Shown: positions 1-64,000 of the stretch, one piece after another
Layout of the letters: each line of letters opens with the position of its first letter
How positions within the stretch are numbered: position 1 is the stretch's first letter
Source of the DNA: an uncultured bacterium
GTDB lineage: Bacteria > Actinomycetota > Coriobacteriia > Coriobacteriales > Eggerthellaceae
DNA: 64,000 nt
Reading direction: 5' to 3'
NCBI GenBank assembly: GCA_937890835.1
Contig: CALADF010000049.1
Location: 3,830-67,829 of the forward strand
Notes under the pieces: generated by a model
Databases searched by the model: none
Told to the model about the DNA's origin: nothing
Seen by the model: the letters and a program-made list of their open reading frames with translations, nothing else
Made by a program: the position numbers and the translations under genes

Positions 1-705
1 ATAGCACACCGAATTGGACTGCGTGTACTTCAACGTGATGAGCGCAACCATCATGTCGATCTTGGCCGTCTCGGGAATGTCCTTGTTCTCGGTCACCACG
101 TTCTCGAGCAGCGCTTCGTTGATCTCGAAGTTGTTGTGGCCCTGCTCGAAGGTGATGCCGAACACGTCCTTGAGTTCGAGCTCGGCGGGCTCGTAGTCGG
201 GGTCGATCTTGACGACGTTGTACTTGCCCTTCTTCTTGGTCTTGAGGATCTCAAGCGCCTCGTCGGTGTAACCGGGTGCGATGATGCCGTCGGACACCTC
301 GAGCTTCAGATAGCGCGCCACGTCGGCGTCGCACACATCGGACAGCGCCACCCAGTCGCCGTACGAGCACAGACGGTCCGCGCCGCGCGCACGGATGTAG
401 GCGCAAGCGATGGGCGAGAGCTCTTCCTCCTGATCGACGAAGTAGATCTGACGGTCGACCTCGGACAAAGGATGTCCCACCGCAGCACCTGCGGGAGACA
501 CGTGCTTGAAAGAAGCCGCGGCAGGCAGACCCGTCGCGATCTTCAACTCGCGCACGAGCTGCCAAGAGTTGAACGCATCGAGGAAGTTAATGTAGCCCGG
601 CTTGCCGCACAGCACCTCGATGGGAAGGTCGGAGCCGTCCTTCATGAAGATGCGCGAGGGCTTCTGATTGGGGTTGCAGCCGTATTTCAGCTCAAGTTCG
701 TTCAT
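1..705 (-). CDS. purH: AICAR formyltransferase (transformylase-only PurH type). N-terminal part only; the gene runs off the left edge.
   Basis: Absent from the ORF track because there is no stop in the window. My reverse-strand translation from the ATG at 705 reads MNELELKYGCNPNQKPSRIFMKDGSDLPIEVLCGKPGYINFLDAFNSWQLVRELK...SFKHVSPAGAAVG..., which is the AICARFT core. An AGGAGA RBS lies just upstream. Confidence 0.8.
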   Translation of the reverse strand, partial: MNELELKYGCNPNQKPSRIFMKDGSDLPIEVLCGKPGYINFLDAFNSWQLVRELKIATGLPAAASFKHVSPAGAAVGHPLSEVDRQIYFVDQEEELSPIACAYIRARGADRLCSYGDWVALSDVCDADVARYLKLEVSDGIIAPGYTDEALEILKTKKKGKYNVVKIDPDYEPAELELKDVFGITFEQGHNNFEINEALLENVVTENKDIPETAKIDMMVALITLKYTQSNSVCY

Positions 706-860
706 GGATTTCTCCTGTTCAGAGTTTCAGCAAAGTAGTAGAAGTCGGCGCGGTCAAACGACGCGACCCACAAGATCGCTCGCGATCCGAGCAAACGTCT
801 GCGGTATCTCCGGCGCCGGCGGGGCGACCGAACCCGAATCGCCGGCGCAGGCGAAGCGAA

Positions 861-1496
861 CTAGTCGCCGAGGTTCTTGTTGTACAGCTTCACATCGCCG
901 CCGACGTTGGCGTACAGCGATACCTTGTTGTCGGCGTTGAGCGCAGCCCAAAGCTCATCGGGCTCGGGCAGGGAGACCTCAATGGGCTCGCCGGCGAAAG
1001 TCGGCAGCGGATTACCATCGCCCTGGTACGTGCTGATGAAATAGCCGGTTCCCGCATCAGCGCCTTCGTAAGCGAAGAACTCGCGCAGGCAGCGACCGCT
1101 TTCCTGATGCTTCAGGATGGACATCTCGAACGATCCGTCGGGGCGGACGATGGCGGAAATACGCGGAGTGAAGTTAGGAGCGTCGGGCTCGTACTCGCGC
1201 TTCATGCAGCCGGCGCGGAAATCGCCCGCCTCGACGATGGTGTCGGTCTGATCACCGTTGGTGACCACGAGATCGTCGCCGAGCATGCGAACGGGATGGT
1301 AGATGATCAGGCTCGGATCCTCGAGCTTCGCCGGATCGTGCGCTTCGGTGCGAATGCCGTCATCGGTCTTCACGAAGACGCGGTTGCGGCTGTTCTGGCT
1401 GCGGCCCATGATGAAGTAGTACACGCGATCGGCGCCCACCACGATGCCGCGTCCGGGATACGGGTTGTTCTCCAGCAGTTCGACGAGATTTTGCAT
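861..1496 (-). CDS. purO: IMP cyclohydrolase, PurO (archaeal-type) family
   Basis: Track ORF 861..1637, trimmed to the internal ATG at 1496 (MQNLVELLENNPYPGRGIVVG...). The NPYPGRGI motif and ~210-aa length fit the PurO-type IMP cyclohydrolase. It sits directly downstream of the transformylase gene. Confidence 0.72.
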   Translation of the reverse strand: MQNLVELLENNPYPGRGIVVGADRVYYFIMGRSQNSRNRVFVKTDDGIRTEAHDPAKLEDPSLIIYHPVRMLGDDLVVTNGDQTDTIVEAGDFRAGCMKREYEPDAPNFTPRISAIVRPDGSFEMSILKHQESGRCLREFFAYEGADAGTGYFISTYQGDGNPLPTFAGEPIEVSLPEPDELWAALNADNKVSLYANVGGDVKLYNKNLGD

Positions 1497-1784
1497 CAGC
1501 ACTCCTTGAAATCGGTTCCAACGCACGCCAAGAGAGAAGCCGACCCGCCGCCAAACGCAAAAGGGCAAGCCACTCACTTGCACGGCTTGCCCAGACGGTC
1601 GGCATTGTATGCGCACCGCTCCCCTGTGGTTACCCACGTCATCCCGTCAGTCACGGCGCGTTCTCTTCGCTCGAAGAATACCACGATCGCGCGTCCCCGA
1701 CCGATCCGATTCGGTCATCATCACAGCTTACCCGGGAGACGACGCCTGGCAAAGCCGTCGACGCGCGACCGCGAACGATCGCGG

Positions 1785-3080
1785 TTACTGCGCTGCGGGC
1801 TTAGGCGAGCCGCAATCAACGCAGAACTTGCCCGTGTTACGCGCCCCGCACCCGCACGTCCACACCTCGGCAACCACAGGCCTCGGCGATCCGCACTCGG
1901 AGCAGAACTTGCCCGCATTGCCGGCATGACCGCAGCGGCACGTCCATTCTCGCGCTGCAGGTTTGGGAGAGCCGCACGCCGTGCAGAACTTCCCCTCGTT
2001 GCCGGCCTGGCCGCACCCGCACGTCCACGTCGGCGCAGGCGCGCTCGCGCCGGCTTGCCCGCCGCTTTGCGCCTGCTGTCCCATCTGGTAGAGATCCTGC
2101 ACGCTCGCACCGCCCGCGCCCTGCGCCATGTTCATCCCCATGAACGCCATAGCCGCGCCACCCGTGTTCTCAGCGGCCGCTTGCATGGCGGCTCCCTGAG
2201 CCCCCACCATGTACGCGGCGGCGAGCGTCGGATCCTTGAACGCCGCGCTGCGCTGCATCTCCTTGATCATTCGCTCGTCCGCCTCGTCGGCCTTCACCGA
2301 GGAGACGCCCACCTGTTCGATCTCGATGCCGCGGTAGTCACGCCACTGCGCGGAGAGCTCCTCCTTCAAAACCTCCGCTAGCTCGCGCGCCTTTCCCGGC
2401 AGCTCGGAGTAGCGAACGCCCATCGCGGAAACCTTCGCGAACGCAGGTTGCAAGGCGGTGAGCAGCTCGCTTTTCAGCTGGCTGTCAAGCTCGGAACGGT
2501 TGTACTCGTCGGCGAAGTTCCCGCACACATTGGCGTAGAGCAGCAGCGGGTTCACCACCTTGTAGCTGTATTCGCCGAAGCACCTGATGGCGATGTCGAT
2601 GTCGATGCCGGCGCGCTCGTCCACCACGCGGAAGGGAACGGGCGAGGGCGTGCCGTACTTGTTCCCGACGATCTCCTTCACGTTGAAGTAGTACACGCGT
2701 TGGTCTTTCGGAGGCTCACCGCCGAAGACGAAGCGCTTCCCCATGCTTTCGAACACCTCGGCGATACCCGAGCCCAGATCGCCCTCGAAAAGGGAGGGCT
2801 CGGTGCCCATATCGTAGACGTACTCGCCCGGCTCGGCGCATACGTCGACCACCTTGCCCTGCTCGACGATGAGCATGCACTGCCCGTCGGCGATGGCGAT
2901 GACCGAGCCGTCGGTGATGACGTTATCGGTCCCCTTCGTGTTGCTCGACCGCCCGGACACGCGCTTGCGACCCTTCACGGCCAGCACGTCAACCGGCAAC
3001 GCCTCGCAGTAGAAGTATTCCTTCCATTGATCGGCCAGGGTGCCGCCCGTCGACCCGACCGCCGCCTTCACCAAACCCAT
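1785..3080 (-). CDS. ydjI: SPFH (stomatin/prohibitin/flotillin-like) domain protein, YdjI-like, with three C-terminal zinc ribbons
   Basis: 431-aa ORF with a GGAGG RBS. The N-terminal ~290 aa are typical of the COG4260/YdjI family. The C-terminus has three copies of W-T-C-x-C-G-x-x-N-x-G-K-F-C-x-x-C-G-S-P-[KR]-P. Confidence 0.8.
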   Translation of the reverse strand: MGLVKAAVGSTGGTLADQWKEYFYCEALPVDVLAVKGRKRVSGRSSNTKGTDNVITDGSVIAIADGQCMLIVEQGKVVDVCAEPGEYVYDMGTEPSLFEGDLGSGIAEVFESMGKRFVFGGEPPKDQRVYYFNVKEIVGNKYGTPSPVPFRVVDERAGIDIDIAIRCFGEYSYKVVNPLLLYANVCGNFADEYNRSELDSQLKSELLTALQPAFAKVSAMGVRYSELPGKARELAEVLKEELSAQWRDYRGIEIEQVGVSSVKADEADERMIKEMQRSAAFKDPTLAAAYMVGAQGAAMQAAAENTGGAAMAFMGMNMAQGAGGASVQDLYQMGQQAQSGGQAGASAPAPTWTCGCGQAGNEGKFCTACGSPKPAAREWTCRCGHAGNAGKFCSECGSPRPVVAEVWTCGCGARNTGKFCVDCGSPKPAAQ

Positions 3081-3173
3081 ATCTGCCTCCTACTCCTGCG
3101 GGCGAGCGCTCGAAAAGCCCGCCCGTCATCGACATCATCGAAACCGCCCGGCAGCACGCCCGACGGGCATTCG

Positions 3174-4037
3174 CTAGAACTTGCCGCTCGTTCCCGAGAA
3201 CCCGCCCGACGAGCTCGATACCGAGCCTCCGCCGCCACCGCCGCCGCTGCTCTTCTCGACAACCACCTCGCGCACCGTCGTCGTGTGCGTGAAGACATCG
3301 CGCCGATCGTCAAGCTGAAGCTGCCCGGAAACGTAGGCGGACGCATTTGACGCGGGTTCGACGGAGCGCATCCTGCGCATCAGAGCCGCCATCACGAGCG
3401 CGGTCAGCACGGCGGCGGCAACCAGCGAACCGCCGATTCCCATCGCTATCTCCAAAAGCAGATCCGTCGCATCCTCAGGCGGGTTATCGTCGGAGAAGGG
3501 GTGACCTGCATCAGCGGCCGCGACATAAACGCCACACCACTTGATGTAATCGCTGAAGCCCTTATACCATTCGTTGTCGGCGAAGTCATCCAGGAAGAAC
3601 CCCGTGAGCAACGCGCGGCCTTCACGGTTGAAGGCGTAGTTTCCCCGGTCCCCGTTGACCGCAACGCTGTAGTCGCGCTCTTTCATGGACAGCATCAGCA
3701 CGATGCCCGACCCATCGCTTCCGTCAAGCGAGAGCTCCTTGTACTTCGCGACCGCCGCGTCGAACACCGATACGGTCGAGATGGCCTTGTAGTCCTCCAC
3801 GGTGACGATGTTGACGCTGAACCCGCGAGTCTGCTCGACCTCGTCGGCCTGCGCTTCCAGCTGCGAGATCTCGTCAGCGGTGAGAATGCCCGCCCCGTCG
3901 TACACGTGGGCGGCAGCCGCGTGGGCCGGCATCGCGATGACGCACGCGCACGCGAGCGCGACCAGCGCAACGCATGCGGCGACGAGAACCGAAGGTCGCC
4001 GAGCCGACGCATGATCCCGCACAAGTTCGCCCCTCAT
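3174..4037 (-). CDS. ydjH: TPM-domain (TLP18.3/UPF0603, YgcG/YdjH-like) membrane protein
   Basis: Signal/TM segment, then VYDGAGILTADEISQLEAQ...IVTVED (TPM fold), a C-terminal TM segment and a Gly/Ser tail. The ATG at 4037 overlaps the upstream stop as ATGA. Confidence 0.75.
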   Translation of the reverse strand: MRGELVRDHASARRPSVLVAACVALVALACACVIAMPAHAAAAHVYDGAGILTADEISQLEAQADEVEQTRGFSVNIVTVEDYKAISTVSVFDAAVAKYKELSLDGSDGSGIVLMLSMKERDYSVAVNGDRGNYAFNREGRALLTGFFLDDFADNEWYKGFSDYIKWCGVYVAAADAGHPFSDDNPPEDATDLLLEIAMGIGGSLVAAAVLTALVMAALMRRMRSVEPASNASAYVSGQLQLDDRRDVFTHTTTVREVVVEKSSGGGGGGGSVSSSSGGFSGTSGKF

Positions 4038-5296
4038 CGCAAAACCTCCCCGAGCATCAGGATGGAACCATATACGTCGAACGCGAACAGCGCGATGAGC
4101 AGGCATATCACGAAGCTCACGAGGAAGATCAGCGTCTGCGCGCGCCGCTTCTTCCTCTTGTCAACCGGCAGGTCGCCCACCATCTTGCCGGTCTGCGCGT
4201 TCATGGCGAACAGGTAGGGGGCATCCTCCCACCTGGTCGAGAGCATCCACACCGGCAGCATCGCATAGTGCGACCGCTCGCGCACGACGCCGGTGCTCGA
4301 TCCGCGCTCGAGCACCATCTCGTAACCGACGACCGTATCGCGCAGGTTGTCGAGCACCGTCACCTCGGCGCGGGCGTCCGCACGCTCGCCGCACGCCTCC
4401 ACGTCGACATCGGGCTTGTCGGCGAGGTAACCCGGCAGATACGCAGGCGAAAACGGCACGAGGGCACGGTAATCGAACGGCTCGATGGAATCCATGTAGT
4501 CGTCGGGCATCTTCGTCGAGGCGTCGACGGGAATCCCGAGAAACGAGATGCTACCCGATCGGTAGACGTCGAAATGATCGGTCTCGGTGACGCGGTAGTT
4601 GCCGGAAAGATACGTGCGAGACCGCGTCGCCTCGAATGACGCCGAGCCCGACGCGCTTCCGTCAAACAGCCAGAACGGCACGTAGACGCCCTTGACTTCC
4701 TTGACGTGGTTGCCGTCGGTGAACGTGTCGGGGAGGAAGGGCCTGCCTTTGTAGTGCGACTTCAGCGCGGCGATCGCCTCCTCCTTCGTCTTCGCGAAGG
4801 GCAGGACGAAATCGGGCTTGAACTCACCGCTGTAGCGCGTCGGGATGACCGCGTGGTTGTCGCAGTACGGGCACGACGTGGCGACCGTCGTCTCGTCGCA
4901 GATCAGCTCGGCGCCGCACGATGGGCAGTTGTAGATCACCATGCTCGGAGCAGGTGCAGCGGCGGTCTGCTGCCGCACCTGCGCCACGCCCGCGCCTGCA
5001 GACGCGGCGGCTGCAGCGGAAGACGAGACGACCTCCTCGACGGTTCCTACCGAAACCCCGCCCGCCCCTTCGGTTGCGGAATCGGGCGCATCCGCGCCCT
5101 CGGACGATGCAGCGGACGCCTCGATGGCTTCGCCCGCCCGCTTCGCCTCCTCGGACTTCGCGGCATAGACGCCCTCCACTTCGGCAACGCTGAACGAGCT
5201 TCCGCAGAAATCGCACTCAAGCTGCCCTGACTCGGCATCGAAGCGCAGCGGAGCCGTGCAGGACGGGCATTGATAGTTGACGACGCCGGTAGACAT
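4034..5296 (-). CDS. ydjG: Double zinc-ribbon membrane-anchored protein, YdjG-like
   Basis: Trimmed to the ATG at 5296 (GGAGA RBS). Two CPSC...C.FCG / CPSCG...CPYC ribbons and a C-terminal TM helix. First gene of a three-gene operon with ATGA coupling to the next gene. Confidence 0.65.
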   Translation of the reverse strand: MSTGVVNYQCPSCTAPLRFDAESGQLECDFCGSSFSVAEVEGVYAAKSEEAKRAGEAIEASAASSEGADAPDSATEGAGGVSVGTVEEVVSSSAAAAASAGAGVAQVRQQTAAAPAPSMVIYNCPSCGAELICDETTVATSCPYCDNHAVIPTRYSGEFKPDFVLPFAKTKEEAIAALKSHYKGRPFLPDTFTDGNHVKEVKGVYVPFWLFDGSASGSASFEATRSRTYLSGNYRVTETDHFDVYRSGSISFLGIPVDASTKMPDDYMDSIEPFDYRALVPFSPAYLPGYLADKPDVDVEACGERADARAEVTVLDNLRDTVVGYEMVLERGSSTGVVRERSHYAMLPVWMLSTRWEDAPYLFAMNAQTGKMVGDLPVDKRKKRRAQTLIFLVSFVICLLIALFAFDVYGSILMLGEVLR

Positions 5297-5402
5297 AGGG
5301 GGGTCTCCGTTCGCTTGACGAATCGTTCGATGAACCCGCCCATTATAAGCGAACGGGAAGCGCACGGGGGCGCGGCCGAGCGAGCGCACCCCCCATGTCG
5401 TT

Positions 5403-6392
5403 TTAACGACCCAGGCTCTTCTCGTGCCGCTCACGCGCCTCGGCGCTGTAGCGGCGCTTGTAGCGCACGTCGATGAGCTCCGCGACGATGGCGATGGCCA
5501 GCTCGGCGGGCGTCTTCGCCCCGAACTTCAAGCCGATCGGACGTTTGATGCGCTCCCAGTCCTGCTCGGTGGCGCCGCGCGCCAGAACCAGGTCGTGAAC
5601 GCGGTCGTTCTTGCCCGCGCACCCCATCATGCCGATGTAAGCGGCATCGTGCTTGACGCCCCACACGCAACCCTCGGGGTCGAACATGTGACCGCGCGTG
5701 AGCACGCAGACGAAATCTTCAGGCGACGCCGCGTAATCGTCGAGGGCGTCGAAATTACCGCCCGGGAGCAAAATGCGATGCGCATGGGGAAAACGCTCCT
5801 CGTTCACGTACGCGGCGTCGTAGTCGACCACCGTCACCGCGAACCCCACATGATCGGCGAGCGCCGAGAGCTCGCTGGCAGCGTCCGATGCGCCGAGCAG
5901 CCACACGCGCACGCGGTCGAACAAAGCGACGCTCGCCCAGGTGAGCCCCTCGAACTGCTCGTTGTGCATCGAGGGTCCGCGCGTGACGTCCTTCATCTGG
6001 AACATGTCGCGCGGTGACACCTCGCGCGAGGCGACGATCTCCTTCGTATCGTTGCAGAAGAACGCGAGCGGCTCGCCGTCGGCCGAGCCCACCTCGCCGT
6101 ACTTCTTCGTGACCTCGTTGTCCGTGTTCGCCACCGCCGCATCGGCATCGTAGACGATCTTGAAGCCGATCCACGCGAGGTCGCCCTCCTCCACGGCGCG
6201 CGCGGCGCGTTCGAACACAACCGCGTCCTCGGCGGTCAGGCTGCCCGCGATGACATCCAGATACGACGGGTCGACGTGCCCCTTTCCCGTAAGCGCTTCC
6301 TCGGAGAAGCAGGGGAAATCTGCGACGGCGAGCTCGGGCCTGACGCCCGCTCGCAGGTCGGCGGCAATTCTGTCGAGTGTTTCCTTCTCCAT
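5403..6392 (-). CDS. XdhC/CoxI-family protein (Rossmann-like C-terminal domain); putative molybdoenzyme maturation factor
   Basis: The C-terminal half (VWLLGASDAASELSALADHVGFAVTVVDYD...VLTRGHMFD...YIGMMG...IGLKFGAKTPAELAIAIVAELI) matches the XdhC_C pattern. Start ATG at 6392 with a GGAGGAAG RBS. Confidence 0.65.
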   Translation of the reverse strand: MEKETLDRIAADLRAGVRPELAVADFPCFSEEALTGKGHVDPSYLDVIAGSLTAEDAVVFERAARAVEEGDLAWIGFKIVYDADAAVANTDNEVTKKYGEVGSADGEPLAFFCNDTKEIVASREVSPRDMFQMKDVTRGPSMHNEQFEGLTWASVALFDRVRVWLLGASDAASELSALADHVGFAVTVVDYDAAYVNEERFPHAHRILLPGGNFDALDDYAASPEDFVCVLTRGHMFDPEGCVWGVKHDAAYIGMMGCAGKNDRVHDLVLARGATEQDWERIKRPIGLKFGAKTPAELAIAIVAELIDVRYKRRYSAEARERHEKSLGR

Positions 6393-6483
6393 AGTGCTTC
6401 CTCCATAAATATTCGTAATTGTGGATAGAATACGGAACGAAAAAGGGCAGGTGGACTTGACCTTCACCTGCCCTTTCGCCCGA

Positions 6484-7098
6484 TCAAGCTATGCAAACGT
6501 GGCGGTTCTCATCAAGACTCATGCGCCCCTCGGCGATCACGCGCAGCACCTCAGGATAAAGAACGTGCTCGACGGCGTGAATGGCCTCCTCGAGGTCTTC
6601 GACGCTCCAGCCCTCCTGCACGCTCACCGCGCGCTGCGCCACGATAGGACCTTTGTCGTAGTCCTCGTTAGCCAGGTGAACGGTGACTCCCGTCACCTTC
6701 ACGCCCGCGTCGAACGCATCCTGGATGGCGTGCGCTCCCTTGAACGAGGGCAGCAGCGCCGGATGGAGGTTGAGGACGCGATCGGGGAACGCGTCGAGCA
6801 CCACCGGCGTGACCTTGCGCATATAGCCGGCCATCACCAAATACTCGGCGCCGGCAGCGCGCATCTCCTCGACGATGCGCGCGTCCGCGGCCGCAGGATC
6901 AGCGTACACGTCACGGTTGAGGGCCGTCACGCCGATACGCGCGGCTCGCGCACGTTCGATGCCGTACGCATCGGGGCGCGACGAGATAACGTGGACGATC
7001 TCGACGGGAAGCGCATCGTCGGCGATGGCGTCGATGATCGCCTGCAGGTTCGTGCCGCTACCCGACAGCAGCACCCCGATCTTAAGCTCCGAAGCCAT
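6484..7098 (-). CDS. purN: Phosphoribosylglycinamide formyltransferase
   Basis: KIGVLLSGSGTNLQAII...NLHPALLPSFKG...GVTVHLANEDYDKGPI are classic PurN motifs. The start at 7098 has an AAGGGGAG RBS and overlaps the purM end by 17 nt. Confidence 0.9.
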   Translation of the reverse strand: MASELKIGVLLSGSGTNLQAIIDAIADDALPVEIVHVISSRPDAYGIERARAARIGVTALNRDVYADPAAADARIVEEMRAAGAEYLVMAGYMRKVTPVVLDAFPDRVLNLHPALLPSFKGAHAIQDAFDAGVKVTGVTVHLANEDYDKGPIVAQRAVSVQEGWSVEDLEEAIHAVEHVLYPEVLRVIAEGRMSLDENRHVCIA

Positions 7099-8161
7099 AC
7101 AGCTCCCCTTCGTTCTCGTAAGCGACCTCGCCCGTCCCTTCGACGATGCGGCCGACGCGGTAGGTCTTCTCCCCCGCTGCGGCGAGGGCCTCCTCGACGG
7201 CGCAAACACGCTCGGGGTCGACGATGAGGATCATGCCGGTACCCATGTTGAAGGTCTTGAGCGCCTCCTCCTCGGAAAGGTTCGCCGCATCGCAGACGAA
7301 CGAGATGACGGGCGGCACGGGCCAGGTTCCCAACTCGACCACGGCGTCGCAGCTTGCGGGCAGCGCGCGGTTGAGGTTCTCGGAAATGCCGCCGCCCGTT
7401 ATGTGCGCGAGCGCGCGAACGGCGCCGGGCTCGGCGGCGAGCACGGCGTTGACGGGCTTGACGTAGATGCGCGTCGGCTCGAGAAGCGCCTCGAGCACGC
7501 TCGCGCCGCCGAGCTCATCGCGACCGGCGCGCAGCTCATCGGCGTCCTTGCCCTCGACGCACACCTTGCGGGCGAGCGAGTAGCCGTTCGAGTGCAAGCC
7601 GCTCGACGCCAGCGCGACGAGCACGTCACCGGGGCGGACGCTCTCGGGATCGAGCATGGCCGGGCGGTCGACCAAACCGACGCAGAAACCGGACAGATCG
7701 TAGTCGTCCGGATCCATGACACCCGGGTGCTCGGCCATCTCGCCGCCGATGAGCGCGCAGCCCGCCTGCTTGCAGCCCTCGCCGATGCCGGTGACGATCT
7801 TCGCCACCTCCTCGGCTTTCAGCTTGCCGATGGCGACGTAGTCGAGGAAGAACAGCGGCTCGGCGCCGGTCGCGAGGATGTCGTTGGCGCACATGGCCAC
7901 CAGGTCGATGCCCACCGTGTCGTGCTTGCCGAGCATCTGGGCGACCTTGAGCTTGGTGCCCACGCCGTCGGTGCCGCTCACGAGCAGCGGATCGGCCATG
8001 TCCTTCGCCGCCGCGATGGAGAACAGGCCGCCGAAACCGCCGATGTCGCCGACGACCTCGGGGCGGTACGTCTCGTGCACGACGCTCTTGATGGCGTCAA
8101 CCGCGCGGGCGCCCTCCGCCGTGTCAACGCCGGCCTGGGCATACGTCACTTGGTTTTCCAT
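7082..8161 (-). CDS. purM: Phosphoribosylformylglycinamidine cyclo-ligase (AIR synthetase)
   Basis: MENQVTYAQAGVDTAEG...GTDGVGTKLK...HITGGG. AAAGGAAG RBS before the ATG at 8161. Confidence 0.92.
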   Translation of the reverse strand: MENQVTYAQAGVDTAEGARAVDAIKSVVHETYRPEVVGDIGGFGGLFSIAAAKDMADPLLVSGTDGVGTKLKVAQMLGKHDTVGIDLVAMCANDILATGAEPLFFLDYVAIGKLKAEEVAKIVTGIGEGCKQAGCALIGGEMAEHPGVMDPDDYDLSGFCVGLVDRPAMLDPESVRPGDVLVALASSGLHSNGYSLARKVCVEGKDADELRAGRDELGGASVLEALLEPTRIYVKPVNAVLAAEPGAVRALAHITGGGISENLNRALPASCDAVVELGTWPVPPVISFVCDAANLSEEEALKTFNMGTGMILIVDPERVCAVEEALAAAGEKTYRVGRIVEGTGEVAYENEGELYGFGA

Positions 8162-8340
8162 TGTCTTCCTTTCGAGCAACCCGTTTGAGTTTGAAACTGA
8201 CGAGAATTATAGACCACTCGGGCGACTTGCCATAGCCGCCCGCACCTTCGCGACGAGGTCCGCACCGCCGCGCTCGCAAGAGCCGCCCGCACGTTCGAGG
8301 CGGGATCCTCCCCGCCAACCCGTGCGAACCGCCGAGGCCG

Positions 8341-9801
8341 CTACGCCACGCGCTCCCCCACGCTCGCATCGACCGACGCCGCATCTTCGGGGTTCACCGA
8401 CGAACCCGAGCCCGACGCGCCGACGGGCTGATAGTCGACCACTTCCGCAAAAGTGATGAAGCGGTAGAAATCGTTGGAGTTATCGCAGGTGGAAAACGCG
8501 AACACCTGGTTGATGGAAGACGCAGGCGACGATGCGGGATCGGGCGTCACCAAAGACGCGTCCATGCGCGTCTGCGCGTAACCGGACAGCTCGGCCGCCG
8601 AGGCGAAGTTCGGGACGACGACGGTGGTGTCGGTCTCCTCGATGCGGTCGATGGCGAACGTGCTCAGCTTGTAGTTCCCGGTCGGCGTGAGGATGTACAC
8701 GGTTCGGTGCGCGTTGAACGTCGCCGCATCCGTGAACTGAGCGAACTGGGCGAACATCGAGCCGTCGGCCATGTTGTGGCCGTAGATCACGTTCACCTGA
8801 TCGGTGAAGTCGCCCGCGTTCTCGCCCGACAGCATGATGCAGCCGAACTCCGCGCCGAACCGGCCCGTGGTGTCGCCGCTGAACGTGTGGTTCAGGTAAT
8901 GCGAATCGTCGCCATCGCGGTGCACGATGGGGTAGCTGATCTTGGTGTCGGGAACATAGACCCAACCCACCACGTCGGGGTTGACCTCACGCAGCGCATC
9001 CCAGTTGATCTCAAAGTCCGCAAGCGTAGCGGCGGCCGGATCGCTCGGCGCCTCGAAATAATCGGTCGCGAGGGAGTCGTAGGCCTGCTGGCCGTTCCAA
9101 TACGTGTAGCCGATATAGCCAAGGGCGCCGAGCGAACCCGCCAGCACAACCAACGCAAGCCAGAACACGACGCGCCACGGCCCCTTGCCGCGCCTGCCCG
9201 ACGTCGCGCCCGCGGCAGCAGGGGCGCCTGCCGCGGGGCCGCGGGAGCCGTCCCTCCCGGTTTTGACGGGGCGCACCGCACCTGCGGCGGCGGCCGGGGC
9301 GGCAGGGCGCGCGGGGCCGCGACCTGCCTGCTGCCGTGCCCCGACAGCAGGCTGTGCGGCGGAGCGGGGCGCACGAGCCGGATCCAGATGATTCGCAGAG
9401 CGCGAGATACCCGCCTGCGCAGGGCCGGCGGCGCGCGAAGGATCGGATGCGACGCGTTGGCGGTTGCGCGGGTTGTTCATCTGCGCGCCGGCAGGTCGCG
9501 CGCCCGTCCGCGCCGCAGAACCCTGCGCGGGGCGGCTCGCGCGCTCGGACGCGTCAGATGCCGAAAGTCGTGCGCGGTTCGCATCGCGCGCAGGGGAAGG
9601 AGCCTGCGCGGCGGCGCGGGAGCCGTGCGCACCATGCGCGGAACCCTGCGCGCCGGCAGGTCGCGCCTGATGGGCGGCAACGCGCCTCTCGGCGCCCGAC
9701 GGGTCGGAGCCGGCGCCCGCACGAGCCGAGCGCCCCGACCGCGCAGAAGCCCCCCGAGCGCGGCGGCGCTCGTCCTCCCCGAATTCTCCGTGCTGAGCCA
9801 T
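8341..9801 (-). CDS. srtB: Class-B-like sortase with a long Arg/Ala/Gly-rich N-terminal cytoplasmic extension
   Basis: The catalytic half has VVGWVYVPDTKISYPIVH...YLNH...IYGHNM...FSTCD (His and Cys catalytic motifs) and one TM helix (WRVVFWLALVVLAGSLGALGYIGY). Start chosen at ATG 9801 (GGGGAG RBS). An alternative internal ATG at 9480 lacks an RBS. Confidence 0.7.
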   Translation of the reverse strand: MAQHGEFGEDERRRARGASARSGRSARAGAGSDPSGAERRVAAHQARPAGAQGSAHGAHGSRAAAQAPSPARDANRARLSASDASERASRPAQGSAARTGARPAGAQMNNPRNRQRVASDPSRAAGPAQAGISRSANHLDPARAPRSAAQPAVGARQQAGRGPARPAAPAAAAGAVRPVKTGRDGSRGPAAGAPAAAGATSGRRGKGPWRVVFWLALVVLAGSLGALGYIGYTYWNGQQAYDSLATDYFEAPSDPAAATLADFEINWDALREVNPDVVGWVYVPDTKISYPIVHRDGDDSHYLNHTFSGDTTGRFGAEFGCIMLSGENAGDFTDQVNVIYGHNMADGSMFAQFAQFTDAATFNAHRTVYILTPTGNYKLSTFAIDRIEETDTTVVVPNFASAAELSGYAQTRMDASLVTPDPASSPASSINQVFAFSTCDNSNDFYRFITFAEVVDYQPVGASGSGSSVNPEDAASVDASVGERVA

Positions 9802-9890
9802 GATCTCCCCTTGCGTAAACGAGTTCCATCCGCCCCATGCGCAGCGCTTCGCACGCGAACGCCCACCTGCGGGCTTTTCGCCCATAATAG

Positions 9891-9915
9891 AAAAACGCCC
9901 CCGCAACGGGGGGCG
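9891..9915 (-). terminator. Rho-independent terminator downstream of the small ORF / ppk2 unit
   Basis: Minus strand reads CGCCCCC-GUUGC-GGGGGCG followed by UUUUU. Confidence 0.55.
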
Positions 9916-9980
9916 TAAATCAAGCGTATGCGCAATTTCTCCCCTTTACGGCAAAACCGCAGGGAGCGATGCGCGGTGCT

Positions 9981-10100
9981 CTATTTCTTCTTCATCTCGT
10001 CGATGAAACCCTTGGCGATGAACACGACGACGATCAAGACGATGACCGCGACGATAACCCAGATCACTTCCATGGGAACGTTGAATCCGAACAGAGTCAT
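9981..10100 (-). CDS. Small (39-aa) single-pass membrane protein, uncharacterised
   Basis: Below the track's size cut-off. AAGGAG RBS 7 nt before the ATG at 10100. Translation: [39 protein letters not shown]. Followed by a terminator and located 102 nt downstream of ppk2. Confidence 0.5.
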
Positions 10101-10202
10101 GATGAATGCTCCTTAACATCGAGCGCGGTTTATCGCGCGTTTCATGCATGATGCATCAAAACATGGTAACGCGCCGCCTGGATTTAGGCAAGTTCTCGCC
10201 CC

Positions 10203-11837
10203 TCACAGCCCGAGCAACTCCGTGATGTCGCGCTTCTCGCCTCCGTGCTCGAGCCTCTCCTCGAGCGCCTTGACGATGATGCGCAGCGCCTTGATGCGCG
10301 CATGCTTCTTGTCGTCGCTCTCGAGAACCACCCACGGGGCGAACGTCGTCGACGTCAGGCGGAACATATCGTCGATCGCCTGCTTGTATTGGGGGTACTT
10401 CTCGCGGTTGCGCCAATCCTCGTCGGTGATCTTCCATTGCTTGGCAGGATCGCTCGCGCGGTCCTCGAAGCGTCGCAGCTGCTCCTCGGGGCTCACGTCC
10501 ACCCAGAACTTCAGCAAGATGGCGCCCCAATCGACCATGTCGCGCTCGAACTGGTTGATCTCGTCGTAGGCGCGCGACCACTGCTCGTGCGTCGCGAAGC
10601 CCTCGACGCGCTCCACCAGAACGCGCCCGTACCAGGAGCGGTCGTAAATCCCCACGTGCCCCGCCTTCGGGAGCCGCGTCCAGTAGCGCCACAAGTGCGG
10701 GTGCATGAGCTCCGGCTTGGTGGGGGCGGGGCTCGGGAAGATGGTGTAGGCGCGCGCGTCGAGCGCTTGGGCGACGCGCTTGATGTTACCGCCCTTGCCC
10801 GCCGCGTCCCAGCCTTCGTACATGATCATGAGGGGCACGCGCTTCTGATACATGATGTTCTCGAGCTTATGCAAGCGCTTCTGCAGCTTCTTCAACTCCC
10901 GCCGATACTCCCCGGGATCCATCGCCAAGCTGTGGTCGACGCCGTCAACCCTCGGATAATCCACCACGATGGGAAACGCGCTGGAATCGGGCGCTGCAAG
11001 GTCGGGATCGTACGACGAGGCAACCTGCACGCCCTCGGAAAGCGCAGGCGCCCCCGCCTCCGCAAGCGCCCTCTTCTTCGCGAGCGCCCCCTCGATGGCG
11101 TCGATCAGCGTGCTCGCTATGACGATGTTGGCGCGGCGCTTGTCCTCGCCGTTGACCACCGTCCACGGCGCGAAGTCGAAGTTGGACACCTCGAGCAGCT
11201 TGCCGTAGAGCTTGCGCTCCTCCTCGTAGCTCCACGCGCTCGCCAGCTTCTTGTCGGGCACGCGCCAGCGGGTCGCGGGGTCGTCGTGCAAGCGCTCGAG
11301 CCGCTTTCGCTGCGCCTTCTTGCTCACGTGCAGGAACAGCTTCACCACCACGTAGCCGTCGTCGGTCAGCTGCCGCTCGAAATCGCGCACCGACGTGGCG
11401 TAGCGGCGCGCCTCGTCGCGCAGGGAGGGCGATTCGTCCGCAGCATGGGCCATCATGCGCTGTATCGCCGCGCTGTACCAGCCCTTATCGAAGAAGGTGA
11501 TGGTGCCGCGCTCGCCGAGCGCCCTCCAATACTGCTGCATGAACGGGTAGAAATCCGAGACGCCGCGCGACTTGCCGGGGAAATGGCGCAACGCGGCTTG
11601 ATCGACGTCCCCCGAAACGTGCACGCTCGTCGCACGGGCGTCGAGGTTGTACATCAAATCCGAGATCCGGCTGCCCTTCCCCGCTCCGTTCCAGCCCTCG
11701 AACAAGACGACGAGGCCGATCCCCTCCGAACGCGCCTGCTGCTGCAAGACCACCAGACGCTCCATCAAGGAGTCGCGCTTCGCCTTGTACTCCTCCTTCG
11801 ACAGAGGCTCGTTATCGAACTCGACCTTCTCCAACAT
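10203..11837 (-). CDS. ppk2: Two-domain polyphosphate kinase 2 (polyphosphate:AMP phosphotransferase type)
   Basis: Two PPK2 P-loop modules (FEGWNGAGKG and YEGWDAAGKGG). Start set at ATG 11837 (GGAGAAGG RBS). The track ORF starts at an upstream GTG (11894). Confidence 0.85.
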   Translation of the reverse strand: MLEKVEFDNEPLSKEEYKAKRDSLMERLVVLQQQARSEGIGLVVLFEGWNGAGKGSRISDLMYNLDARATSVHVSGDVDQAALRHFPGKSRGVSDFYPFMQQYWRALGERGTITFFDKGWYSAAIQRMMAHAADESPSLRDEARRYATSVRDFERQLTDDGYVVVKLFLHVSKKAQRKRLERLHDDPATRWRVPDKKLASAWSYEEERKLYGKLLEVSNFDFAPWTVVNGEDKRRANIVIASTLIDAIEGALAKKRALAEAGAPALSEGVQVASSYDPDLAAPDSSAFPIVVDYPRVDGVDHSLAMDPGEYRRELKKLQKRLHKLENIMYQKRVPLMIMYEGWDAAGKGGNIKRVAQALDARAYTIFPSPAPTKPELMHPHLWRYWTRLPKAGHVGIYDRSWYGRVLVERVEGFATHEQWSRAYDEINQFERDMVDWGAILLKFWVDVSPEEQLRRFEDRASDPAKQWKITDEDWRNREKYPQYKQAIDDMFRLTSTTFAPWVVLESDDKKHARIKALRIIVKALEERLEHGGEKRDITELLGL

Positions 11838-12036
11838 GGACAACACCTTCTCCGGTACGTTTCGTCGAATCGCTGCGCCCTTATCGTCGCACACTTCCGC
11901 CTGAGGGCGCCCGTCTTCGGTAAGAGCTTCGTAAAATCGCCGGCGGCAGCAGGCCCGGGCGTTTCCGTTACACTACGATAGGAAAATGCAAGCAAACCGC
12001 GCCTTTGCGCGGACAACCCGAAAAGAGTACGTTTCC

Positions 12037-12963
12037 ATGCCCAAATACGGCGTCATCGACCTCGGATCGAACTCGATCCGCCTCGTCATATACAGCGTGA
12101 AGGACAACGCCTCGAAGCCCTTCTCGAAAAAGGACTTCCGCAGCATCATCAACGAGAAGAAGATAGCGGGTCTTTCCGCCTACGTCGTCGACGGCGTGTT
12201 CACCGAGGACGGCGTGCGCAAGGCCGTCGACGTCCTCGGTGAGCACCTGCGCCGCGCTCGCAACTTCGACTGCGCCGACATCCGCATCTTCGCCACGGCG
12301 GTGCTGCGCAACTGCGCTAACTCCAAGGAGGCGACCGCGGCCATCAGCGAGGGCATCGACTTCCCCATCGAGATGATCTCGGCACGCGACGAGGCGCACC
12401 TCGGGTTCATCGGCGCGACCTGCGATCGCCGAATCGAATCCGGCACGCTCATCGACATCGGCGGCGGATCGACCGAGCTCACCGTCATCGAGGACGGGAC
12501 CGACACGCTCAACATCAGCCTCGACCAGGGCAGCGTCTCATCCTACGCCGAATTCGTCGAGATGATCCTGCCGACCGTAGACGAGATGAGGGCGATCGAG
12601 GCCGCCTTCAAAACACGACTTGCCACCGTCGAGGACCTCGGCGTCTACCACGCCCCGAAACTCTACGGCATCGGCGGCAGCGTGCGCGCGGCCGCCAAGC
12701 TCTACGGCGAGGCGTTCGGCGGAGGCAGCCGCCCCAAGCTTCTCGAACGCCATCAGCTCGATGCGGCCGTCACGCTGCTCGAGCGCAGCCCGAGCACGTT
12801 CGCTCACCGAGCGGTGAAGGCGGTTCCCGAGCGTCTCCACACCGTCATCCCCGGCTCCCTCATCGCCTTGACGCTCATGCGCGAGCTCGGCGCCGACCGG
12901 CTTGAAATATGCAAGTACGGAATTCGCGAGGGCTATCTGATCAAGCGTATACTTAACGGATAA
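12037..12963 (+). CDS. ppx: Ppx/GppA-family exopolyphosphatase
   Basis: MPKYGVIDLGSNSIRLVIY...IDIGGGSTEL (ASKHA phosphatase motifs). Divergent from ppk2. Confidence 0.82.
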   Translation: MPKYGVIDLGSNSIRLVIYSVKDNASKPFSKKDFRSIINEKKIAGLSAYVVDGVFTEDGVRKAVDVLGEHLRRARNFDCADIRIFATAVLRNCANSKEATAAISEGIDFPIEMISARDEAHLGFIGATCDRRIESGTLIDIGGGSTELTVIEDGTDTLNISLDQGSVSSYAEFVEMILPTVDEMRAIEAAFKTRLATVEDLGVYHAPKLYGIGGSVRAAAKLYGEAFGGGSRPKLLERHQLDAAVTLLERSPSTFAHRAVKAVPERLHTVIPGSLIALTLMRELGADRLEICKYGIREGYLIKRILNG

Positions 12964-12994
12964 CCCCCCTTGTTCGAAGAGAAGGGAGACCGAC

Positions 12995-15853
12995 ATGGAG
13001 CAAACGGGCAATCCTTTGAACGTCGCTTACATGCAAAACCGCGAGCTTTCCTGGCTCGACTTCAACAAGCGCGTGCTTGACCAGGGAGCCGACGAGACGG
13101 TGCCGCTGCTCGAGCGGCTGAACTTCATCTCGATTTTCTGGAGCAACCTGCAGGAGTTCTTCATGGTGCGCGTCGGCAGCTTGACCGACCTGTCGCTCGT
13201 GAAGAAATCCATCGTCGACTCGAAAACGGGAATGACGCCCTCCGAGCAGCTGAGCGCCATCTACGCGCGCTGCCGCGAGCTGTACCCCTATTACGAGCGG
13301 ACCTACGAGGATCTGCGCCAGCTTCTGCGCGAGCAGGGCATCGAGCACCTGCGTCGCAGCGAGCTGACCGTCGAGCAGCTCTCCTACATCGACGACTACG
13401 TGCACGCCTCGGTGCTGCCGTTCCTCTCCCCGCAGATCATCAACGCGCGCCATCCCTTCCCCCACCTCGAGAACGGCGCGCTCTACATCGTCGTGCGCCT
13501 CGACGAGGAGGCCCAGCGCAAAAAGAAGAAGGAGAAGGGGAAAGGCTCCGCCAAGGACTCGAAGGCGACGAAGAACGTCGGCGCCGAAGGCGTCACGCTC
13601 GGGCTCATCCCGCTGCCCCGCCAGTGCGAGCGCGTCGTGAAGCTTCCGGGCAAAGGCCTTCAGTTCGTGCTGCTCGAGCACGTCATCGAGATGTACGCGG
13701 CGGAGATCTTCTCCATGTACAGCGTCAAGCACACCAACATCATCTGCGTCACGCGCAACGCCGACCTCGACGCCACCGAGGGCGGGGACGAGCAGGACGA
13801 GGATTACCGCGAGCACATGAAGCGCATCCTGAAGAAGCGCGCGCGTCTCGCGCCCGTGCGTCTTGAATGCGAAACCGAGCTGTCAAGCACCATCAAGCCG
13901 CTTCTGCTCGATCGACTCAACCTCAAAGAGCACCAGGTGTTCACCACCACGGTGCCGCTCGACCTCAGCTACACCTTCGGCCTCGCCTCGCTCGCGGGAC
14001 AGAAGCGCGCAGCTTCGCTCATGCAACCGCCCTTCACGCCTCAGTGGCCGGCATGCCTCGAGCGAAACCGCTCCATCATCGAGCAGGTGTCCGAGCACGA
14101 GGTGCTGCTGAACTATCCTTACGAGTCGATGGACGCGTTCGTGCAGCTGCTGCGCGAGGCCGCCGTCGACCCGTCCGTCGTGTCGATCAAGATCACGCTG
14201 TACCGCCTGGCAAGCCAATCGCATCTCGCCGAAGCGCTCATCGCCGCCGCGGAAGCGGGCAAGGAGGTCACGGCCCTGTTCGAGCTGCGGGCGCGCTTCG
14301 ACGAGTCCAACAACATCGAGTGGTCCCAGCGCTTCGAGCAGGCGGGCTGCCGCGTCATCTACGGCTTCCGCGATTTCAAGGTGCACTCCAAGATCTGCAC
14401 CATCACGCGCCAAACCGAATCGGGCATCCAGCACATCACCCAGCTCGGCACGGGCAACTACAACGAGAAGACGGCGCGGCTCTACACCGACTTCTCCTTC
14501 ATCACCACCGATCCGTGCATCGGGCGCGACGCCGTGCAGTTCTTCCACAACATGGCGCTCGAGAACACCTCGAACGACTACGACATCCTCTGGGTCGCGC
14601 CGCTGCAGATCAAACAGAACATCCTCGCCGGCATCGACGCGCAGATCGCCCGTGCGCGCCGCGGCGAGCCCGCCGGGCTTTTCATCAAGACGAACTCGGT
14701 CACCGACAAGGACGTCATCCTCAAGATCGTCGAGGCGTCTCAGGCGGGCGTGAAGTGCACGCTGCTCGTGCGCGGCATCTCCTGCATCGTGCCCGGCGTC
14801 GAGGGCTACACCGATAACGTCCGCGTGGTCTCCATCGTCGGCCGCCTGCTCGAGCACAGCCGCATCTACTGCTTCGGCTCGCACGACGACTGCAAGGTCT
14901 ACCTGTCGAGCGCCGACCTGATGACGCGCAACATGGACAAACGCATCGAGATAGCCTGGCCGGTTCTGAGCAAGAAGCTCCACGACCAGATCATCGCCTA
15001 TCTCGACACCTGCATGGCCGACACCGCCAAGCTGCGCGAGCTCCTGCCTTCCGGGCACTACACGCCGCTCGGCTATTTCGCGAAGAAGAACTCGGAGGGA
15101 GAGCCTGTTCTGTTCGACTCCCAAAACGAGTTGATCGCCCAAGCGCTGCGCGCGCACCACGAGGCGACCGAATCCTTGGCTAAGCGCGAGGCGAACCGCG
15201 GAAGGTTCGCGCACTTCGAGCATGAGGAGGTCGCCGCCGCAAGCGCCGCGACGCCCAAGCCCGCGCCTGCGTCGGCACCCGCCGTCGCCGCAGAGCCCGA
15301 GCCTGCGCCCGAGACGGCGGCTGTTGCCGCGAAGCCCGAACCGGTGGCATCGACGGCGACCGACGAGCAAGCTCCGGCAGCCGAGCATGAACGGAATCGG
15401 GCCACGACGCCGCACCATGGCGACGGCCCTCATGAGGTCAAGCCCGCATCCGAGCCCGCCGAGAGGTTGAAAGCCATCGGCGACGTGGTGGGAGATGTGG
15501 CGAAAGCAGCGGGAAGCGTGGCAGCCGGCGTCGCCATCACAGCGGGAACCGCAGCCGCCCACGGGGCGATAGCGGCGGGAAGCGTGGCGGCCGGCGCCGC
15601 GAAAGCGGCGGGCGACGCCGTGCTCGATGCCGCGAAGGAAGCAGGCGAGGCCGCACGCGGCATCAACGGAGCCGGCGCGCGTGCAACGAGAAAGACCCCC
15701 GCAGCGAAACCGCACGGCGAAGGCGGGCACCCGAAGCGGGACGCCGCGCCGACACCGGCCCCCTCCCCGCAGCCTGCTCTGGCGAAGCGCCCTGCGGCAA
15801 GAAAGCCGGGCTTTTTCAGCCGCGTTATCGGCGCGTTATCCAAACGCCGTTAG
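12995..15853 (+). CDS. ppk: Polyphosphate kinase 1 with a ~220-aa Ala/Pro-rich C-terminal extension
   Basis: NRELSWLDFNKRVL...FWSNLQEFFMVRV...HSKICTITR...GTGNYNEKTA...HSRIYCFG (PPK1 PLD-like motifs). AAGGGAGA RBS. The last ~220 aa are low complexity. Confidence 0.92.
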   Translation: MEQTGNPLNVAYMQNRELSWLDFNKRVLDQGADETVPLLERLNFISIFWSNLQEFFMVRVGSLTDLSLVKKSIVDSKTGMTPSEQLSAIYARCRELYPYYERTYEDLRQLLREQGIEHLRRSELTVEQLSYIDDYVHASVLPFLSPQIINARHPFPHLENGALYIVVRLDEEAQRKKKKEKGKGSAKDSKATKNVGAEGVTLGLIPLPRQCERVVKLPGKGLQFVLLEHVIEMYAAEIFSMYSVKHTNIICVTRNADLDATEGGDEQDEDYREHMKRILKKRARLAPVRLECETELSSTIKPLLLDRLNLKEHQVFTTTVPLDLSYTFGLASLAGQKRAASLMQPPFTPQWPACLERNRSIIEQVSEHEVLLNYPYESMDAFVQLLREAAVDPSVVSIKITLYRLASQSHLAEALIAAAEAGKEVTALFELRARFDESNNIEWSQRFEQAGCRVIYGFRDFKVHSKICTITRQTESGIQHITQLGTGNYNEKTARLYTDFSFITTDPCIGRDAVQFFHNMALENTSNDYDILWVAPLQIKQNILAGIDAQIARARRGEPAGLFIKTNSVTDKDVILKIVEASQAGVKCTLLVRGISCIVPGVEGYTDNVRVVSIVGRLLEHSRIYCFGSHDDCKVYLSSADLMTRNMDKRIEIAWPVLSKKLHDQIIAYLDTCMADTAKLRELLPSGHYTPLGYFAKKNSEGEPVLFDSQNELIAQALRAHHEATESLAKREANRGRFAHFEHEEVAAASAATPKPAPASAPAVAAEPEPAPETAAVAAKPEPVASTATDEQAPAAEHERNRATTPHHGDGPHEVKPASEPAERLKAIGDVVGDVAKAAGSVAAGVAITAGTAAAHGAIAAGSVAAGAAKAAGDAVLDAAKEAGEAARGINGAGARATRKTPAAKPHGEGGHPKRDAAPTPAPSPQPALAKRPAARKPGFFSRVIGALSKRR

Positions 15854-15914
15854 CGACATCGAGCGCATGACGAAGAAAAGGGGGCCTGATCAGAACTGAG
15901 CCCTTTGCAATGTT

Positions 15915-15944
15915 GGACCCGGAATGGAGACGCATTCCGGGTCC
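15915..15944. terminator. 12-bp perfect hairpin between the convergent ppk and glmM genes (candidate bidirectional terminator)
   Basis: GGACCCGGAATG-gagacg-CATTCCGGGTCC. There is no strong U-tract on either side. Confidence 0.4.
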
Positions 15945-16048
15945 GCTTACGTTGGGGTGCAGTGAGAAACGCAAGGGGCCGTGCATGTGCGCACGACCCC
16001 CGAAATCATCATATGAACGACCGACCTCTTTAGCCCGGAACGAGACCG

Positions 16049-17422
16049 CTACGCCCCCACGCTCTCGACGACAGCGGCGATGGCAGCGGCGTGGGCGTCG
16101 GCATCCTCCTGGCGAAGGGCCTCGACCATCACGCGAACCACAGGCTCAGTGCCGCTCGGACGCAACAGCACGCGCCCGTCGTCGCCGAGCGCGCGCTCCG
16201 CTTCCGCCACCGCCTCGGCGACGCGCTCGTCCTCGCCGACAGCGTGCTTGTCGGCGACGCGCACGTTGATGAGCGTTTGCGGGAAGCGCGTCATGACGCC
16301 GACCGCCTCCTCGACCGTCTTGCCGGTGCGCTTGACCGCCGCCAGGAACTGGACGGCCGTCATCAGGCCATCGCCCGTGGAATTATGCTCGAGCAGGATC
16401 ATATGACCCGACTGCTCACCGCCGATGGAGAAGCCATTCGCACGCATCTCCTCGAGCACGTAACGGTCGCCCACCTTGGTCTGCACGACCTCGATGCCCG
16501 CATCGCGCATGGCGTGGACGAACCCGAGGTTGCACATGACCGTGGAGACCACCGTGTTGCCTGCCAGAGCGCCGCGCTCCCTCATATCGAGCGCGCACAC
16601 GGCCTCGATGACATCGCCGTCGATCTCCTCACCCGTCGGGGTCATGAGCATCACGCGATCAGCATCGCCATCGTGGGCGATGCCCACATCGGCGCCGGTT
16701 TCCTGCATCAGCTCGCGCAAAGGCCCGAGATGCGTGGAACCGCAGTCGACGTTGATGTCGTTGCCGTCGTAGTCGTCGTTGATGACGATCACCTCGGCGC
16801 CGAGACGCCTGAGGGCCGCCGGGCTCGTGAGCGACGACGCGCCGTGCCCGGTGTCGAGCGCGATGGTCATGCCCGAGAAGTCGATGCCCTGGGCGAGGAT
16901 GGAGCGAACCGCATGCTCGATGTAAATCTCGCAGGCCTCCTCGACCTCGACTGCGACGCCGAGCTCGGGACCCGAGGGCATGGCCGCATCCGCATCGCCC
17001 GCCTCGTGCGCACGCGAAACAGCGCCTTCAAGTCCTCCCGCCGCGATGAACGCCTCGATCTCGTCCTCGACAGCGTCGGGCAGCTTGAAGCCCTGCGCAT
17101 CGAACAGTTTGATGCCGTTGTACTCCGGCGGGTTGTGCGAAGCCGAGATGACCACGCCGCCGGCGGCGCTCAGCTCGCGCACGAGCAGGGCGACCGCAGG
17201 CGTGGGGATGACGCCCGCGAGCAAGGCCGTGCCGCCGGCGCTCGTCACGCCCGCGACGAGCGCGGATTCGAGCATATCCCCCGAAAGACGCGTGTCCTTG
17301 CCCACGACGATGGTCTTGCCGAGAAACGAGGCGGCTGCCTGACCGAGGCGATAGGCCATCTCGCAGGTGAGCTCGGTGTTGGCGACACCGCGCACGCCGT
17401 CGGTTCCGAATAAACGTGCCAT
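16049..17422 (-). CDS. glmM: Phosphoglucosamine mutase
   Basis: MARLFGTDGVRGVAN...ISASHNPPEYNGIK...GDGDADR. GGAGG RBS. Confidence 0.93.
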   Translation of the reverse strand: MARLFGTDGVRGVANTELTCEMAYRLGQAAASFLGKTIVVGKDTRLSGDMLESALVAGVTSAGGTALLAGVIPTPAVALLVRELSAAGGVVISASHNPPEYNGIKLFDAQGFKLPDAVEDEIEAFIAAGGLEGAVSRAHEAGDADAAMPSGPELGVAVEVEEACEIYIEHAVRSILAQGIDFSGMTIALDTGHGASSLTSPAALRRLGAEVIVINDDYDGNDINVDCGSTHLGPLRELMQETGADVGIAHDGDADRVMLMTPTGEEIDGDVIEAVCALDMRERGALAGNTVVSTVMCNLGFVHAMRDAGIEVVQTKVGDRYVLEEMRANGFSIGGEQSGHMILLEHNSTGDGLMTAVQFLAAVKRTGKTVEEAVGVMTRFPQTLINVRVADKHAVGEDERVAEAVAEAERALGDDGRVLLRPSGTEPVVRVMVEALRQEDADAHAAAIAAVVESVGA

Positions 17423-17487
17423 GATCGTTTCCTCCTTCAGCGCGCGATTTGCGGCGAGCCAAAGCTCGCCGACCCGCGCATCATATA

Positions 17488-17985
17488 TTACTTCCCGCGT
17501 TTGACGTGGTCTTCTTTCAGTCGGATGGCGCCTTCGGGACGCTCATCCGCCGTCATGCGGTTGTTCAGCTCCGCAGCGAACTCGTCAAGCGAGATACCGT
17601 ATCGCTCGAGAACCACGAGCAAATGATAAACCACGTCCGCAGCTTCGTAGCGCAGATGATCGACCGCCGATTGGTACTCCTCGGGAAGATCGACCGCGAG
17701 CTCGTCGAGCTCGCGGGGTTCATCGCTCGCACTCTCGTAGGCGAACGCCGCAGCGAGCGATGAAACGGCCCACGACTCGACGTCTTTCGCAGCGAGGGCC
17801 ACCTCGCCCGATTCCTCCATGACCTTCTTCAGCACCATATCGGGCGAAGAGGTGAGGAGCCGGTGCGTGTAGCTCTCGTCGCCGGCATCGCGGCGCGCGG
17901 CGATGGTCGCCGCAAGCGTTTCGAGCGTCAACCCTATTTGGGAGCAAGGAGCCGTCTCGCCTTCAGGCACATAGGTTTTGTTCAT
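17488..17985 (-). CDS. hisE: Phosphoribosyl-ATP pyrophosphohydrolase-like (MazG/HisE fold) protein
   Basis: SYTHRLLTSSPDMVLKKVMEESGEVALAAKD...LRYEAADVVYHLLVVLERYGISLDEF fits HisE, with an internal insertion of ~35 aa. Confidence 0.6.
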   Translation of the reverse strand: MNKTYVPEGETAPCSQIGLTLETLAATIAARRDAGDESYTHRLLTSSPDMVLKKVMEESGEVALAAKDVESWAVSSLAAAFAYESASDEPRELDELAVDLPEEYQSAVDHLRYEAADVVYHLLVVLERYGISLDEFAAELNNRMTADERPEGAIRLKEDHVKRGK

Positions 17986-18207
17986 CTTTTCCGTCGCTTT
18001 CAGACATAGGGCGACGCACGCGCCGTTCGCGACGGCGGAGCGCGTCCCGCCGCCGCGGCAACCCGCGGGGGCCGCCCATCGTGGCAGAGCGCGTTCCGCC
18101 GCCGCGAGATCAGCCGTATTTCACGTGCTGCAACATGCGCGCTGCCATCGCAACAGCATCCCGCACGCCGCCCGAACCGCCGGGAGCGCAGCATGCTCTC
18201 CCGCATG

Positions 18208-18237
18208 AAAAAAGGGGGCGTGCGGTCGCACGCCCCC
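18208..18237 (-). terminator. Rho-independent terminator after rpoC
   Basis: Minus strand: GGGGGCGUGC-gacc-GCACGCCCCC followed by UUUUUU, starting 8 nt after the stop. Confidence 0.65.
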
Positions 18238-18244
18238 TCAAGGA

Positions 18245-22654
<4,410 letters not shown>

Positions 22655-22658
22655 TTAT

Positions 22659-26192
<3,534 letters not shown>

Positions 26193-26246
26193 GAGGCTGT
26201 TCCTCCTTCACGCACATCGCAAATCTGCAAAAAGTTGCAATTTGCT

Positions 26247-26275
26247 AAAATACGACGAATCTGGCAACGAGTCAA
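26247..26275 (-). promoter_or_regulatory. Candidate sigma-70-type promoter for rpoBC
   Basis: Minus strand reads TTGACT-N17-TATTTT in an AT-rich patch, ~55 nt upstream of the rpoB start. Confidence 0.45.
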
Positions 26276-26556
26276 GAAAAATTTTAAAGAGCTATGGAAA
26301 TTTTCAGTAGTTTAGGCTGAAAAATGCCCTTTCAACTGGGCGTTTTCACCTTAGGACGACCACTTTGCCAACCCGTGCGCACCCCTCTTTTCGCACGCAC
26401 GCGCACCTCGACGCAAACGACGAGAAGCGCTCGGCCGCGATGCCCAGCGCGCCCCCCTTGCGCGCCCGCCCCGACCCGCCGGCGCGCCCTTGCGCTTCCC
26501 GCGAAACACCGCAGCACGTGCAAGATCTCCGGCTGCGCCCAACGCGAAAAGGGCCG

Positions 26557-27381
26557 CTACTCGCCACCTGTGGCGAGGTAGTCTTCAAGCCCCGGTTCAG
26601 CCGAGACGAATATCCCCGTCTCGGGATAGTAGGTCAGCCACACCACGCCTTCGGCGGCGGCAACGCCGGCAAGCTCATCGCGGTCGCCCTCCGCCACCGT
26701 GATGACGAAGCGATGCCCGTCCGCCGTCTCGAACGTAAGGTCGAGCTCGTCCTGGCGAAACGCGCTGTAGCGCCCGGTGGCGCGGTCCTCCTCGACGCTC
26801 GCAAGCCAGCATAGGTCGGTGCGGGGGCCGGAGAACAGATCGACGACAGCCGAGCGGGACAGCACCGATCCGACCACGACGCCGAGCAGCACCATGAGAG
26901 CGAGCAGCAACGCGATGGCCACGCTGGAAAGCGACTCGTACTTCGCCGGATGCCTCTTGCTGAACGCGCGGTAGCCGATGATGATCCCCACGCACACCGC
27001 CACGATGATCAGCGCCTTCAAGCCGACATAGGGCTTCACGCTGTCCGACGCGCCCGCCAGGGCGCCGAGAGCGATGAACGCCGAGCCGACGTAGACGACA
27101 GCTGAAAGCGCGAAGCGAAGCGTCTCGCGCGCGAGCTTGAGCACCGCCTCCCTCGAGAACGCGCCGCGCTTCCCCAGCGCCGAGCGCACGTAGGCGACAA
27201 GCACGAAGGCGAACGCAACGCCCATGAGCACGAAGCCGGCGGATGCCGACGCGCTGCGAAGCAGGCCGACGAACCCGACCGAGGGAGCCCACTCCCCCAA
27301 CGCGATGAGCAGAAAGGAGATGGCGAGAAACACCAGCGCCGCGACGGCCTCGGGTTTTCTCATGCTGGCTTTCGCGCTCAT
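26557..27381 (-). CDS. Polytopic membrane protein (~5-6 TM) with a C-terminal soluble domain, uncharacterised
   Basis: 274-aa ORF with a GGAGGGGGAG RBS and several hydrophobic helices. I recognise no family. Confidence 0.6.
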   Translation of the reverse strand: MSAKASMRKPEAVAALVFLAISFLLIALGEWAPSVGFVGLLRSASASAGFVLMGVAFAFVLVAYVRSALGKRGAFSREAVLKLARETLRFALSAVVYVGSAFIALGALAGASDSVKPYVGLKALIIVAVCVGIIIGYRAFSKRHPAKYESLSSVAIALLLALMVLLGVVVGSVLSRSAVVDLFSGPRTDLCWLASVEEDRATGRYSAFRQDELDLTFETADGHRFVITVAEGDRDELAGVAAAEGVVWLTYYPETGIFVSAEPGLEDYLATGGE

Positions 27382-27439
27382 TCCGCTCCCCCTCCGACAG
27401 CTGAGTCATGCTCGGCTGAACTTCTCAAACGAAGCAATC

Positions 27440-27448
27440 ATTATCGCA
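27440..27448 (-). promoter_or_regulatory. Candidate extended -10 element (TGcGATAAT) for the 26557..27381 gene
   Basis: Minus strand has TGCGATAAT ~55 nt upstream of the ATG. The -35 is weak. Confidence 0.3.
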
Positions 27449-27936
27449 TCCTCTATGCCGAAGGCCAGTTCGCCGGCTGCTCTCGTTCGTTAAGCGGCGG
27501 CAGCTGACGCACGATCTCCATGGTCTTGACGGACACGGTGACGATGCGCTCCATAAAAAAACGCCGAGGGGGGGACGCCACTGGCTCCCGAAAGCCCTTC
27601 CCCAAGGAAAGACCAAGCTGATTCGCTCATGGAAAGAGAGCTATAACCACCCCGTGAACGAATAAGTGCGAGAAGTGGGGCGAACGTGACGGCATTGCAG
27701 CGCCGCAGCACACGATGAGCCGATCCGCAAGGCGCCCGGTTTCACGGAGGGTCGAATCGCACGGGACGAAGTCGCACGAGGCGCATGGTTTCGCGAAAGG
27801 CAAACCTGCATCAACCGTCGGGCTCGCGATCTGAATCGAGGGACTTGCCGCATGCGTTTCGCAAGCCTGAGAAGCGGCAGACAGAAAGCGGGCGAACGCC
27901 AGCGCGGCGAAAGACGAGACAACTTCACGAGGCAAC

Positions 27937-27991
27937 GAAAAACCGCGCCTCCGAACCAAGGGTTCGCCTGTCCAGGGTTCGGGGCGCGGTT
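27937..27991 (-). terminator. Rho-independent terminator of the 28048..28503 gene
   Basis: Minus strand: AACCGCGCCCCGAACC ... GGUUCGGAGGCGCGGUU, then UUUCG (~16-bp stem). Confidence 0.6.
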
Positions 27992-28047
27992 CGTACGCGG
28001 CTCGAGCGCGGGCTCAAAAGCGACTCGGGGCGGAGAGATCCAAAGGC

Positions 28048-28503
28048 CTAGCTCCTGTCGGCGACAACAGGGCATTTGCCCTGATGACCCGTGCGGACGT
28101 AGCGCACGACGAAATCGACGCCCGCCATCATCAGAGCGAAGCCGATGCCGGTGTAGAAAAACGCGATGAACCATTCGGGGACGAGACCGGACATGCGCAG
28201 TCCGATGCCGCCGCCCATCATGATGGCCATCATGATGTAACCCTTCTTGTCGAAGAACAGGAAGAAATTCTTCTTGGGCTCGTCGTAGCCGTAGATGCGA
28301 TCGGTGTGCTTGGCCACCATCTTGGTGAACACCTTGGTGTGGAAAACGCCGAACACGGCGGCTGAACCGAGGATGAGCAGGAGGACAAGCCAGCCCCAAT
28401 CGTTCATGTACGCGTGCACGCCGAGATTGAGGATGTTCGCACCCGCGATGAACCAGACGACGCCCGCGATGAGCATGAGCTTTTCGGTGGAAACTTTGAA
28501 CAT
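28048..28503 (-). CDS. Small 4-TM membrane protein, uncharacterised
   Basis: Trimmed to ATG 28503 (AAGAAGG RBS): MFKVSTEKLMLIAGVVWFIAGANILNLG... It has its own terminator. Confidence 0.6.
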   Translation of the reverse strand: MFKVSTEKLMLIAGVVWFIAGANILNLGVHAYMNDWGWLVLLLILGSAAVFGVFHTKVFTKMVAKHTDRIYGYDEPKKNFFLFFDKKGYIMMAIMMGGGIGLRMSGLVPEWFIAFFYTGIGFALMMAGVDFVVRYVRTGHQGKCPVVADRS

Positions 28504-28621
28504 AGCGCCTTCTTTCGAGAAGCCTGCGCGCTGCGGGTAGCGTCTCGAGGGCGCCGGCAAATACGGGCCTCGAGGCGGATGCCTGCGCCTTCGCGCAAGT
28601 CCTTAATCGTTTAACAGCGCC

Positions 28622-28659
28622 ATCCTACTCCCTCTTGATGGAGCGGTGAACAATGTTCA
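28622..28659 (-). promoter_or_regulatory. Candidate promoter (TTCACC-N17-TAGGAT) with an overlapping TGAAC-N3-GTTCA inverted repeat
   Basis: Read on the minus strand, upstream of the 28048..28503 gene. The inverted repeat (28647..28659) overlaps the -35. Confidence 0.3.
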
Positions 28660-28833
28660 TCTTTTCGACACAACGAAATCGGCGGAAGTTGCAGGAACGC
28701 CGGAGGCGCTGGAGACGGTTCGTGGGTGCGACGCGGGCCCGAACGGCGGGCCGCAGGCCCCGGCGGAACGCGACGCGGCCTCGGCAGCAAGCGGCGCACG
28801 GGCAGCGCAAGCCGATCCGAGCGTTCGAGGCGC

Positions 28834-29370
28834 CTAGCTTCCGTCGCGCATGGCCTTGAGCTTGGCCAGCACATCGCCGGGGATCCGGTCGGCGACGGTG
28901 TTCTTGCGCGCCACGCGAGGCGTCTCGTCAAGACGAGCCTCGTCGTAGTACATGCCCACCTCGTGAGAGAAGCCGTCCGCGCTCATGCGGTCGACCCCTC
29001 CCCCGAACACGGTGTCTTGAATGGTGGCGTCGCTTGTGACCACGAGCGTTTCGATCATGCGCTCGCGGGCGTCGTGCGCAAGCTTCTCGATGACCTTGTC
29101 CGCCGACTGACCGGAAGGCGAGAACATGATCTGCACCCCGCCGACCTTCTCCACCTCGCCGCGCGAGAACTCGTTTTGAGCGCCATCGAACACGATGATG
29201 GCGCGCCATTCGCGACCAGCGAAGTTAACCACGTCGTTGATGAGCCGCTCGCGGGCGGCGTTGAACGTGTCGTCGGTGTAGTCGGGACTTTTAATGCGCT
29301 TATAGCGGCTTCCCGACCGCAGCACGTTGTAACCGTCGACGATCAAGAGCTTCTTTCTCTGTCGCGCCAT
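28834..29370 (-). CDS. yacP: NYN-domain ribonuclease, YacP/Rae1-like
   Basis: MARQRKKLLIVDGYNVL...IVFDG...VVTSD. Positioned after rlmB, as in Firmicutes. Confidence 0.8.
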   Translation of the reverse strand: MARQRKKLLIVDGYNVLRSGSRYKRIKSPDYTDDTFNAARERLINDVVNFAGREWRAIIVFDGAQNEFSRGEVEKVGGVQIMFSPSGQSADKVIEKLAHDARERMIETLVVTSDATIQDTVFGGGVDRMSADGFSHEVGMYYDEARLDETPRVARKNTVADRIPGDVLAKLKAMRDGS

Positions 29371-29430
29371 GTCAACGCGCTCCGCCCATGGAGAGCGCAA
29401 CGCGGGCGCGCAAGCAGACCTTCGACACGT

Positions 29431-30201
29431 CTACCCTCGCAAACCCTCTGCGGCGGTGCGGTTCTGACGCAGCCACTCGTACATGCACGCAGTCGAGGCC
29501 TGCGCCACGTTGAGCGAGGAGATGTCGCCGACCTGGGGCAGCTTCACGCCGAAATCGCAGCTCTCAAGCACGAGTCGGGAAACGCCCTCGCCTTCGTTGC
29601 CCATGACCAACACGATACGGCCCTTCAGGTTAGCGTCCCAAACGTATTCCTGCGCGTGCTCGGTGGCGGCGGCCACCCAAAAGCCCTCCTTCTTCAGGCG
29701 ATCGAGGCAGGTCGAGATGTTGGCCACCTGCGATACGGGGATGTGGGCGATGGCGCCGGCAGAGCTTTTGTACGTCGCGGCGGTCACGTGCGCGGCGCGC
29801 TTGTTGGGGATGATGATGCCGCATGCCCCGACCGACTCCGCGCTGCGGGCGATGGCGCCGAGGTTGCCGGCGTCGGTGAGATGATCGAGCACGACGATGA
29901 GAGCACGGCCGTCATGCTCGGCGGCAGATTTCTCAGCAGCCTCCAAGATGGTGGTCACGTTGACGTAATCGAACGGCTTGGTCTCCGCCATGACGCCCTG
30001 ATGGCTCCCGCGCTCGGAGATCTCGTCGAGCTTCTTGCGGGAGATGCTCTTAACGGGAACGTCGTATTTCTTCGCCTTGCGCAAGATGTCGTTGATGAGG
30101 CTGTCGCGCTGGACGTTGTCGGCCATGAGGATGCACTTCATGGGAACGTGAGTGCGCAGCGCCTCGACGATCGGTCGTTTGCCTTCTATGTAATCTGCCA
30201 T
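29431..30201 (-). CDS. rlmB: 23S rRNA (guanosine-2'-O)-methyltransferase, TrmH/RlmB family
   Basis: SpoU motifs LDHLTDAGNLGAIARSAE...LVMGNEGEGVS...LNVAQA. Confidence 0.85.
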   Translation of the reverse strand: MADYIEGKRPIVEALRTHVPMKCILMADNVQRDSLINDILRKAKKYDVPVKSISRKKLDEISERGSHQGVMAETKPFDYVNVTTILEAAEKSAAEHDGRALIVVLDHLTDAGNLGAIARSAESVGACGIIIPNKRAAHVTAATYKSSAGAIAHIPVSQVANISTCLDRLKKEGFWVAAATEHAQEYVWDANLKGRIVLVMGNEGEGVSRLVLESCDFGVKLPQVGDISSLNVAQASTACMYEWLRQNRTAAEGLRG

Positions 30202-30286
30202 GTATCAGCCTTTTCAATGGGTTGTAACTTGAATCTGCTCGTAATCGCACGATCAGCTAGTGTAGCATGCGCCAACCCGGTCCTGT

Positions 30287-31942
30287 CTACTTCCTGCGCC
30301 AGATGTCCACGACGATCCACACCGACAGCAGAAACGCGCTGACGTAGCCGATGTTCGCCAGCACGGGGACGCCGAGAAAACGCGGCTCCAACGGCGAAAG
30401 CGAGAGCAAGCTCGATCCGATGAACAATGCCGCCACGATAACCGCGAGCGTGATGCGCGTGAAAATACGGGATAACTTGCGGAAGGGGATGTCGGAACCC
30501 ATCAGCTCCATGTTCATCTTCAGCTGCCCGCGCGTGAGCATCTTGAGCGCCTCGCCCGAGTAGTTCGCCGCGTCGAGCGCGCCCGAACCCGATTTACGCA
30601 GCGATATCGCTAAATCCTCGATGGCCTTCGCCAGAACATCGCGCTTATCGGCGCTGCGCCGGACGTGGTCGTTGATGATGGAGACTATGTTCTGATTGCC
30701 GATGTAAGGCCCCACCGTCCCCTCCACCGCGACGATGCCGCGCGCGACGGTGGTGACGGAGGTGGGAAGCGTCACGCGGCATGCGCGCGTGAGCGCCATG
30801 ATGTCGTTGAGCATGGCGCCGATGTCGATCTGGTCGATGTCGATCGAGCCGTAGTCGGCCAGCAAGTCGTCGAGATCGGCGAGAAAGCGCGTGTGATCGA
30901 TGGTAGCGTTGTCCTTCTGCACCGCGTAGCGGATAAGCGCCTCTTTGAGCCCCGCGGAGTCCTTCACCCCGACCGCCTTGATGATGTCGCCGAACCCTGC
31001 GCGGTCGCGCGTCGACAGACGGCCCATGATGCCCAAATCGATGTAGACGATCTGTCCCTCGCGGATGATGAGGTTGCCGGGATGCGGATCGGCGTGGAAG
31101 AACCCATGGTCGAGGATCTGGGTGGCATAGTTGTCAAGCAGCTTAACGCCGATCTCCTCGAGATCGTAGCCGCACGCGATCAGACGGTCGGCGTTGCTGA
31201 TGGGGATGCCGTCGACATACTCCATCACGAGCACGTACTCGGTGCACAAATCGGCATACACCTTCGGCGAGCTGATGAAGCGGCAGTCGGCGTTAAGGCG
31301 TGCGAACTCTTCGAGGTTTTCCGCCTCGCGACGGAAATCGGTCTCCTCGAGGAACGTCGCCCACATCTCCTCGACCACCTCGCGAAGGTCGACGAACTGG
31401 TCGTCTTTCATGATATTCGACGCCTGACGCGCGAGGATACGCATGATGTCGATGTCAAGCGCCATGGTCTCTTTGACCCCGGGGCGTTGGATCTTGATGG
31501 CGACATCGTCCCCGCCGCGCAGCTTGGCGCGGTGAACCTGCGCGAGGCTCGCGCTGCCGAGCGGCGTCGGGTCGATCGACGCGAAGAGCTCCTCACGGCG
31601 CTCGTGACCGAATTCGGCGTCGAGCGCGGCCAGCATGTCCTCGAACGGCAGGGGATCGCACTCCGCTTGAAGCTTGGCGAGCTCATCGCAGTACGCGCGC
31701 GGAAGGATCTCGGAGCGGGTCGAGAGCGTTTGCCCGATTTTCACGAACGACGGGCCGAGATCCTCGAGCATCGCGCGGAACTCCTCGGGAGTCACCGATT
31801 TCAAAAGCTTGTGCTTGTTCACGATACGCAGGATCTCGCGAATGCGCGCGCGACGCGTCTTCGGGGACAAGTCGAACCGACCCTCGGGATCGAACTCCCC
31901 GGATGAGCTGAATATGTATTTGAGCAACGTGTTGTCGGCCAT
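30287..31942 (-). CDS. ABC1/UbiB-family atypical kinase with two C-terminal TM helices
   Basis: LGPSFVKIGQTLSTR...VAIKIQRPG...HADPHPGNL motifs. Confidence 0.85.
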   Translation of the reverse strand: MADNTLLKYIFSSSGEFDPEGRFDLSPKTRRARIREILRIVNKHKLLKSVTPEEFRAMLEDLGPSFVKIGQTLSTRSEILPRAYCDELAKLQAECDPLPFEDMLAALDAEFGHERREELFASIDPTPLGSASLAQVHRAKLRGGDDVAIKIQRPGVKETMALDIDIMRILARQASNIMKDDQFVDLREVVEEMWATFLEETDFRREAENLEEFARLNADCRFISSPKVYADLCTEYVLVMEYVDGIPISNADRLIACGYDLEEIGVKLLDNYATQILDHGFFHADPHPGNLIIREGQIVYIDLGIMGRLSTRDRAGFGDIIKAVGVKDSAGLKEALIRYAVQKDNATIDHTRFLADLDDLLADYGSIDIDQIDIGAMLNDIMALTRACRVTLPTSVTTVARGIVAVEGTVGPYIGNQNIVSIINDHVRRSADKRDVLAKAIEDLAISLRKSGSGALDAANYSGEALKMLTRGQLKMNMELMGSDIPFRKLSRIFTRITLAVIVAALFIGSSLLSLSPLEPRFLGVPVLANIGYVSAFLLSVWIVVDIWRRK

Positions 31943-32068
31943 GCAGCACCTCTCAGCGCGCAGTGGGAAACGACGCGGTCGCGCCCCCCTTTTTATACGA
32001 AAGCGTCAAACACGCCGAAGACGCGCGACGCTTTCGTCGATTTCCTCTTGAATGCGCGCGACGTCGGT

Positions 32069-32515
32069 CTAAGCGTCGGTCTTCTCGGCGGCGGAAGCGT
32101 CGGCAGCGGCAGGCTCCCCCTCGTTCGCGCGCTCAGCCGCAGGCTCGGGATTCGCCGCCTGCGCGACCTCCTCAGCGTCGATGTCCGACACGAACGTGGA
32201 CCCGGGAACCGCGCTTGCACCGCGCGCGACCTTGTCGACCTCGGCGGCGAGTTCGGCGACGCGCTTCACGAACTCCGCGCGCTCCTCGGGGGTCATCACG
32301 GCCATGCGCGCCGAGATAAGGTCGTCGCGAAGTTCGCCGGTTGCCTCGCTCGCCCGATGAACGAGCTCTGAATTGAGCTGTTTGCCCTGGTCGACGGTTA
32401 GCTCGCCTTTCGCGATAAGCTGATCGACGATCTCCTTGGACTTCTCAGCCCCCATTGCCATAGCACCGATCCCCGCAAGGAAGATATCCTTGAATCCATC
32501 TGTGATACCCGACAT
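32069..32515 (-). CDS. Phasin-like / coiled-coil protein (COG3937-like), uncertain
   Basis: 148 aa, GGAGG RBS, helical N-terminus and an acidic Ala/Glu tail. Directly upstream of the UbiB-like gene. Confidence 0.4.
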   Translation of the reverse strand: MSGITDGFKDIFLAGIGAMAMGAEKSKEIVDQLIAKGELTVDQGKQLNSELVHRASEATGELRDDLISARMAVMTPEERAEFVKRVAELAAEVDKVARGASAVPGSTFVSDIDAEEVAQAANPEPAAERANEGEPAAADASAAEKTDA

Positions 32516-32804
32516 GGCGCGCCTCCGATTCCATCGTTATCCGGCATCTGATCGAGTCGCGTGAAGCACGCGGCTTCCTCATCATGTTACCACCCCGAAC
32601 CGCCGCGAAAGGCGCGATTTGCGAGGGCGGATCATCTGCACCACCTCAACACAGCGGCCGCGAAAGCGGGGGCGAGGCGATGCAAGAGAGAGCGGCGGCG
32701 GGCGCGACGAAGCGAGGCCGTCGAGCGAGGCGGGGCGACCGGGCGGCGGAACATCCGGACGGCTGGGCGGGCGGCAGGCGGCAGGCGGGCGGCGGACAAC
32801 CGAC

Positions 32805-32852
32805 AAAAAAAGACCCGGGGCGGCCTCGCCGCAAGCGAAACCATCCCGGGTC
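32805..32852 (-). terminator. Rho-independent terminator after proS
   Basis: Minus strand: GACCCGGG...(inner GCGGC/GCCGC stem)...CCCGGGUC followed by U7. Confidence 0.55.
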
Positions 32853-32896
32853 CGTCATGCGCGACGCGAACGCGACGCGCGCATCTCATCTACAGG

Positions 32897-34651
32897 CTAG
32901 GAGAACACGACGTCGAAGCTGCCGATGCCGTCGCTTTTCACCGACTTGATGGTGCGGTGCGCGAAGGCCATCATCTCGGCGATGGCGTCGAGCGGTACTT
33001 CCTTCTTCTCGCCCGTGCGACGCAGCTTCATCTCCACGTTGCCGTTGGCAAGACCGCGTTTCCCGACGATCACCTGAAGCGGCCAGCCGATGAGGTCGGC
33101 GTCGGCGAACTTCACGCCGGCGCGCTCGTCGCGGTCGTCGATGACCACCTCGAAGCCGATGCTCGCCAAATCACGTGCGAGCTTCTCGGCGGCGGGGTGC
33201 ACCAGATCGTCGCCGGTGGTCAGCGGTATGACGCACACATGTGCCGGAGCCACCGAAAGCGGCCACTTGATGCCCATCTCGTCGTTGTGCTGCTCGACGA
33301 TAGCGGCCAACGTGCGCGAAACGCCTACGCCGTAGCAGCCCATGATGAAGGGGCGCTCCTCACCCTGCTCGTCCATGAACGTCGCGCCCATGGAGCGGGA
33401 GTACTTATCGCCGAGCTGGAAGACCTGCGACACCTCGATGCCGCGGGCGCCACCGAGCGGCAAGCCGCACTTCGGGCAGCTGTCGCCGGGCTTGACCACG
33501 CACAGATCCGCCCACTGATCGACCTGGAAGTCCTCGCCGAGACGGGCGCCCACGTAATGGAAGCCCTCCTCGTTCGCGCCGACGACCCACTGAGGCACCG
33601 CCTGCAGGCTGCGCGCGGCGATGACGCGCGCGCCATCGGGGAGGCCCACCGGACCCATCGAGCCCTTATGAAGGCCGAACGCGAGCATCTCCTCGTCGGT
33701 GAGCAGCGTGAAGCCGGGCACGGTGCGCTCGGCCTTGATCTCGTTCAGCTCGTGATCGCCGGGGATGAACAACACGACCAGGTTGCCGTCGGCGTCCTTG
33801 CCCGAGAGCGCCTTCACGGTCGAGGACGCGGGGATGTCGAGGAACTTCGCAAGATCCTCGATGGTGTGGATGCCGGGCGTCGAGATCTTCTCCATGCCGT
33901 CGACCTCGTAAATGGTCGGGCGTGCCAAGCAGTCGCCGGCCTCGGTGTTGGCGGCGTATCCGCAGGTGCAATGCACGAGCTCGGCTTCGCCCGCTTCGGC
34001 GAGCGCCATGAACTCGGTGGTCACCTTGCCGCCGATCTGGCCAGAGTCCGCCTCGACGGGGCGATAATCCAAGCCGCAACGCTCGCAGATGCGACCGTAA
34101 GCGCCGGACATGTCGTCGTAGGTCTTCTGCAGCGACTCCTGATCCGCATGGAAGCTGTACGCGTCCTTCATGATGAACTCGCGCGAGCGCAGAAGGCCGA
34201 AGCGCGGGCGGATCTCATCGCGGAACTTCACCTGGATCTGATAGAGGGAGGCGGGGAGCTGCTTGTAGGAGCGCAACTCGTTGCGCACGAGGGAGGTGAT
34301 GAGCTCCTCATGCGTGGGCCCGAGGCAGAAGCCGTGGTCGTGACGGTCGACGAGGCGCATCAGCTCGGGGCCGTAATCGTCCCAGCGGCCGCTCTCGTGC
34401 CAAAGCTCCGAAGGCTGAAGCGCCGGCATCATGATCTCCTGAGCCCCGATGGCGTTCATCTCGTCACGCACGATGGCCTCGACCTTCGCGAGGACGCGCT
34501 GGCCGAGGGGCAGAAACGTGTACACGCCCGAGGCGGTCTTGCGAATCATGCCGGCGCGCAGCAGGAGGCGATGGCTGGCAATCTCGGCGTCAGTCGGATC
34601 CTCCTTCAGCGTGGGGGCGTACAACGTGCTCATACGCATGATGTTTGTCAT
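32897..34651 (-). CDS. proS: Prolyl-tRNA synthetase (bacterial type with editing domain)
   Basis: LKEDPTDAEIASHRLLLRAGMIRKTASGVYTFLPLG... The ATG at 34651 overlaps the ispG stop (ATGA). Confidence 0.93.
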   Translation of the reverse strand: MTNIMRMSTLYAPTLKEDPTDAEIASHRLLLRAGMIRKTASGVYTFLPLGQRVLAKVEAIVRDEMNAIGAQEIMMPALQPSELWHESGRWDDYGPELMRLVDRHDHGFCLGPTHEELITSLVRNELRSYKQLPASLYQIQVKFRDEIRPRFGLLRSREFIMKDAYSFHADQESLQKTYDDMSGAYGRICERCGLDYRPVEADSGQIGGKVTTEFMALAEAGEAELVHCTCGYAANTEAGDCLARPTIYEVDGMEKISTPGIHTIEDLAKFLDIPASSTVKALSGKDADGNLVVLFIPGDHELNEIKAERTVPGFTLLTDEEMLAFGLHKGSMGPVGLPDGARVIAARSLQAVPQWVVGANEEGFHYVGARLGEDFQVDQWADLCVVKPGDSCPKCGLPLGGARGIEVSQVFQLGDKYSRSMGATFMDEQGEERPFIMGCYGVGVSRTLAAIVEQHNDEMGIKWPLSVAPAHVCVIPLTTGDDLVHPAAEKLARDLASIGFEVVIDDRDERAGVKFADADLIGWPLQVIVGKRGLANGNVEMKLRRTGEKKEVPLDAIAEMMAFAHRTIKSVKSDGIGSFDVVFS

Positions 34652-35715
34652 AACTTCTCGATCTCCTCCATCAAGGTGTCGACTATTGCCGATTCTTCCA
34701 CTTTGCGAACGATTTTACCATGCGAGAACACGACGCCCGCTCCCGCCCCGCAAGCAACCCCGATATCTGCATCCGCCGCCTCGCCCGGCCCGTTGACGAC
34801 GCACCCCATGACGGCGACCTTGATCGGCTCGCTCACCTTCGCAAGGCGCTCTTCCACCTGCTTCGCCAACCCGATGAGATCGACCTGGCAACGCCCGCAC
34901 GTCGGGCAGCTGATGAGCTCGGGGCTGCGACGGCGAATGCCCAGCGCCGCCAGCAAGGTCCAACACGCGCGAACCTCGAGCACGGGGTCGTCGGTCAAGG
35001 AAATGCGCAGCGTGTCGCCGATGCCCTGCTCGAGCAGCACGCCGAGCCCGCACGCCGACTTGATGACGCCTTGGAAGGCCGTGCCCGCTTCGGTGACCCC
35101 GATGTGCAACGGCACCTGCGGCAGCCTCTCGGCGAGCAGACGATACGTCGCGATGGTCGCCTGCACGTCATGCGCTTTGGCCGAGACCACCACGTCGTGG
35201 AAGTCGCACTCGTCCTCGAGGAAGCGAACGTAGCCGACCGCCGACGAGCACAGCTTCTCGGGCAGGGACAAATCGTCGCGGGCCGCAAGCTCGTCTTCAA
35301 GAGAACCCGCGTTCACGCCGATGCGGATGGGGATCCCCGCCTCACGCGCCGCCTCGACCACAGGCCGCGTCTTCTCGAGACCGCCGATGTTTCCCGGGTT
35401 GATGCGCAGTTTCGCCGCCCCGCGCCGCGCCGCCTCGATGGCTATCTCAGCATCGAAGTGGACGTCGGCGACCACGGGCAGAGGCGACGCCGCGCACACG
35501 GCGGCAAACGCATCGAGGCAATCCCTGCGCGGGATGGCCATGCGCACCACCTCGCACCCCGCCTCCGCGAGCGCGCTGATCTGGGCCAGGTTAGCCGCAA
35601 CATCGTCAGCGGGCGCGTTGAGCATGGACTGGACGACAGGCGGCGATCCGCCCCCGAGGACGATACCGCCCACCGACACTCTGCGCGTCCGGCGCCGGGG
35701 CTCCTCGTTTTGCAT
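34648..35715 (-). CDS. ispG: 4-hydroxy-3-methylbut-2-enyl diphosphate synthase
   Basis: RRVSVGGIVLGGGSPPVVQSM...RINPGNIG...CPTCGRC...MGCVVNGPGE. ATG 35715 is preferred (AAGGTGG RBS) over the GTG at 35724. Confidence 0.92.
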   Translation of the reverse strand: MQNEEPRRRTRRVSVGGIVLGGGSPPVVQSMLNAPADDVAANLAQISALAEAGCEVVRMAIPRRDCLDAFAAVCAASPLPVVADVHFDAEIAIEAARRGAAKLRINPGNIGGLEKTRPVVEAAREAGIPIRIGVNAGSLEDELAARDDLSLPEKLCSSAVGYVRFLEDECDFHDVVVSAKAHDVQATIATYRLLAERLPQVPLHIGVTEAGTAFQGVIKSACGLGVLLEQGIGDTLRISLTDDPVLEVRACWTLLAALGIRRRSPELISCPTCGRCQVDLIGLAKQVEERLAKVSEPIKVAVMGCVVNGPGEAADADIGVACGAGAGVVFSHGKIVRKVEESAIVDTLMEEIEKL

Positions 35716-35770
35716 AGGTACCACCTTTCAACAACCTCGGTCGCACGCTACGACGAAGCGCAGCGGCGCC

Positions 35771-36883
35771 CTACGACCAAAATCCCGTCAGGATCCTCTG
35801 GATGTCCTGGTTGAGCATCACCGCGAAGAACACGATGAACAAAGCCATGCCCGCCATGGACATATAGCCCATGGCCTTCATCGAGACCATTTTACGCGTG
35901 AGTTTCTGAAACACCTCGACGACGAAGCGGCCGCCGTCGAGCGGGGGGATGGGCAGCAGGTTCATGATGCCGAGCGACACCGAGATGAGCGCCATGAAAA
36001 ACAGGCTCTCCGCCAGCCCCTGGGAGAAAAACCCGCCCGACATGGCGACGATGCCCACGATGGAGGCGGAGTTCGACACCGTCTCCGCCGCGGTGGCGGG
36101 GTTGAACAGACCGGCAACCGCTTGAACGGTCGCGATGATGTAGTTGACGCCGAGTTGCACCGACAGCAGCGGATCGGCGTTGTAGTGGAACACCTCCCCG
36201 GTTTCGGGGTATTGAAGATCGACGCCGATCACGCTGTATATGACGATGAAGGCGAGCATGGCGAACAGAAGGTTGACCGCCACGCCCGCGAGCAAGATGA
36301 CCGAGCGCTTCCAAAACGGAAGCGCTCGGTACTGCTGTGCGTACTCGGAGTCGAAGAGCGCCTGGGGGTCGGCGACGGGACGCGCTTCGCCGAGCTCGTA
36401 AGACTCAGGCGGCGTCGCGCCCACGGCCTGCGCCGCTTTCAGCTGCCTCTTCGTCGGGGAGAAGGCGCTTGCGCGATAGGTGTTGAATTCGTCTTTTTTC
36501 GTCGGACCGGAGCAGCTCCCCCACTCCGTCAGCTCCTCGAGCGCATCGTAGGCGGCGTCATCGGAGATGCCGCAGTCGGCGGCGATGCCCTCCATGGTCG
36601 CCGTTCCACGGCGGTAAAGCGCGGCGAGCACTTCCTTCAAATGGGGGCTCATCTCGCCCGCTTCCATGCCGCACACGCGTGCGTAGCCGCCGAGGAGGAC
36701 GACGGTAACGCCGTAGCGCGTTCCGCCGCGCGTGAAGCCGACGCCCGGCCCCGGAAGACCGAGCATGAGCTCGGTCACGCGCACGCCGAACGCGCGAGCC
36801 GCGAGGAAATGCCCCGCCTCGTGGATGAACACGAGAAAGCAGATCGCCAGCACGGCGCAGATGATCATCAGCAAAGTATCCAT
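35771..36883 (-). CDS. rseP: Site-2 (M50) intramembrane metalloprotease, RseP/Rip1-like, apparently without a PDZ domain
   Basis: HEAGHFLAA (HExxH) in TM1 and LNLLPIPPLDGG near the C-terminus. Start trimmed to ATG 36883. Confidence 0.8.
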   Translation of the reverse strand: MDTLLMIICAVLAICFLVFIHEAGHFLAARAFGVRVTELMLGLPGPGVGFTRGGTRYGVTVVLLGGYARVCGMEAGEMSPHLKEVLAALYRRGTATMEGIAADCGISDDAAYDALEELTEWGSCSGPTKKDEFNTYRASAFSPTKRQLKAAQAVGATPPESYELGEARPVADPQALFDSEYAQQYRALPFWKRSVILLAGVAVNLLFAMLAFIVIYSVIGVDLQYPETGEVFHYNADPLLSVQLGVNYIIATVQAVAGLFNPATAAETVSNSASIVGIVAMSGGFFSQGLAESLFFMALISVSLGIMNLLPIPPLDGGRFVVEVFQKLTRKMVSMKAMGYMSMAGMALFIVFFAVMLNQDIQRILTGFWS

Positions 36884-37118
36884 AGTCGTTCCCGTCTCCG
36901 GAAGCAGCAGACGCGCCCGAGCGCCTAGCCAACGCGGCAACGTCTGTGCGCCACGCCGAACGCGAAGGAGTCCCAAGTCGCTTCGTTTGATTCTCGAACA
37001 TTATAGGGAAGCGCCCGGGCGCACCCGGGCGCCCCACGATAACTACAACATGGCTCCCCGCCGAGCAACCGAGGAGAGCGCCGCAGAAGACAGGCGAGAC
37101 CCCGACGACATCGGAATC

Positions 37119-37183
37119 GGGAAAGAAACGCGCCGGGGCTCAAGAAGAACGCTGCCCGAACCGGGAAAGAAACGCGCCAGGGC
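37119..37183 (+). repeat. Two 21-bp direct repeats (GGGAAAGAAACGCGCCrGGGC), 44 bp apart
   Basis: Read directly at 37119..37139 and 37163..37183 (20/21 identical), ~260-320 nt upstream of the adhesin ATG. Confidence 0.85.
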
Positions 37184-37438
37184 ACGTGAAGGCCACCTTT
37201 GGAAGCAGGCGAGATAGCGCGGTCCCGCTGTTGGAGTCAGGCGAGGTGGCAGCTTTCCGCGCGCATGGTTCGAGGCAGGCCCAAGCTGCAAACCTGCGTA
37301 CCCGGATAACGCGAACGTGGAGAAATGGGATAGGGACGTGCTTAAGCACTGGAAGGCCGGGGGAAGAACGCCGAAAAGAACTTGCCGGATCGCCCCGATA
37401 GGATCCAGAGAAGGCAAACACCGAGGAAAGGAGACTCC

Positions 37439-40400
37439 ATGGGCGCACACGAGCGCACGGGAACGCGCAGATTCGCGTGCCTGATGATCATCTTGGCTCT
37501 TGCGGCGGGGCTTCTCCCCCTTGCATCGGGCATGGGGGCGAAAACCGCGTTCGCGAGCGGCACCGGCTACCTCGAGATAGGCGGCAGCATCCCCTACGCG
37601 GGCTACTCGACTAACTGGATGTGGGTCGACGGCGCGCCGGCGTTTTGCGCCAATCCCTCGCGCGCCACGCCCGCGAGCGGAACCTACGAAAAGCACGACG
37701 TGCTCTGGGGAGCCAACGGGCTCGGGGAAAGCGACGATCAGAGACGCTATCAAATTCGCGCGACGCTTTACCACGGATGGGGAGGCCCCGACTTCGACCC
37801 GAGCATTTGGCCGAGCACTTGGTACGACGGCAGCCCCATGACCGACGAGCGCTACATCGCGCTCGAGCACATCCTGCTCGCCGACCTCTACTCTTATGAG
37901 CTCAACTGGGCCGTCTACGGCTGCGACCCCGCATTCAAGGAGTACGTGCGATACAATGTCACCGGATACCTTGCAAGCGGCCCGGTCCCCGATTTCGAGA
38001 GCACGACCCGCTACAAGATCACCGAGACGGCCGCGCCCGTTCCGCACGACTTCAACGCGTTCATCCTGACAGCGGGTTCGTCGCAAAGCGTGTTCTCCTT
38101 CGAGAAAAACGGATTCATCGAAATCGAGAAGACCTCGGCCAACTCGGCCTTGACCGACGGCAACGCATGCTATTCACTTGAAGGCGCCGTGTTCGGCATA
38201 TACGAGAAGAGCACGGGAGACGAGGTGACGCGCATCACCACCGATGCCTCCGGGCACGCCCGAACAGGCGAGATCGCACCCGGAACCTACCTCGTCAGAG
38301 AGCTCGTCGCACCGAGCGGACATACGCTCAACACCGAGGAGCGGGAGGTGACCGTCGCCGCAGGCGCCACCGCTGTCATCACGGTGGCCGATCCGCCGCT
38401 GTCGAGCGACCTCGGGGCGACGGTGGTGAAAATCGATGCCGAAACGGGCGAAAACGCGCCGCAGGGCGATGCCACGTTCACCGACGCGCAGTTCACCTAC
38501 TCCTATTACGACGGGTACTACGGCACCGCATCCGAAGCCGCTGCTTCGGGCGCGCCTAATCGCACGTGGGTCCTGAGAACCGACTCCACCGGCACAACGG
38601 GCATCACCCTTGCGGACAAGTCGTTCAACGCGGGGGAGGAAACCCTCCCCTACCTGGTCTCGGGCGACGACCTGTACCGAAACGCGGAAGGAGCGCCGAC
38701 CGTTCCGCTCGGCACGCTGATCATCACCGAGGGCAAGGCGCCTGAAGGCTACCACGAGAGCAACCGCGTCGCGCTCGTTCGCTTCACGCAAAACGGATCC
38801 GAGGTGGAGCGCAGCGGTGACTTGGAAGACGCCTCCCGCTACGGCGTCGAAGGCGATCAGGCCGTGCTCGTGAACGAGAGCGTCGTTCGCGGAGGCGTCT
38901 CCATCGAGAAAAGGGACGCGGAAAGCCAGCTGATAACCCCGCTCGGCAACGCAAGCCTTGACGGTTGCGTCTTCGCCATCACCAACAAGTCCGACCACCC
39001 CGTCGTCGTCGGCGGAGCGGCCTTTGCGCCGGGCGACATCTGCAAAACCGTGATCGTGCAGGGCGGATCGGCGAGCACGACCCGGACCGCCCTGCCTCGA
39101 GGGACCTATGCCATACAGGAGGTTTCCGCAGGAGAAGGGTACCTGCCGACCGATGTGGAGCCGCGTCTGTTCACCGTGGAGCATGACGGTGCCGTCGTCA
39201 TGCTAGGCGCAGACGACACGCACGACCAAGCCGTCTACAACCAGGTTAAGCGAGGAGACGTCGAGCTCGTCAAAGCACGAGAGGCAGATCAGGCGCGTCT
39301 TGCGGGCATACCGTTCTCCATCACGTCGCTGACGACCGGCGAAACGCACGTCATAGTCACCGACGCGAACGGAGGGGCGAAGACCGCCTCGACATGGAAC
39401 CCCCATACGCAACGCACGAACGCCAACGACGAGGCGATCAACCCCGACGGAAGCGTCGACGAGTCGAAGCTTGACGCAAGCGCAGGCGTTTGGTTCGGAC
39501 TTACTTCCGAGGGGAAAACGACCCAGCCCGACGACAGCCTCGCCGCACTGCCGTATGACGATTACGCGATACGGGAGCTGCGCGTTGCAGCCAACGAAGG
39601 CCTCGAGCTCGTCACGCTCGAGCGCGTGAGCGTGACGCGCGACGGCTACTGCATCCACCTCGGCACCATAGACGACCAGACACCTCCCGAGATGACCATA
39701 GCGACCACCGCGCGCGACGCCCTCGACGGCGACAAGCGCGTGCTCGCCGACGTGGAAGCGCGCGTGATCGATCGCGTCTCCTACTACGGGGCCGCTCCCG
39801 GGAACTACGAGATGACCGCGAGCCTCATCGACCCCGACACCGGCGAGATCGTCGAGGTAGACGAACGCCCGCTCACGGCATCGCGCACGTTCACCGCCGA
39901 CGCGGCAACCGGTTACGTCGAAATCGAAATCGGGCCCATCGACGCGCGATCCCTCGCAGGCAAGAGCCTCGTGGTATTCGAAACCGTCAAGGACGCCGAG
40001 ACCGGCGAGGTCAAAGCCGAGCACACCGACGTCGCCGACTTCGACCAGACGGTCACGTTCGCCGATGCGCGCGTGGCGACGAGCGCATCGGACGCAGCGG
40101 ACGGCGATCGGGTCGTCGCCTGCGGACCTGCGGCGAAGGTCGTCGACACGATAACGTACACGGGGCTCGTCCCCGGCGCAAGCTACATCGCCCGCGCCGA
40201 GGTCATGCACATAATCGACGAGGCGACGGGAGCCTGCGAGCCCTTCGCGAACGAGGACGGCCCCCTAAGCGTCGAGAAGCCCTTTGCGCCCGAAGCGGAG
40301 GCAGGCGAGGTCGACGTCGAAATCTTCCCCGTCGACGTCTCCGACGAAGACGGCGCGCAGCTCGTCATGTTCGAAACCATCTACCGTGCAACCGACGACG

Positions 40401-41965
40401 GCGGGCTTCACGAGGTGGCGTCGCACCGCGACGCGCTCGATCCCGCGCAGACCGTCACCGTCGCGGCACCCGAGATCAGCACGCTTGCGCAGGACGCGGT
40501 CGACGAGGACGAAAACGTCGTCGCCGACGCAAAATCCCTCGTTCGCGACACGATCTCGTTCGCAGGTCTCGAACCCGGGCGCCCCTACGAGATCATCGGC
40601 ACCCTTGTCAACAAGAGAGCGTATGAATCGGCATATGACCAGGCAAAAAAGGAAGGGTTGGGCGACGAGGTCGCCGCAGAGAGGGCACTCGCCGCAAGCA
40701 TCGTGAAGTCCGGCCAAACGCCGGTGACGGGAAACGTCGGCTTCACGCCCGAAAGCTCCTCCGGGTCGATCGTCAACGAAATCGAGTTCGACGGGTTCTC
40801 CGTCGAGGAAGGAGCCTACGTCGTCTTCGAAACGCTGTACGCCGACGGCGTCGCCATCGCCTCCCATGCGAAGATCGATGACGAGTCGCAGACCTTTGGG
40901 CTTATCGCCACTGAAACGGAAACGCTCGCCCGCGACGGGGTGACGGGAGCCCACGAGGCAGCCGCGGACGCCGATGCCCTCGTTTCCGATAGCGTGATGA
41001 TCCGCAATGCCATCGCAGGGGAAACATACACCGCGCTCGGCTTCCTCGTCGACAGGGAGACGGGTCTGCTTCTCCTCGACGATCCCGCAGCGACGGATCG
41101 CGAGGACCTCGCGGAATTCACGCAGGAGCTCTTCACCGCACTCGGCGCCACCGTCGAGGAAGCAGGCGGCAAGATGCGCATCGCGTTCGACGATCCCGGC
41201 AAAACCCTCGACCGTGAAGCCATCGAGGCAATTTGCGCGAAGCGATCCGACATCGTGGCTCATCTAGCCGTCGCGACGTCAAGCGCCGCAGCCGAGGGAA
41301 GCGAGGTTGAGATCAAGCAGGAATTCGCCTTCGACACGAGCAAGCTCGCCGGCACCGAAGCCGTCGCCTACCAGTTCATCTTGAAGGAGGGATCGGTCAT
41401 CGACGCCCATGTCGATCTTGAATCCAACGAGCAAACCGTCGAGATACTCGCAAGCCTCATCGCAACCAACGCGTCCGATAAGCGAGACGGCGACAAAAGC
41501 ATCGCCCCCGAAAGCGGAGCCACCGTCATCGACACGGTAAGCTACGCGCACCTGGTCCCCGGCAAGACTTACGTCCTCGAAGGTGTCCTCATCGACAAGG
41601 GCACCCAGCTTCCCCTCGAGATAAACGGCGAGCAAGTTCGATCCGGCGTAGAGTTCACGCCCGAGGAACCGCAAGGAAACGTTGAGGTCGTCTTCGAGTT
41701 CGACGCATCGAGCCTCGACGGCAGCACCCTCGTCGCCTTCGAAACGCTGATCAAAAACGGCGAGACGATCGCCGCGCACGCGGATCTTGAGGACTCCGAT
41801 CAAACCGTTTACGTGGAGAAAATCCCGCGCGAGCACCCCGCAGGCGGCGGGTTGTCGAAGACGGGCGACGATGGGATCCCGATCGCGATCGCGCTCGTCT
41901 TCATCGCAACGCTGTCGACCACCGTTGTCGCCCTGGCAGCTCGCGCGAAAACGCACCGGCAGTGA
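37439..41965 (+). CDS. Cell-wall-anchored multidomain surface protein: thioester-like head, Cna-B/SpaA-like domains, five VaFE-type (Thr-Gln ester) repeats and an LSKTG sorting signal
   Basis: GGAAAGGAGA RBS and a signal peptide. AFCANP (Cys70) plus SSQSV (Gln216). Ig-like segments (e.g. GFIEIEKTSA...YLVRELVAPSGH). Five repeats end in [LV]V.FET ... H.D...D..QT. The C-terminus is LSKTGD + TM + RAKTHRQ. Confidence 0.85.
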   Translation: MGAHERTGTRRFACLMIILALAAGLLPLASGMGAKTAFASGTGYLEIGGSIPYAGYSTNWMWVDGAPAFCANPSRATPASGTYEKHDVLWGANGLGESDDQRRYQIRATLYHGWGGPDFDPSIWPSTWYDGSPMTDERYIALEHILLADLYSYELNWAVYGCDPAFKEYVRYNVTGYLASGPVPDFESTTRYKITETAAPVPHDFNAFILTAGSSQSVFSFEKNGFIEIEKTSANSALTDGNACYSLEGAVFGIYEKSTGDEVTRITTDASGHARTGEIAPGTYLVRELVAPSGHTLNTEEREVTVAAGATAVITVADPPLSSDLGATVVKIDAETGENAPQGDATFTDAQFTYSYYDGYYGTASEAAASGAPNRTWVLRTDSTGTTGITLADKSFNAGEETLPYLVSGDDLYRNAEGAPTVPLGTLIITEGKAPEGYHESNRVALVRFTQNGSEVERSGDLEDASRYGVEGDQAVLVNESVVRGGVSIEKRDAESQLITPLGNASLDGCVFAITNKSDHPVVVGGAAFAPGDICKTVIVQGGSASTTRTALPRGTYAIQEVSAGEGYLPTDVEPRLFTVEHDGAVVMLGADDTHDQAVYNQVKRGDVELVKAREADQARLAGIPFSITSLTTGETHVIVTDANGGAKTASTWNPHTQRTNANDEAINPDGSVDESKLDASAGVWFGLTSEGKTTQPDDSLAALPYDDYAIRELRVAANEGLELVTLERVSVTRDGYCIHLGTIDDQTPPEMTIATTARDALDGDKRVLADVEARVIDRVSYYGAAPGNYEMTASLIDPDTGEIVEVDERPLTASRTFTADAATGYVEIEIGPIDARSLAGKSLVVFETVKDAETGEVKAEHTDVADFDQTVTFADARVATSASDAADGDRVVACGPAAKVVDTITYTGLVPGASYIARAEVMHIIDEATGACEPFANEDGPLSVEKPFAPEAEAGEVDVEIFPVDVSDEDGAQLVMFETIYRATDDGGLHEVASHRDALDPAQTVTVAAPEISTLAQDAVDEDENVVADAKSLVRDTISFAGLEPGRPYEIIGTLVNKRAYESAYDQAKKEGLGDEVAAERALAASIVKSGQTPVTGNVGFTPESSSGSIVNEIEFDGFSVEEGAYVVFETLYADGVAIASHAKIDDESQTFGLIATETETLARDGVTGAHEAAADADALVSDSVMIRNAIAGETYTALGFLVDRETGLLLLDDPAATDREDLAEFTQELFTALGATVEEAGGKMRIAFDDPGKTLDREAIEAICAKRSDIVAHLAVATSSAAAEGSEVEIKQEFAFDTSKLAGTEAVAYQFILKEGSVIDAHVDLESNEQTVEILASLIATNASDKRDGDKSIAPESGATVIDTVSYAHLVPGKTYVLEGVLIDKGTQLPLEINGEQVRSGVEFTPEEPQGNVEVVFEFDASSLDGSTLVAFETLIKNGETIAAHADLEDSDQTVYVEKIPREHPAGGGLSKTGDDGIPIAIALVFIATLSTTVVALAARAKTHRQ

Positions 41966-42100
41966 GACGATCCACGCGTGCGTCTCTGCCGGCGCGCGGT
42001 CGAAGCCGAACCTTGAAAACCGATCAGCCGTGCGGTGAAGGAGAAGCGTCCCCTGCCGTCAGGCACGGAACGAGAATCGAACCACGTCGGCACGCCGCGT

Positions 42101-42145
42101 GAAACGAAAGGCCCCTCGCCGAAAGCTTCAAACGGCGAGGGGCCT
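42101..42145 (-). terminator. Terminator after dxr (13-bp stem), between the convergent adhesin and dxr genes
   Basis: AGGCCCCTCGCCG-N11-CGGCGAGGGGCCT. On the minus strand it is followed by UUCGUUUC. Confidence 0.6.
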
Positions 42146-42161
42146 CAAGCAGCATCGAGGA

Positions 42162-43376
42162 CTACGCGCGGTCCGTTATCCAACGCCGAGCACGATCACG
42201 CGCCCAAGCGTCGATCTCCTCCAACTGGTCAAGGCTCTCCACCGCGCGAACATCGTGAGCGCCCATAACCGCCTCGACGCATTCCGCGATGCCCAGATAG
42301 CTCCCCTCCCCCGCGAGGAAGGAGGCAACCGCAACTTCATTCGCCGCGTTCATGACCGCTGGAAGCGTGCCGCCGGCCTCGCCCGCTATCCGAGCAAGGG
42401 CGAGACACCTGAACGTCTCCACGTCGGGTGCGGCGAACTCAAGCGTGCCAAGCGTGCGAAAATCGAGCGGCTCCACCGGGGCGCTCCACCGTTTCGGATA
42501 GGAGAGCGCGAACTGAATGGGAATGCGCATGTCCGTCGTGCCGAGATGGGCGATGACGCTGCCGTCTGCGAACTCGACCATCGAGTGGATGGCGCTTTGG
42601 GGTTGCACGACCACCTCGATCTTGTCATAGGGCATCTCGAACAGATGATGCGCTTCGATGACCTCGAGCCCCTTGTTCATGAGCGTCGAAGAGTCGATGG
42701 AGATCTTCGCCCCCATGTTCCACGTGGGATGCGCGAGCGCCTGAGCAGGGGTGATGTCTGTTAGATCAGCGCGGGTGCGGCCACGGAACGGCCCTCCTGA
42801 CGCCGTTACCCACAAACGCGCCACCTCGCGGGGATCTTCGCCGAGTAGACACTGGTAGATAGCCCCGTGCTCGGAATCGATCGGCATGAGGGCATGCTTG
42901 AACCCAGCGGCCTCGTCGATGCGCCGAGCCAACGGCATGATGAGATCGCCGCCGACCACGAGCGATTCCTTATTCGCCAAAGCAAGCACCTTACCCGCAG
43001 CAAGCGTCTCGTAGCTTGCACGCAAACCCGCAGCTCCCACAAGCGCGTTCACAACGATATCCGCTTCGGGAAGCCTTACCAGATCCGTAACGGCATCGGA
43101 GCCCACGCCGAACGTCCCGTCGACGAAACCACCCGTGAAAGAACGCAGCTCGTCGCAACGGGGATCGCCCGCCAACCGCGCATCGCCCACCGCCACATGG
43201 CGCACGCCAAATGCGCGCATCTGCTCGTTGAGAGCATCGACGCTCGTGTTGACCGCCAAGCCGACGATCTCCAGCTTATCCGCATTCCGGCGAACGACGT
43301 CAAGCGTCTGCGTGCCGATAGAGCCTGTCGAACCGAGCACGACGACGCGACGAACGGAAGAGTTAGAAGAACCCAT
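42162..43376 (-). CDS. dxr: 1-deoxy-D-xylulose 5-phosphate reductoisomerase
   Basis: RRVVVLGSTGSIGTQTLDV...NKESLV...HPTWNMG. Overlaps the cdsA end by 14 nt. Confidence 0.93.
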   Translation of the reverse strand: MGSSNSSVRRVVVLGSTGSIGTQTLDVVRRNADKLEIVGLAVNTSVDALNEQMRAFGVRHVAVGDARLAGDPRCDELRSFTGGFVDGTFGVGSDAVTDLVRLPEADIVVNALVGAAGLRASYETLAAGKVLALANKESLVVGGDLIMPLARRIDEAAGFKHALMPIDSEHGAIYQCLLGEDPREVARLWVTASGGPFRGRTRADLTDITPAQALAHPTWNMGAKISIDSSTLMNKGLEVIEAHHLFEMPYDKIEVVVQPQSAIHSMVEFADGSVIAHLGTTDMRIPIQFALSYPKRWSAPVEPLDFRTLGTLEFAAPDVETFRCLALARIAGEAGGTLPAVMNAANEVAVASFLAGEGSYLGIAECVEAVMGAHDVRAVESLDQLEEIDAWARDRARRWITDRA

Positions 43377-44658
43377 GAGGAATGCAGCCTCCCGACACCA
43401 GAAGAATCAACGACGTGATCGAAGCGAGAAAAATAGAGTCGCATCGATCGAGCAGTCCACCATGTCCGGGCATGATCGTACCCGAATCCTTGAATCCGGA
43501 ATTACGCTTGACGCGGCTTTCCGCCAAATCGCCAAGCACTTCCATCAGACCGCACACGATGCCGAACGCGATGGCCGCAGGAATGCTCATGGTCACACCC
43601 GGCACGAACGAGATGGCGCACCAACAAGCAGCTGAGCCGACAAGACCCGCGATGAAGCCCTCCCAGCTCTTCTTCGGACTCGTGCGAGGCGCGAGCTTGT
43701 GCTTGCCGAACTTGCTCCCCACCAGATAAGCGAAGGAATCGTTGGCCCAGACGCTCACGAACACGAGCAACACCACGACGCCACCCCACGGCTCGGGCAA
43801 AGATTCGCGGATCACGACGAACCCGCAGAGCAGCAAGCCGGTATAAGCCGCCCCGAAAAAGCTTACGCCGACATCGGGAATGCGCGCCCGCAGCCAAAAC
43901 ACATACCACACGAGCAGCGCAAGCAGCAGCGCCAAAGAAACCGTCAACGCTCCGACGGGTCCGTAGAGAAACACGCTCAGGGGATAGAGCGCTGCGGCGA
44001 TGATGCCGAGCATCTCGTTAGGGAGCTTGGCATCGGAGCGCAACATGTAGTAGAACTCGCCCGCGCTGATACCGGCGACCAACATGAGCATGATCACCAT
44101 AGGCCAACTACCTGCGAGGACGCAGATAATGGTCAGGGCCGTGTACACAGCACCCGTGCGGAAACGCACTTGAAAGCCCGAGGGATTCTTCAGCTTTTCG
44201 GGAGCAAACTTCGTCGCGTTCTGTTTGACGCGCTGCTTTTTCTCCGCACGACGTTCGCGCTTCTCATCCTTCTCGGCACGCTCGTCAGGCGTTATGTCGT
44301 AATGCCAGGGAGGGCCTTCAGGGGCCTGCGCAGGATCCCTCACCAGCTGGGGCGCATCAGGCGACAAGCCCTCGCCCATGTCGACGAGATCCTTCGTCGT
44401 GGGACGGCTGGGGAACGGCGCAGGCTGAACGCCCCCCTCGGAGCGATACCGAGCCGCGCGCTCCTTCAGCCGAGCGCGTGCAGCGGCCTGCTTGGCTTTC
44501 TCCTCTTCCGAAAACGCAGAAGCGTTCAACGAACTCACACTCCCCCGAAACGCCGCTCGCGCTTTTGGTATGCGAGAATGCAGCGTAGCAGCTCGTATCG
44601 ATCGAAATCGGGCCAGAGCACGTCGGTGCAAACGAACTCCGAATAGGCGATCTGCCAC
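43363..44658 (-). CDS. cdsA: Phosphatidate cytidylyltransferase with a charged N-terminal extension (start uncertain)
   Basis: The C-terminal ~280 aa are a typical CdsA (SWEGFIAG...GDLAESRVKRNSGFKDSG...PGHGGLLDRCDS). The longest ORF overlaps uppS by 124 nt. A GTG at 44538 gives a GTGA overlap with the uppS stop. Confidence 0.8.
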   Translation of the reverse strand: MADRLFGVRLHRRALARFRSIRAATLHSRIPKARAAFRGSVSSLNASAFSEEEKAKQAAARARLKERAARYRSEGGVQPAPFPSRPTTKDLVDMGEGLSPDAPQLVRDPAQAPEGPPWHYDITPDERAEKDEKRERRAEKKQRVKQNATKFAPEKLKNPSGFQVRFRTGAVYTALTIICVLAGSWPMVIMLMLVAGISAGEFYYMLRSDAKLPNEMLGIIAAALYPLSVFLYGPVGALTVSLALLLALLVWYVFWLRARIPDVGVSFFGAAYTGLLLCGFVVIRESLPEPWGGVVVLLVFVSVWANDSFAYLVGSKFGKHKLAPRTSPKKSWEGFIAGLVGSAACWCAISFVPGVTMSIPAAIAFGIVCGLMEVLGDLAESRVKRNSGFKDSGTIMPGHGGLLDRCDSIFLASITSLILLVSGGCIPHGFF

Positions 44659-45311
44659 AAAAGGAAGTTGGAAACACGCATCTCCCCCGAGGTTCGAATG
44701 AGCAATTCAGGATCGGGGATGCCGCCCGTATACAAGCCGCGCTCGAATATCTCCTCGGATAGCTCGGGCATCTTCTGCGACGTCTCGGCCTCGAGCACCG
44801 CATAGCGCATGCACGCCTCGACCGCGTGAAGTATCTCTTGACGGGCGCCGTAGTTCACGGCGACGACAAGCGTCATCCCGTCGTTGTCGCGCGTTTTGCG
44901 CCAAGCCTCGTCGAAAGCCTCGCGCGTCTCTGCAGGAAGCGCCGAAAGGTCGCCGATCGTCATCACCCTGACATGCTCTTCATGCAGGCCATCGACCTCC
45001 GCGAGCATGGTTTTGGCGAACAAGTCCATGAGCCCGATGACCTCGTCTTGGGGCCTACGCCAGTTCTCGGTGGAGAAAGAATAGATCGTCAGATAGCGCA
45101 CGCCGAGATCCGATGCGCAGCGAATGGTCTCGCGCACCGCCTCGATGCCCGCCTTATGCCCCTTCAACCGATTGAGTGCGCGCTTTTTCGCCCATCTCCC
45201 GTTGCCGTCCATAATGACGGCGATATGCTCCGGGACGGCCGCTGCATCAAGCTCGCTAAGATCGATATCCGCAGGCGGATCGGGGAATATGTACTCGAGC
45301 GTCTTGTTCAT
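44535..45311 (-). CDS. uppS: Undecaprenyl-diphosphate synthase (cis-isoprenyl transferase)
   Basis: HIAVIMDGNGRWAKKR...LTIYSFSTENWRRP...RTSGEMRVSNFLLWQ. ATG 45311 chosen; the track start at 45332 is a TTG. Confidence 0.9.
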   Translation of the reverse strand: MNKTLEYIFPDPPADIDLSELDAAAVPEHIAVIMDGNGRWAKKRALNRLKGHKAGIEAVRETIRCASDLGVRYLTIYSFSTENWRRPQDEVIGLMDLFAKTMLAEVDGLHEEHVRVMTIGDLSALPAETREAFDEAWRKTRDNDGMTLVVAVNYGARQEILHAVEACMRYAVLEAETSQKMPELSEEIFERGLYTGGIPDPELLIRTSGEMRVSNFLLWQIAYSEFVCTDVLWPDFDRYELLRCILAYQKRERRFGGV

Positions 45312-45586
45312 CTTACTGGCGAGGATTCGCAAAGGCTAGACATCGCAATCCTGATGTAGACGTCTAGCAAACCGCCCCAACGACCACCAAGCGCGTGACA
45401 GCACCCTCGCAGACCCCTTGTCTCCTTTGCTCTCAACCCAACAACGTAAGGCAACTGAAACCCTGCGATAACTATTTTCTGCAAGATTATCTTGTTCAGT
45501 ATACGCGAAACGAACAGTCATCCCCGAAATGCGCAAAGATCGGCTTTTCGAATACATGCGAACCAACTCCAAGCGAACAGTAACGC

Positions 45587-47134
45587 TTAATCAAATCGTT
45601 TCACCAAATCAATGAGCTGCTGCCGAGAGTGGACGCCCAACTTAGCATATATATTCCTCGTATGGTAATTAACCGTACCAGCGGCGATATAGAGTTCGGA
45701 TTGAATAAACGCAGACGAACAACCTCGCGCGAGCAAACGGAAGACATCCACTTCGCGACGAGAGAGAGAAAAGGATGACGCGACAACATCACATTTCTCC
45801 TCCAGGGTCATTTCATCAGAACAGACAACCTCCCCATCTTTTCGATTGGAGGAGATTCCGTCATGCGATGCAAGTTCCAGGGAAGGATCAGGATTAATCT
45901 CATCCCTCGTATCCGAACCTGTTGAACCCAACCAATTCGCGCAAACGACTTGATCTTCCCAACCGCTTGCTTCCGAAGGCCTTACGTCTTTTTGAACCTT
46001 TTGGACCTTTACTATAGCCACAGAAAGAGCAACGGCAAGCACCTCCACGCCAACGAGGACAACGAACAGAGACGCTTGCGAGTTCAGCAGAACGCCATAC
46101 GCAAAACTCACGCGAGATGCAACATACCAGCCCGCACTGTTCAGCAACGTGCCAACTACACGCATAAGAGCAGACACTCTCAGCGCATCGAGCGAGAAGA
46201 ACTCGGCGAAACCCACCGCCACAATAAACAACATAACTTCAACGCCCAGCTCACCTATAGAGATGAACTGAGCCAAAGGTGCGGCATCGCCCAAAACAGT
46301 ATACGGAACGAGAACTGCCACAAGAAAGCACACGGGAACGACGAATGCCGACACAAAACCAGACCGCTCCATACGAAAAACGGCAACCCCGCTCACTACG
46401 ATAGGAACAAATGCCACAAGCGCATAGAAAACATATGTGTAACCGCTCGACGATGAAAAAAAATCAAGAAAACCGGACGACATGTAAAACACAGCGATGG
46501 GGAAAAGTAACGTAAGATAGTTTAAGGGACGATCTTTCGAGCTGCACTCAAGCTCATCGCGAGGCCATGGCTCCAACCGGACCAGATGAAACAGCACGCC
46601 AGAAACGACTGGTGAAACTACCGTGGCGACACGCAAAGCGTTACCCGGCAAGTACATCAGAGTTACGCACACTCCAACCGACATAGCCATGAGGGTCGGA
46701 AAGCTCCCAAGGGCGACGCCTAGTCCCACTCGCCGATACGCAACTATCCATTGCTGAGCCATTACGCCAGAACCGACGCCCGTAAGGATACCGCCAACCC
46801 ATATAAACACGACAGCGAGATATGAGGGGGGATCCGCCATAAGCACCACGGTTCCCACCACCATCGAAAAAGGAGCTGCAATTTTCGCAAAAGACGCCGT
46901 AAGAAATTCAACGCGACCGAACGGCGCAAACGAAATAGCTAAAAGCGTCAGCGACATGACAAGAGCGCTCACAAGGTAAGGTCCACTCATGAGAGACACA
47001 GGTGCTGCAGCCTCTATGCCAGCAGTCTGAGCATAAAAGAGCAGATAGATCCACGAAAGAAGAAACACCACACCCGTGTAAACGGGCGGTACGCCGATAA
47101 ACTCACTGCGCCGGATTCGACAATCCTCCATCAT
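45587..47134 (-). CDS. Membrane-embedded LuxR/GerE-family transcriptional regulator (~12 TM N-terminal domain plus C-terminal HTH)
   Basis: C-terminus LSRREVDVFRLLARGCSSAFIQSELYIAAGTVNYHTRNIYAKLGVHSRQQLIDLV (GerE HTH). About 12 hydrophobic helices precede it. ATG 47134 with an AGGGGG RBS. Confidence 0.8.
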   Translation of the reverse strand: MMEDCRIRRSEFIGVPPVYTGVVFLLSWIYLLFYAQTAGIEAAAPVSLMSGPYLVSALVMSLTLLAISFAPFGRVEFLTASFAKIAAPFSMVVGTVVLMADPPSYLAVVFIWVGGILTGVGSGVMAQQWIVAYRRVGLGVALGSFPTLMAMSVGVCVTLMYLPGNALRVATVVSPVVSGVLFHLVRLEPWPRDELECSSKDRPLNYLTLLFPIAVFYMSSGFLDFFSSSSGYTYVFYALVAFVPIVVSGVAVFRMERSGFVSAFVVPVCFLVAVLVPYTVLGDAAPLAQFISIGELGVEVMLFIVAVGFAEFFSLDALRVSALMRVVGTLLNSAGWYVASRVSFAYGVLLNSQASLFVVLVGVEVLAVALSVAIVKVQKVQKDVRPSEASGWEDQVVCANWLGSTGSDTRDEINPDPSLELASHDGISSNRKDGEVVCSDEMTLEEKCDVVASSFSLSRREVDVFRLLARGCSSAFIQSELYIAAGTVNYHTRNIYAKLGVHSRQQLIDLVKRFD

Positions 47135-47164
47135 GACACCCCCTGGAATCAAGCGGTCCCCACT

Positions 47165-47203
47165 CCGCCTCATGTGGTCTCATTATGAGACCACATGAGG
47201 CGG
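47165..47203. repeat. 39-bp perfect palindrome (19-bp arms, 1-nt centre) in the divergent LuxR/MFS control region
   Basis: CCGCCTCATGTGGTCTCAT-T-ATGAGACCACATGAGGCGG. I verified this by writing out the reverse complement. Confidence 0.95.
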
Positions 47204-47412
47204 GCCTTTCGATCGAAGAGAAAAACAATAAAGAATTAATGGGTACTTCCATAACACTAGCGTCGTCACCAATGCTCCACTTTTCGACCTGATCAAACAA
47301 ACAATACGTGACCACAATGATTGTGCGGGGCATAAAACAGCGCCTGCCCCTATTCTCCAAATCGCAACAGCGGATTCGAGAGACGAATCTGCGCGACACG
47401 AAGGGAACTCTC

Positions 47413-48606
47413 ATGGAACTCAACATCAGCAACGGAAGGAAGTGGCTTGCTTTCATAGCATTAGCCCTGTCCTCCATGTGCACATTAGGCGATATGGTCA
47501 TAAATCCCATCGCCGCCGCTTTGTTCGAGGTCTTTGCGGGCCAGTCGGAGGCGTTGATCAACTTCTCCATTACTGGACCGGCACTTGTAGGCCTCCCTTT
47601 TGGCGTCCTCGCAGGCGTGCTGTGCGACCGCATAGATAAAAAAATCGTTATGGTTACAGGCTTTGCAATCTTCGTCGTCTCAGCCTGTTTTGGGGGCGTT
47701 GACAATCTACCCCTATTTGTTACGCTTCGTTGCTTCGCCACTGGCGTAGGCTGGGGCATTACGAATACCGCCGCTCTTTCCATACTGGCAGTCATGTACG
47801 CCGACGAAGCGGAGCATGGCAAGTTTGTTGGCTGGTACAACATGGTTATGTCAATCATGGGTGCGCTCATGGCTTTCGTAGCTGGCATCCTCGCAGTAGG
47901 AGGATGGCAACACGCCTTCTGGACTTACTACATCTCCATCCCCGTTCTCGTTATGCTCATCATTTTCCTTCCGAGCATGAGACCCACTTCTCATTCCAGC
48001 AACTCTAAAGAGAAAGAGTCTGGAGCGGCTGACGCTGGCTGGTGGAAGGCTCTCGTCCCTCTCACTATCCAAGTGTTCTTTGTTGCCCTTGGCTTTTTTG
48101 TTTCCCTGTATATGATCGCCTTATATGTCACAGACGCAGGTATTGGCGACGAAGCATTTATAGGTGTCCTTAGCTCCATCTCCACCATTGCCACCGCTAT
48201 CGCCTCCGCCGTATTCGGTGCTCTCTATGCAAAATTCAAGAACGCGGTTTACTTGCCCGGTTTGTTCGTCATGGGCGCATGCTATCTCGTCATGAGCTTT
48301 TTCCCCAGTCAGATAACCGCAGTCGTATGCATCGCATTACTGGGTCTCATGTGGCCAACTTACTTTTGCTACTTTTACGCACGCTGCACCGAGCTCGTCC
48401 CAGCATCAAAGGCAGGCACGGCCACATCTATCGTCGCATTATCGGACGGGCTTGCCGCAACAGCATGCTCGTACCTTCTCACTGGCTCCATGAGCATCAT
48501 GGGGGTCGATGCAGTCGGCGCGTGGATCATCCCGGGCGTCATTTTGCTCGCCACGGGCATTATCTCCGCCATTGCGTTTTTGGCATCACGCAAGAAGAGT
48601 AGCTAA
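47413..48606 (+). CDS. MFS transporter (paralog 1)
   Basis: 12-TM profile. AAGGGAA RBS before ATG 47413. About half the residues are identical to the 50526..51791 product over aligned blocks (e.g. ATGVGWGITNTAALSIL). Confidence 0.8.
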   Translation: MELNISNGRKWLAFIALALSSMCTLGDMVINPIAAALFEVFAGQSEALINFSITGPALVGLPFGVLAGVLCDRIDKKIVMVTGFAIFVVSACFGGVDNLPLFVTLRCFATGVGWGITNTAALSILAVMYADEAEHGKFVGWYNMVMSIMGALMAFVAGILAVGGWQHAFWTYYISIPVLVMLIIFLPSMRPTSHSSNSKEKESGAADAGWWKALVPLTIQVFFVALGFFVSLYMIALYVTDAGIGDEAFIGVLSSISTIATAIASAVFGALYAKFKNAVYLPGLFVMGACYLVMSFFPSQITAVVCIALLGLMWPTYFCYFYARCTELVPASKAGTATSIVALSDGLAATACSYLLTGSMSIMGVDAVGAWIIPGVILLATGIISAIAFLASRKKSS

Positions 48607-48720
48607 CCCATTCCGCCAATGTTGAGATAGCGCTCCGTTCCAGCATATATCACATAGCGGAACACTGAAGCACAGCGATCCACGCCACCCCGAAACAGCA
48701 CGTCCGACAAGGAGAGCATC

Positions 48721-50352
48721 ATGACGTATGCAGATATCGTAATCAAAAGTTCCTCCATATTCACCGCAGAAACAATCGGGACTATCGAAGGCGCTGTCAT
48801 TGTTTCTGGCGAGGAGATCGTCGCCGTAACAAACACCGACAACGCCGACCAGTACGTAGGGCCAGCCACGTGCGTAATAGAATGCGGAGACAGACTAGTC
48901 TGCCCCGGGTTCAACGACGCACACACCCACTTCATTCAAAATGGGGTCATGAAAGACGAGAGCTACACGCTTTCACTCGAAGGAGTCACATCGGAAAGCG
49001 AAGCCATCGAAAAAATCAAACGCTTCGCCAAAGAACATCCTGACAATGCGTGGATAGTCGGATGCGGGATTAACTTTGACGATTGGAGTGAAGAGCCAAG
49101 CAAAGAGATACTTGACTCTGCCATCCCCGACCGCCCAGCATACTTCGCCTCCTGGGATATGCATGTAGGTTGGATGAACTCACTCGCCCTTGAAGCCGCA
49201 GGCTACACGAGAGACACCCCCGATCCCGAAGGCGGTATCATCGTACGAGACGAGAATGGCAATCCGACGGGAATCGGAAAAGAACCGCCAGCGAACGATC
49301 CCGTATGGGGTATGGCCAATTTAGCAGCAGACATGGATCGCGCACTCGGAAGCGCTATCAAGGAAGCACTGACCTATGGCGTTACAGCTACTGGATGCGT
49401 CTGGCCCTATGGGGGAATTCCCGAAGACGAAAACATCCGAATTCTTCAGGAGTTTGAACGAGAAGGAAAGCTCCCCATACGCGTTAGCTGCTTTCTAAAG
49501 CTAGAACCAGGCCTCGAGAATGCAAAGAAATACGAACCCCTCCTGCGGTCCGACAATCTTCGCTTTGCAGGCCTGAAGCAGATCACCGATGGCGTTTGCG
49601 AAGCGCACACCGCCTACCTCACGGAACCCTACGCCGACGACCCAACAACATGCGGAGAGCCAACCATCAAATTCGACGATCTCCGCGCCATGGTTGAAGA
49701 AGCGAATTCTCATGGGTACTCCGTAAGACTGCATGCCATAGGAAATGGCACAGTCAAGCAAGCGCTCAACGTATTCGAAGCCGTTCGAGAGAAGAACGGA
49801 GTCAATCGGCTACGTAATTCCATCGAACATATAGAATCCTGCTGCCCCGAAGATATCGGCCGTTTCGTAAACCTCGGGATCATCCCCTCAATGCAGCCCA
49901 TTCACTCGGTGCTCAACGTCGACGGATACCCGAAACTTCTTGGCGAAAAATGGGTACCTTACATGTGGCCCATAAAGTCCATCATCGAAACGGGCGCCAC
50001 TGCGGCCTTCGGAACCGACGCTCCCGTGTGGAATCTCAACCCCATGGAAGGACTATACGCCGCCATCACACGTCAACAACCATGGGACGGATACCCCGAA
50101 GGCGGGTTCGTACCTGAACAATGCATAAGCATCGGCGAAGCTCTCAAAGCGTATACCTATGGTTCTGCCTACGTTGAAAACTTCGAAAACCGCATAGGAA
50201 CGCTACACCAAGGAAAACTCGCGGATATTGTGATCATGGATCGCAATCTCATGACAGCTAAGCCCGACGAAATCCTAGAAGCAAAGGTTCTCTACACCAT
50301 CATCGGCGGCAAGATCGTTTTCCAAGCAGAAGATGCAGATTTGATTAAGTAG
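48721..50352 (+). CDS. Amidohydrolase-3 family metal-dependent hydrolase (YtcJ/COG1574-like)
   Basis: AAGGAGAG RBS. CPGFNDAHTHF (HxH metal site) and C-terminal FGTDAPV...GKLADIVIMD motifs. Confidence 0.8.
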   Translation: MTYADIVIKSSSIFTAETIGTIEGAVIVSGEEIVAVTNTDNADQYVGPATCVIECGDRLVCPGFNDAHTHFIQNGVMKDESYTLSLEGVTSESEAIEKIKRFAKEHPDNAWIVGCGINFDDWSEEPSKEILDSAIPDRPAYFASWDMHVGWMNSLALEAAGYTRDTPDPEGGIIVRDENGNPTGIGKEPPANDPVWGMANLAADMDRALGSAIKEALTYGVTATGCVWPYGGIPEDENIRILQEFEREGKLPIRVSCFLKLEPGLENAKKYEPLLRSDNLRFAGLKQITDGVCEAHTAYLTEPYADDPTTCGEPTIKFDDLRAMVEEANSHGYSVRLHAIGNGTVKQALNVFEAVREKNGVNRLRNSIEHIESCCPEDIGRFVNLGIIPSMQPIHSVLNVDGYPKLLGEKWVPYMWPIKSIIETGATAAFGTDAPVWNLNPMEGLYAAITRQQPWDGYPEGGFVPEQCISIGEALKAYTYGSAYVENFENRIGTLHQGKLADIVIMDRNLMTAKPDEILEAKVLYTIIGGKIVFQAEDADLIK

Positions 50353-50525
50353 CCCCCTCACTCCTTTATCGCCAACGAAACGAACTACGCAGCAAATTAC
50401 CCCCATTATCTGGTGCTAGGCGTTCGCCACCCCAACGAACACCTAGCACCCAAGGCGGAGCCTTGGAACCGCTTAAGACAAAAGGCCAGCTGCCGAAGAC
50501 GAATCTTCGCAGACTGAAAGGCGAC

Positions 50526-51791
50526 ATGATGACTTCATCCCGCGATCTGCCAAAATGGCAACTCATCCTCGCGCTTACAGCGCTGTTCCTTTCCTCGATG
50601 TGCACAATGGGCGATCTTGTCGTAAGCCCCGTTGCTGCCAGCATCTACAATTCGTTCGACGATTCTCCCGAATGGCTTGTCAATCTCGGAGTAACCGGCC
50701 CAGCACTTTTCGGGCTCCCCTTCGGTCTCGTTACGGGTTTTCTTTGTGATAGGGTCGACAAAAAGAAAATCATGGTCACAGGGTTCACCATATTCGCCAT
50801 ATCCGCCGTATTCGGAGCCATGTACGATAACGTCTACTATTTTGTCAGTATGAGACTACTCGCCACAGGAGTAGGATGGGGAATCACAAACACCGCAGCC
50901 CTTTCAATCCTCGCCGACTTATTCGTAGATGAAACTGAACACGGAAAGTATGTAGGCTGGTACAATTCCGCAATGTCAATCATCGGGGCCGCGCTTTCTT
51001 ACGGCGCGGGCATTGTCGCCAATGGCACATGGCAAAACGCTTATGTCATGTACGCGATGGCCATTCCAGTGTTAATAATGCTTATCGCTTTTCTTCCCAA
51101 CTTTCCGCCTTCGAGACCCACGGCAGAAGCTGTAAAAGAAATCGAGGGCGTCTCCATGAGCTCCGCGGCAGCTCTCGCACGTGCAATGTTCCACCAGAGA
51201 AGCAAAGAAGTTGAAGAGGGGGGTTGGTGGAGAAAACTCGCCTCCCTGTCGCTCCAAGTGTTCTTAGTAGCAACCCTTTACTTCATCATCCTCTATCTCA
51301 TATCGATTTACGTTGCCTACACTGGCGTAGGGGACGAATCTTACTCGGGAACGCTCATGTCTATCATGACGATCTGCACCGCTACAAGCTCCCTAATGTT
51401 CGGAAGAGTCTACAAGCACCTCAAAGACCGAGTATACATTCCCGCCCTTTTTATCATCGGAGCCGTATTTCTCATGCTCGCATTTTTCCCCATTGCCCCT
51501 GTTGTCACCGTCGCACTAGCAGCCGCAGGCATTGCTTGGCCATTCTACTTTTGCTATTTCTACACGCACTGCACACAAATTGTTCCCACATCAAAGCAGA
51601 GCACCGCAACGAGCATAGTGGCTGCGGCGAACGGACTAGCGGTTGCAGCGAGTTCGTTTCTCCTGATGGGAGCGATCGACGCTACAGGCGGAAAATGCCT
51701 TGATGCCTACCAGCTGTTCGGCTTTGCGATGATAACCATCGCCTCCGTCTCCGCGATCTCCTCTATTTCGAAGCGAGCAAGCTCCAACTAA
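50526..51791 (+). CDS. MFS transporter (paralog 2)
   Basis: GAAAGG RBS before ATG 50526. 12-TM profile. Paralogous to the 47413..48606 product. Confidence 0.8.
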   Translation: MMTSSRDLPKWQLILALTALFLSSMCTMGDLVVSPVAASIYNSFDDSPEWLVNLGVTGPALFGLPFGLVTGFLCDRVDKKKIMVTGFTIFAISAVFGAMYDNVYYFVSMRLLATGVGWGITNTAALSILADLFVDETEHGKYVGWYNSAMSIIGAALSYGAGIVANGTWQNAYVMYAMAIPVLIMLIAFLPNFPPSRPTAEAVKEIEGVSMSSAAALARAMFHQRSKEVEEGGWWRKLASLSLQVFLVATLYFIILYLISIYVAYTGVGDESYSGTLMSIMTICTATSSLMFGRVYKHLKDRVYIPALFIIGAVFLMLAFFPIAPVVTVALAAAGIAWPFYFCYFYTHCTQIVPTSKQSTATSIVAAANGLAVAASSFLLMGAIDATGGKCLDAYQLFGFAMITIASVSAISSISKRASSN

Positions 51792-51794
51792 CGC

Positions 51795-51842
51795 AAAAAA
51801 ACACCTATGGCCGCGCAGGCGAGCAATCGTCTACGCGGCCAT
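51795..51842 (-). terminator. Rho-independent terminator after frr
   Basis: Minus strand: AUGGCCGCG-N18-CGCGGCCAU followed by GGUGUUUUUUU. Confidence 0.55.
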
Positions 51843-51865
51843 ATACCCAGCTGAAAAGGAGGTCG

Positions 51866-52429
51866 TTAGATCTCCATGACCTCCGCTTCCTTCTTCTTGA
51901 AATGCGCATCGCACTCGGCGATGAACTTATCCGTGAGCTTTTGCACCTCGTCCTCGGCGCGCTTGGCCTCGTCCTCGGGCAGGTTGTCGTTCTTCTTCGC
52001 CTTATCGATGGCGGTGTTGGCGTCGCGACGAGCGTTGCGCACGCCGACGCGCGCCTCCTCGACAAAGCCCTTGCACTGCTTGACCAGCTCACGACGACGC
52101 TCCTCGGTGAGCGCGGGGAACGGCAAGCGAATGACCGATCCGTCGTTGTTGGGCGTCACGCCCAGATCGCTCTCGAGAATGGCATGCTCGATGGCGCGCA
52201 GCGTGCCCTTGTCCCACGGCTCGATGACGAGCAGATGGGCGTCGGGGCTCTTCACGCCCGCCATCTGGTTAATCGGCGTCGGAACGCCGTAATAGTCTAC
52301 CTTGATGCGATCGAGCACCATCGCGTTGGCGCGACCCGTGCGAACGGACGCGAAGTTGTCGGAAAGCGCGGAGAGAACCTTCTCCATGCGTTCCTCAGCC
52401 TGCATCAAAATCTCATCAACGTCAGCCAT
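51866..52429 (-). CDS. frr: Ribosome recycling factor
   Basis: 187 aa: LSDNFASVRTGRANAMVLDRIKVDYYGVPTPINQMA...IRLPFPALTEERRREL. Confidence 0.95.
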   Translation of the reverse strand: MADVDEILMQAEERMEKVLSALSDNFASVRTGRANAMVLDRIKVDYYGVPTPINQMAGVKSPDAHLLVIEPWDKGTLRAIEHAILESDLGVTPNNDGSVIRLPFPALTEERRRELVKQCKGFVEEARVGVRNARRDANTAIDKAKKNDNLPEDEAKRAEDEVQKLTDKFIAECDAHFKKKEAEVMEI

Positions 52430-52535
52430 TTATGCTTCCTTTCCCTGTTATGCCGAAACGAAGCGGCGCCGCGCCGATTCGCATCACGTCATTGCCCTTC
52501 GCGCACTTCGCCGCGCGCCATTGCGCGGCATGCGA

Positions 52536-53252
52536 TTATTCTACCGTGGTTCCCACGTCCTCGCCCTTGAGGGCGCGCTGGATGTTGCCGCGCTTGGTCA
52601 GATCGAACACGATCATCGGCACGTCGTTGTCCATGCACAGCGAAGTCGCGGTTGCGTCCATGACGTTGAGCCCGCGGTTGAGAACCTCCATGTAGGAAAT
52701 GCGGTCGAAGCGCTTCGCGTCCGGGTTTTTCTTCGGGTCGGAGTCGTACACGCCATCGACCTTCGTCGCCTTCATGAGGCAATCGACGTCGAGCTCGCAC
52801 GCGCGCAGCGCCGCAGTGGTATCGGTGGTGAAGTACGGGTTGCCGGTGCCCGCCGCGAGAATGACCACGCGGCCCTTCTCGAGATGACGGATGGCACGAC
52901 GGCGAATGTAGGGCTCCGATACCTCTTGCATGTTGATGGCGCTTTGAACGCGCGAGAAGACACCGTGACGCTCGAAGGAATCCTGCAGGGCAAGAGCGTT
53001 CATGACGGTGGCGAGCATACCGATATAGTCGGCCTGCGCGCGATCCATGCCCTCGGCTGAGCCGGCCAGGCCGCGGAAGATATTGCCGCCGCCGACGACA
53101 ACGGCGAGCTGAACGCCGTCGCGAACGATCTCAGCGATCTCTTCGGCCAAATCGTCAACGACCTTGGGGTCGATCCCGTAGCCCAGATCTCCCGCGAGCG
53201 CCTCGCCGGAAAGCTTGAGCAGCACGCGATCGTACTTGTATTCCTTCGACAT
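52536..53252 (-). CDS. pyrH: UMP kinase
   Basis: [13 protein letters not shown]...[10 protein letters not shown]...[12 protein letters not shown]. Confidence 0.95.
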
Positions 53253-53455
53253 GAATAACGTCCCTTCGGTCGCAATCGTTGTTAAATCTTATACATATTA
53301 ACCGAAAGGACGACATCGGCGCACCCGCTGCACGCAAAATCGCAAACATACGAACGAATCGCAGCATCTCACGCGAGGGAAGGCCGGCCCGATTCGAGAG
53401 CCGGCCGCAAACCGAAAAGGCCCTGCGGTAGACAAAACGTCAAGCTGAGACAGTG

Positions 53456-53492
53456 AAAGGCGGTGCCGGGATGGTTTCCCGGCACCGCCTTT
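53456..53492 (-). terminator. Terminator after htrA (16-bp stem)
   Basis: AAAGGCGGTGCCGGGA-tggt-TTCCCGGCACCGCCTTT, ~40 nt after the htrA stop. Confidence 0.55.
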
Positions 53493-53532
53493 CGGCAAGC
53501 GAGCCCGTCAAAAGTCGGACGACGTCGGCAAC

Positions 53533-55056
53533 CTATGCCGCGCTGCCCAGTCCACTCGATCCGCCCGATCCACCGAGCAGGGAATCGAGCAAAGTCGAGG
53601 AGTTCTGCTGGGTCACCGCAGAGCTTTGCTCGTCAGACCCGAGCGTCACCTCGATATCCTGGGTCTTACCATCACGAACGATCGTCAGCGTCACCTTATC
53701 ACCGGGGTTCTTCGTGCGCACATCGAGCATAAGGTCGGACGCGGAGGCAACGGACTCACCGTCGAATGCCGTGATGATGTCGCCCGCCTCGACGCCGGCG
53801 GACTCGGCGCCACTGCCTGCGGTGACCGCAGCCACGTAAGCACCGGAATCAACCGACAGGCCGTAACGCTTGGCCATCTGCGCGTTGATGGTGGTGAGGG
53901 ACACGCCGAGCTGCGCGTGCGTCGGCGTCTTTCCGTCGATGATCTGCTGGGCTATGTTCACCGCGTAATTGACGGGGATGGCGAAACCGACGCCGGAGTA
54001 ATTGCCCGAGTAGGACGTGATCAGCGTGTTGATGCCGATGAGCTTACCGTTCTCATCAACCAAAGCGCCGCCGGAGTTACCCGGGTTGATGGCCGCGTCG
54101 GTTTGGATCATGTTGGGATAGATCGTGTAGTCGCCGGTGCTTCTTCCGTATGAGTCGGTCGAACTGTCCATGATCTGAGAGCGGCTGGTGGCGGACACGA
54201 TTCCGGTCGCAACCGACTGCTCGAGGCCGAAGGGGCTGCCGATGGACATAACCCACTCGCCGATGACAAGGTTATCCGAATCGCCCAGCTCGATGGGGGT
54301 AAGCCCTGAAGCGTTCTTCGCCTTCAGCACCGCGATGTCAGAGCTGGGGTCGGATCCGACCAGTTCAGCATCGTAGGTTTCGCCCGAAACGGTTACCTTG
54401 TAAGCGTTTCCGCCTTCGACCACGTGATAGTTAGTGATGACGTAGCCGTCGGCGGACAGGACGACGCCCGAGCCGAGAGAGCTTTGAACCAGGCTATCAC
54501 CTGAACCGGATTGAGACCCCGTTCCGTAACCGTAAATGCCCTGATAGCCGCTTGCCTGGGATGTGTACACGTCGATCGCAGCCACCGAGGGGAGACACTT
54601 CGCCGAAACCGCCTCGGCAAGCGTGGGGTCCTCAGACGTCGCCAACACGTCCTCGGAAACCGTCGACCCGATCGTCGTCGACGACCCCCCGTTGAACGCA
54701 CCCGACACAGCGGCGATCCCGAAAGCGAGGGCGCATGCCACAAGCGCGCCGGCGAAAGAGACGAGAAACGTCTTGGCCAGGGGCTTGCCCCCTCGTGGAT
54801 CCTTATCGCCTTTGCCGCCGGCTGAGTGCACCGGCCCGTGCGGGGCGGGTTGGGAGCCCGAAGGCGTCGCGTAGGGATTCGTCGTGCCCCGCACCTGCCC
54901 GGAGGCATAAGGCGCCGTCGAACCCGATACGGACTCCGCGCCATACGGTGCCGCCCGCCCTGCGTTGTACGTCGCTTGATAAGGCGTCTGCGCCGGCACA
55001 ACCTGAGGTTGCGGGTACTGAGGCGCCCCTTGGTTGGCGCTATGTTGCTCAGTCAT
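53533..55056 (-). CDS. htrA: HtrA/DegP-family serine protease (trypsin-like plus PDZ) with a Pro/Gln-rich N-terminus and a TM anchor
   Basis: TNYHVV...DIAVLK...GNSGGALVD catalytic triad context. C-terminal PDZ (GAESAGVEAGDIITAFDG). AAGGAGAG RBS. Confidence 0.88.
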   Translation of the reverse strand: MTEQHSANQGAPQYPQPQVVPAQTPYQATYNAGRAAPYGAESVSGSTAPYASGQVRGTTNPYATPSGSQPAPHGPVHSAGGKGDKDPRGGKPLAKTFLVSFAGALVACALAFGIAAVSGAFNGGSSTTIGSTVSEDVLATSEDPTLAEAVSAKCLPSVAAIDVYTSQASGYQGIYGYGTGSQSGSGDSLVQSSLGSGVVLSADGYVITNYHVVEGGNAYKVTVSGETYDAELVGSDPSSDIAVLKAKNASGLTPIELGDSDNLVIGEWVMSIGSPFGLEQSVATGIVSATSRSQIMDSSTDSYGRSTGDYTIYPNMIQTDAAINPGNSGGALVDENGKLIGINTLITSYSGNYSGVGFAIPVNYAVNIAQQIIDGKTPTHAQLGVSLTTINAQMAKRYGLSVDSGAYVAAVTAGSGAESAGVEAGDIITAFDGESVASASDLMLDVRTKNPGDKVTLTIVRDGKTQDIEVTLGSDEQSSAVTQQNSSTLLDSLLGGSGGSSGLGSAA

Positions 55057-55459
55057 GATGCTCTCCTTAGAATCCGACTGCTCGTTCCTGGCGGAAGGAG
55101 GGCGCCGCGATAATCCGTGGAGGTCGGATTGGCGAAAACCATGATCGAGCGCCCGGCTCCTTCAACGGGGTCACCTTAGCACGCCCGCAGGCGCGTCCCA
55201 CGCGCGGACGCGAATCGTCACCGTCGCGTCATCGATATACACCGCGCGGTGTACGCCCCTCGAATGACAGCGCGCTCATACGTCATGCAAGGCGACCGTT
55301 GCCTTTGGTCGACAAGCGCGTCCCTCGCGCGCGGGCACGCCGCACGCGGGCACGATCTTCGCGGGTAAGGCGACGCGAAACGACGGGACCCCTTCCTCAA
55401 GCAGCGCCTTCCCGCTGAACCGACGAGACCGAATGCATGTCCGGGCGAAAAGCGGGAAA

Positions 55460-56281
55460 TCACACCGCAGCGTAATTCGACAGAAACGCGCGCGTGCGCT
55501 CATGACGGGGATTGCCGATAACCTCCGACGCGGCTCCTTGCTCGACGATGACGCCGCCATCCATGAAGATGATCTGATCGGCCACATCGCGCGCGAAGCT
55601 CATCTCGTGAGTGACGATGACCATGGTCATATCCTCGTCGGCAAGCTCGCGAATAACGCGCAGAACCTCACGCGTCAACTCCGGGTCAAGCGCGCTGGTA
55701 GGCTCGTCGAAGAACAGCACGTCCGGGTTCATGGCGAGCGCACGGGCGATAGCGACGCGCTGCTGCTGACCGCCCGAGAGCGCGCACGGCACCATATCCT
55801 CTTTGCCCGCGAGCCCCATCTTCTCAAGGAGATCTCGCCCGCGCGCCTCGGCTTCGTCGCGCGGCATCTTCTGCACGCAGATCAAAGCGTCGGTCACGTT
55901 TTTCAGCACTGTGTAATGAGGAAACAGGTTGAAGTTCTGAAACACCAGACCAAAACGCGTTTTCGCCTTCGCGATGACGTCTTTGCCCCCGTAGATCGCC
56001 CGACCCGCGGCACCCGTGCTGGTCACCTGCAGATCGCCATAGGACAAGTCCCCCGCATCGAGCGTCTCGAGCATGGTCAGGCAACGCAAAAGCGTCGACT
56101 TCCCCCCGCCGCTCGGCCCGATGATGGCCAGCACATCGCCTTTGTTGACGGCGAGGGAGATGTCTTTGAGCACCTCGTTCGATCCGAAGCTCTTACGAGC
56201 ATGCTCGAGCGTAACGATGGGGGTCGCCCCGCCCACGCCTGCCTCGACTCGCGAGGGCGTCGTCTGAGAAGCGTCTTGCAT
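55460..56281 (-). CDS. Polar amino-acid ABC transporter, ATP-binding protein
   Basis: Walker A GPSGGGKST, signature LSGGQQQRVAIARAL, Walker B VLFFDEPTSALD. Confidence 0.9.
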   Translation of the reverse strand: MQDASQTTPSRVEAGVGGATPIVTLEHARKSFGSNEVLKDISLAVNKGDVLAIIGPSGGGKSTLLRCLTMLETLDAGDLSYGDLQVTSTGAAGRAIYGGKDVIAKAKTRFGLVFQNFNLFPHYTVLKNVTDALICVQKMPRDEAEARGRDLLEKMGLAGKEDMVPCALSGGQQQRVAIARALAMNPDVLFFDEPTSALDPELTREVLRVIRELADEDMTMVIVTHEMSFARDVADQIIFMDGGVIVEQGAASEVIGNPRHERTRAFLSNYAAV

Positions 56282-56352
56282 GGGAGTTCCTTTCAATTCA
56301 TCCGCGCGCGCATATCGCCGCTCCTCTCGGGAGGGCGACGCGTCCAGCGCGA

Positions 56353-57024
56353 TTAATCGTGATAGTAGTCGAGACGTTTCTCGACACGGTTCAAGATGAA
56401 CTCAATGACCAGACAGAACACCCAATAGATGAGTGCCGCGATCACATAGGGGATCATCGACACCTCGCGCGCCGCAAGCGCTTTGGCCGCCGAGAACATC
56501 TCGGCGATGCCGAGGACGAAAGCGAGGGAGGTGTCCTTCACGAGCGTGATGATCTCGTTGCCCATGGCAGGCAGGATGCGCTTGAACACCTGAGGAAGCA
56601 CGATCTTCATGAAGGTCTGGACGCGCGTGTAACCGAGCACGCTGGCCGCCTCGTACTGACCGCGCGGGATGGACTGGATGCCGCTGCGGTAGATCTCGCC
56701 GAAGTACGCAGCATAGTTGAGGACGAAGCCCACCGCGCACGCGGTGAACTTCCAATCAGCGCCCATTTGCATGCCGAACAGGTAATACGGCCCGAACATG
56801 ATGGCCATCAACTGCAGCATGAGCGGCGTACCGCGCAACACCGAGATGTAGAACTGCGCGAGCAAAGACAACGGCTTGAATTTGCTCATGCGCGCGAGCG
56901 CGACGACCACGCCGAGCGGCAGCGACCCGACCAACGTGATCGCGAAGATTGCCGCAGACAGCGCGAAACCGTCCATGAGCAACCCCATCAGCACGGAAAA
57001 ATCCACGGAGACCCCTTCTCTCAT
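56353..57024 (-). CDS. Polar amino-acid ABC transporter permease (start uncertain: 57024 or 57054)
   Basis: His/Glu/Gln/Arg-type permease motifs (VLRGTPLMLQL..., EAASVLGYT). The upstream part of the track ORF is Arg-rich junk. Confidence 0.8.
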   Translation of the reverse strand: MREGVSVDFSVLMGLLMDGFALSAAIFAITLVGSLPLGVVVALARMSKFKPLSLLAQFYISVLRGTPLMLQLMAIMFGPYYLFGMQMGADWKFTACAVGFVLNYAAYFGEIYRSGIQSIPRGQYEAASVLGYTRVQTFMKIVLPQVFKRILPAMGNEIITLVKDTSLAFVLGIAEMFSAAKALAAREVSMIPYVIAALIYWVFCLVIEFILNRVEKRLDYYHD

Positions 57025-57147
57025 TCGACTTTGCCTTGGCGGAAAAACCGTCATCGACGATGCTTCCGCCAGGACAACCCTTCCCACTCTCTCAGAGCCC
57101 GTTAAAGCACGTGTCGGGTGAAGGCCTCGGTTCCACCCGCTCGCTTT

Positions 57148-57183
57148 CTCGCCTTCGTCACGACCTCGCGTGACGAAGGCGAG
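57148..57183 (-). other. 15-bp perfect stem-loop in the long spacer between the binding-protein and permease genes
   Basis: CTCGCCTTCGTCACG-acctcg-CGTGACGAAGGCGAG, with no U-tract. Confidence 0.7.
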
Positions 57184-57365
57184 CCCGCGCGCAACCTGGC
57201 GCGCACCTGAGCAAAGTTGCGGCAGAGGCGCGAATGCCCTGCCGCTGCCCTTATTGCGCTCGCCCGCTTGCGCCCGTCGCAAGACCGTCGCCTTCGCGAC
57301 AGCCCTACACGACGAAAGCGGGCCCACCCCACGGCGCCACGTTACGCAGCGCCGATGATCATATC

Positions 57366-58211
57366 TTATTTCAGCACCCAGTTGTCGAAGGACAGGCCGT
57401 ACTCAGCGTACTTCTCGCACAGCTTCTCGACGGTCCCGTCCGCGTACATCTCCTTGAGCGTCGCAGTCACCTTCTCGGCGGTGGCGGTGTCACCCTTCTT
57501 GAAGCCGATCGCGTAGCGCTCGGAGCTCAACGGCTCGGAAAGCTGCACGTAAGCGTCGGGCTTAGCGGCCATCTGGTAGGCGGCGATGGACAAATCGCAC
57601 GCAACCGCGTCGACCATGCCGCTCTCGAGCTGCATGAACGCATTGTTGTAGTCGCTGATGGTCTGGGGGGCTCCCGTCGCGAACGTAGCGGCCAAATCAG
57701 CACGGCCCTCGGGATCCTCAAGCACGTCAAGCGCAGCGGAGTCGACCTGCGTGATGACGTTCTTGCCCGCAAGTCCCTCGAGCGAATCGATGCCCGAACC
57801 CTTCTTCACGACGATGACCTGCTCGTTGAGCATGTAAGGCTCGGAGAAGGTGTAGTCGTCCTCACGGCCTTCCATGGTGAAACCGTTCCAAATGCAGTTG
57901 ATGGAACCTTGGTTGAGAAGCGCGTCCTTCGCATCCCAGTCGATGGCCTGCAGCTCGAGATCCCAGCCGTTGCGCTCGGCGACTTCTGCGGCCAAATCGA
58001 GATCGAAGCCGGTCTCCTTGCCGTCATCACCGATGAAGCCATAGGGCGGATACGCGTTGTCGAAGCCGACGATGAGCTTGGTCATCTCGGTGGATTCAGC
58101 CGAGCTCGCCTGAGAGCTCGACGACGAGCCGGAGCTCGAGCAGCCCGCCAGAAGCATGACGCCCAAGCTCAGGGCGACCGCTGCGGCGGCAAGCGCCTTG
58201 ATCTTCTTCAT
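57366..58211 (-). CDS. Amino-acid ABC transporter substrate-binding lipoprotein
   Basis: Lipobox LLAGC after the signal peptide. Family-3 SBP motifs (VGFDNAYPPYGF...IDWDAK). Confidence 0.88.
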   Translation of the reverse strand: MKKIKALAAAAVALSLGVMLLAGCSSSGSSSSSQASSAESTEMTKLIVGFDNAYPPYGFIGDDGKETGFDLDLAAEVAERNGWDLELQAIDWDAKDALLNQGSINCIWNGFTMEGREDDYTFSEPYMLNEQVIVVKKGSGIDSLEGLAGKNVITQVDSAALDVLEDPEGRADLAATFATGAPQTISDYNNAFMQLESGMVDAVACDLSIAAYQMAAKPDAYVQLSEPLSSERYAIGFKKGDTATAEKVTATLKEMYADGTVEKLCEKYAEYGLSFDNWVLK

Positions 58212-58300
58212 GATGGGACCTCCTGGTTCTCTTCTTCCCCGATCGGGTAGTGCGCTTTACGCTCCACCACATTACCACTCTACCGTAATAAAGTGCTTGC

Positions 58301-58328
58301 AGTATAGCATAGCGACCTTGCCTGTAAA
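58301..58328 (-). promoter_or_regulatory. Candidate strong promoter of the ABC operon (TTTACA-N16-TGcTATACT)
   Basis: Read on the minus strand, ~85 nt upstream of the SBP ATG. It has an extended -10 TG. Confidence 0.5.
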
Positions 58329-58527
58329 CACCCCGGGGCAAACGGCGGCCGCGCTTCCGGCAAACGGCAACGCCGGGTCGCGAGAGGCAACGACTCGGGC
58401 AATTCAACCTCAACCGCATGAAGAAGACGAACCAGGCCGGGCAACGCCGCCGCTCGCTTTCCGAGCAACGCGACGCGAAGCCGCCGGAAACGCCCGGCTC
58501 TTCATCGGCGAGGCGGGCGTTTCCGCG

Positions 58528-59766
58528 CTACTTCTTCGGCTTGTTGCGCGTAAAGAGGAAGTTTCCCTTCTTCGGACGGGGAATCTCGATGAGTTTCGGC
58601 TCGAAATCGAACAGCTCCGCGCACGCGACGTGCGACGAAAGCGTCACGCTGCCCCGCAGGCACACGTCGACGCACAGCCCGCATTGGGTGCAATCGGAAA
58701 CCTGAAACTCAAGGTAGCGTGATTCGGCGTCGTCGGGCTCATCGGTCGTGGAGTATTTGAGCGCGGCCGTCGGGCAGAACATGACGCACATGCCGCAACC
58801 CGAGCAATCCGCAGGATCGATTTCAATCGAGCCGAACAAACGCGTATCGATGGTCTCCTCGGCAAGAGCGACGGGAAACGCTCCCGTGTCCTCGGGGACC
58901 GGCGTGCCGGCCTCTGTCTCCGCATCCGCACGCCGCTGCGCGATCTTCCACAACTCATCGAGGAGAAAGAGGTTGCGCTCCGGCTGAAAGGTCGGCAGCT
59001 TCCCGCTTTTCCCCGCCCCGAGCCGCTCGCGCAGAGTGAGAAGCTTGCGCTGCTTGCTCTGATGGAGCGCGTCGTCGATGGCCTTTTCCGCCGCGGTAAC
59101 CGCGACGTTTCGCGCAATGCCCGACGCCTGACTGAAAAACCCGCGTCGCGCCGCGCCGATGACCTTGCGCTCGTCCTCGGCGAGCACCTCACGCGGAAAC
59201 TCCGAACAGCGCGTGACGATGGCACTCGCGCCGATCATCTCGAACAGGCGAACAGCGCTCTCCACGGTTTCGTCGACCGCAGCGGAAACCGCCCCGTACT
59301 TGCACGTCGTGCAATCGCCGTCGACGAGCACGATGTCCTCGACCCCCATGCCGGCAAGCGCCACGATCATACGTTCGTCGACACGGCCGAGGCACGGCAC
59401 CGTGGCGAACTTCTCGGGGTCGCCGAGACGGCGCGACGCCATGCGCGCGCAGGACACGACCGCCATGCTCTTCGCACCGCGCACCGCAGCGAGCAACGAC
59501 GACACGAGGTCCTCGTCCATCGGATCAAGCGAGACGAGGGCGGACGTGGGGCAAACCGCCACGCACGCACCGCAGCCGACGCACGCGCCGGCATCAACCG
59601 TTATCTTGTTCTGACTGACCTCGATGGCGGACGCGATGCATACCTGCGCGCACTTCAGACACGATGCGTTCCTGTTGCGCACCGCGACGCAGCGGTCTTC
59701 CACGGGCACGACCGACTTACTGCGCAGAAGCTCGGCCATCTCCATGACGTCGTTGATCGTGGGCAT
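58528..59766 (-). CDS. 4Fe-4S ferredoxin-domain protein (multiple CxxCxxCxxxCP clusters)
   Basis: CVGCGACVAVCP, CSGCGMCVMFCP and CTQCGLCVDVC. Its ATG abuts the mobBA stop (TAGATG). Confidence 0.75.
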   Translation of the reverse strand: MPTINDVMEMAELLRSKSVVPVEDRCVAVRNRNASCLKCAQVCIASAIEVSQNKITVDAGACVGCGACVAVCPTSALVSLDPMDEDLVSSLLAAVRGAKSMAVVSCARMASRRLGDPEKFATVPCLGRVDERMIVALAGMGVEDIVLVDGDCTTCKYGAVSAAVDETVESAVRLFEMIGASAIVTRCSEFPREVLAEDERKVIGAARRGFFSQASGIARNVAVTAAEKAIDDALHQSKQRKLLTLRERLGAGKSGKLPTFQPERNLFLLDELWKIAQRRADAETEAGTPVPEDTGAFPVALAEETIDTRLFGSIEIDPADCSGCGMCVMFCPTAALKYSTTDEPDDAESRYLEFQVSDCTQCGLCVDVCLRGSVTLSSHVACAELFDFEPKLIEIPRPKKGNFLFTRNKPKK

Positions 59767-61020
59767 CTAATCCCCCATGCAGAAATCTTCGATACGCTGA
59801 AGCTCCTCCGGCGTGTTCGCGTTGACGAAACAGCCGCCGCGCGGCTCCGCCTCGAGAACACGTTCCTGCGGAAACTCCAGCACCTTCACCTCGGGATCGT
59901 CGAAGAACGACTGCGCTCGGCGCTCGCCACGATCGAGCGCACGACGCACGGCGGGAAGACACCCGCTGCGACGGTACAGGGCGTGGAACGGCTCGAAACC
60001 GTGATTGTTCACCGGCACGACCACGTCCGCGCCCGACTTCGCCATCTCAAGCGACTCGGCGACCACCAAGCTCGCGCTCGCCAGCACCATGTCGCACGCC
60101 ACCACGGCGACGTAAGGGTTGCGAGCCGACTGGATGGCGGTGTAGAGGCCGGGCAACGCGCCACGGAAATCAAACGCATCAGGCACCAGCTTGATCTCCA
60201 AATCGGGGAACTCGTCCTCCAAAAAGCCGAGTTTATCAGCCTCGTTGGTGGTGATGATGATCTCGTCTGCTGCGCAACGAAGCCTCCTGATGAGCCTGCA
60301 GATGAGCGGGCTTCCCATGAAGGGAACCCGCGCCTTCGACTGCCCCATGCGTCTGCTCTCGCCGCCCGCCTGGATGACGACCGACACGCGCGGGCGTACG
60401 TAATGCTCTTCGAGGAAGTCGGCGATCGCCGCGATCTCGGCGAAATCGAACGACGGGATGTTGAAAAGCCGCGCGGCTTGGGCGGCTTCCGGAATATCGG
60501 TCACGATGGCGACCGTGTCCGACGTCGGCATCTTGTCGACGAGATCGGCCTCATACGCACCGTCGGCGCCGCGAGACGCCTGCGTGAAATCGGTGCCGAG
60601 CGATGCGCCCGTGCGCGCACCCTCGACGAACGCCTTCGCCACGCTCACATCGGCCTCGTTGCCCGAGCGCATGATCTCGATGGTGGGAAGGCCGCTTTTA
60701 CGGTATCCCTCGACGATGATGATGTCATGTCCCGGCATGGAGCGGACGATCTCCGAGCACTCAACCTCGTGTTCGAGGGTCTTCACTCGTGCGAGCATGT
60801 CGGGAGACGCGATGACGGTCTCGGTTGCGCCCGCCGCGCGATGTCGATAGGAGTCCTTGCCGGGATGATCGATGTCGAAGCCGACGTGCGAATGGTGCTT
60901 GATAGAGCCGACGTCATGCCCGCGATCAACCATCTCGGCGATCAGCTTCTCGATAAGGGTGGTTTTCCCCGAGTTATGGCGGCCGACGATGGAGACCGCC
61001 GGACTTGGAATGTTGATCAT
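59767..61020 (-). CDS. mobA: MobB-MobA fusion (molybdopterin-guanine dinucleotide biosynthesis)
   Basis: N-terminus VSIVGRHNSGKTTLIEKL...GSIKHH (MobB P-loop). C-terminus VVIQAGGESRRMG...VVACDM (MobA). Start trimmed to ATG 61020. Confidence 0.8.
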   Translation of the reverse strand: MINIPSPAVSIVGRHNSGKTTLIEKLIAEMVDRGHDVGSIKHHSHVGFDIDHPGKDSYRHRAAGATETVIASPDMLARVKTLEHEVECSEIVRSMPGHDIIIVEGYRKSGLPTIEIMRSGNEADVSVAKAFVEGARTGASLGTDFTQASRGADGAYEADLVDKMPTSDTVAIVTDIPEAAQAARLFNIPSFDFAEIAAIADFLEEHYVRPRVSVVIQAGGESRRMGQSKARVPFMGSPLICRLIRRLRCAADEIIITTNEADKLGFLEDEFPDLEIKLVPDAFDFRGALPGLYTAIQSARNPYVAVVACDMVLASASLVVAESLEMAKSGADVVVPVNNHGFEPFHALYRRSGCLPAVRRALDRGERRAQSFFDDPEVKVLEFPQERVLEAEPRGGCFVNANTPEELQRIEDFCMGD

Positions 61021-61329
61021 GTCACTCGTCCTCTGCGTACATAAGAGCCGCCGCGCTCCCCCTGACAACGCACGCGACGGCTCGGCAACACAATGCCAAC
61101 GAGTATAACACTACAGGATTACCTAACCCCGGGGTTCGAAAGCGTTTCGCGCGGTGGCCGACAGCGGCTGCACGCTGACGCGAAACCGACCTCGTGACCC
61201 TTCGTCGCCCCAGACGCCGTCTGCACTCGAGGCGAGACGGCGCGCAATCCCGAGACGACGAAGCGTCGGGCGAACCTGATCCCGCGCGGATCGCGATTCG
61301 CCCCCACGGCCCCCGGCTTTCTTCCGCGC

Positions 61330-62178
61330 TTATTTCCGCAGAGCGCGGATCTTCACGCTCATGTCGAGCGGTTTGGCCGAAAACGGCGCCGTGCTCGCCA
61401 TGCCGTCGACGCCCGTGGCCGCATAGGCGGCGGCGTTGCCCAGGTTGATCCCGCCCGTCGCGATGAGCGCGACGCGCGGGTTGACGGCGCGAATCGACTC
61501 GACGAGGGAGGCGAGCTCATCGACGGGCACCTTGTCGAGCTGGATGCCATCCACCTCTGTTCCCGCGAGGACGAGCGCGTGCTCGGCGTCAGCTTCGACG
61601 AAGAGCTTCTTCTCAACGCAGCGCGCTTTGATGTCGGGGATCCTCTCGACCAGCGCTTCGAAGCCTCCCATGAACTTGTAGTGATGTTCGAACACGAGAA
61701 CCGTCTCGGACAGCCCGAGTCGATGCGGATACGCGCCGCCTATCACAACCGCATACGTGAGCAGGTCCTTCACGCCGTTCATGCTCTTGCGCGTGGTGAG
61801 AACCTCGCAACGAGGGTTCGACGAATGCGCCGCGTCCACCATGGAGCGCGTCTTCGTGGCAACGGCCGAAAGATGGTCGAACACGTTCAGGCACGCCTTC
61901 CAGGCCGCATGCAGGTTCTCCGCTCCACCGCGCACCACCATGAAGGACTCACCTGCAGCGATGCGATCGCCGTCTGAGCGTGCGCTCACCACCTCGCAAC
62001 CGAGCTTCGACATCATCCGTCGCACCACCTCGATACCCGCGAGGACGCAATCCTCGCGGGTGAAATACTCCATCTCACCCAACTCGCCGGAAATGCCGAG
62101 CACCTCGCACGTGAGGTCGATGTAAGGCAGATCTTCCGTGATGAAATAATCAATGCGCGCATCGGAAAAATACTGCAT
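61330..62178 (-). CDS. modD: ModD protein (quinolinate phosphoribosyltransferase-like)
   Basis: FITEDLPYIDLT...TRKSMNGVKDL...GGAYPHRLGLSE...ATGGIN. Start trimmed to ATG 62178 (GGAGAAAGGA RBS). Confidence 0.75.
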   Translation of the reverse strand: MQYFSDARIDYFITEDLPYIDLTCEVLGISGELGEMEYFTREDCVLAGIEVVRRMMSKLGCEVVSARSDGDRIAAGESFMVVRGGAENLHAAWKACLNVFDHLSAVATKTRSMVDAAHSSNPRCEVLTTRKSMNGVKDLLTYAVVIGGAYPHRLGLSETVLVFEHHYKFMGGFEALVERIPDIKARCVEKKLFVEADAEHALVLAGTEVDGIQLDKVPVDELASLVESIRAVNPRVALIATGGINLGNAAAYAATGVDGMASTAPFSAKPLDMSVKIRALRK

Positions 62179-62492
62179 GGTGCCGTCCTTTCTCCAAGGT
62201 AATCCGCCGCACAGCGCGACCGCCTGCAAGCCGCAAAAGGGAACCAACATCTCGACGCAGGCGGTCGAAGCCGCGCTTAAGCCCATGATTCACCAACAAA
62301 GATAAACCATTTCGAGGGCAGCGGGGCATTTTAGCGAGATCAACCTCGAATCAACCCCGATTCATACCCTCTCAACCCTCCGATAGCACGTTTTTAACTA
62401 TAAAACGCTCGCTTCGTACCTCGAATCGACCGCGTAAGGTCGGAGATCGGGGAGAGCCGTACCTCATTTAGGACGAGGTCGTTAAAAACATC

Positions 62493-62520
62493 TTGGCAAA
62501 TTCCACGGCGATGCTATAAT
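62493..62520 (+). promoter_or_regulatory. Near-consensus sigma-70 promoter (TTGGCA-N16-TATAAT) with no downstream ORF
   Basis: Read directly: -35 at 62493..62498 and -10 at 62515..62520. Confidence 0.5.
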
Positions 62521-62526
62521 CATTAG

Positions 62527-62642
62527 CGATTTCAGAGAAGCATTTTGGCTTCAGACAGATAAGGATTCTGTTTTTGGAGGGGACAGATTCCTTTGTCTTT
62601 CAAGAGCCGTGACCTGCGTGCAGGTCACGGCTCTTGGCTTTT
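62527..62642 (+). ncRNA. Candidate ~116-nt sRNA (family unknown)
   Basis: Bounded by the promoter above and a 16-bp GC-rich terminator hairpin (62602..62635) followed by GGCUUUU. There is no ATG inside. An internal ~15-bp hairpin presents a UUUUGGAGGGG loop. Confidence 0.45.
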
Positions 62643-62872
62643 CATGGAAAGGTCGGGGCGTGGGACGTGGTCGGGATCGGGCGCTGCGAGCCCTTTCCCC
62701 TTCGGGACGGCCTTTTCCGGTCGAGATTCGGCGTTATGCGCGGCTTTCCACGGGAAACCGCGCGGATTTCGACCCGAAGCGCTCACATCGCCCTCCCAGA
62801 GACCACGCCAAGGCTCATATCGCGACATCTCGACCAGGCAGCACCGAGACCCCTCAGCGGCAGACCCCGCAT

Positions 62873-63469
62873 CTACAACGGCCGACGGGCCTCCAAAGCG
62901 CGTCCGAGCGTCACCTCGTCGGCGAACTCGAGATCACCCCCCACGGGAAGACCGCTTGCAGGACGCGTGACCTTAATGCCGAAAGGCTTGATGAGGCGCG
63001 CGAGATACGCGGCGGTGGTCTCCCCCTCTATGTTCGGGTTGGTCGCAAGCACCACCTCCGAAACATCCTCGGAAGACAAGCGCTTCATCAGCTCGGCAAT
63101 GCGCAGGTCCTCAGGCCCGACGCCCTCCATAGGCGAAAGCGCCCCGCCAAGAACGTGGTAAACCCCCGAGAACACCGCCGTGCGCTCGATCGGCGGAATA
63201 TCGCGAGGCTCGCTCACGACGCAAATCGCGCTTCCGTCGCGCTTGCCGCTCGCGCATATCTCGCATAGATCGCCTTCAGCGTAGTTGAAGCAACGACTGC
63301 AGAACCGCACCGTGTTCTTCACCTCGGCGATGGCCTCCGCAAGACGCATGGCCGTCGCACGATCCGAGTTCAATATGAAATACGCCATGCGCTGCGCCGA
63401 CTTCGGGCCGACTCCGGGCAATCGCTCAAGCTCGTCGAGAAGCTTTTGTATGGAAGGCGCTGACTGCAT
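62873..63469 (-). CDS. recR: Recombination protein RecR
   Basis: [20 protein letters not shown]..., a C4 zinc finger ([16 protein letters not shown]) and a Toprim region. GGGAGG RBS. Confidence 0.95.
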
Positions 63470-63485
63470 CTTCTACCTCCCTGAA

Positions 63486-63517
63486 GGTTGGGTTGGGTTG
63501 GGTTGGGTTGGGTTGGG
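63486..63517. repeat. (GGTTG)6 pentanucleotide microsatellite, i.e. (CAACC)6 on the recR sense strand
   Basis: Read directly. Six perfect units plus GG, ending 17 nt upstream of the recR ATG and adjacent to the SD. Confidence 0.97.
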
Positions 63518-63791
63518 CCGCCGATCGAACTCAAATCCGAGCTATAGCCCGAGTTCGAACTGGGAACAGGTTCTGGCCGGGAACGAGTTCCAGCTGGGTT
63601 CTCAGTTCGAGCGCGAATCCGAGTTGGAGGGTCAGGGCGCGGGGCAGGATAAGATTCGCGGGCGGAAGCCGGAACGGGGGCCCGAGACGAATGCCTCGGT
63701 CGAGGCCCGATTCGGCGTTCAAGGCGAGACCAACACAAGAATCGAAACACCGTCCTGGAAAAGCGAGGCGAATTCGCGAGGGAGTCGAAAC

Positions 63792-63818
63792 AAAAAGGCG
63801 GTGCGTCCCCGCACCGCC
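63792..63818 (-). terminator. Rho-independent terminator after ybaB
   Basis: Minus strand: GGCGGUGCG-ggga-CGCACCGCC followed by UUUUU. Confidence 0.6.
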
Positions 63819-63870
63819 TCGGTTCGCATCATCACCCGACACGCTGACGATCAGCCCGGCGCTCTGCGGC

Positions 63871-64000
63871 CTACATGAGGCCGGGAATCTTCATGCCCCC
63901 CATGAGCGAGGTCATGCGCGCGTTCGAGGCCTCGGTCGCGGAGCGGAGCGCCTCGTTGGTGGCCGCGAGAATCATATCCTCGAGCATCTCGACGTCCTCG
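63871..64000 (-). CDS. ybaB: Nucleoid-associated protein YbaB/EbfC, C-terminal part (the gene continues beyond the right edge)
   Basis: My translation: ...DVEMLEDMILAATNEALRSATEASNARMTSLMGGMKIPGLM*, a typical YbaB C-terminus upstream of recR. Confidence 0.8.
   Translation of the reverse strand, partial: EDVEMLEDMILAATNEALRSATEASNARMTSLMGGMKIPGLM

Follow-up and report, generated by a model that had tools for sequence, protein, structure and literature searches.

An acquired transporter-amidohydrolase cassette with a slippage-prone LuxR-type regulator between frr and uppS in a gut Eggerthellaceae species

Within the 64-kb stretch of DNA analysed here (the window), frr and uppS are separated by a block of 6,555 bp (45311-51865, no strand assigned), delimited by comparison with an empty site and by GC content. 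Comparisons of sequences support the conclusion that this block was horizontally acquired in a gut Eggerthellaceae species, between two essential genes. Our overall reading, which we consider probable though by a good way from certain, is that of a substrate-inducible uptake-and-hydrolysis cassette, gained once, then spread, and carrying a slippage-prone regulator.

The composition of the block bears out the A/T-richer DNA noticed between frr and uppS in an earlier sequence-only reading, as both GC and GC3 strongly differ from the flanks. GC is 0.52 in the block versus 0.63 elsewhere in the window. Measured in 1-kb windows, it stays between 0.511 and 0.528 across 45001-52000, and the 57 other windows have a mean of 0.634 (sd 0.024, minimum 0.569), which gives z = −4.8 for the block. 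The four module genes have a GC3 of 0.51-0.61, versus 0.72-0.82 in dxr, cdsA, uppS, frr, pyrH and htrA, the GC drop being located at synonymous sites.

The break in synteny proposed in that reading was also found: among the related Coriobacteriia genomes holding both frr and uppS, the two genes were adjacent in 78 out of 78, with a gap of −1 to 484 bp and no module. The module was missing as well from L116, a strain of the same species, which provides an empty site with flanks 98.4% and 96.7% identical to the window. Homology to L116 ends at 45310 and restarts at 51866. The end first assigned to the block (51865) is thereby kept, but its start is moved from 45333 to 45311. The ancestral frr-uppS spacer, 106 bp long, was wholly replaced: no remnant of it was detected in the block (local alignment score 23, versus a shuffle mean of 24.6). 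The sister species L005 also carries a short frr-uppS spacer, and because the L116 spacer is homologous to it, we consider the L116 spacer as ancestral and not as a deletion scar.

Four genes occupy the block, and neither integrase nor transposase was found in it. No direct or inverted repeats were found around it, no tRNA at it, and no phage match, in agreement with the earlier remark that signals of mobility were lacking. None of the cassettes compared points to a donor: the closest relative of the amidohydrolase is only 78% identical and belongs to a host whose GC the cassette shares.

Insertion has changed the signals of both flanking genes. The uppS gene (44535-45311, − strand), downstream of luxR on the same strand, now draws both its ribosome-binding region and its start codon from the inserted block: it opens with ATG in the window, and with GTG at the empty site. 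A scan of the − strand in the luxR-uppS interval revealed no terminator-like site. On the other side, a hairpin followed by T7 (51795-51843, − strand) is oriented to terminate frr (51866-52429, − strand). It had been taken as the terminator that frr kept for itself; the hairpin is real, yet it lies within the block and differs from that of the L116 empty-site spacer (GGCGCCG...CGGCGCC), so it is not frr's own, and the ancestral terminator was lost with the 106-bp spacer. The frr-pyrH tract adjoining the insert (51866-53260, − strand) exists as two haplotypes within the species, ~10% apart. The window haplotype is 97.8% identical to that of L005, another species, for which identity to the window drops to 71-87% in the remaining aligned segments. 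The empty-site strain L116 has the other haplotype.

The regulator, the product of luxR (45587-47134, − strand), is a 515-aa, 12-TM protein of the LuxR/GerE type. A C-terminal GerE domain (Pfam, E = 4.5e-16) and an AlphaFold2 model with 12 long helices (residues 17-384), a disordered linker (387-439) and an HTH (444-513) agree on the fusion of a LuxR/GerE HTH to a membrane domain of about 12 helices, as initially described. The longest luxR ORF opens at 47173, and a start there overlaps a perfect 19+1+19 palindrome (47165-47203, no strand) of the divergent luxR/MFS1 intergenic region. This palindrome occurs nowhere else in the window (chance alone would give 0.31 half-site matches), and the intergenic region has a fold z of −5.7. 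The palindrome may serve as an operator or, should it be transcribed, form an RNA hairpin. The operator role is a guess, because the same intergenic region carries a different palindrome, CCATAAG-N3-CTTATGG, in the diverged cassettes L101/L102 and L103-L105.

Divergent from the regulator, two paralogous MFS transporters flank the Amidohydro_3 enzyme, an arrangement recognised from the start and now backed by Pfam matches and by the ~49% identity of the two transporters, on which direct repeats D1 and D2 and the alignment agree. MFS1 (47413-48606, + strand; MFS_1, E = 1e-36) has an ORF opening at 47308, and probably starts with the ATG at 47413, judging from where the L103 orthologue is annotated to begin. 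It was the only transporter queried against the PDB, with no informative match. MFS2 (50463-51791, + strand; MFS_1, E = 2e-32) gave a weak match to TIGR00895, the aromatic acid/H+ symporter subfamily (1e-13, far below cut-off).

The amidohydrolase (48721-50352, + strand) is a YtcJ-like, metal-dependent enzyme of 543 aa (Amidohydro_3, E = 8e-94; AF2 model pLDDT 95.5). H68, H70, K286, H338, H370 and D433 are invariant across 40 homologues, so that the binuclear metal-site signature is complete; such an HxH-K-H-H-D set marks the binuclear amidohydrolases of the superfamily, and not the mononuclear deaminases. No N-terminal signal peptide was evident by inspection. The enzyme falls in no characterised orthologous group: none of the NCBIfam models came near its cut-off, and the only close structures, the Pyrococcus proteins 3ICJ and 3IGH, are both uncharacterised. 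In three unrelated contexts, homologues at 46-49% identity have an APC amino-acid permease immediately upstream, and in L106 and L107 the permease stop overlaps the start of the amidohydrolase homologue. The same homologues adjoin a GerE or PucR-type regulator, and one of them a CitMHS carboxylate transporter.

The same regulator/MFS/amidohydrolase/MFS arrangement was found in four other chromosomal contexts (L097, L098-100, L101 and the Ellagibacter-like L103), with identities of 71-78% for the amidohydrolase, 58-78% for the MFS and 46-62% for the regulator. All cassette genes are co-conserved, which we count in favour of the cassette being inherited as a unit. Its GC lies below the flanks in 4 of the 5 host contexts (the window, L097, L098-100 and L101; in L098, 0.57-0.64 versus 0.68-0.77). 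Since in the Ellagibacter-like host it equals the host GC, low GC is not intrinsic to the cassette genes.

Within the species, the module was present on ~20 of the ~21 longest contigs, a single strain being devoid of it. Pairwise diversity, compared over about a dozen contigs, was 0.02-0.16% in the module genes, 0.5-1.9% in uppS-cdsA-dxr and ~10% between the frr-pyrH haplotypes; in the module it is 10 to 100 times lower than in the flanks. Such low diversity is consistent with one recent gain and a subsequent spread. Because the module is near fixation and its diversity very low, recent positive selection is suggested, rather than neutrality.

Two simple repeats of luxR vary in length between strains. 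The T8 tract (gene strand; 46456-46463, − strand) lies at codon 224, where TM7 ends, and the (TC)5 repeat (45760-45769, − strand) at codon 456, where the DNA-binding domain begins. Nowhere else does the window have a homopolymer of at least 8 nt or a dinucleotide repeat of at least 5 units. T8 is in frame, and T9 and T7 both shift the frame. T9 was found on contigs from 7 samples, and T8 in the window and 5 samples (6 in total). T7 was seen on one 1.7-Mb contig, also frameshifted in dxr and htrA and apparently long-read-derived, and is probably a sequencing error. The T9 product, of 294 aa and devoid of the GerE domain, is the commonest OFF product, present in 15 collection blocks (19 for the ON product of the window). 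At least three SNP backgrounds carry T9, and over 9.4 kb the window and L006, both T8, are 4-7 SNPs away from T9 contigs. The homoplasy of T9 could stem from one mutation that recombination carried across backgrounds, and not from slippage occurring repeatedly. For the second repeat, L010 (1 sample) has (TC)6, leading to a 511-aa product without GerE match; two members of the 511-aa cluster were found, on 3 and 2 contigs, one of which is a 2.58-Mb NCBI contig. From these alleles, repeat slippage appears to break the regulator in roughly half of the sampled strains. Another tract, G6 in MFS2 (51218-51223, + strand), is G5 in some strains, which causes a frameshift; in L002/L111, MFS2 is split into 267 and 177 aa, each fragment being found on 4 contigs.

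Altogether, the following scheme can be proposed. The 12-TM LuxR-type protein would sense a small molecule at the membrane and, acting as an activator by analogy with known regulators, would turn on the divergent MFS1-amidohydrolase-MFS2 operon, probably via the intergenic palindrome. One MFS would import the compound (the direction of transport is inferred), whose C-N bond, amide or lactam, would be cut by the cytoplasmic binuclear metallo-amidohydrolase; judging from context, the substrate would most likely be an amino-acid-linked amide, for instance a conjugate or an N-acyl amino acid. The other MFS would export a product or import a related substrate. The initial proposal, a ligand-sensing unit that would import, hydrolyse and export an amide or lactam, is kept as plausible. 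As for its history, the block would have entered once, by an illegitimate or homology-facilitated event replacing the whole frr-uppS spacer, and then spread by recombination through most of the species. In about half of the strains sampled, the regulator would be turned off by changes in T8 and (TC)5 length, and we infer that these changes are reversible and adaptive, so that a phase-variable switch is a possible reading of the luxR variation.

The last of these steps is the one most exposed to another explanation. The cassette may be real but dispensable, and its repeat variants may be loss-of-function decay at mutational hot spots, with no reversible switch; we give this a minor, though appreciable, share of belief. 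Orthologous regulators have neither T8 (TTC codons stand instead) nor (TC)5, and low GC3 alone could yield both repeats, so the T8 tract may be a by-product of composition and not a selected switch. MFS2 frameshift alleles (G6 to G5 in several contigs) fit decay as well as switching, other species have regulators truncated outside repeats (P0221, and the luxR of L097, which is split), and the module is wholly missing from one strain. However, the amidohydrolase and MFS1 were intact in every OFF strain seen, near fixation with so little diversity speaks for recent positive selection, and T8 persists on the same near-identical backgrounds as T9, as expected of two-way switching. Much less probable is that T8 and T9 differ only through sequencing or assembly errors in a homopolymer, the regulator being intact in all strains. 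Homopolymers are error-prone, and the T7 contig probably illustrates it, but T9 comes from 7 samples with contig names typical of at least two assemblers (NODE_, k141_). Over the 9.4 kb aligned, the housekeeping genes of these short-read contigs are free of other stray indels. In addition, precisely the same 294-aa product is present in 15 collection blocks, and (TC)6 is seen again in the 2.58-Mb NCBI genome contig.

Function and origin can be disputed as well. The module could be a detoxification or resistance unit, with MFS efflux pumps and an amidohydrolase inactivating a toxic amide or lactam (drug or antibiotic). The transporters do match multidrug-efflux models (TIGR00880, Bcr/CflA, MdtL, LmrA), weakly and far below cut-offs, and selection by a drug or xenobiotic is expected to leave a pattern like that of the module, a recent sweep that reached high frequency in human-gut populations. 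We nevertheless hold this function to be unlikely: the enzyme is cytoplasmic, so the compound must first be imported; the amidohydrolase had no match above 37% identity among plasmids; and the coupling of its homologues to amino-acid permeases, which are importers, and to CitMHS in one case, resembles nutrient use. Finally, the block could be an ancestral feature of the frr-uppS interval that L116 alone has lost, its composition reflecting gene-specific constraints. The GC offset seen in 4 of 5 host contexts could indeed be partly intrinsic. This account is largely refuted, and we give it hardly any credit, in view of the short spacer of all 78 relatives and of L005, the homology between the L005 and L116 spacers, the Ellagibacter-like cassette at host GC, and the 10 to 100 fold deficit of diversity in the module.

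The link drawn earlier to membrane-embedded LuxR regulators of Eggerthellaceae is upheld by the literature. DadR, CadR and HcdR of Eggerthella lenta are 10-12-TM LuxR-type transcriptional activators, each substrate-specific, whose TM and DNA-binding domains are both essential (Dong et al. 2022, PMC9734109). The window regulator has the same architecture (N-terminal 12-helix membrane domain, flexible linker, C-terminal GerE/LuxR HTH), in an Eggerthellaceae host as well, and its gene likewise adjoins and diverges from metabolic genes presumably under its control. These neighbours are two MFS and a metal amidohydrolase, in contrast to the molybdenum- or flavin-dependent enzymes of PMC9734109. Another difference from what PMC9734109 describes lies in the two slippage-prone repeats of the window luxR, with frame-breaking variants in the population; in a term search, "frameshift" and "homopolymer" were absent from PMC9734109.

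The enzyme resembles the YtcJ-like family (PF07969, COG1574) by its full-length Amidohydro_3 match and its six metal ligands (HxH, K, H, H, D), and it shares the fold of 3ICJ and 3IGH (TM-scores 0.73-0.84), although being only 25-26% identical to them. The characterised members listed in PMC13081902 (D-aminoacylases, NfdA, AtzC, PhnM, CodA and imidazolonepropionase) gave no match to it, or matches far below family cut-offs. In Bilophila, amides of bile acids with taurine are cut by YtcJ-like enzymes of PF07969 (PMC13081902). The metalloBSH of Bilophila wadsworthia (Cui et al. 2026 preprint, PMC13081902) is, like the window enzyme, a member of this Pfam family from a gut bacterium with a binuclear metal site, and it cuts the amide that joins an acyl group to an amino-acid-like amine, as predicted for the window enzyme. 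However, metalloBSH is secreted, measures ~101 kDa with an extra C-terminal domain, and is largely confined to Desulfovibrionaceae (PMC13081902), whereas the window enzyme has 543 aa, lacks an evident signal peptide and has transporters as partners.

At the population level, a block of low diversity within diverse flanks, in strains from different hosts, recalls the gene-specific selective sweeps that recombination spreads in human gut bacteria (PMC12916291, for instance). Compared to the sweeps described there, the swept unit is a newly acquired insert and not an allele of a core gene, and the pattern is a descriptive one, from about a dozen contigs.

A literature search found no contingency locus of this kind for Eggerthellaceae. 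Phase variation at homopolymers is known from the contingency loci of Neisseria, Campylobacter, Bordetella and the Mycobacterium tuberculosis complex. As in such simple-repeat loci, the window has a homopolymer and a dinucleotide repeat within a coding sequence, whose length variants toggle the frame between strains. Its tracts are short by comparison (8 nt and 5 units), and while the loci of pathogens bear on surface or restriction-modification genes, here the affected gene encodes the predicted activator of a metabolic cassette and the host is a commensal Actinobacterium.

The seven 1-kb windows covering 45001-52000 have a GC content of 0.511-0.528, whereas the remaining 57 windows have a mean of 0.634 (sd 0.024, minimum 0.569), which places the trough at z = -4.8. 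A milder second dip is seen at 62001-63000 (0.569 vs ∼0.63). As established by ORFs and profile searches, the trough holds a C-terminal GerE/LuxR protein (luxR, 45587-47134, minus strand) and, divergently transcribed on the plus strand, an MFS_1 transporter (MFS1, 47308/47413-48606), an Amidohydro_3 protein of 543 aa (48721-50352) and a second MFS_1 transporter, paralogous to the first (MFS2, 50463-51791). GC3 is 0.51-0.61 in these four genes vs 0.72-0.82 in dxr, cdsA, uppS, frr, pyrH and htrA, and the GC difference sits at synonymous positions. The trough is flanked by uppS-cdsA-dxr and, at its other end, by frr-pyrH, all on the minus strand. MFS1 and MFS2 matched the MFS_1 profile with 127 and 113 bits (cut-off 33.4); profile models permitted no subfamily assignment for either, and a search of PDB structures with MFS1 was uninformative. 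Both the A/T-richer four-gene segment and its gene content had been described in a sequence-only reading of this DNA, and both are confirmed.

The Frr protein of the window was scanned against one genome per species, which gave 80 Coriobacteriia loci. By Frr, the relatives are Eggerthellaceae, the best match in the genome collection being 88% (Enterorhabdus sp. P55). In the 78 loci holding both genes, the distance between frr and uppS is -1 to 484 bp, and none of them carries any of the four module genes at this site, so that the break in synteny claimed earlier stands up to comparison. A second break in the conserved uppS-cdsA-dxr-rseP string was observed at 37382-41965, where a 1,527-aa adhesin with thioester/isopeptide domains (TED_2, SpaA, TQ) lies between dxr and the M50 protease gene (rseP), on the opposite (plus) strand. 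A homologue of this adhesin is found near frr in 25 of the 80 relatives, and it is the most diverged gene relative to the neighbouring species L005 (71-75% nucleotide identity).

Exact-protein look-ups returned many metagenome contigs of the same species, 97.7-99.96% identical over 11-17 kb and all containing the block. An empty site was found in strain L116, which belongs to the species of the window: its UppS is identical, and the identity of the two sequences is 98.4% along 9.8 kb of the dxr flank and 96.7% along 8.9 kb of the frr flank. The order in L116 is frr, a 106-bp spacer, then uppS. Since this spacer is homologous to that of L005, the empty state is ancestral. L005 itself was rejected as a same-species empty site, being only 71-87% identical to the window outside frr-pyrH, i.e. 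a different species. Homology between the window and L116 ends at 45310 and restarts at 51866, meaning that a 6,555-bp block (45311-51865) replaced the entire spacer, of which no remnant was found at the block ends. The end at 51865 was as first proposed, while the start moves from 45333 to 45311 by comparison with L116.

The junctions lie at the stop codon of frr and the start codon of uppS. The start of uppS is ATG in the window vs GTG in the empty site, so the block has supplied its translation start region. The replacement also cost uppS its native GAGGTG ribosome-binding motif. At the other end, the hairpin followed by T7 after frr (51795-51843) is part of the block, and the ancestral frr terminator was a different hairpin, within the lost spacer. 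The statement that frr keeps its own terminator was thus wrong as to origin, most of the earlier interpretation being otherwise supported. The 276 bp between luxR and uppS (45311-45586) separate two genes on the same strand, and a terminator scan of the minus strand found no terminator-like site there. Read-through from luxR may therefore reach the essential uppS-cdsA-dxr genes, whose expression may now be coupled to luxR. Were they to depend on this read-through, slippage switching of luxR, if real, would have a further consequence.

The block contains nothing but the four genes and short spacers. As had been noticed from the sequence, no integrase, transposase or flanking direct repeat was found in it or at its ends; nor were there conjugation genes within it, terminal inverted repeats, a tRNA within 35000-60000, a phage match for the insert DNA, or a plasmid match for the amidohydrolase above 37% identity. 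The block shows the atypical composition (GC and GC3) and the presence/absence polymorphism (empty sites) that characterise genomic islands. The clean replacement of an essential-gene spacer, without mobility machinery, lifts it above a routine genomic islet.

A regulator divergent from MFS-amidohydrolase-MFS was also found at four further sites in the chromosomes of other Coriobacteriia: flanked by URO-D/glycyl-radical genes and an IS110 transposase (L097), between yraN and rnhB-rplS (L098-100), between an S8 peptidase and a thioesterase, there without the second MFS (L101), and between DAHP synthase and a TetR/CN-hydrolase pair in an Ellagibacter isourolithinifaciens-like genome (L103). The genes are all co-conserved with those of the window, at 71-78% identity for the amidohydrolase, 58-78% for the MFS and 46-62% for the regulator, and the linkage of luxR to the other genes is kept in five genomic contexts, window included. 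Only in L097 does another cassette copy lie beside a transposase. In L097 (6909-8371 and 13663-14772) this transposase, of the IS110 family, is 0.6 kb past the second MFS, and the LuxR gene is split into 74 + 387 aa by a frameshift outside any repeat. Cassette GC is below that of the flanks in L097, L098-100 and L101 and equal to host GC in the Ellagibacter-like host, meaning that low GC is not intrinsic to the cassette genes. The window copy has the lowest GC, at 0.52, and points to an unsampled donor of lower GC. The Ellagibacter-like host was rejected as this donor, as its amidohydrolase, the closest, is only 78% identical and its cassette has host GC. We conclude that the cassette is a unit travelling across Coriobacteriia, despite the lack of any mobility signature.

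Within the species, diversity was computed pairwise among 11 distinct contigs. It amounts to 0.02-0.16% in the four module genes; the two intergenic regions of the module reach 0.39% and 0.64%, and in the flank it is 0.50% (uppS), 0.98% (cdsA) and 1.9% (dxr). The block is present in ∼20 of the ∼21 longest same-species contigs. We read this diversity pattern as a single recent gain, later spread by recombination through most of the species. On the frr side, frr-pyrH (51866-53260) exists as two within-species haplotypes ∼10% apart, whose divergence starts 18 nt from the insert edge; no divergent tract was found on the uppS side. Haplotype 2 is carried by L116, with its empty site, and by several insert-bearing strains. 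Haplotype 1, that of the window, is 97.8% identical to L005, whereas the other aligned segments are at only 71-87%. At least one interspecies recombination event therefore took place in pyrH-frr, ending at the insert. The haplotype-1 tract would have entered either with the block, by homology-facilitated illegitimate recombination anchored in pyrH-frr, or later. Haplotype switches inside pyrH in contigs L004/L012 and L006 make frr-pyrH a recombination mosaic. A block so low in diversity and so near to fixation suggests that selection has recently favoured the cassette in human guts, and hence that the compound it acts on is probably common there. This sweep-like lack of diversity is another feature above the routine genomic islet.

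The GerE domain of luxR matched Pfam PF00196 (E = 4.5e-16, 58.7 bits, cut-off 23.5), the match covering residues 469-523 of an ORF of 528 aa. An AlphaFold2 model built with 43 homologues (pLDDT 82.6) has 12 long helices at residues 17-384, in agreement with a hydropathy scan, followed by a disordered linker (387-439) and a GerE domain of four to five helices (444-513). The protein is thus predicted to have the 10-12-TM LuxR architecture of Eggerthella lenta, and every feature of that family which a sequence can reveal was found: the PF00196 match, the 12 TM helices and the adjoining metabolic genes. The sequence-only reading, which saw a LuxR/GerE HTH on a ∼12-helix membrane domain and linked it to the membrane-embedded regulators of Eggerthellaceae, was right on both counts. 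The top 50 Foldseek matches of the model were all MFS proteins, albeit weak (E 2e-3 to 2e-2, TM-scores 0.21-0.53, rmsd ∼10 Å), and comparison of the luxR profile with the neighbouring MFS proteins was negative (probability 0.2%). The sensor domain may derive, very remotely, from a transporter.

The luxR/MFS1 intergenic region contains a perfect 19+1+19 palindrome (47165-47203), unique in the window, 31 nt from the luxR ATG and ∼210 nt from MFS1, on the upstream side of each. Strain variation in it is limited to the central base, in L004 and L012, and to a single position of one arm, in L016. The L101/L102 and L103-L105 cassettes have another palindrome, CCATAAG-N3-CTTATGG, in the same intergenic place; it was rejected as a shared operator motif, since it is missing from the window. 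Both palindromes are candidate operators only. The leader gave no Rfam match to a riboswitch or other known RNA at E ≤ 1.

The only homopolymer of at least 8 nt in the window, A8 on the plus strand at 46456-46463, reads as T8 in luxR, at codon 224, the end of TM7. The only dinucleotide repeat of at least 5 units, (TC)5 at 45760-45769, is also in luxR, at codon 456, where the DNA-binding domain starts. The lengths of both tracts differ between strains. T8, in frame (ON), is found in 6 samples, the window and 5 others (L004, L006, L012, L013, L115). T9 breaks the frame (OFF) and yields a 294-aa product without GerE in 7 samples (L001, L002, L003, L014, L015, L016, L119). T8 combined with (TC)6 yields a 511-aa product, again without GerE, in 1 sample (L010); two 511-aa cluster members are on 3 and 2 contigs, one being a 2.58-Mb NCBI contig. 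A T7 frameshift was discounted as a probable long-read error, the 1.7-Mb contig bearing it having other frameshifts. By indexing, the commonest OFF product occurs in 15 collection blocks and the ON product of the window in 19. A metagenome contig scan for more poly-T samples gave no additional contig. In all OFF strains seen, the amidohydrolase and MFS1 are intact. In MFS2, the G6 tract at 51218-51223 is G5 in L002/L111, which splits the gene into 267 + 177 aa, each fragment being found on 4 contigs. L002 carries both this split and the T9 regulator.

Contigs with T8 and T9 are 0-7 SNPs apart in 9.4 kb. The window and L006, both T8, form the centre of a star whose T9-bearing arms are 4-7 SNPs away in 9.4 kb; T9 is found on at least 3 SNP backgrounds, and L014 (T9) falls within a clade otherwise T8. 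Such a distribution fits repeated slippage, or else the transfer of one T9 allele from background to background by recombination. Two features of a contingency gene are seen in luxR: repeats within the reading frame whose length toggles it, and both states common on close backgrounds; high-rate reversible switching in a clonal lineage would be a third. The orthologous regulators use TTC codons and have no T tract, so the repeats may be a by-product of the low GC3 of the window copy rather than a selected feature. Homopolymer variation is moreover not confined to luxR, as intergenic C/G runs at 42142 and 50352 differ by 1 nt between strains (the first consistently with the clades).

By these allele counts, repeat slippage has switched luxR off in about half of the population. 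DadR, a characterised regulator of E. lenta, needs both its membrane and its DNA-binding domains to function (PMC9734109), and by analogy both T9 and (TC)6 should abolish induction. RNA polymerase in general slips on runs of at least 9 A or T, so T9 could be leaky rather than null. A stronger reading, attractive but on balance doubtful, is that luxR is a true contingency gene, in which slippage at T8 and (TC)5 would reversibly switch a recently acquired and swept uptake-and-hydrolysis cassette and the population would hedge its bets on using an amide derived from diet, host or drugs. If so, gut Coriobacteriia would have their first described metabolic regulator with repeat-driven phase variation, and contingency regulation in commensals would gain a new example.

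The amidohydrolase matched PF07969 with 316 bits (cut-off 29.7) over profile positions 2-472 of 472, the match filling residues 52-534. H68, H70, K286, H338, H370 and D433 are invariant in 40 homologues, down to 32% identity, and constitute a complete binuclear set of metal ligands (HxH, carboxylatable Lys, His, His, Asp). An HxH-K-H-H-D set is that of binuclear amidohydrolases and points to hydrolysis of an amide, lactam or ester rather than deamination. In the model of the protein (pLDDT 95.5), Foldseek recognised the TIM-barrel and composite domain of 3ICJ and 3IGH (E = 7.6e-35 and 6.2e-34, TM-scores 0.73-0.84). These two uncharacterised Pyrococcus proteins are the only ones close in sequence or fold; characterised enzymes align poorly (query-normalised TM-scores ≤ 0.55), and none of the NCBIfam models came near its cut-off. 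Classification by HMM and by structure, as had been suggested, therefore places the enzyme in no characterised group, and assignment of a substrate by this route failed for want of a characterised close relative. The N-terminus, MTYADIVIKSSSIF, leads directly into the first beta-strand of the model, and a signal peptide was judged absent by eye only.

Genomic context was more telling. In three unrelated genomes, homologues at 46-49% identity lie directly downstream of an APC amino-acid permease, whose stop overlaps the start of the homologue in L106 and L107, and next to a regulator of GerE or PucR type (L106/L107, L108/L109, L121). The L108 locus continues with an MFS and a CitMHS carboxylate transporter. 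The substrate we favour from this context, with moderate to low confidence, is an amide linked to an amino acid, whether an N-acyl or N-aryl amino acid, a conjugate or a related lactam. One MFS would import the amide, the amidohydrolase would cleave it in the cytoplasm, and the second MFS would handle the product.

Altogether, the block is an accessory cassette for catabolism or detoxification with a 12-TM LuxR regulator, both of known kinds, with four features above the routine: spacer replacement, recurrence in Coriobacteriia, low diversity and a regulator broken at repeats. Its amidohydrolase belongs to an orphan clade of gut enzymes that occurs across Coriobacteriia. Through frame-breaking repeats, strains may differ phenotypically even where their enzyme genes are identical, which matters for metabolism prediction from metagenomes.

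Known systems can be compared with it. In Bilophila, YtcJ-like PF07969 enzymes act as metal-dependent bile salt hydrolases (PMC13081902, a 2026 preprint). In one of them, BwBSH1, Ser194, Gln381, Asn443 and His544 bind the sulfonate, and the group forms an SSN cluster at ≥ 31% identity. These hydrolases are secreted, ∼101 kDa in size, equipped with an extra C-terminal domain and largely confined to Desulfovibrionaceae, whereas the amidohydrolase of the window has 543 aa and no additional C-terminal domain, and was rejected as a member on this size and domain test. Of the 83 transmembrane LuxR-type regulators encoded by one E. lenta strain, 74 have 10-12 TM helices, and DadR, CadR and HcdR are substrate-specific activators of adjoining enzymes (PMC9734109); for the luxR of the window such activation is proposed by analogy only. 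Coriobacteriia have dozens of 12-TM LuxR regulators, and the ligands of few are identified. In the three regulators studied so far the inducer is the substrate of the adjoining enzyme, so a LuxR reporter could reveal the substrate of the orphan amidohydrolase. The cassette widens the 12-TM LuxR family from reductases to a transporter-plus-amidohydrolase unit.

Follow-up and report, generated by a model that had tools for sequence, protein, structure and literature searches.

The 12-TM LuxR activators DadR, HcdR, and CadR have been described in Eggerthella lenta, and autoregulation has been suggested for DadR (PMC9734109). A DNA binding site for the 12-TM LuxR family was found neither in PMC9734109 nor by a full-text literature search. 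The luxR gene located in the window (the whole 64-kb stretch of DNA analyzed here) had the same build as these activators, namely a membrane domain of about 11 to 12 helices followed by a C-terminal GerE HTH, and it likewise lay beside metabolic genes that it would presumably control, the divergent operon being conserved in 12 orthologous loci (see below). The presumed target differed: a catechol dehydroxylase in Eggerthella lenta and an MFS-amidohydrolase-MFS operon in the window.

The intergenic region between luxR and this operon contained a 39-bp perfect palindrome. GerE-type proteins bind inverted repeats, and the lux-box and NarL-type operators of GerE/LuxR regulators are about 16-20 bp long and conserved together with their regulators. 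The palindrome was likewise dyad symmetric and lay beside a LuxR-family gene and a divergent operon, but the operator size and the conservation fitted the inverted repeat CCATAA-N5-TTATGG (47224-47244) and not the 39-bp palindrome. Horwitz and Loeb (Science, 1988) reportedly engineered a promoter in which supercoiling extrudes a cruciform over the -10 region and thereby represses transcription; the palindrome similarly spans a predicted -10 region and could extrude and hide the box, although the promoter of Horwitz and Loeb was synthetic and tested, whereas extrusion of the palindrome and an effect on transcription would be hypothetical. Kelchner and Wendel are said to have described, in 1996, minute inversions that affect the loops of hairpins in the non-coding DNA of chloroplasts. 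Here, too, the unpaired center may have flipped to its complement with unchanged stems, and it is polymorphic among very close relatives, but the loop is a single base and the host a bacterium, and with a single-base loop a flip is indistinguishable from a T-to-A transversion.

Template switching at quasipalindromes is an established mutational mechanism in E. coli (PMC7202029), and short inverted copies arising via short-range template switching have also been described (PMC9435742). The palindrome would resemble the cases from E. coli reporters (PMC7202029) and human mutation clusters (PMC9435742) in three respects: (i) an inverted copy of adjacent sequence centered on a prior short inverted repeat, (ii) perfection of the palindrome without net length change, and (iii) mutability of the site afterwards. 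The known quasipalindrome cases usually correct a few bases, whereas about 14-17 nt would have been overwritten here in one step, as judged by comparison. We propose, with a probability of roughly 0.55, that the palindrome, confined to this one species, represents a recent inverted duplication that would have originated by template switching, and not a conserved regulatory site.

Gene organization of the luxR/MFS block

The first-pass annotation had assigned a LuxR-type regulator and a divergent MFS-amidohydrolase-MFS operon, and these identities held (GerE, MFS_1, Amidohydro_3, and MFS_1; Table 1). The block from 45.3 to 51.9 kb had a G+C content of about 52%, compared to 60-65% around it, and the luxR/MFS block was located between frr and uppS in conspecific contigs; we read it as an inserted island. 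No second regulator gene was present within the block, and no full-length paralog of the LuxR regulator was present in the genome.

In public gene calls, the first MFS transporter was a 429-aa product starting from ATG 47317, which lay inside a second, shorter palindrome (see below). The 397-aa model starting at 47413 was better because the orthologs aligned from MELNISNGRKW behind a conserved Shine-Dalgarno sequence, with no conserved frame upstream. One conspecific sequence, L010 (ena:ERZ1761039 contig_4057), lacked a 237-nt segment lying between uppS and the end of luxR (window 45290-45526), and its match to the window ended some 40 nt inside the MFS gene (beyond 47453), after which it continued as unrelated DNA; this indel-rich assembly may represent a real rearrangement or operon deletion, or a chimera.

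Table 1. Coordinates of genes and sequence features in the luxR/MFS block (window numbering)
Feature	Position	Strand	Remarks
luxR, 515 aa	45587-47134	-	GerE HTH at residues 456-510; ~11-12 hydrophobic helices ahead of it (crude hydropathy scan)
A8 homopolymer (T8 in coding sense) inside luxR	46456-46463	.	A9 in 8/31 strain sequences
39-bp perfect palindrome (19+1+19)	47165-47203	.	spans ~-28 to +11 of the predicted luxR promoter; species-specific
CATAAT, -10-like hexamer of luxR	47182-47187	-	core ATTAT on + strand at 47182-47186; comparative inference
Asymmetric center base	47184	.	T in 30 sequences (window included), A in 2 (L029, L031)
Site B, AACAATAAAGAATTAATGGGT	47224-47244	.	degenerate copy of AACCATAA-N5-TTATGGG; center near -59 of the predicted luxR start
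Site C, AACAATA-cgtg-ACCACAAT	47300-47318	+	two half-sites; ~-63 to -45 of the predicted MFS promoter
Second palindrome, CACAAT-G-ATTGTG	47313-47325	.	overlaps the second half-site of site C
TATTCT, TAnnnT -10-like box of the MFS operon	47351-47356	+	conserved offset in orthologs
MFS transporter 1 (MFS_1), 397 aa	47413-48606	+	start backed by orthologs
Amidohydro_3 metal-dependent hydrolase, 543 aa	48721-50352	+	
MFS transporter 2 (MFS_1)	50526-51791	+	start TTG 50463 or ATG 50526, uncertain

Sequence, rarity, and folding of the palindrome

The + strand of 47165-47203 was CCGCCTCATGTGGTCTCAT-T-ATGAGACCACATGAGGCGG. An inverted-repeat finder applied to the 64-kb window gave two 19-nt arms that were 100% complementary and 1 nt apart, and the dyad symmetry of a LuxR/GerE-family operator was present in these arms. 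It was the longest perfect inverted repeat of the window, the next two having 17-nt arms; both the 39-bp extent with 19-bp arms and the exceptional length for the window, as put forward by the first-pass annotation, were confirmed, and the distances given there were right (30 intervening nt on the side of the luxR ATG at 47134, and 210 nt on that of the MFS ATG at 47413). The random expectation was about 2e-6 perfect hairpins with arms >=19 and loop <=8 per 64 kb (64000 x 9 x 4^-19). The whole 2.33-Mb assembly contained five perfect-hairpin loci with arms >=19 bp (loops 0-8 nt) against a chance expectation of <1e-4, and the majority of the long hairpins of the genome were terminator-like, with A-run/T-run flanks and loops of 3-8 nt. 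The middle of the palindrome was A/T-rich (TCATTATGA). The 39-mer folded as single-stranded DNA with -23.4 kcal/mol (z -9.7), and the luxR leader RNA containing it folded with -55.6 kcal/mol (z -6.5).

The first-pass annotation had suggested a search for further copies, many dispersed ones being taken as a sign of a repeat element; the arm proved to be single-copy in its own genome, the sole other match being a 3-mismatch chance match. The palindrome core (3 mismatches allowed) and the intergenic region had no match in 200 genomes of the same family, an exact 25-mer of the palindrome had none in a collection holding one genome for each of 185,579 species, and the palindrome had none in plasmid and phage collections. 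The Rfam 15 covariance models gave no match up to E = 1 across 46900-47700.

Orthologous loci and control-region elements

Twelve orthologous loci (L007, L012-L014, and L019-L026; LuxR 44-64% identical by tblastn) were compared together with the window, giving 13 loci in total. They were drawn from homolog contigs and from 300 family genomes searched at the protein level; with the window's own genome counted, 11 of 301 were matched. The nearest non-conspecific LuxR homologs were 60-64% identical, and one of them was named Ellagibacter isourolithinifaciens by its source. All 12 loci had the MFS gene (60-88% identical) divergent from luxR, with the amidohydrolase gene next wherever the contig extended. 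The palindrome arms were absent from all 12, and the orthologous luxR leaders displayed no comparable hairpin (z -0.4 to -1.6, compared to -6.5 in the window). On this comparison, the palindrome is restricted to one gut-bacterial species and is young.

The regulator was far more diverged than the adjacent transporter in every ortholog pair (e.g., 69% vs 92% and 48% vs 85%), i.e., this sensor-regulator evolved several times faster than the neighboring operon. The palindrome was also considered as the point at which recombination would have joined a regulator of foreign origin (62%) to a conserved operon (83%), and this was rejected: the LuxR/MFS identity gap is general among the orthologs and therefore marks no junction at the palindrome.

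Three elements were recognized in the control region. Element A was a single ATTAT per intergenic region, invariant in 13/13 loci and read on the luxR strand as CATAAT in seven loci, GATAAT in five, and TATAAT in one; it was always located 42-43 nt from the left end of the conserved inverted repeat of element B, with unalignable sequence in between. The palindrome center TCTC-ATTAT-GAGA was element A, exactly centered. ATAAT is best read as the -10 box of luxR, which would put the luxR start at about 47175 and the palindrome at about -28 to +11; the placement of the palindrome in the luxR control region by the first-pass annotation was right. A weaker TAnnnT box (TATTGT/TATGGT), which the left half of site B forms when read as its reverse complement, could alternatively serve as the -10 box, and the palindrome would then be wholly transcribed. 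ATAAT was invariant at all five positions, stricter than the TAnnnT of the MFS operon, and it could have another or an additional role.

Element B, AACCATAA-N5-TTATGGG, was a 6-5-6 inverted repeat (CCATAA-N5-TTATGG) kept in all 12 orthologous loci, with the matched variant CCATAAA/TTTATGG in L013 and L019; the window copies of sites B and C deviated slightly from the consensus. Some lineages had an extra AACAATA/TCAATAA half-site to the right of site B. The orthologous counterpart of site C was AACCATA-N4/5-(C)CATAA, and the start of site C was 51-53 nt upstream of the TAnnnT box in the 12 loci where both were located. This box lay about 55-70 nt ahead of the MFS start and was found at the same offset in the versions TAGCCT, TATCCT, TATTCT, TAGATT, and TAGTAT. 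With a half-site matrix built from the orthologs, the four top-ranking matches of the intergenic region of the window were those of sites B and C, site B scoring 9.5 and 8.5; the palindrome arms (GACCACATGA) came next with 3.56 bits, which was at chance level for the 556 scanned positions and equal to the positionally conserved half-site at 47310. Site B, rather than the palindrome, is likely to be the LuxR box, and its position relative to the predicted luxR start would suit positive autoregulation as suggested for DadR (PMC9734109). Site C would be the activator site of the MFS operon promoter.

The second palindrome pointed out by the first-pass annotation did exist, but it lay 3 nt to the left of the approximate position given there, and it was not palindromic in the orthologs. 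A whole-genome regulon search with CCATAA-N5-TTATGG (<=2 mismatches) gave 23 matches, compared to 21 for the reversed control, i.e., no excess. Both left half-sites (47224-47230 and 47300-47306) were AACAATA in the window and AACCATA in all orthologs, the same C-to-A change being seen at both; together with a LuxR only 60-64% identical to its nearest orthologs, these twin changes may reflect co-evolution of the regulator and its sites. The 13-locus comparison provides a testable map of the control region, composed of the candidate motif with its direct half-sites, two predicted promoters, and fixed spacings. It points to the 21 bp of site B as the first to be tested, with the 39-mer as a control and not as the prime candidate. 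This map and the recurrent frameshift in luxR (see below) are more useful than the palindrome itself.

Variation within the species

The comparison within the species covered 31 conspecific sequences (98.4-100% identical), which came from exact-protein look-ups plus a flank-anchored metagenome scan that added one strain. Counting the window, the palindrome was identical in 28 of the 32 sequences (27 conspecific ones plus the window), and 30 of the 32 had perfect arms; all strains were within 1.6% of each other, and retention of perfect arms is therefore not evidence on selection either way. The remaining variants were of two kinds: (i) T-to-A at 47184, which was the only difference of L029 and L031 (from different studies) from L030 over 3,548 nt, and (ii) arm changes, namely G47187A and C47191T in L011 and G47199T in L055, none of which was compensated on the opposite arm. 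The 47184 T/A polymorphism may be an interior inversion of the palindrome, or a simple transversion that L029 and L031 have in common by ancestry. Four of the 42 variable positions found over 1,818 nt fell inside the 39 nt, compared to 0.9 expected (Poisson P = 0.0135). The palindrome thus resembled a mild hot spot of mutation rather than a structure maintained through compensatory substitutions. The altered left arm of L010 was discounted because this indel-rich assembly had 26 gap openings in 1,944 nt.

The homopolymer inside luxR was also variable. Its A9 version encoded a 294-aa product that had lost the HTH, and the LuxR protein cluster also included C-terminal parts as ORFs of their own (215-276 aa). 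A9 occurred on at least five haplotype backgrounds, three of which also held A8 strains; A7 was seen in one long-read assembly and was unreliable. The A8/A9 pattern fits recurrent slippage, either phase-variation-like or as repeated loss, and this recurrent frameshift suggests that the luxR module has been repeatedly switched off in natural populations.

Origin of the palindrome

In the proposed inverted duplication, the ATAAT box of the ancestral luxR promoter would have lain within a short mini-palindrome, CAT-T-ATG. During replication, this mini-palindrome would have primed a fold-back template switch that copied about 14-17 nt of neighboring sequence, inverted, over the other side, leaving the overall length unchanged and yielding perfect 19-bp arms across the core promoter. 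The sequence CATTATG, with its 3-bp arms, was present at element A in 7/13 loci, window included (6/12 orthologs). ATTAT lay 81 nt from the conserved FIGVPPVY codons in the window, compared to 80 nt in L007, and its distance to site B was 42 nt in the window and 42-43 nt elsewhere; the near-constant ATTAT-FIGVPPVY distance fits overwriting, not insertion. When the outer 14 nt of each arm were compared with the nearest orthologs, which were not independent of each other and had highly diverged leaders, the right arm matched at 7/14 positions and the left arm at 3/14, a weak hint that the left arm would be the derived copy. Alternatively, the 8-mer AATCAAGC was common to L007 at a 20-nt offset, and a 20-nt insertion plus a 19-nt deletion would fit.

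A palindrome formed by such a template switch would probably act at the DNA level only. Each strand may fold to a hairpin on single-stranded or negatively supercoiled DNA; this would put the -10 box at the hairpin tip and would make the site prone to further template-switch mutation, including the flip of the center base. A cruciform had also been raised by the first-pass annotation; a DNA-level effect of a hairpin or cruciform on the luxR promoter is physically plausible, and at most the basal transcription of luxR would become sensitive to supercoiling. The palindrome is probably a mutational curiosity, yet it would clearly illustrate how a long perfect palindrome can form in nature on a promoter box, with its center still mutating.

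Alternative readings of the palindrome

One possibility offered by the first-pass annotation was a hairpin in the 5' leader of the luxR mRNA. In that case, transcription would start upstream of 47203 (e.g., from TATTGT at 47224-47229 on the minus strand), and a 19-bp stem about 20 nt before the ribosome-binding site could stabilize the mRNA or limit its translation. This would agree with the very strong fold of the leader, with the location of the palindrome between conserved site B and the start codon, and with the occurrence of the upstream TAnnnT hexamer in both the window and the orthologs. The reading was nevertheless weakened on several sides: the hairpin had no counterpart in any orthologous leader, the three strain variants broke pairs and none was compensated, Rfam gave no match, and the invariant ATAAT is the better -10 box. 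With CATAAT as the -10 box, the start would fall inside the left arm and only the last 11 nt or so of one arm would be transcribed, so that no RNA hairpin could form. The palindrome is probably not an RNA element, and we regard a leader hairpin as unlikely. A protein operator over the luxR core promoter, also raised by the first-pass annotation, is distinctly improbable. RNA polymerase would be blocked there either by LuxR, autoregulating negatively via a pair of everted GACCACATGA half-sites, or by some other repressor that binds the palindrome as a dimer or tetramer. The dyad symmetry, the overlap with a -10-like box, and the resemblance of the arm motif to GACCACAATGA at the second conserved half-site of site C (3.56 vs 3.67) agree with such an operator, as do the signs of autoregulation in the 12-TM LuxR DadR (PMC9734109). 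However, the arms were found in 0/12 orthologs while sites B and C were kept, and site B together with the half-sites of site C, not the palindrome, co-varied with this regulator family; moreover, the arms scored at chance level, their half-sites are everted and 19 bp apart compared to 11 bp in site B, perfect 19-bp arms exceed what a dimer footprint needs, and the block lacks another regulator gene.

In a selected DNA switch, either cruciform extrusion would render the luxR promoter responsive to supercoiling, or the center flip would toggle the -10 box between CATAAT and CATTAT and create cell-to-cell variation. The perfect arms, A/T-rich center, and stable DNA hairpin agree with such a switch, two independent samples revealed a T/A polymorphism of the center base on a single haplotype, and the same gene has the slippage-prone A8 tract; but a single ordinary mutation inherited from a common ancestor may account for the T-to-A change, and CATAAT to CATTAT alters a weakly weighted -10 position. 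We regard this reading as highly improbable. If that long shot were true, the switch together with slippage of the A8 tract would generate population heterogeneity in the expression of the acquired transport/hydrolysis module. The chance that the palindrome is a mobile-element remnant or dispersed repeat (MITE or REP type) or an intrinsic terminator is practically negligible, even though perfect hairpin-forming inverted repeats are typical of both classes and the majority of the other long perfect hairpins of the genome are terminator-like. The palindrome is single-copy and has no match elsewhere in the collections searched, and it is therefore not a dispersed repeat; REP, MITE, and IS-end origins were rejected on these grounds. 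The flanking genes are divergent and the palindrome tails, GCCTTTCGATCG and AGTGGGGACC, have no T-run on either strand, and it is therefore not a terminator; the terminator scan made no call, in agreement with the first-pass annotation, which had argued against a terminator.

Restriction-type sites and other long palindromes of the genome

The inner arms of the palindrome (47177-47192) constituted two convergent GGTCTC/GAGACC (BsaI/Eco31I-type) sites 5 nt apart, which is probably a coincidence. Two further near-loopless long perfect palindromes, which have no relation to that at 47165-47203, were present in the genome (C36:43449-43488 and C57:6599-6637; L016 and L017): (i) TTGGAGCCTCTCCAAAAACG/CGTTTTTGGAGAGGCTCCAA (20+0+20), which lay within an N6/N4 DNA methylase ORF, and (ii) a palindrome with the arm AGATAGCACCCATGGCGCA followed by the center G (19+1+19), which was located 35 nt past guaA and followed by TTTGTGT, being terminator-like with a T-rich tail.

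Follow-up and report, generated by a model that had tools for sequence, protein, structure and literature searches.

The 64,000-nucleotide stretch of Eggerthellaceae DNA analysed here (the window) very probably contains a real structured sRNA gene at 62493-62643 on the plus strand. Comparison of sequences across the family makes it very likely that this gene is previously undescribed, specific to the Eggerthellaceae and present once per genome. In the mechanism that we propose, a strong sigma-70-type promoter with an extended -10 element would drive a stand-alone non-coding sRNA of ~118 nt, its own Rho-independent terminator would end transcription, and a covarying long hairpin would act as the scaffold presenting an invariant GGAGGGG(A/G), the putative working part. 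Modelling suggests that this GGAGGGG loop probably pairs with C-rich regulatory RNAs of the same genomes. A sequence-only reading of the window had predicted an independent promoter-terminator unit for a non-coding sRNA of ~116 nt, and the conserved promoter, covarying stem, invariant loop and own terminator, seen across at least 32 genera, argue that this prediction was right.

Anatomy of the transcription unit

The features of the unit, in the order of their positions in the window, were as follows.

62484-62488, plus strand: A-tract, UP-element-like, directly upstream of the -35 box; a GAAAAAA-type A-rich run lies at the same position in most of the 14 genera of alignment A2
62493-62498, plus strand: -35 box TTGGCA; TTG retained at the same position in most relatives
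62512-62520, plus strand: extended -10 element TGcTATAAT; TATAnT invariant in 14/14 aligned genera
62526-62643, plus strand: predicted sRNA transcript, ~118 nt; the covariance-model match begins at 62526; fold z = -7.6
62537-62552, plus strand: short 5' hairpin GAAGC/GCUUC of the MFE fold; GCUUCG more than 90% conserved
62554-62601, plus strand: main hairpin, 17 modelled base pairs; compensatory changes across homologues
62571-62583, plus strand: apical loop UUUUUGGAGGGGA, identical or nearly so in BLAST and model homologues, with a variable 5' half in divergent genera
62576-62582, plus strand: invariant heptamer GGAGGGG, unchanged in every homologue examined, the lowest-scoring included
62600-62642, plus strand: intrinsic terminator, a 17-bp GC-rich stem (62600-62637) with a 4-nt loop, then GGCUUUU

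The promoter matched 11 of 12 consensus positions, with a 16-nt spacer separating the -35 box from the -10 hexamer TATAAT (62515-62520) and a TG at 62512-62513 providing the extended -10. Both strands of the 64-kb window were scanned and this was the sole sigma-70 match of at least 11/12, confirming the earlier claim that TTGGCA-N16-TATAAT was the best promoter match in the window; a consensus scan of 60-64 kb likewise listed it alone as promoter-like. We infer that the A-tract upstream of the -35 box acts in the manner of an UP element. Alignment A2, which holds sense-oriented sequences of 14 genera, contained an A-rich stretch, a TTG-type -35, the invariant TATAnT mostly accompanied by TG, a conserved 5' segment (CGAUUUAC..., GCUUCGG) and a long hairpin whose stem varied while its loop stayed constant. 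The promoter spacer (TTGTGATTTCGTGGAGA...) was unusually conserved in several genera of this alignment, and the window's own spacer differs. This conserved spacer could be an operator overlapping the promoter.

The ends of the predicted sRNA were placed by the spacing to the promoter (5') and by the U-tract (3'). The resulting 118-nt RNA had a predicted fold of -57 kcal/mol, and its z score was calculated against dinucleotide shuffles, of which 0/200 were as good. The 3' end was earlier described as a 16-bp perfect GC-rich hairpin followed by GGCTTTT. The palindrome (AAGAGCCGTGACCTGC / GCAGGTCACGGCTCTT, 62602-62617 / 62620-62635) and the U-run (62639-62642) were both present; however, with a gap of just 2 nt between the arms, the innermost of the 16 pairs cannot form. 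The resulting stem has 15 Watson-Crick pairs closing a 4-nt loop and is extended to 17 by two outer pairs. The sequence GGCUUUUC follows, and the 17-pair stem runs into CTTTTC. Read on the minus strand, the hairpin leads into GAAAGAC without a U-tract, and the terminator therefore belongs to the plus strand. The terminators of relatives were unrelated in sequence and sat in the same place, each with a T-run on the sRNA strand.

Coding potential was assessed from the ORF list and from a scan of 62528-62643. No ATG was present in this interval and the sole long frame was a 125-aa TTG-started ORF (62593-62970) antisense to recR, both as first reported. A coding locus was ruled out by the absence of an ATG, by a 1-nt indel in the loop among homologues (U5 vs U6) and by indels in the stem. 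The TTG ORF was ruled out as a gene because it is antisense to recR and not syntenic.

A covariance-model search of 4 kb against the Rfam 15 families with permissive filters returned at E <= 1 a single match, RF02734 Cgb105 (22.9 bits against a gathering threshold of 163, E = 0.021), and no other family. Cgb105 (Corynebacterium sRNA 105) is likewise an actinobacterial RNA of hairpins and a terminator, but the score is under the family cut-off and membership was rejected, in line with the initial statement that the RNA was not recognised as any Rfam family. A literature search on sRNAs of Eggerthella or Coriobacteriia found nothing on such RNAs, the G-rich sRNA included.

Conservation and genomic neighbourhood

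Homologues were sought by BLASTN with 181 nt against 60 relatives and with a covariance model (R1) built from the 5' part and the main hairpin (82 positions, 17 pairs). Conservation with covariation in related genomes had been named at the outset as a check on the sRNA proposal, and it was found in both respects: BLASTN gave matches in 13 other genera of the same family and none in other families of the order, and compensatory changes were present in 12 of the 17 pairs of the main stem. R1 placed the sRNA in 105/201 Eggerthellaceae genomes and 32/64 genera, as a single copy per carrier except for two copies in one 4%-contaminated assembly. On a sample of 301 genomes of the class, 23/23 matches fell within the Eggerthellaceae. 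An exact scan for CTGTTTTTGGAGGGGRCAG in 185,579 species, with one genome per species, returned 51 loci, 47 of which were named Adlercreutzia, Ellagibacter, Enterorhabdus, Enteroscipio, Parvibacter, Eggerthellaceae or Coriobacteriia. The remaining four (a proteobacterium, Anaerolineales, Desulfuromonadales and Lachnospiraceae) failed the covariance model and were dismissed as chance.

Among 56 distinct homologues, 85% of the cells of the main stem were paired. A covariation score as high as that observed was reached in 0/500 column shuffles, and pairing fell to 40-54% when the 3' partners were shifted by 1-3 columns. Fitting the 56 sequences to the model biases their alignment towards the structure; an independent MAFFT alignment of 14 sequences gave the same picture. 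In some relatives GCUUCG was paired with a downstream CGAAGC instead of forming the short 5' hairpin, lengthening the main stem (pairing judged by eye).

Well-scoring members carried the loop (U)UUUUUGGAGGGG(A/G). Among 18 members of other genera that scored low, the loop varied in its 5' half (GAUCUA, UUAAUA, CUUAUA, GUUUCGU, UUUCGA and others) and the closing pairs CUG/CAG changed to CCG/CGG or CUA/UAG, while GGAGGGG(A/G) was kept. The sequence-only reading had singled out a Shine-Dalgarno (SD)-like G-rich loop as the unusual feature of the RNA, and GGAGGGG proved to be the one element that never varies. The same reading had an imperfect hairpin displaying this loop; the hairpin was found, but the display is incomplete in the thermodynamic model, where GGGG pairs with the loop U-run through four weak U.G wobbles and GGA(G) alone is fully unpaired. 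These wobbles are not kept in divergent members, and the region was therefore treated as loop. GGAGGGG-loop hairpins of the same design, weakly scored or missed by R1, also lay near recR in three more genera:

L136 292-363, plus strand: divergent GGAGGGG-loop hairpin, genus G012
L144 ~700-800, minus strand: divergent GGAGGGG-loop hairpin, genus G033
L145 ~3420-3520, minus strand: divergent GGAGGGG-loop hairpin, genus G010

The G-rich sRNA is thus probably distributed more widely than the 32 genera, judging from these sequences.

The placement between modD and recR was confirmed, with an ORF for a QRPTase-fold (ModD family) protein on one side of the sRNA and RecR on the other, both on the minus strand. 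At most loci the sRNA converged on recR, whose 3' end lay 17-800 nt beyond the modelled part. Other arrangements occurred. At L005/L067, L039 and L041 the sRNA lay just downstream of recR on the same strand with its promoter intact, and in several large genomes recR was not found within 1.5 kb. In one complete 3.6-Mb genome (G116, locus L070) the sRNA was unlinked to recR, with its promoter (TTGTGA-N17-TATAAT) and terminator intact. Here it sat between a gene for a multi-pass membrane LuxR-type regulator (317-1435, plus strand) and a 372-aa transposase-like ORF (1705-3081, minus strand). An insertion may have broken the usual sRNA-recR synteny in this genome. Because orientation and recR linkage vary while promoter and terminator are kept, the unit is autonomous and not a by-product of recR termination.

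It is extremely improbable that there is no gene here, with the hairpins being a recR terminator region and the promoter match fortuitous. The usual position of the unit, convergent on recR and 50-300 nt from its stop codon, would fit such an explanation, as would the failure to detect a separate minus-strand terminator in the 227-nt gap between the sRNA terminator and the recR stop codon (62646-62872). However, the U-tract is confined to the plus strand, the -10 box is invariant across genera, the stem covaries around a fixed loop, and units with an intact promoter are also seen co-directional with recR or unlinked to it. The comparative sequence data already contradict this explanation. The U-tract on the sRNA strand and the same-strand and unlinked arrangements also speak against the hairpin acting only as the recR terminator in the opposite orientation, the alternative raised when the unit was first noticed. 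Read-through from recR may run antisense to the sRNA gene in the window's genome, but with the orientation of the sRNA relative to recR varying this cannot be the conserved function, and cis-antisense control of recR was rejected as such because orientation and linkage both vary. A pentanucleotide repeat, (GGTTG)6, was also observed at 63486-63517, immediately upstream of the recR ribosome-binding site.

Candidate partners of the GGAGGGG loop

The sequence complementary to the invariant loop, (U/C)CCCCUCC, led to a second family of RNAs. In the window's genome (G000), 148 non-coding CCCCUCC sites were listed; contig C16 had three of them within 100 nt, and contig C35 a similar cluster. Each cluster coincided with a candidate sRNA:

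G000:C16:3726-3870 (= L148 ~927-1071), minus strand: C-rich sRNA candidate, outside the window in the same genome
G000:C35:243739-243875, minus strand: paralogue of this C-rich sRNA candidate, outside the window in the same genome

Both candidates are ~140 nt, start a few nt after TATAAT or TATACT, and are predicted to form three hairpins and a terminator. Their C-rich motifs lie in the first loop (UUCCCCUCCAC on C16 / AACCCCCUCCGC on C35), in a single-stranded linker (CAUCAUCCCCCUCCUC / CACAUCCCCCUCCUU) and in the terminator loop (UACCCCUCC / CUCCCCUC). The C16 copy has three CCCCUCC and the C35 copy two, plus CCCCUC in its terminator loop, all predicted unpaired. The C16 copy had no match in Rfam. 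BLAST found homologues of the C-rich sRNA in 8 other genera, often two per genome, and in alignment A7 CAUCAUCCCC and the following UCC were invariant in the family. A covariance model (R2) detected 1-4 copies in 137/201 family genomes and 44/64 genera, often in tandem clusters. The family motif CCCCUCCUU also resembles the 16S tail.

The motif (U/C)CCCCUCC matches GGAGGGG(A/G) as a perfect complement, and this complementarity explains two invariant G's of the loop that the 16S tail leaves unexplained. Predicted duplexes of the loop with the six C-rich motifs had energies of -15 to -18.5 kcal/mol, and as a partner of these motifs the loop ranked within the best 1.2%, 3.8%, 6.1%, 6.6%, 7.1% and 17% of 1,831 ribosome-binding windows. 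Depending on the motif, as many as 17% of ordinary ribosome-binding sites thus pair as well as the loop, and an SD-like loop complementary to SD-targeting C-rich sRNAs would be expected anyway; the match is therefore suggestive but unspecific. Both motifs are invariant, which leaves no room for covariation from one RNA to the other. Accessibility of the loop for pairing is partial, with GGGG wobble-paired in the model, and there is one G-rich site per sRNA against three C-rich sites per C-rich sRNA.

The two families also co-occurred. Among the 201 genomes 101 had both RNAs, 4 the G-rich sRNA only, 36 the C-rich sRNA only and 60 neither (odds ratio 42, Fisher p = 6e-21, phylogeny ignored), with C-rich presence in 101/105 G-rich carriers counted at a cut-off of 0.001. 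For two of the four G-only genomes, other members of the genus carry the C-rich sRNA. In the remaining genus G089, G-only at the cut-off, has a divergent C-rich copy of the same design at 24.9 bits. In G002, a 100% complete carrier of the G-rich sRNA, no C-rich sRNA was detected at E <= 0.1. By these counts the G-rich sRNA appears nearly nested within the carriers of C-rich sRNAs, as a dependent partner would be, though a trait shared by a clade may alone account for the co-occurrence.

The SD-like core of the loop also raises the ribosome itself as a partner. The 16S 3' end was canonical (GGAUCACCUCCUUUCU) in four complete relatives, rejecting an unusual anti-SD in the Eggerthellaceae, and was not found in the window's own MAG; the family tail is given as GAUCACCUCCUUUCU, including CACCUCC. 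An SD mimic binding the anti-SD tail in the 30S subunit, which would make the sRNA a ribosome decoy or ribosome-associated RNA, is favoured by the perfect pairing of GGAGG with CCUCC of this tail, by the 7/8 pairs that GGAGGGGR can form with UCACCUCC, where either A or G in the final position still pairs with U, and by a U-rich 5' side of the loop that is similar to S1-binding enhancers. We nevertheless consider such a mimic quite improbable. The invariant G in the sixth position stands opposite an A of the tail, where U would pair, and the U-rich 5' flank faces U's. The usual SD of the window's genome is AAAGGAGG and its commonest heptamers at ribosome-binding sites are GAAAGGA, AAGGAGG and GAAGGAG; the two letters ahead of genomic GGAGG are mostly AA, able to pair with UU of the tail, where the loop has U's, and those after it are AA, TG or AG with no preference for GG. 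Given this usage and the mismatch to the tail, selection for anti-SD binding would be expected to yield AAAGGAGGU and not UUUGGAGGGG, and from sequence alone neither the 16S tail nor the usual SD seems to account for the two further G's that never vary and for the U-rich 5' side. A broader version, in which an abundant free-standing SD decoy would have no other role than to occupy both the 16S 3' tails on 30S subunits and the anti-SD-mimicking C-rich sRNAs, strikes us as very improbable; if true, it would set global translation-initiation capacity in the Eggerthellaceae.

Direct regulation of mRNAs, with the GGAGGGG loop binding C-rich mRNA stretches and the C-rich sRNAs uninvolved, is somewhat unlikely. 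An invariant apical-loop seed is typical of base-pairing sRNAs, and a few leaders have a CCCCUCC able to pair with a downstream SD, e.g. C17(-):33226 and C44(-):3755; there the loop could bind the CCCCUCC 'anti-SD' that sequesters a gene's ribosome-binding site and so activate translation as an anti-antisense. However, CCCCUCC was not enriched between -100 and +20 of 1,833 predicted genes (15 sites vs 4-14 for permuted heptamers), and a duplex ranking of the 1,833 leaders was noisy with no outlier target, both statistics relying on crude GC3-based gene calls (1,863 ORFs covering 88% of the genome). C-rich partners had been suggested earlier as something to look for; no mRNA stood out, and the C-rich sRNA candidates with their CCCCUCC motifs are the best candidate partners. 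Nearly all occurrences of the extended complement CCCCUCCAAAAA in 121 family genomes were the sRNA gene itself. A trans target with the long complement CCCCTCCAAAAA was likewise rejected, these genomes containing essentially the sRNA gene alone; the few extra matches were terminator-plus-RBS sequences on the other strand. A leader with a C-rich stretch just upstream of its SD, CCCCCUCCCCGAUCGAAAAGGAGACCCCAUG, was seen at two contig ends of the window's genome (C29:47 and C45:24985), and its sequence suggests that it is probably a repeated gene, perhaps mobile. It is unlikely that the hairpin presents GGA or GGAGGGG to an RNA-binding protein, either titrating it by the CsrB/RsmZ logic or serving as its cofactor. 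CsrA/RsmE proteins classically recognise a GGA displayed in a small apical loop, GGA is the only part of this loop predicted to be fully unpaired, and a strictly invariant 7-8 nt on a variable scaffold suits protein recognition. Against this, no candidate protein was identified, and CsrA (PF02599) was absent from the window genome and 20 relatives (21/21 genomes) while control genomes scored. CsrB and RsmZ sponges also show GGA in a hairpin loop, but they have many such hairpins and work with CsrA, whereas this RNA has a single one, and a CsrA sponge was rejected on both counts. A sponge of 6C RNA was rejected as well, as 0/21 genomes reached the 6C cut-off.

Our preferred reading, held tentatively and by analogy, is that the G-rich sRNA is a RosA/RsaI-like decoy or partner of the C-rich sRNAs. 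The GGAGGGG loop would base-pair with the (U/C)CCCCUCC motifs in the loops and linker of the multi-copy C-rich sRNAs, and the G-rich sRNA would act as an SD-mimicking decoy or sponge, competing with the ribosome-binding sites of mRNAs for these RNAs. The direction and consequence of the regulation are those we infer from this arrangement.

Relation to known sRNA systems

The Eggerthellaceae (Eggerthella, Adlercreutzia, Gordonibacter-like genera, Ellagibacter and others) live in the gut and are of interest for their metabolism of drugs and polyphenols, and a literature search on their RNA regulators found almost nothing. The analysis adds two conserved sRNA families absent from Rfam, one G-rich and single-copy, the other C-rich and multi-copy, with covariance models and exact coordinates. 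The G-rich sRNA is restricted to one family, and its putative kind, a base-pairing or sponge sRNA, is unsurprising; its anatomy is well supported and the modelled mechanism is plausible. The G-rich sRNA and the C-rich family would form a directly testable two-RNA circuit that opens up RNA-based regulation in a medically relevant gut family, and if the two RNAs pair they would provide a compact, testable entry into post-transcriptional control in the Eggerthellaceae.

The design of the C-rich family is that of the C-rich SD-targeting RoxS, RsaE and FsrA of Firmicutes and of 6C in other Actinobacteria. RosA (S345) of Bacillus subtilis is a G-rich stand-alone sponge of the C-rich sRNAs RoxS and FsrA (PMC8216469). 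RsaI (RsaOG) of Staphylococcus aureus, as summarised in the same source, has G-rich tracts that pair with the C-rich motifs of RsaE, RsaG and RsaD and is a proposed sponge (PMC8216469). With RosA the predicted RNA described here shares a free-standing gene that has a sigma-A-type promoter and a Rho-independent terminator of its own, and a putatively single-stranded G-rich region that complements the probably RBS-targeting C-rich regions of sRNAs in the same genomes. Its promoter and terminator, conserved in 14 genera and independent of the orientation of the neighbours, agree with what is expected of the sponge class as far as sequence can tell; its single conserved G-rich site does not, as RosA has three such sites and RosA and RsaI have two or three G-rich regions. 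It also differs from RosA in size (~118 nt vs ~229 nt), in having no sequence or Rfam relationship to it, in coming from the Coriobacteriia (Actinomycetota), in that its pairing is predicted only, and in that CcpA-type control is not evident. RsaI is similarly a stand-alone sRNA with G-rich tracts complementary to C-rich motifs of other sRNAs, but it has its own C-rich region for mRNA targets and a pseudoknotted fold, and the RsaOG family of Rfam gave no match to the window RNA at E <= 1 in the 4-kb search. If the two RNAs pair, the circuit of a C-rich sRNA plus a G-rich sponge known from Firmicutes would have arisen independently in the Coriobacteriia.
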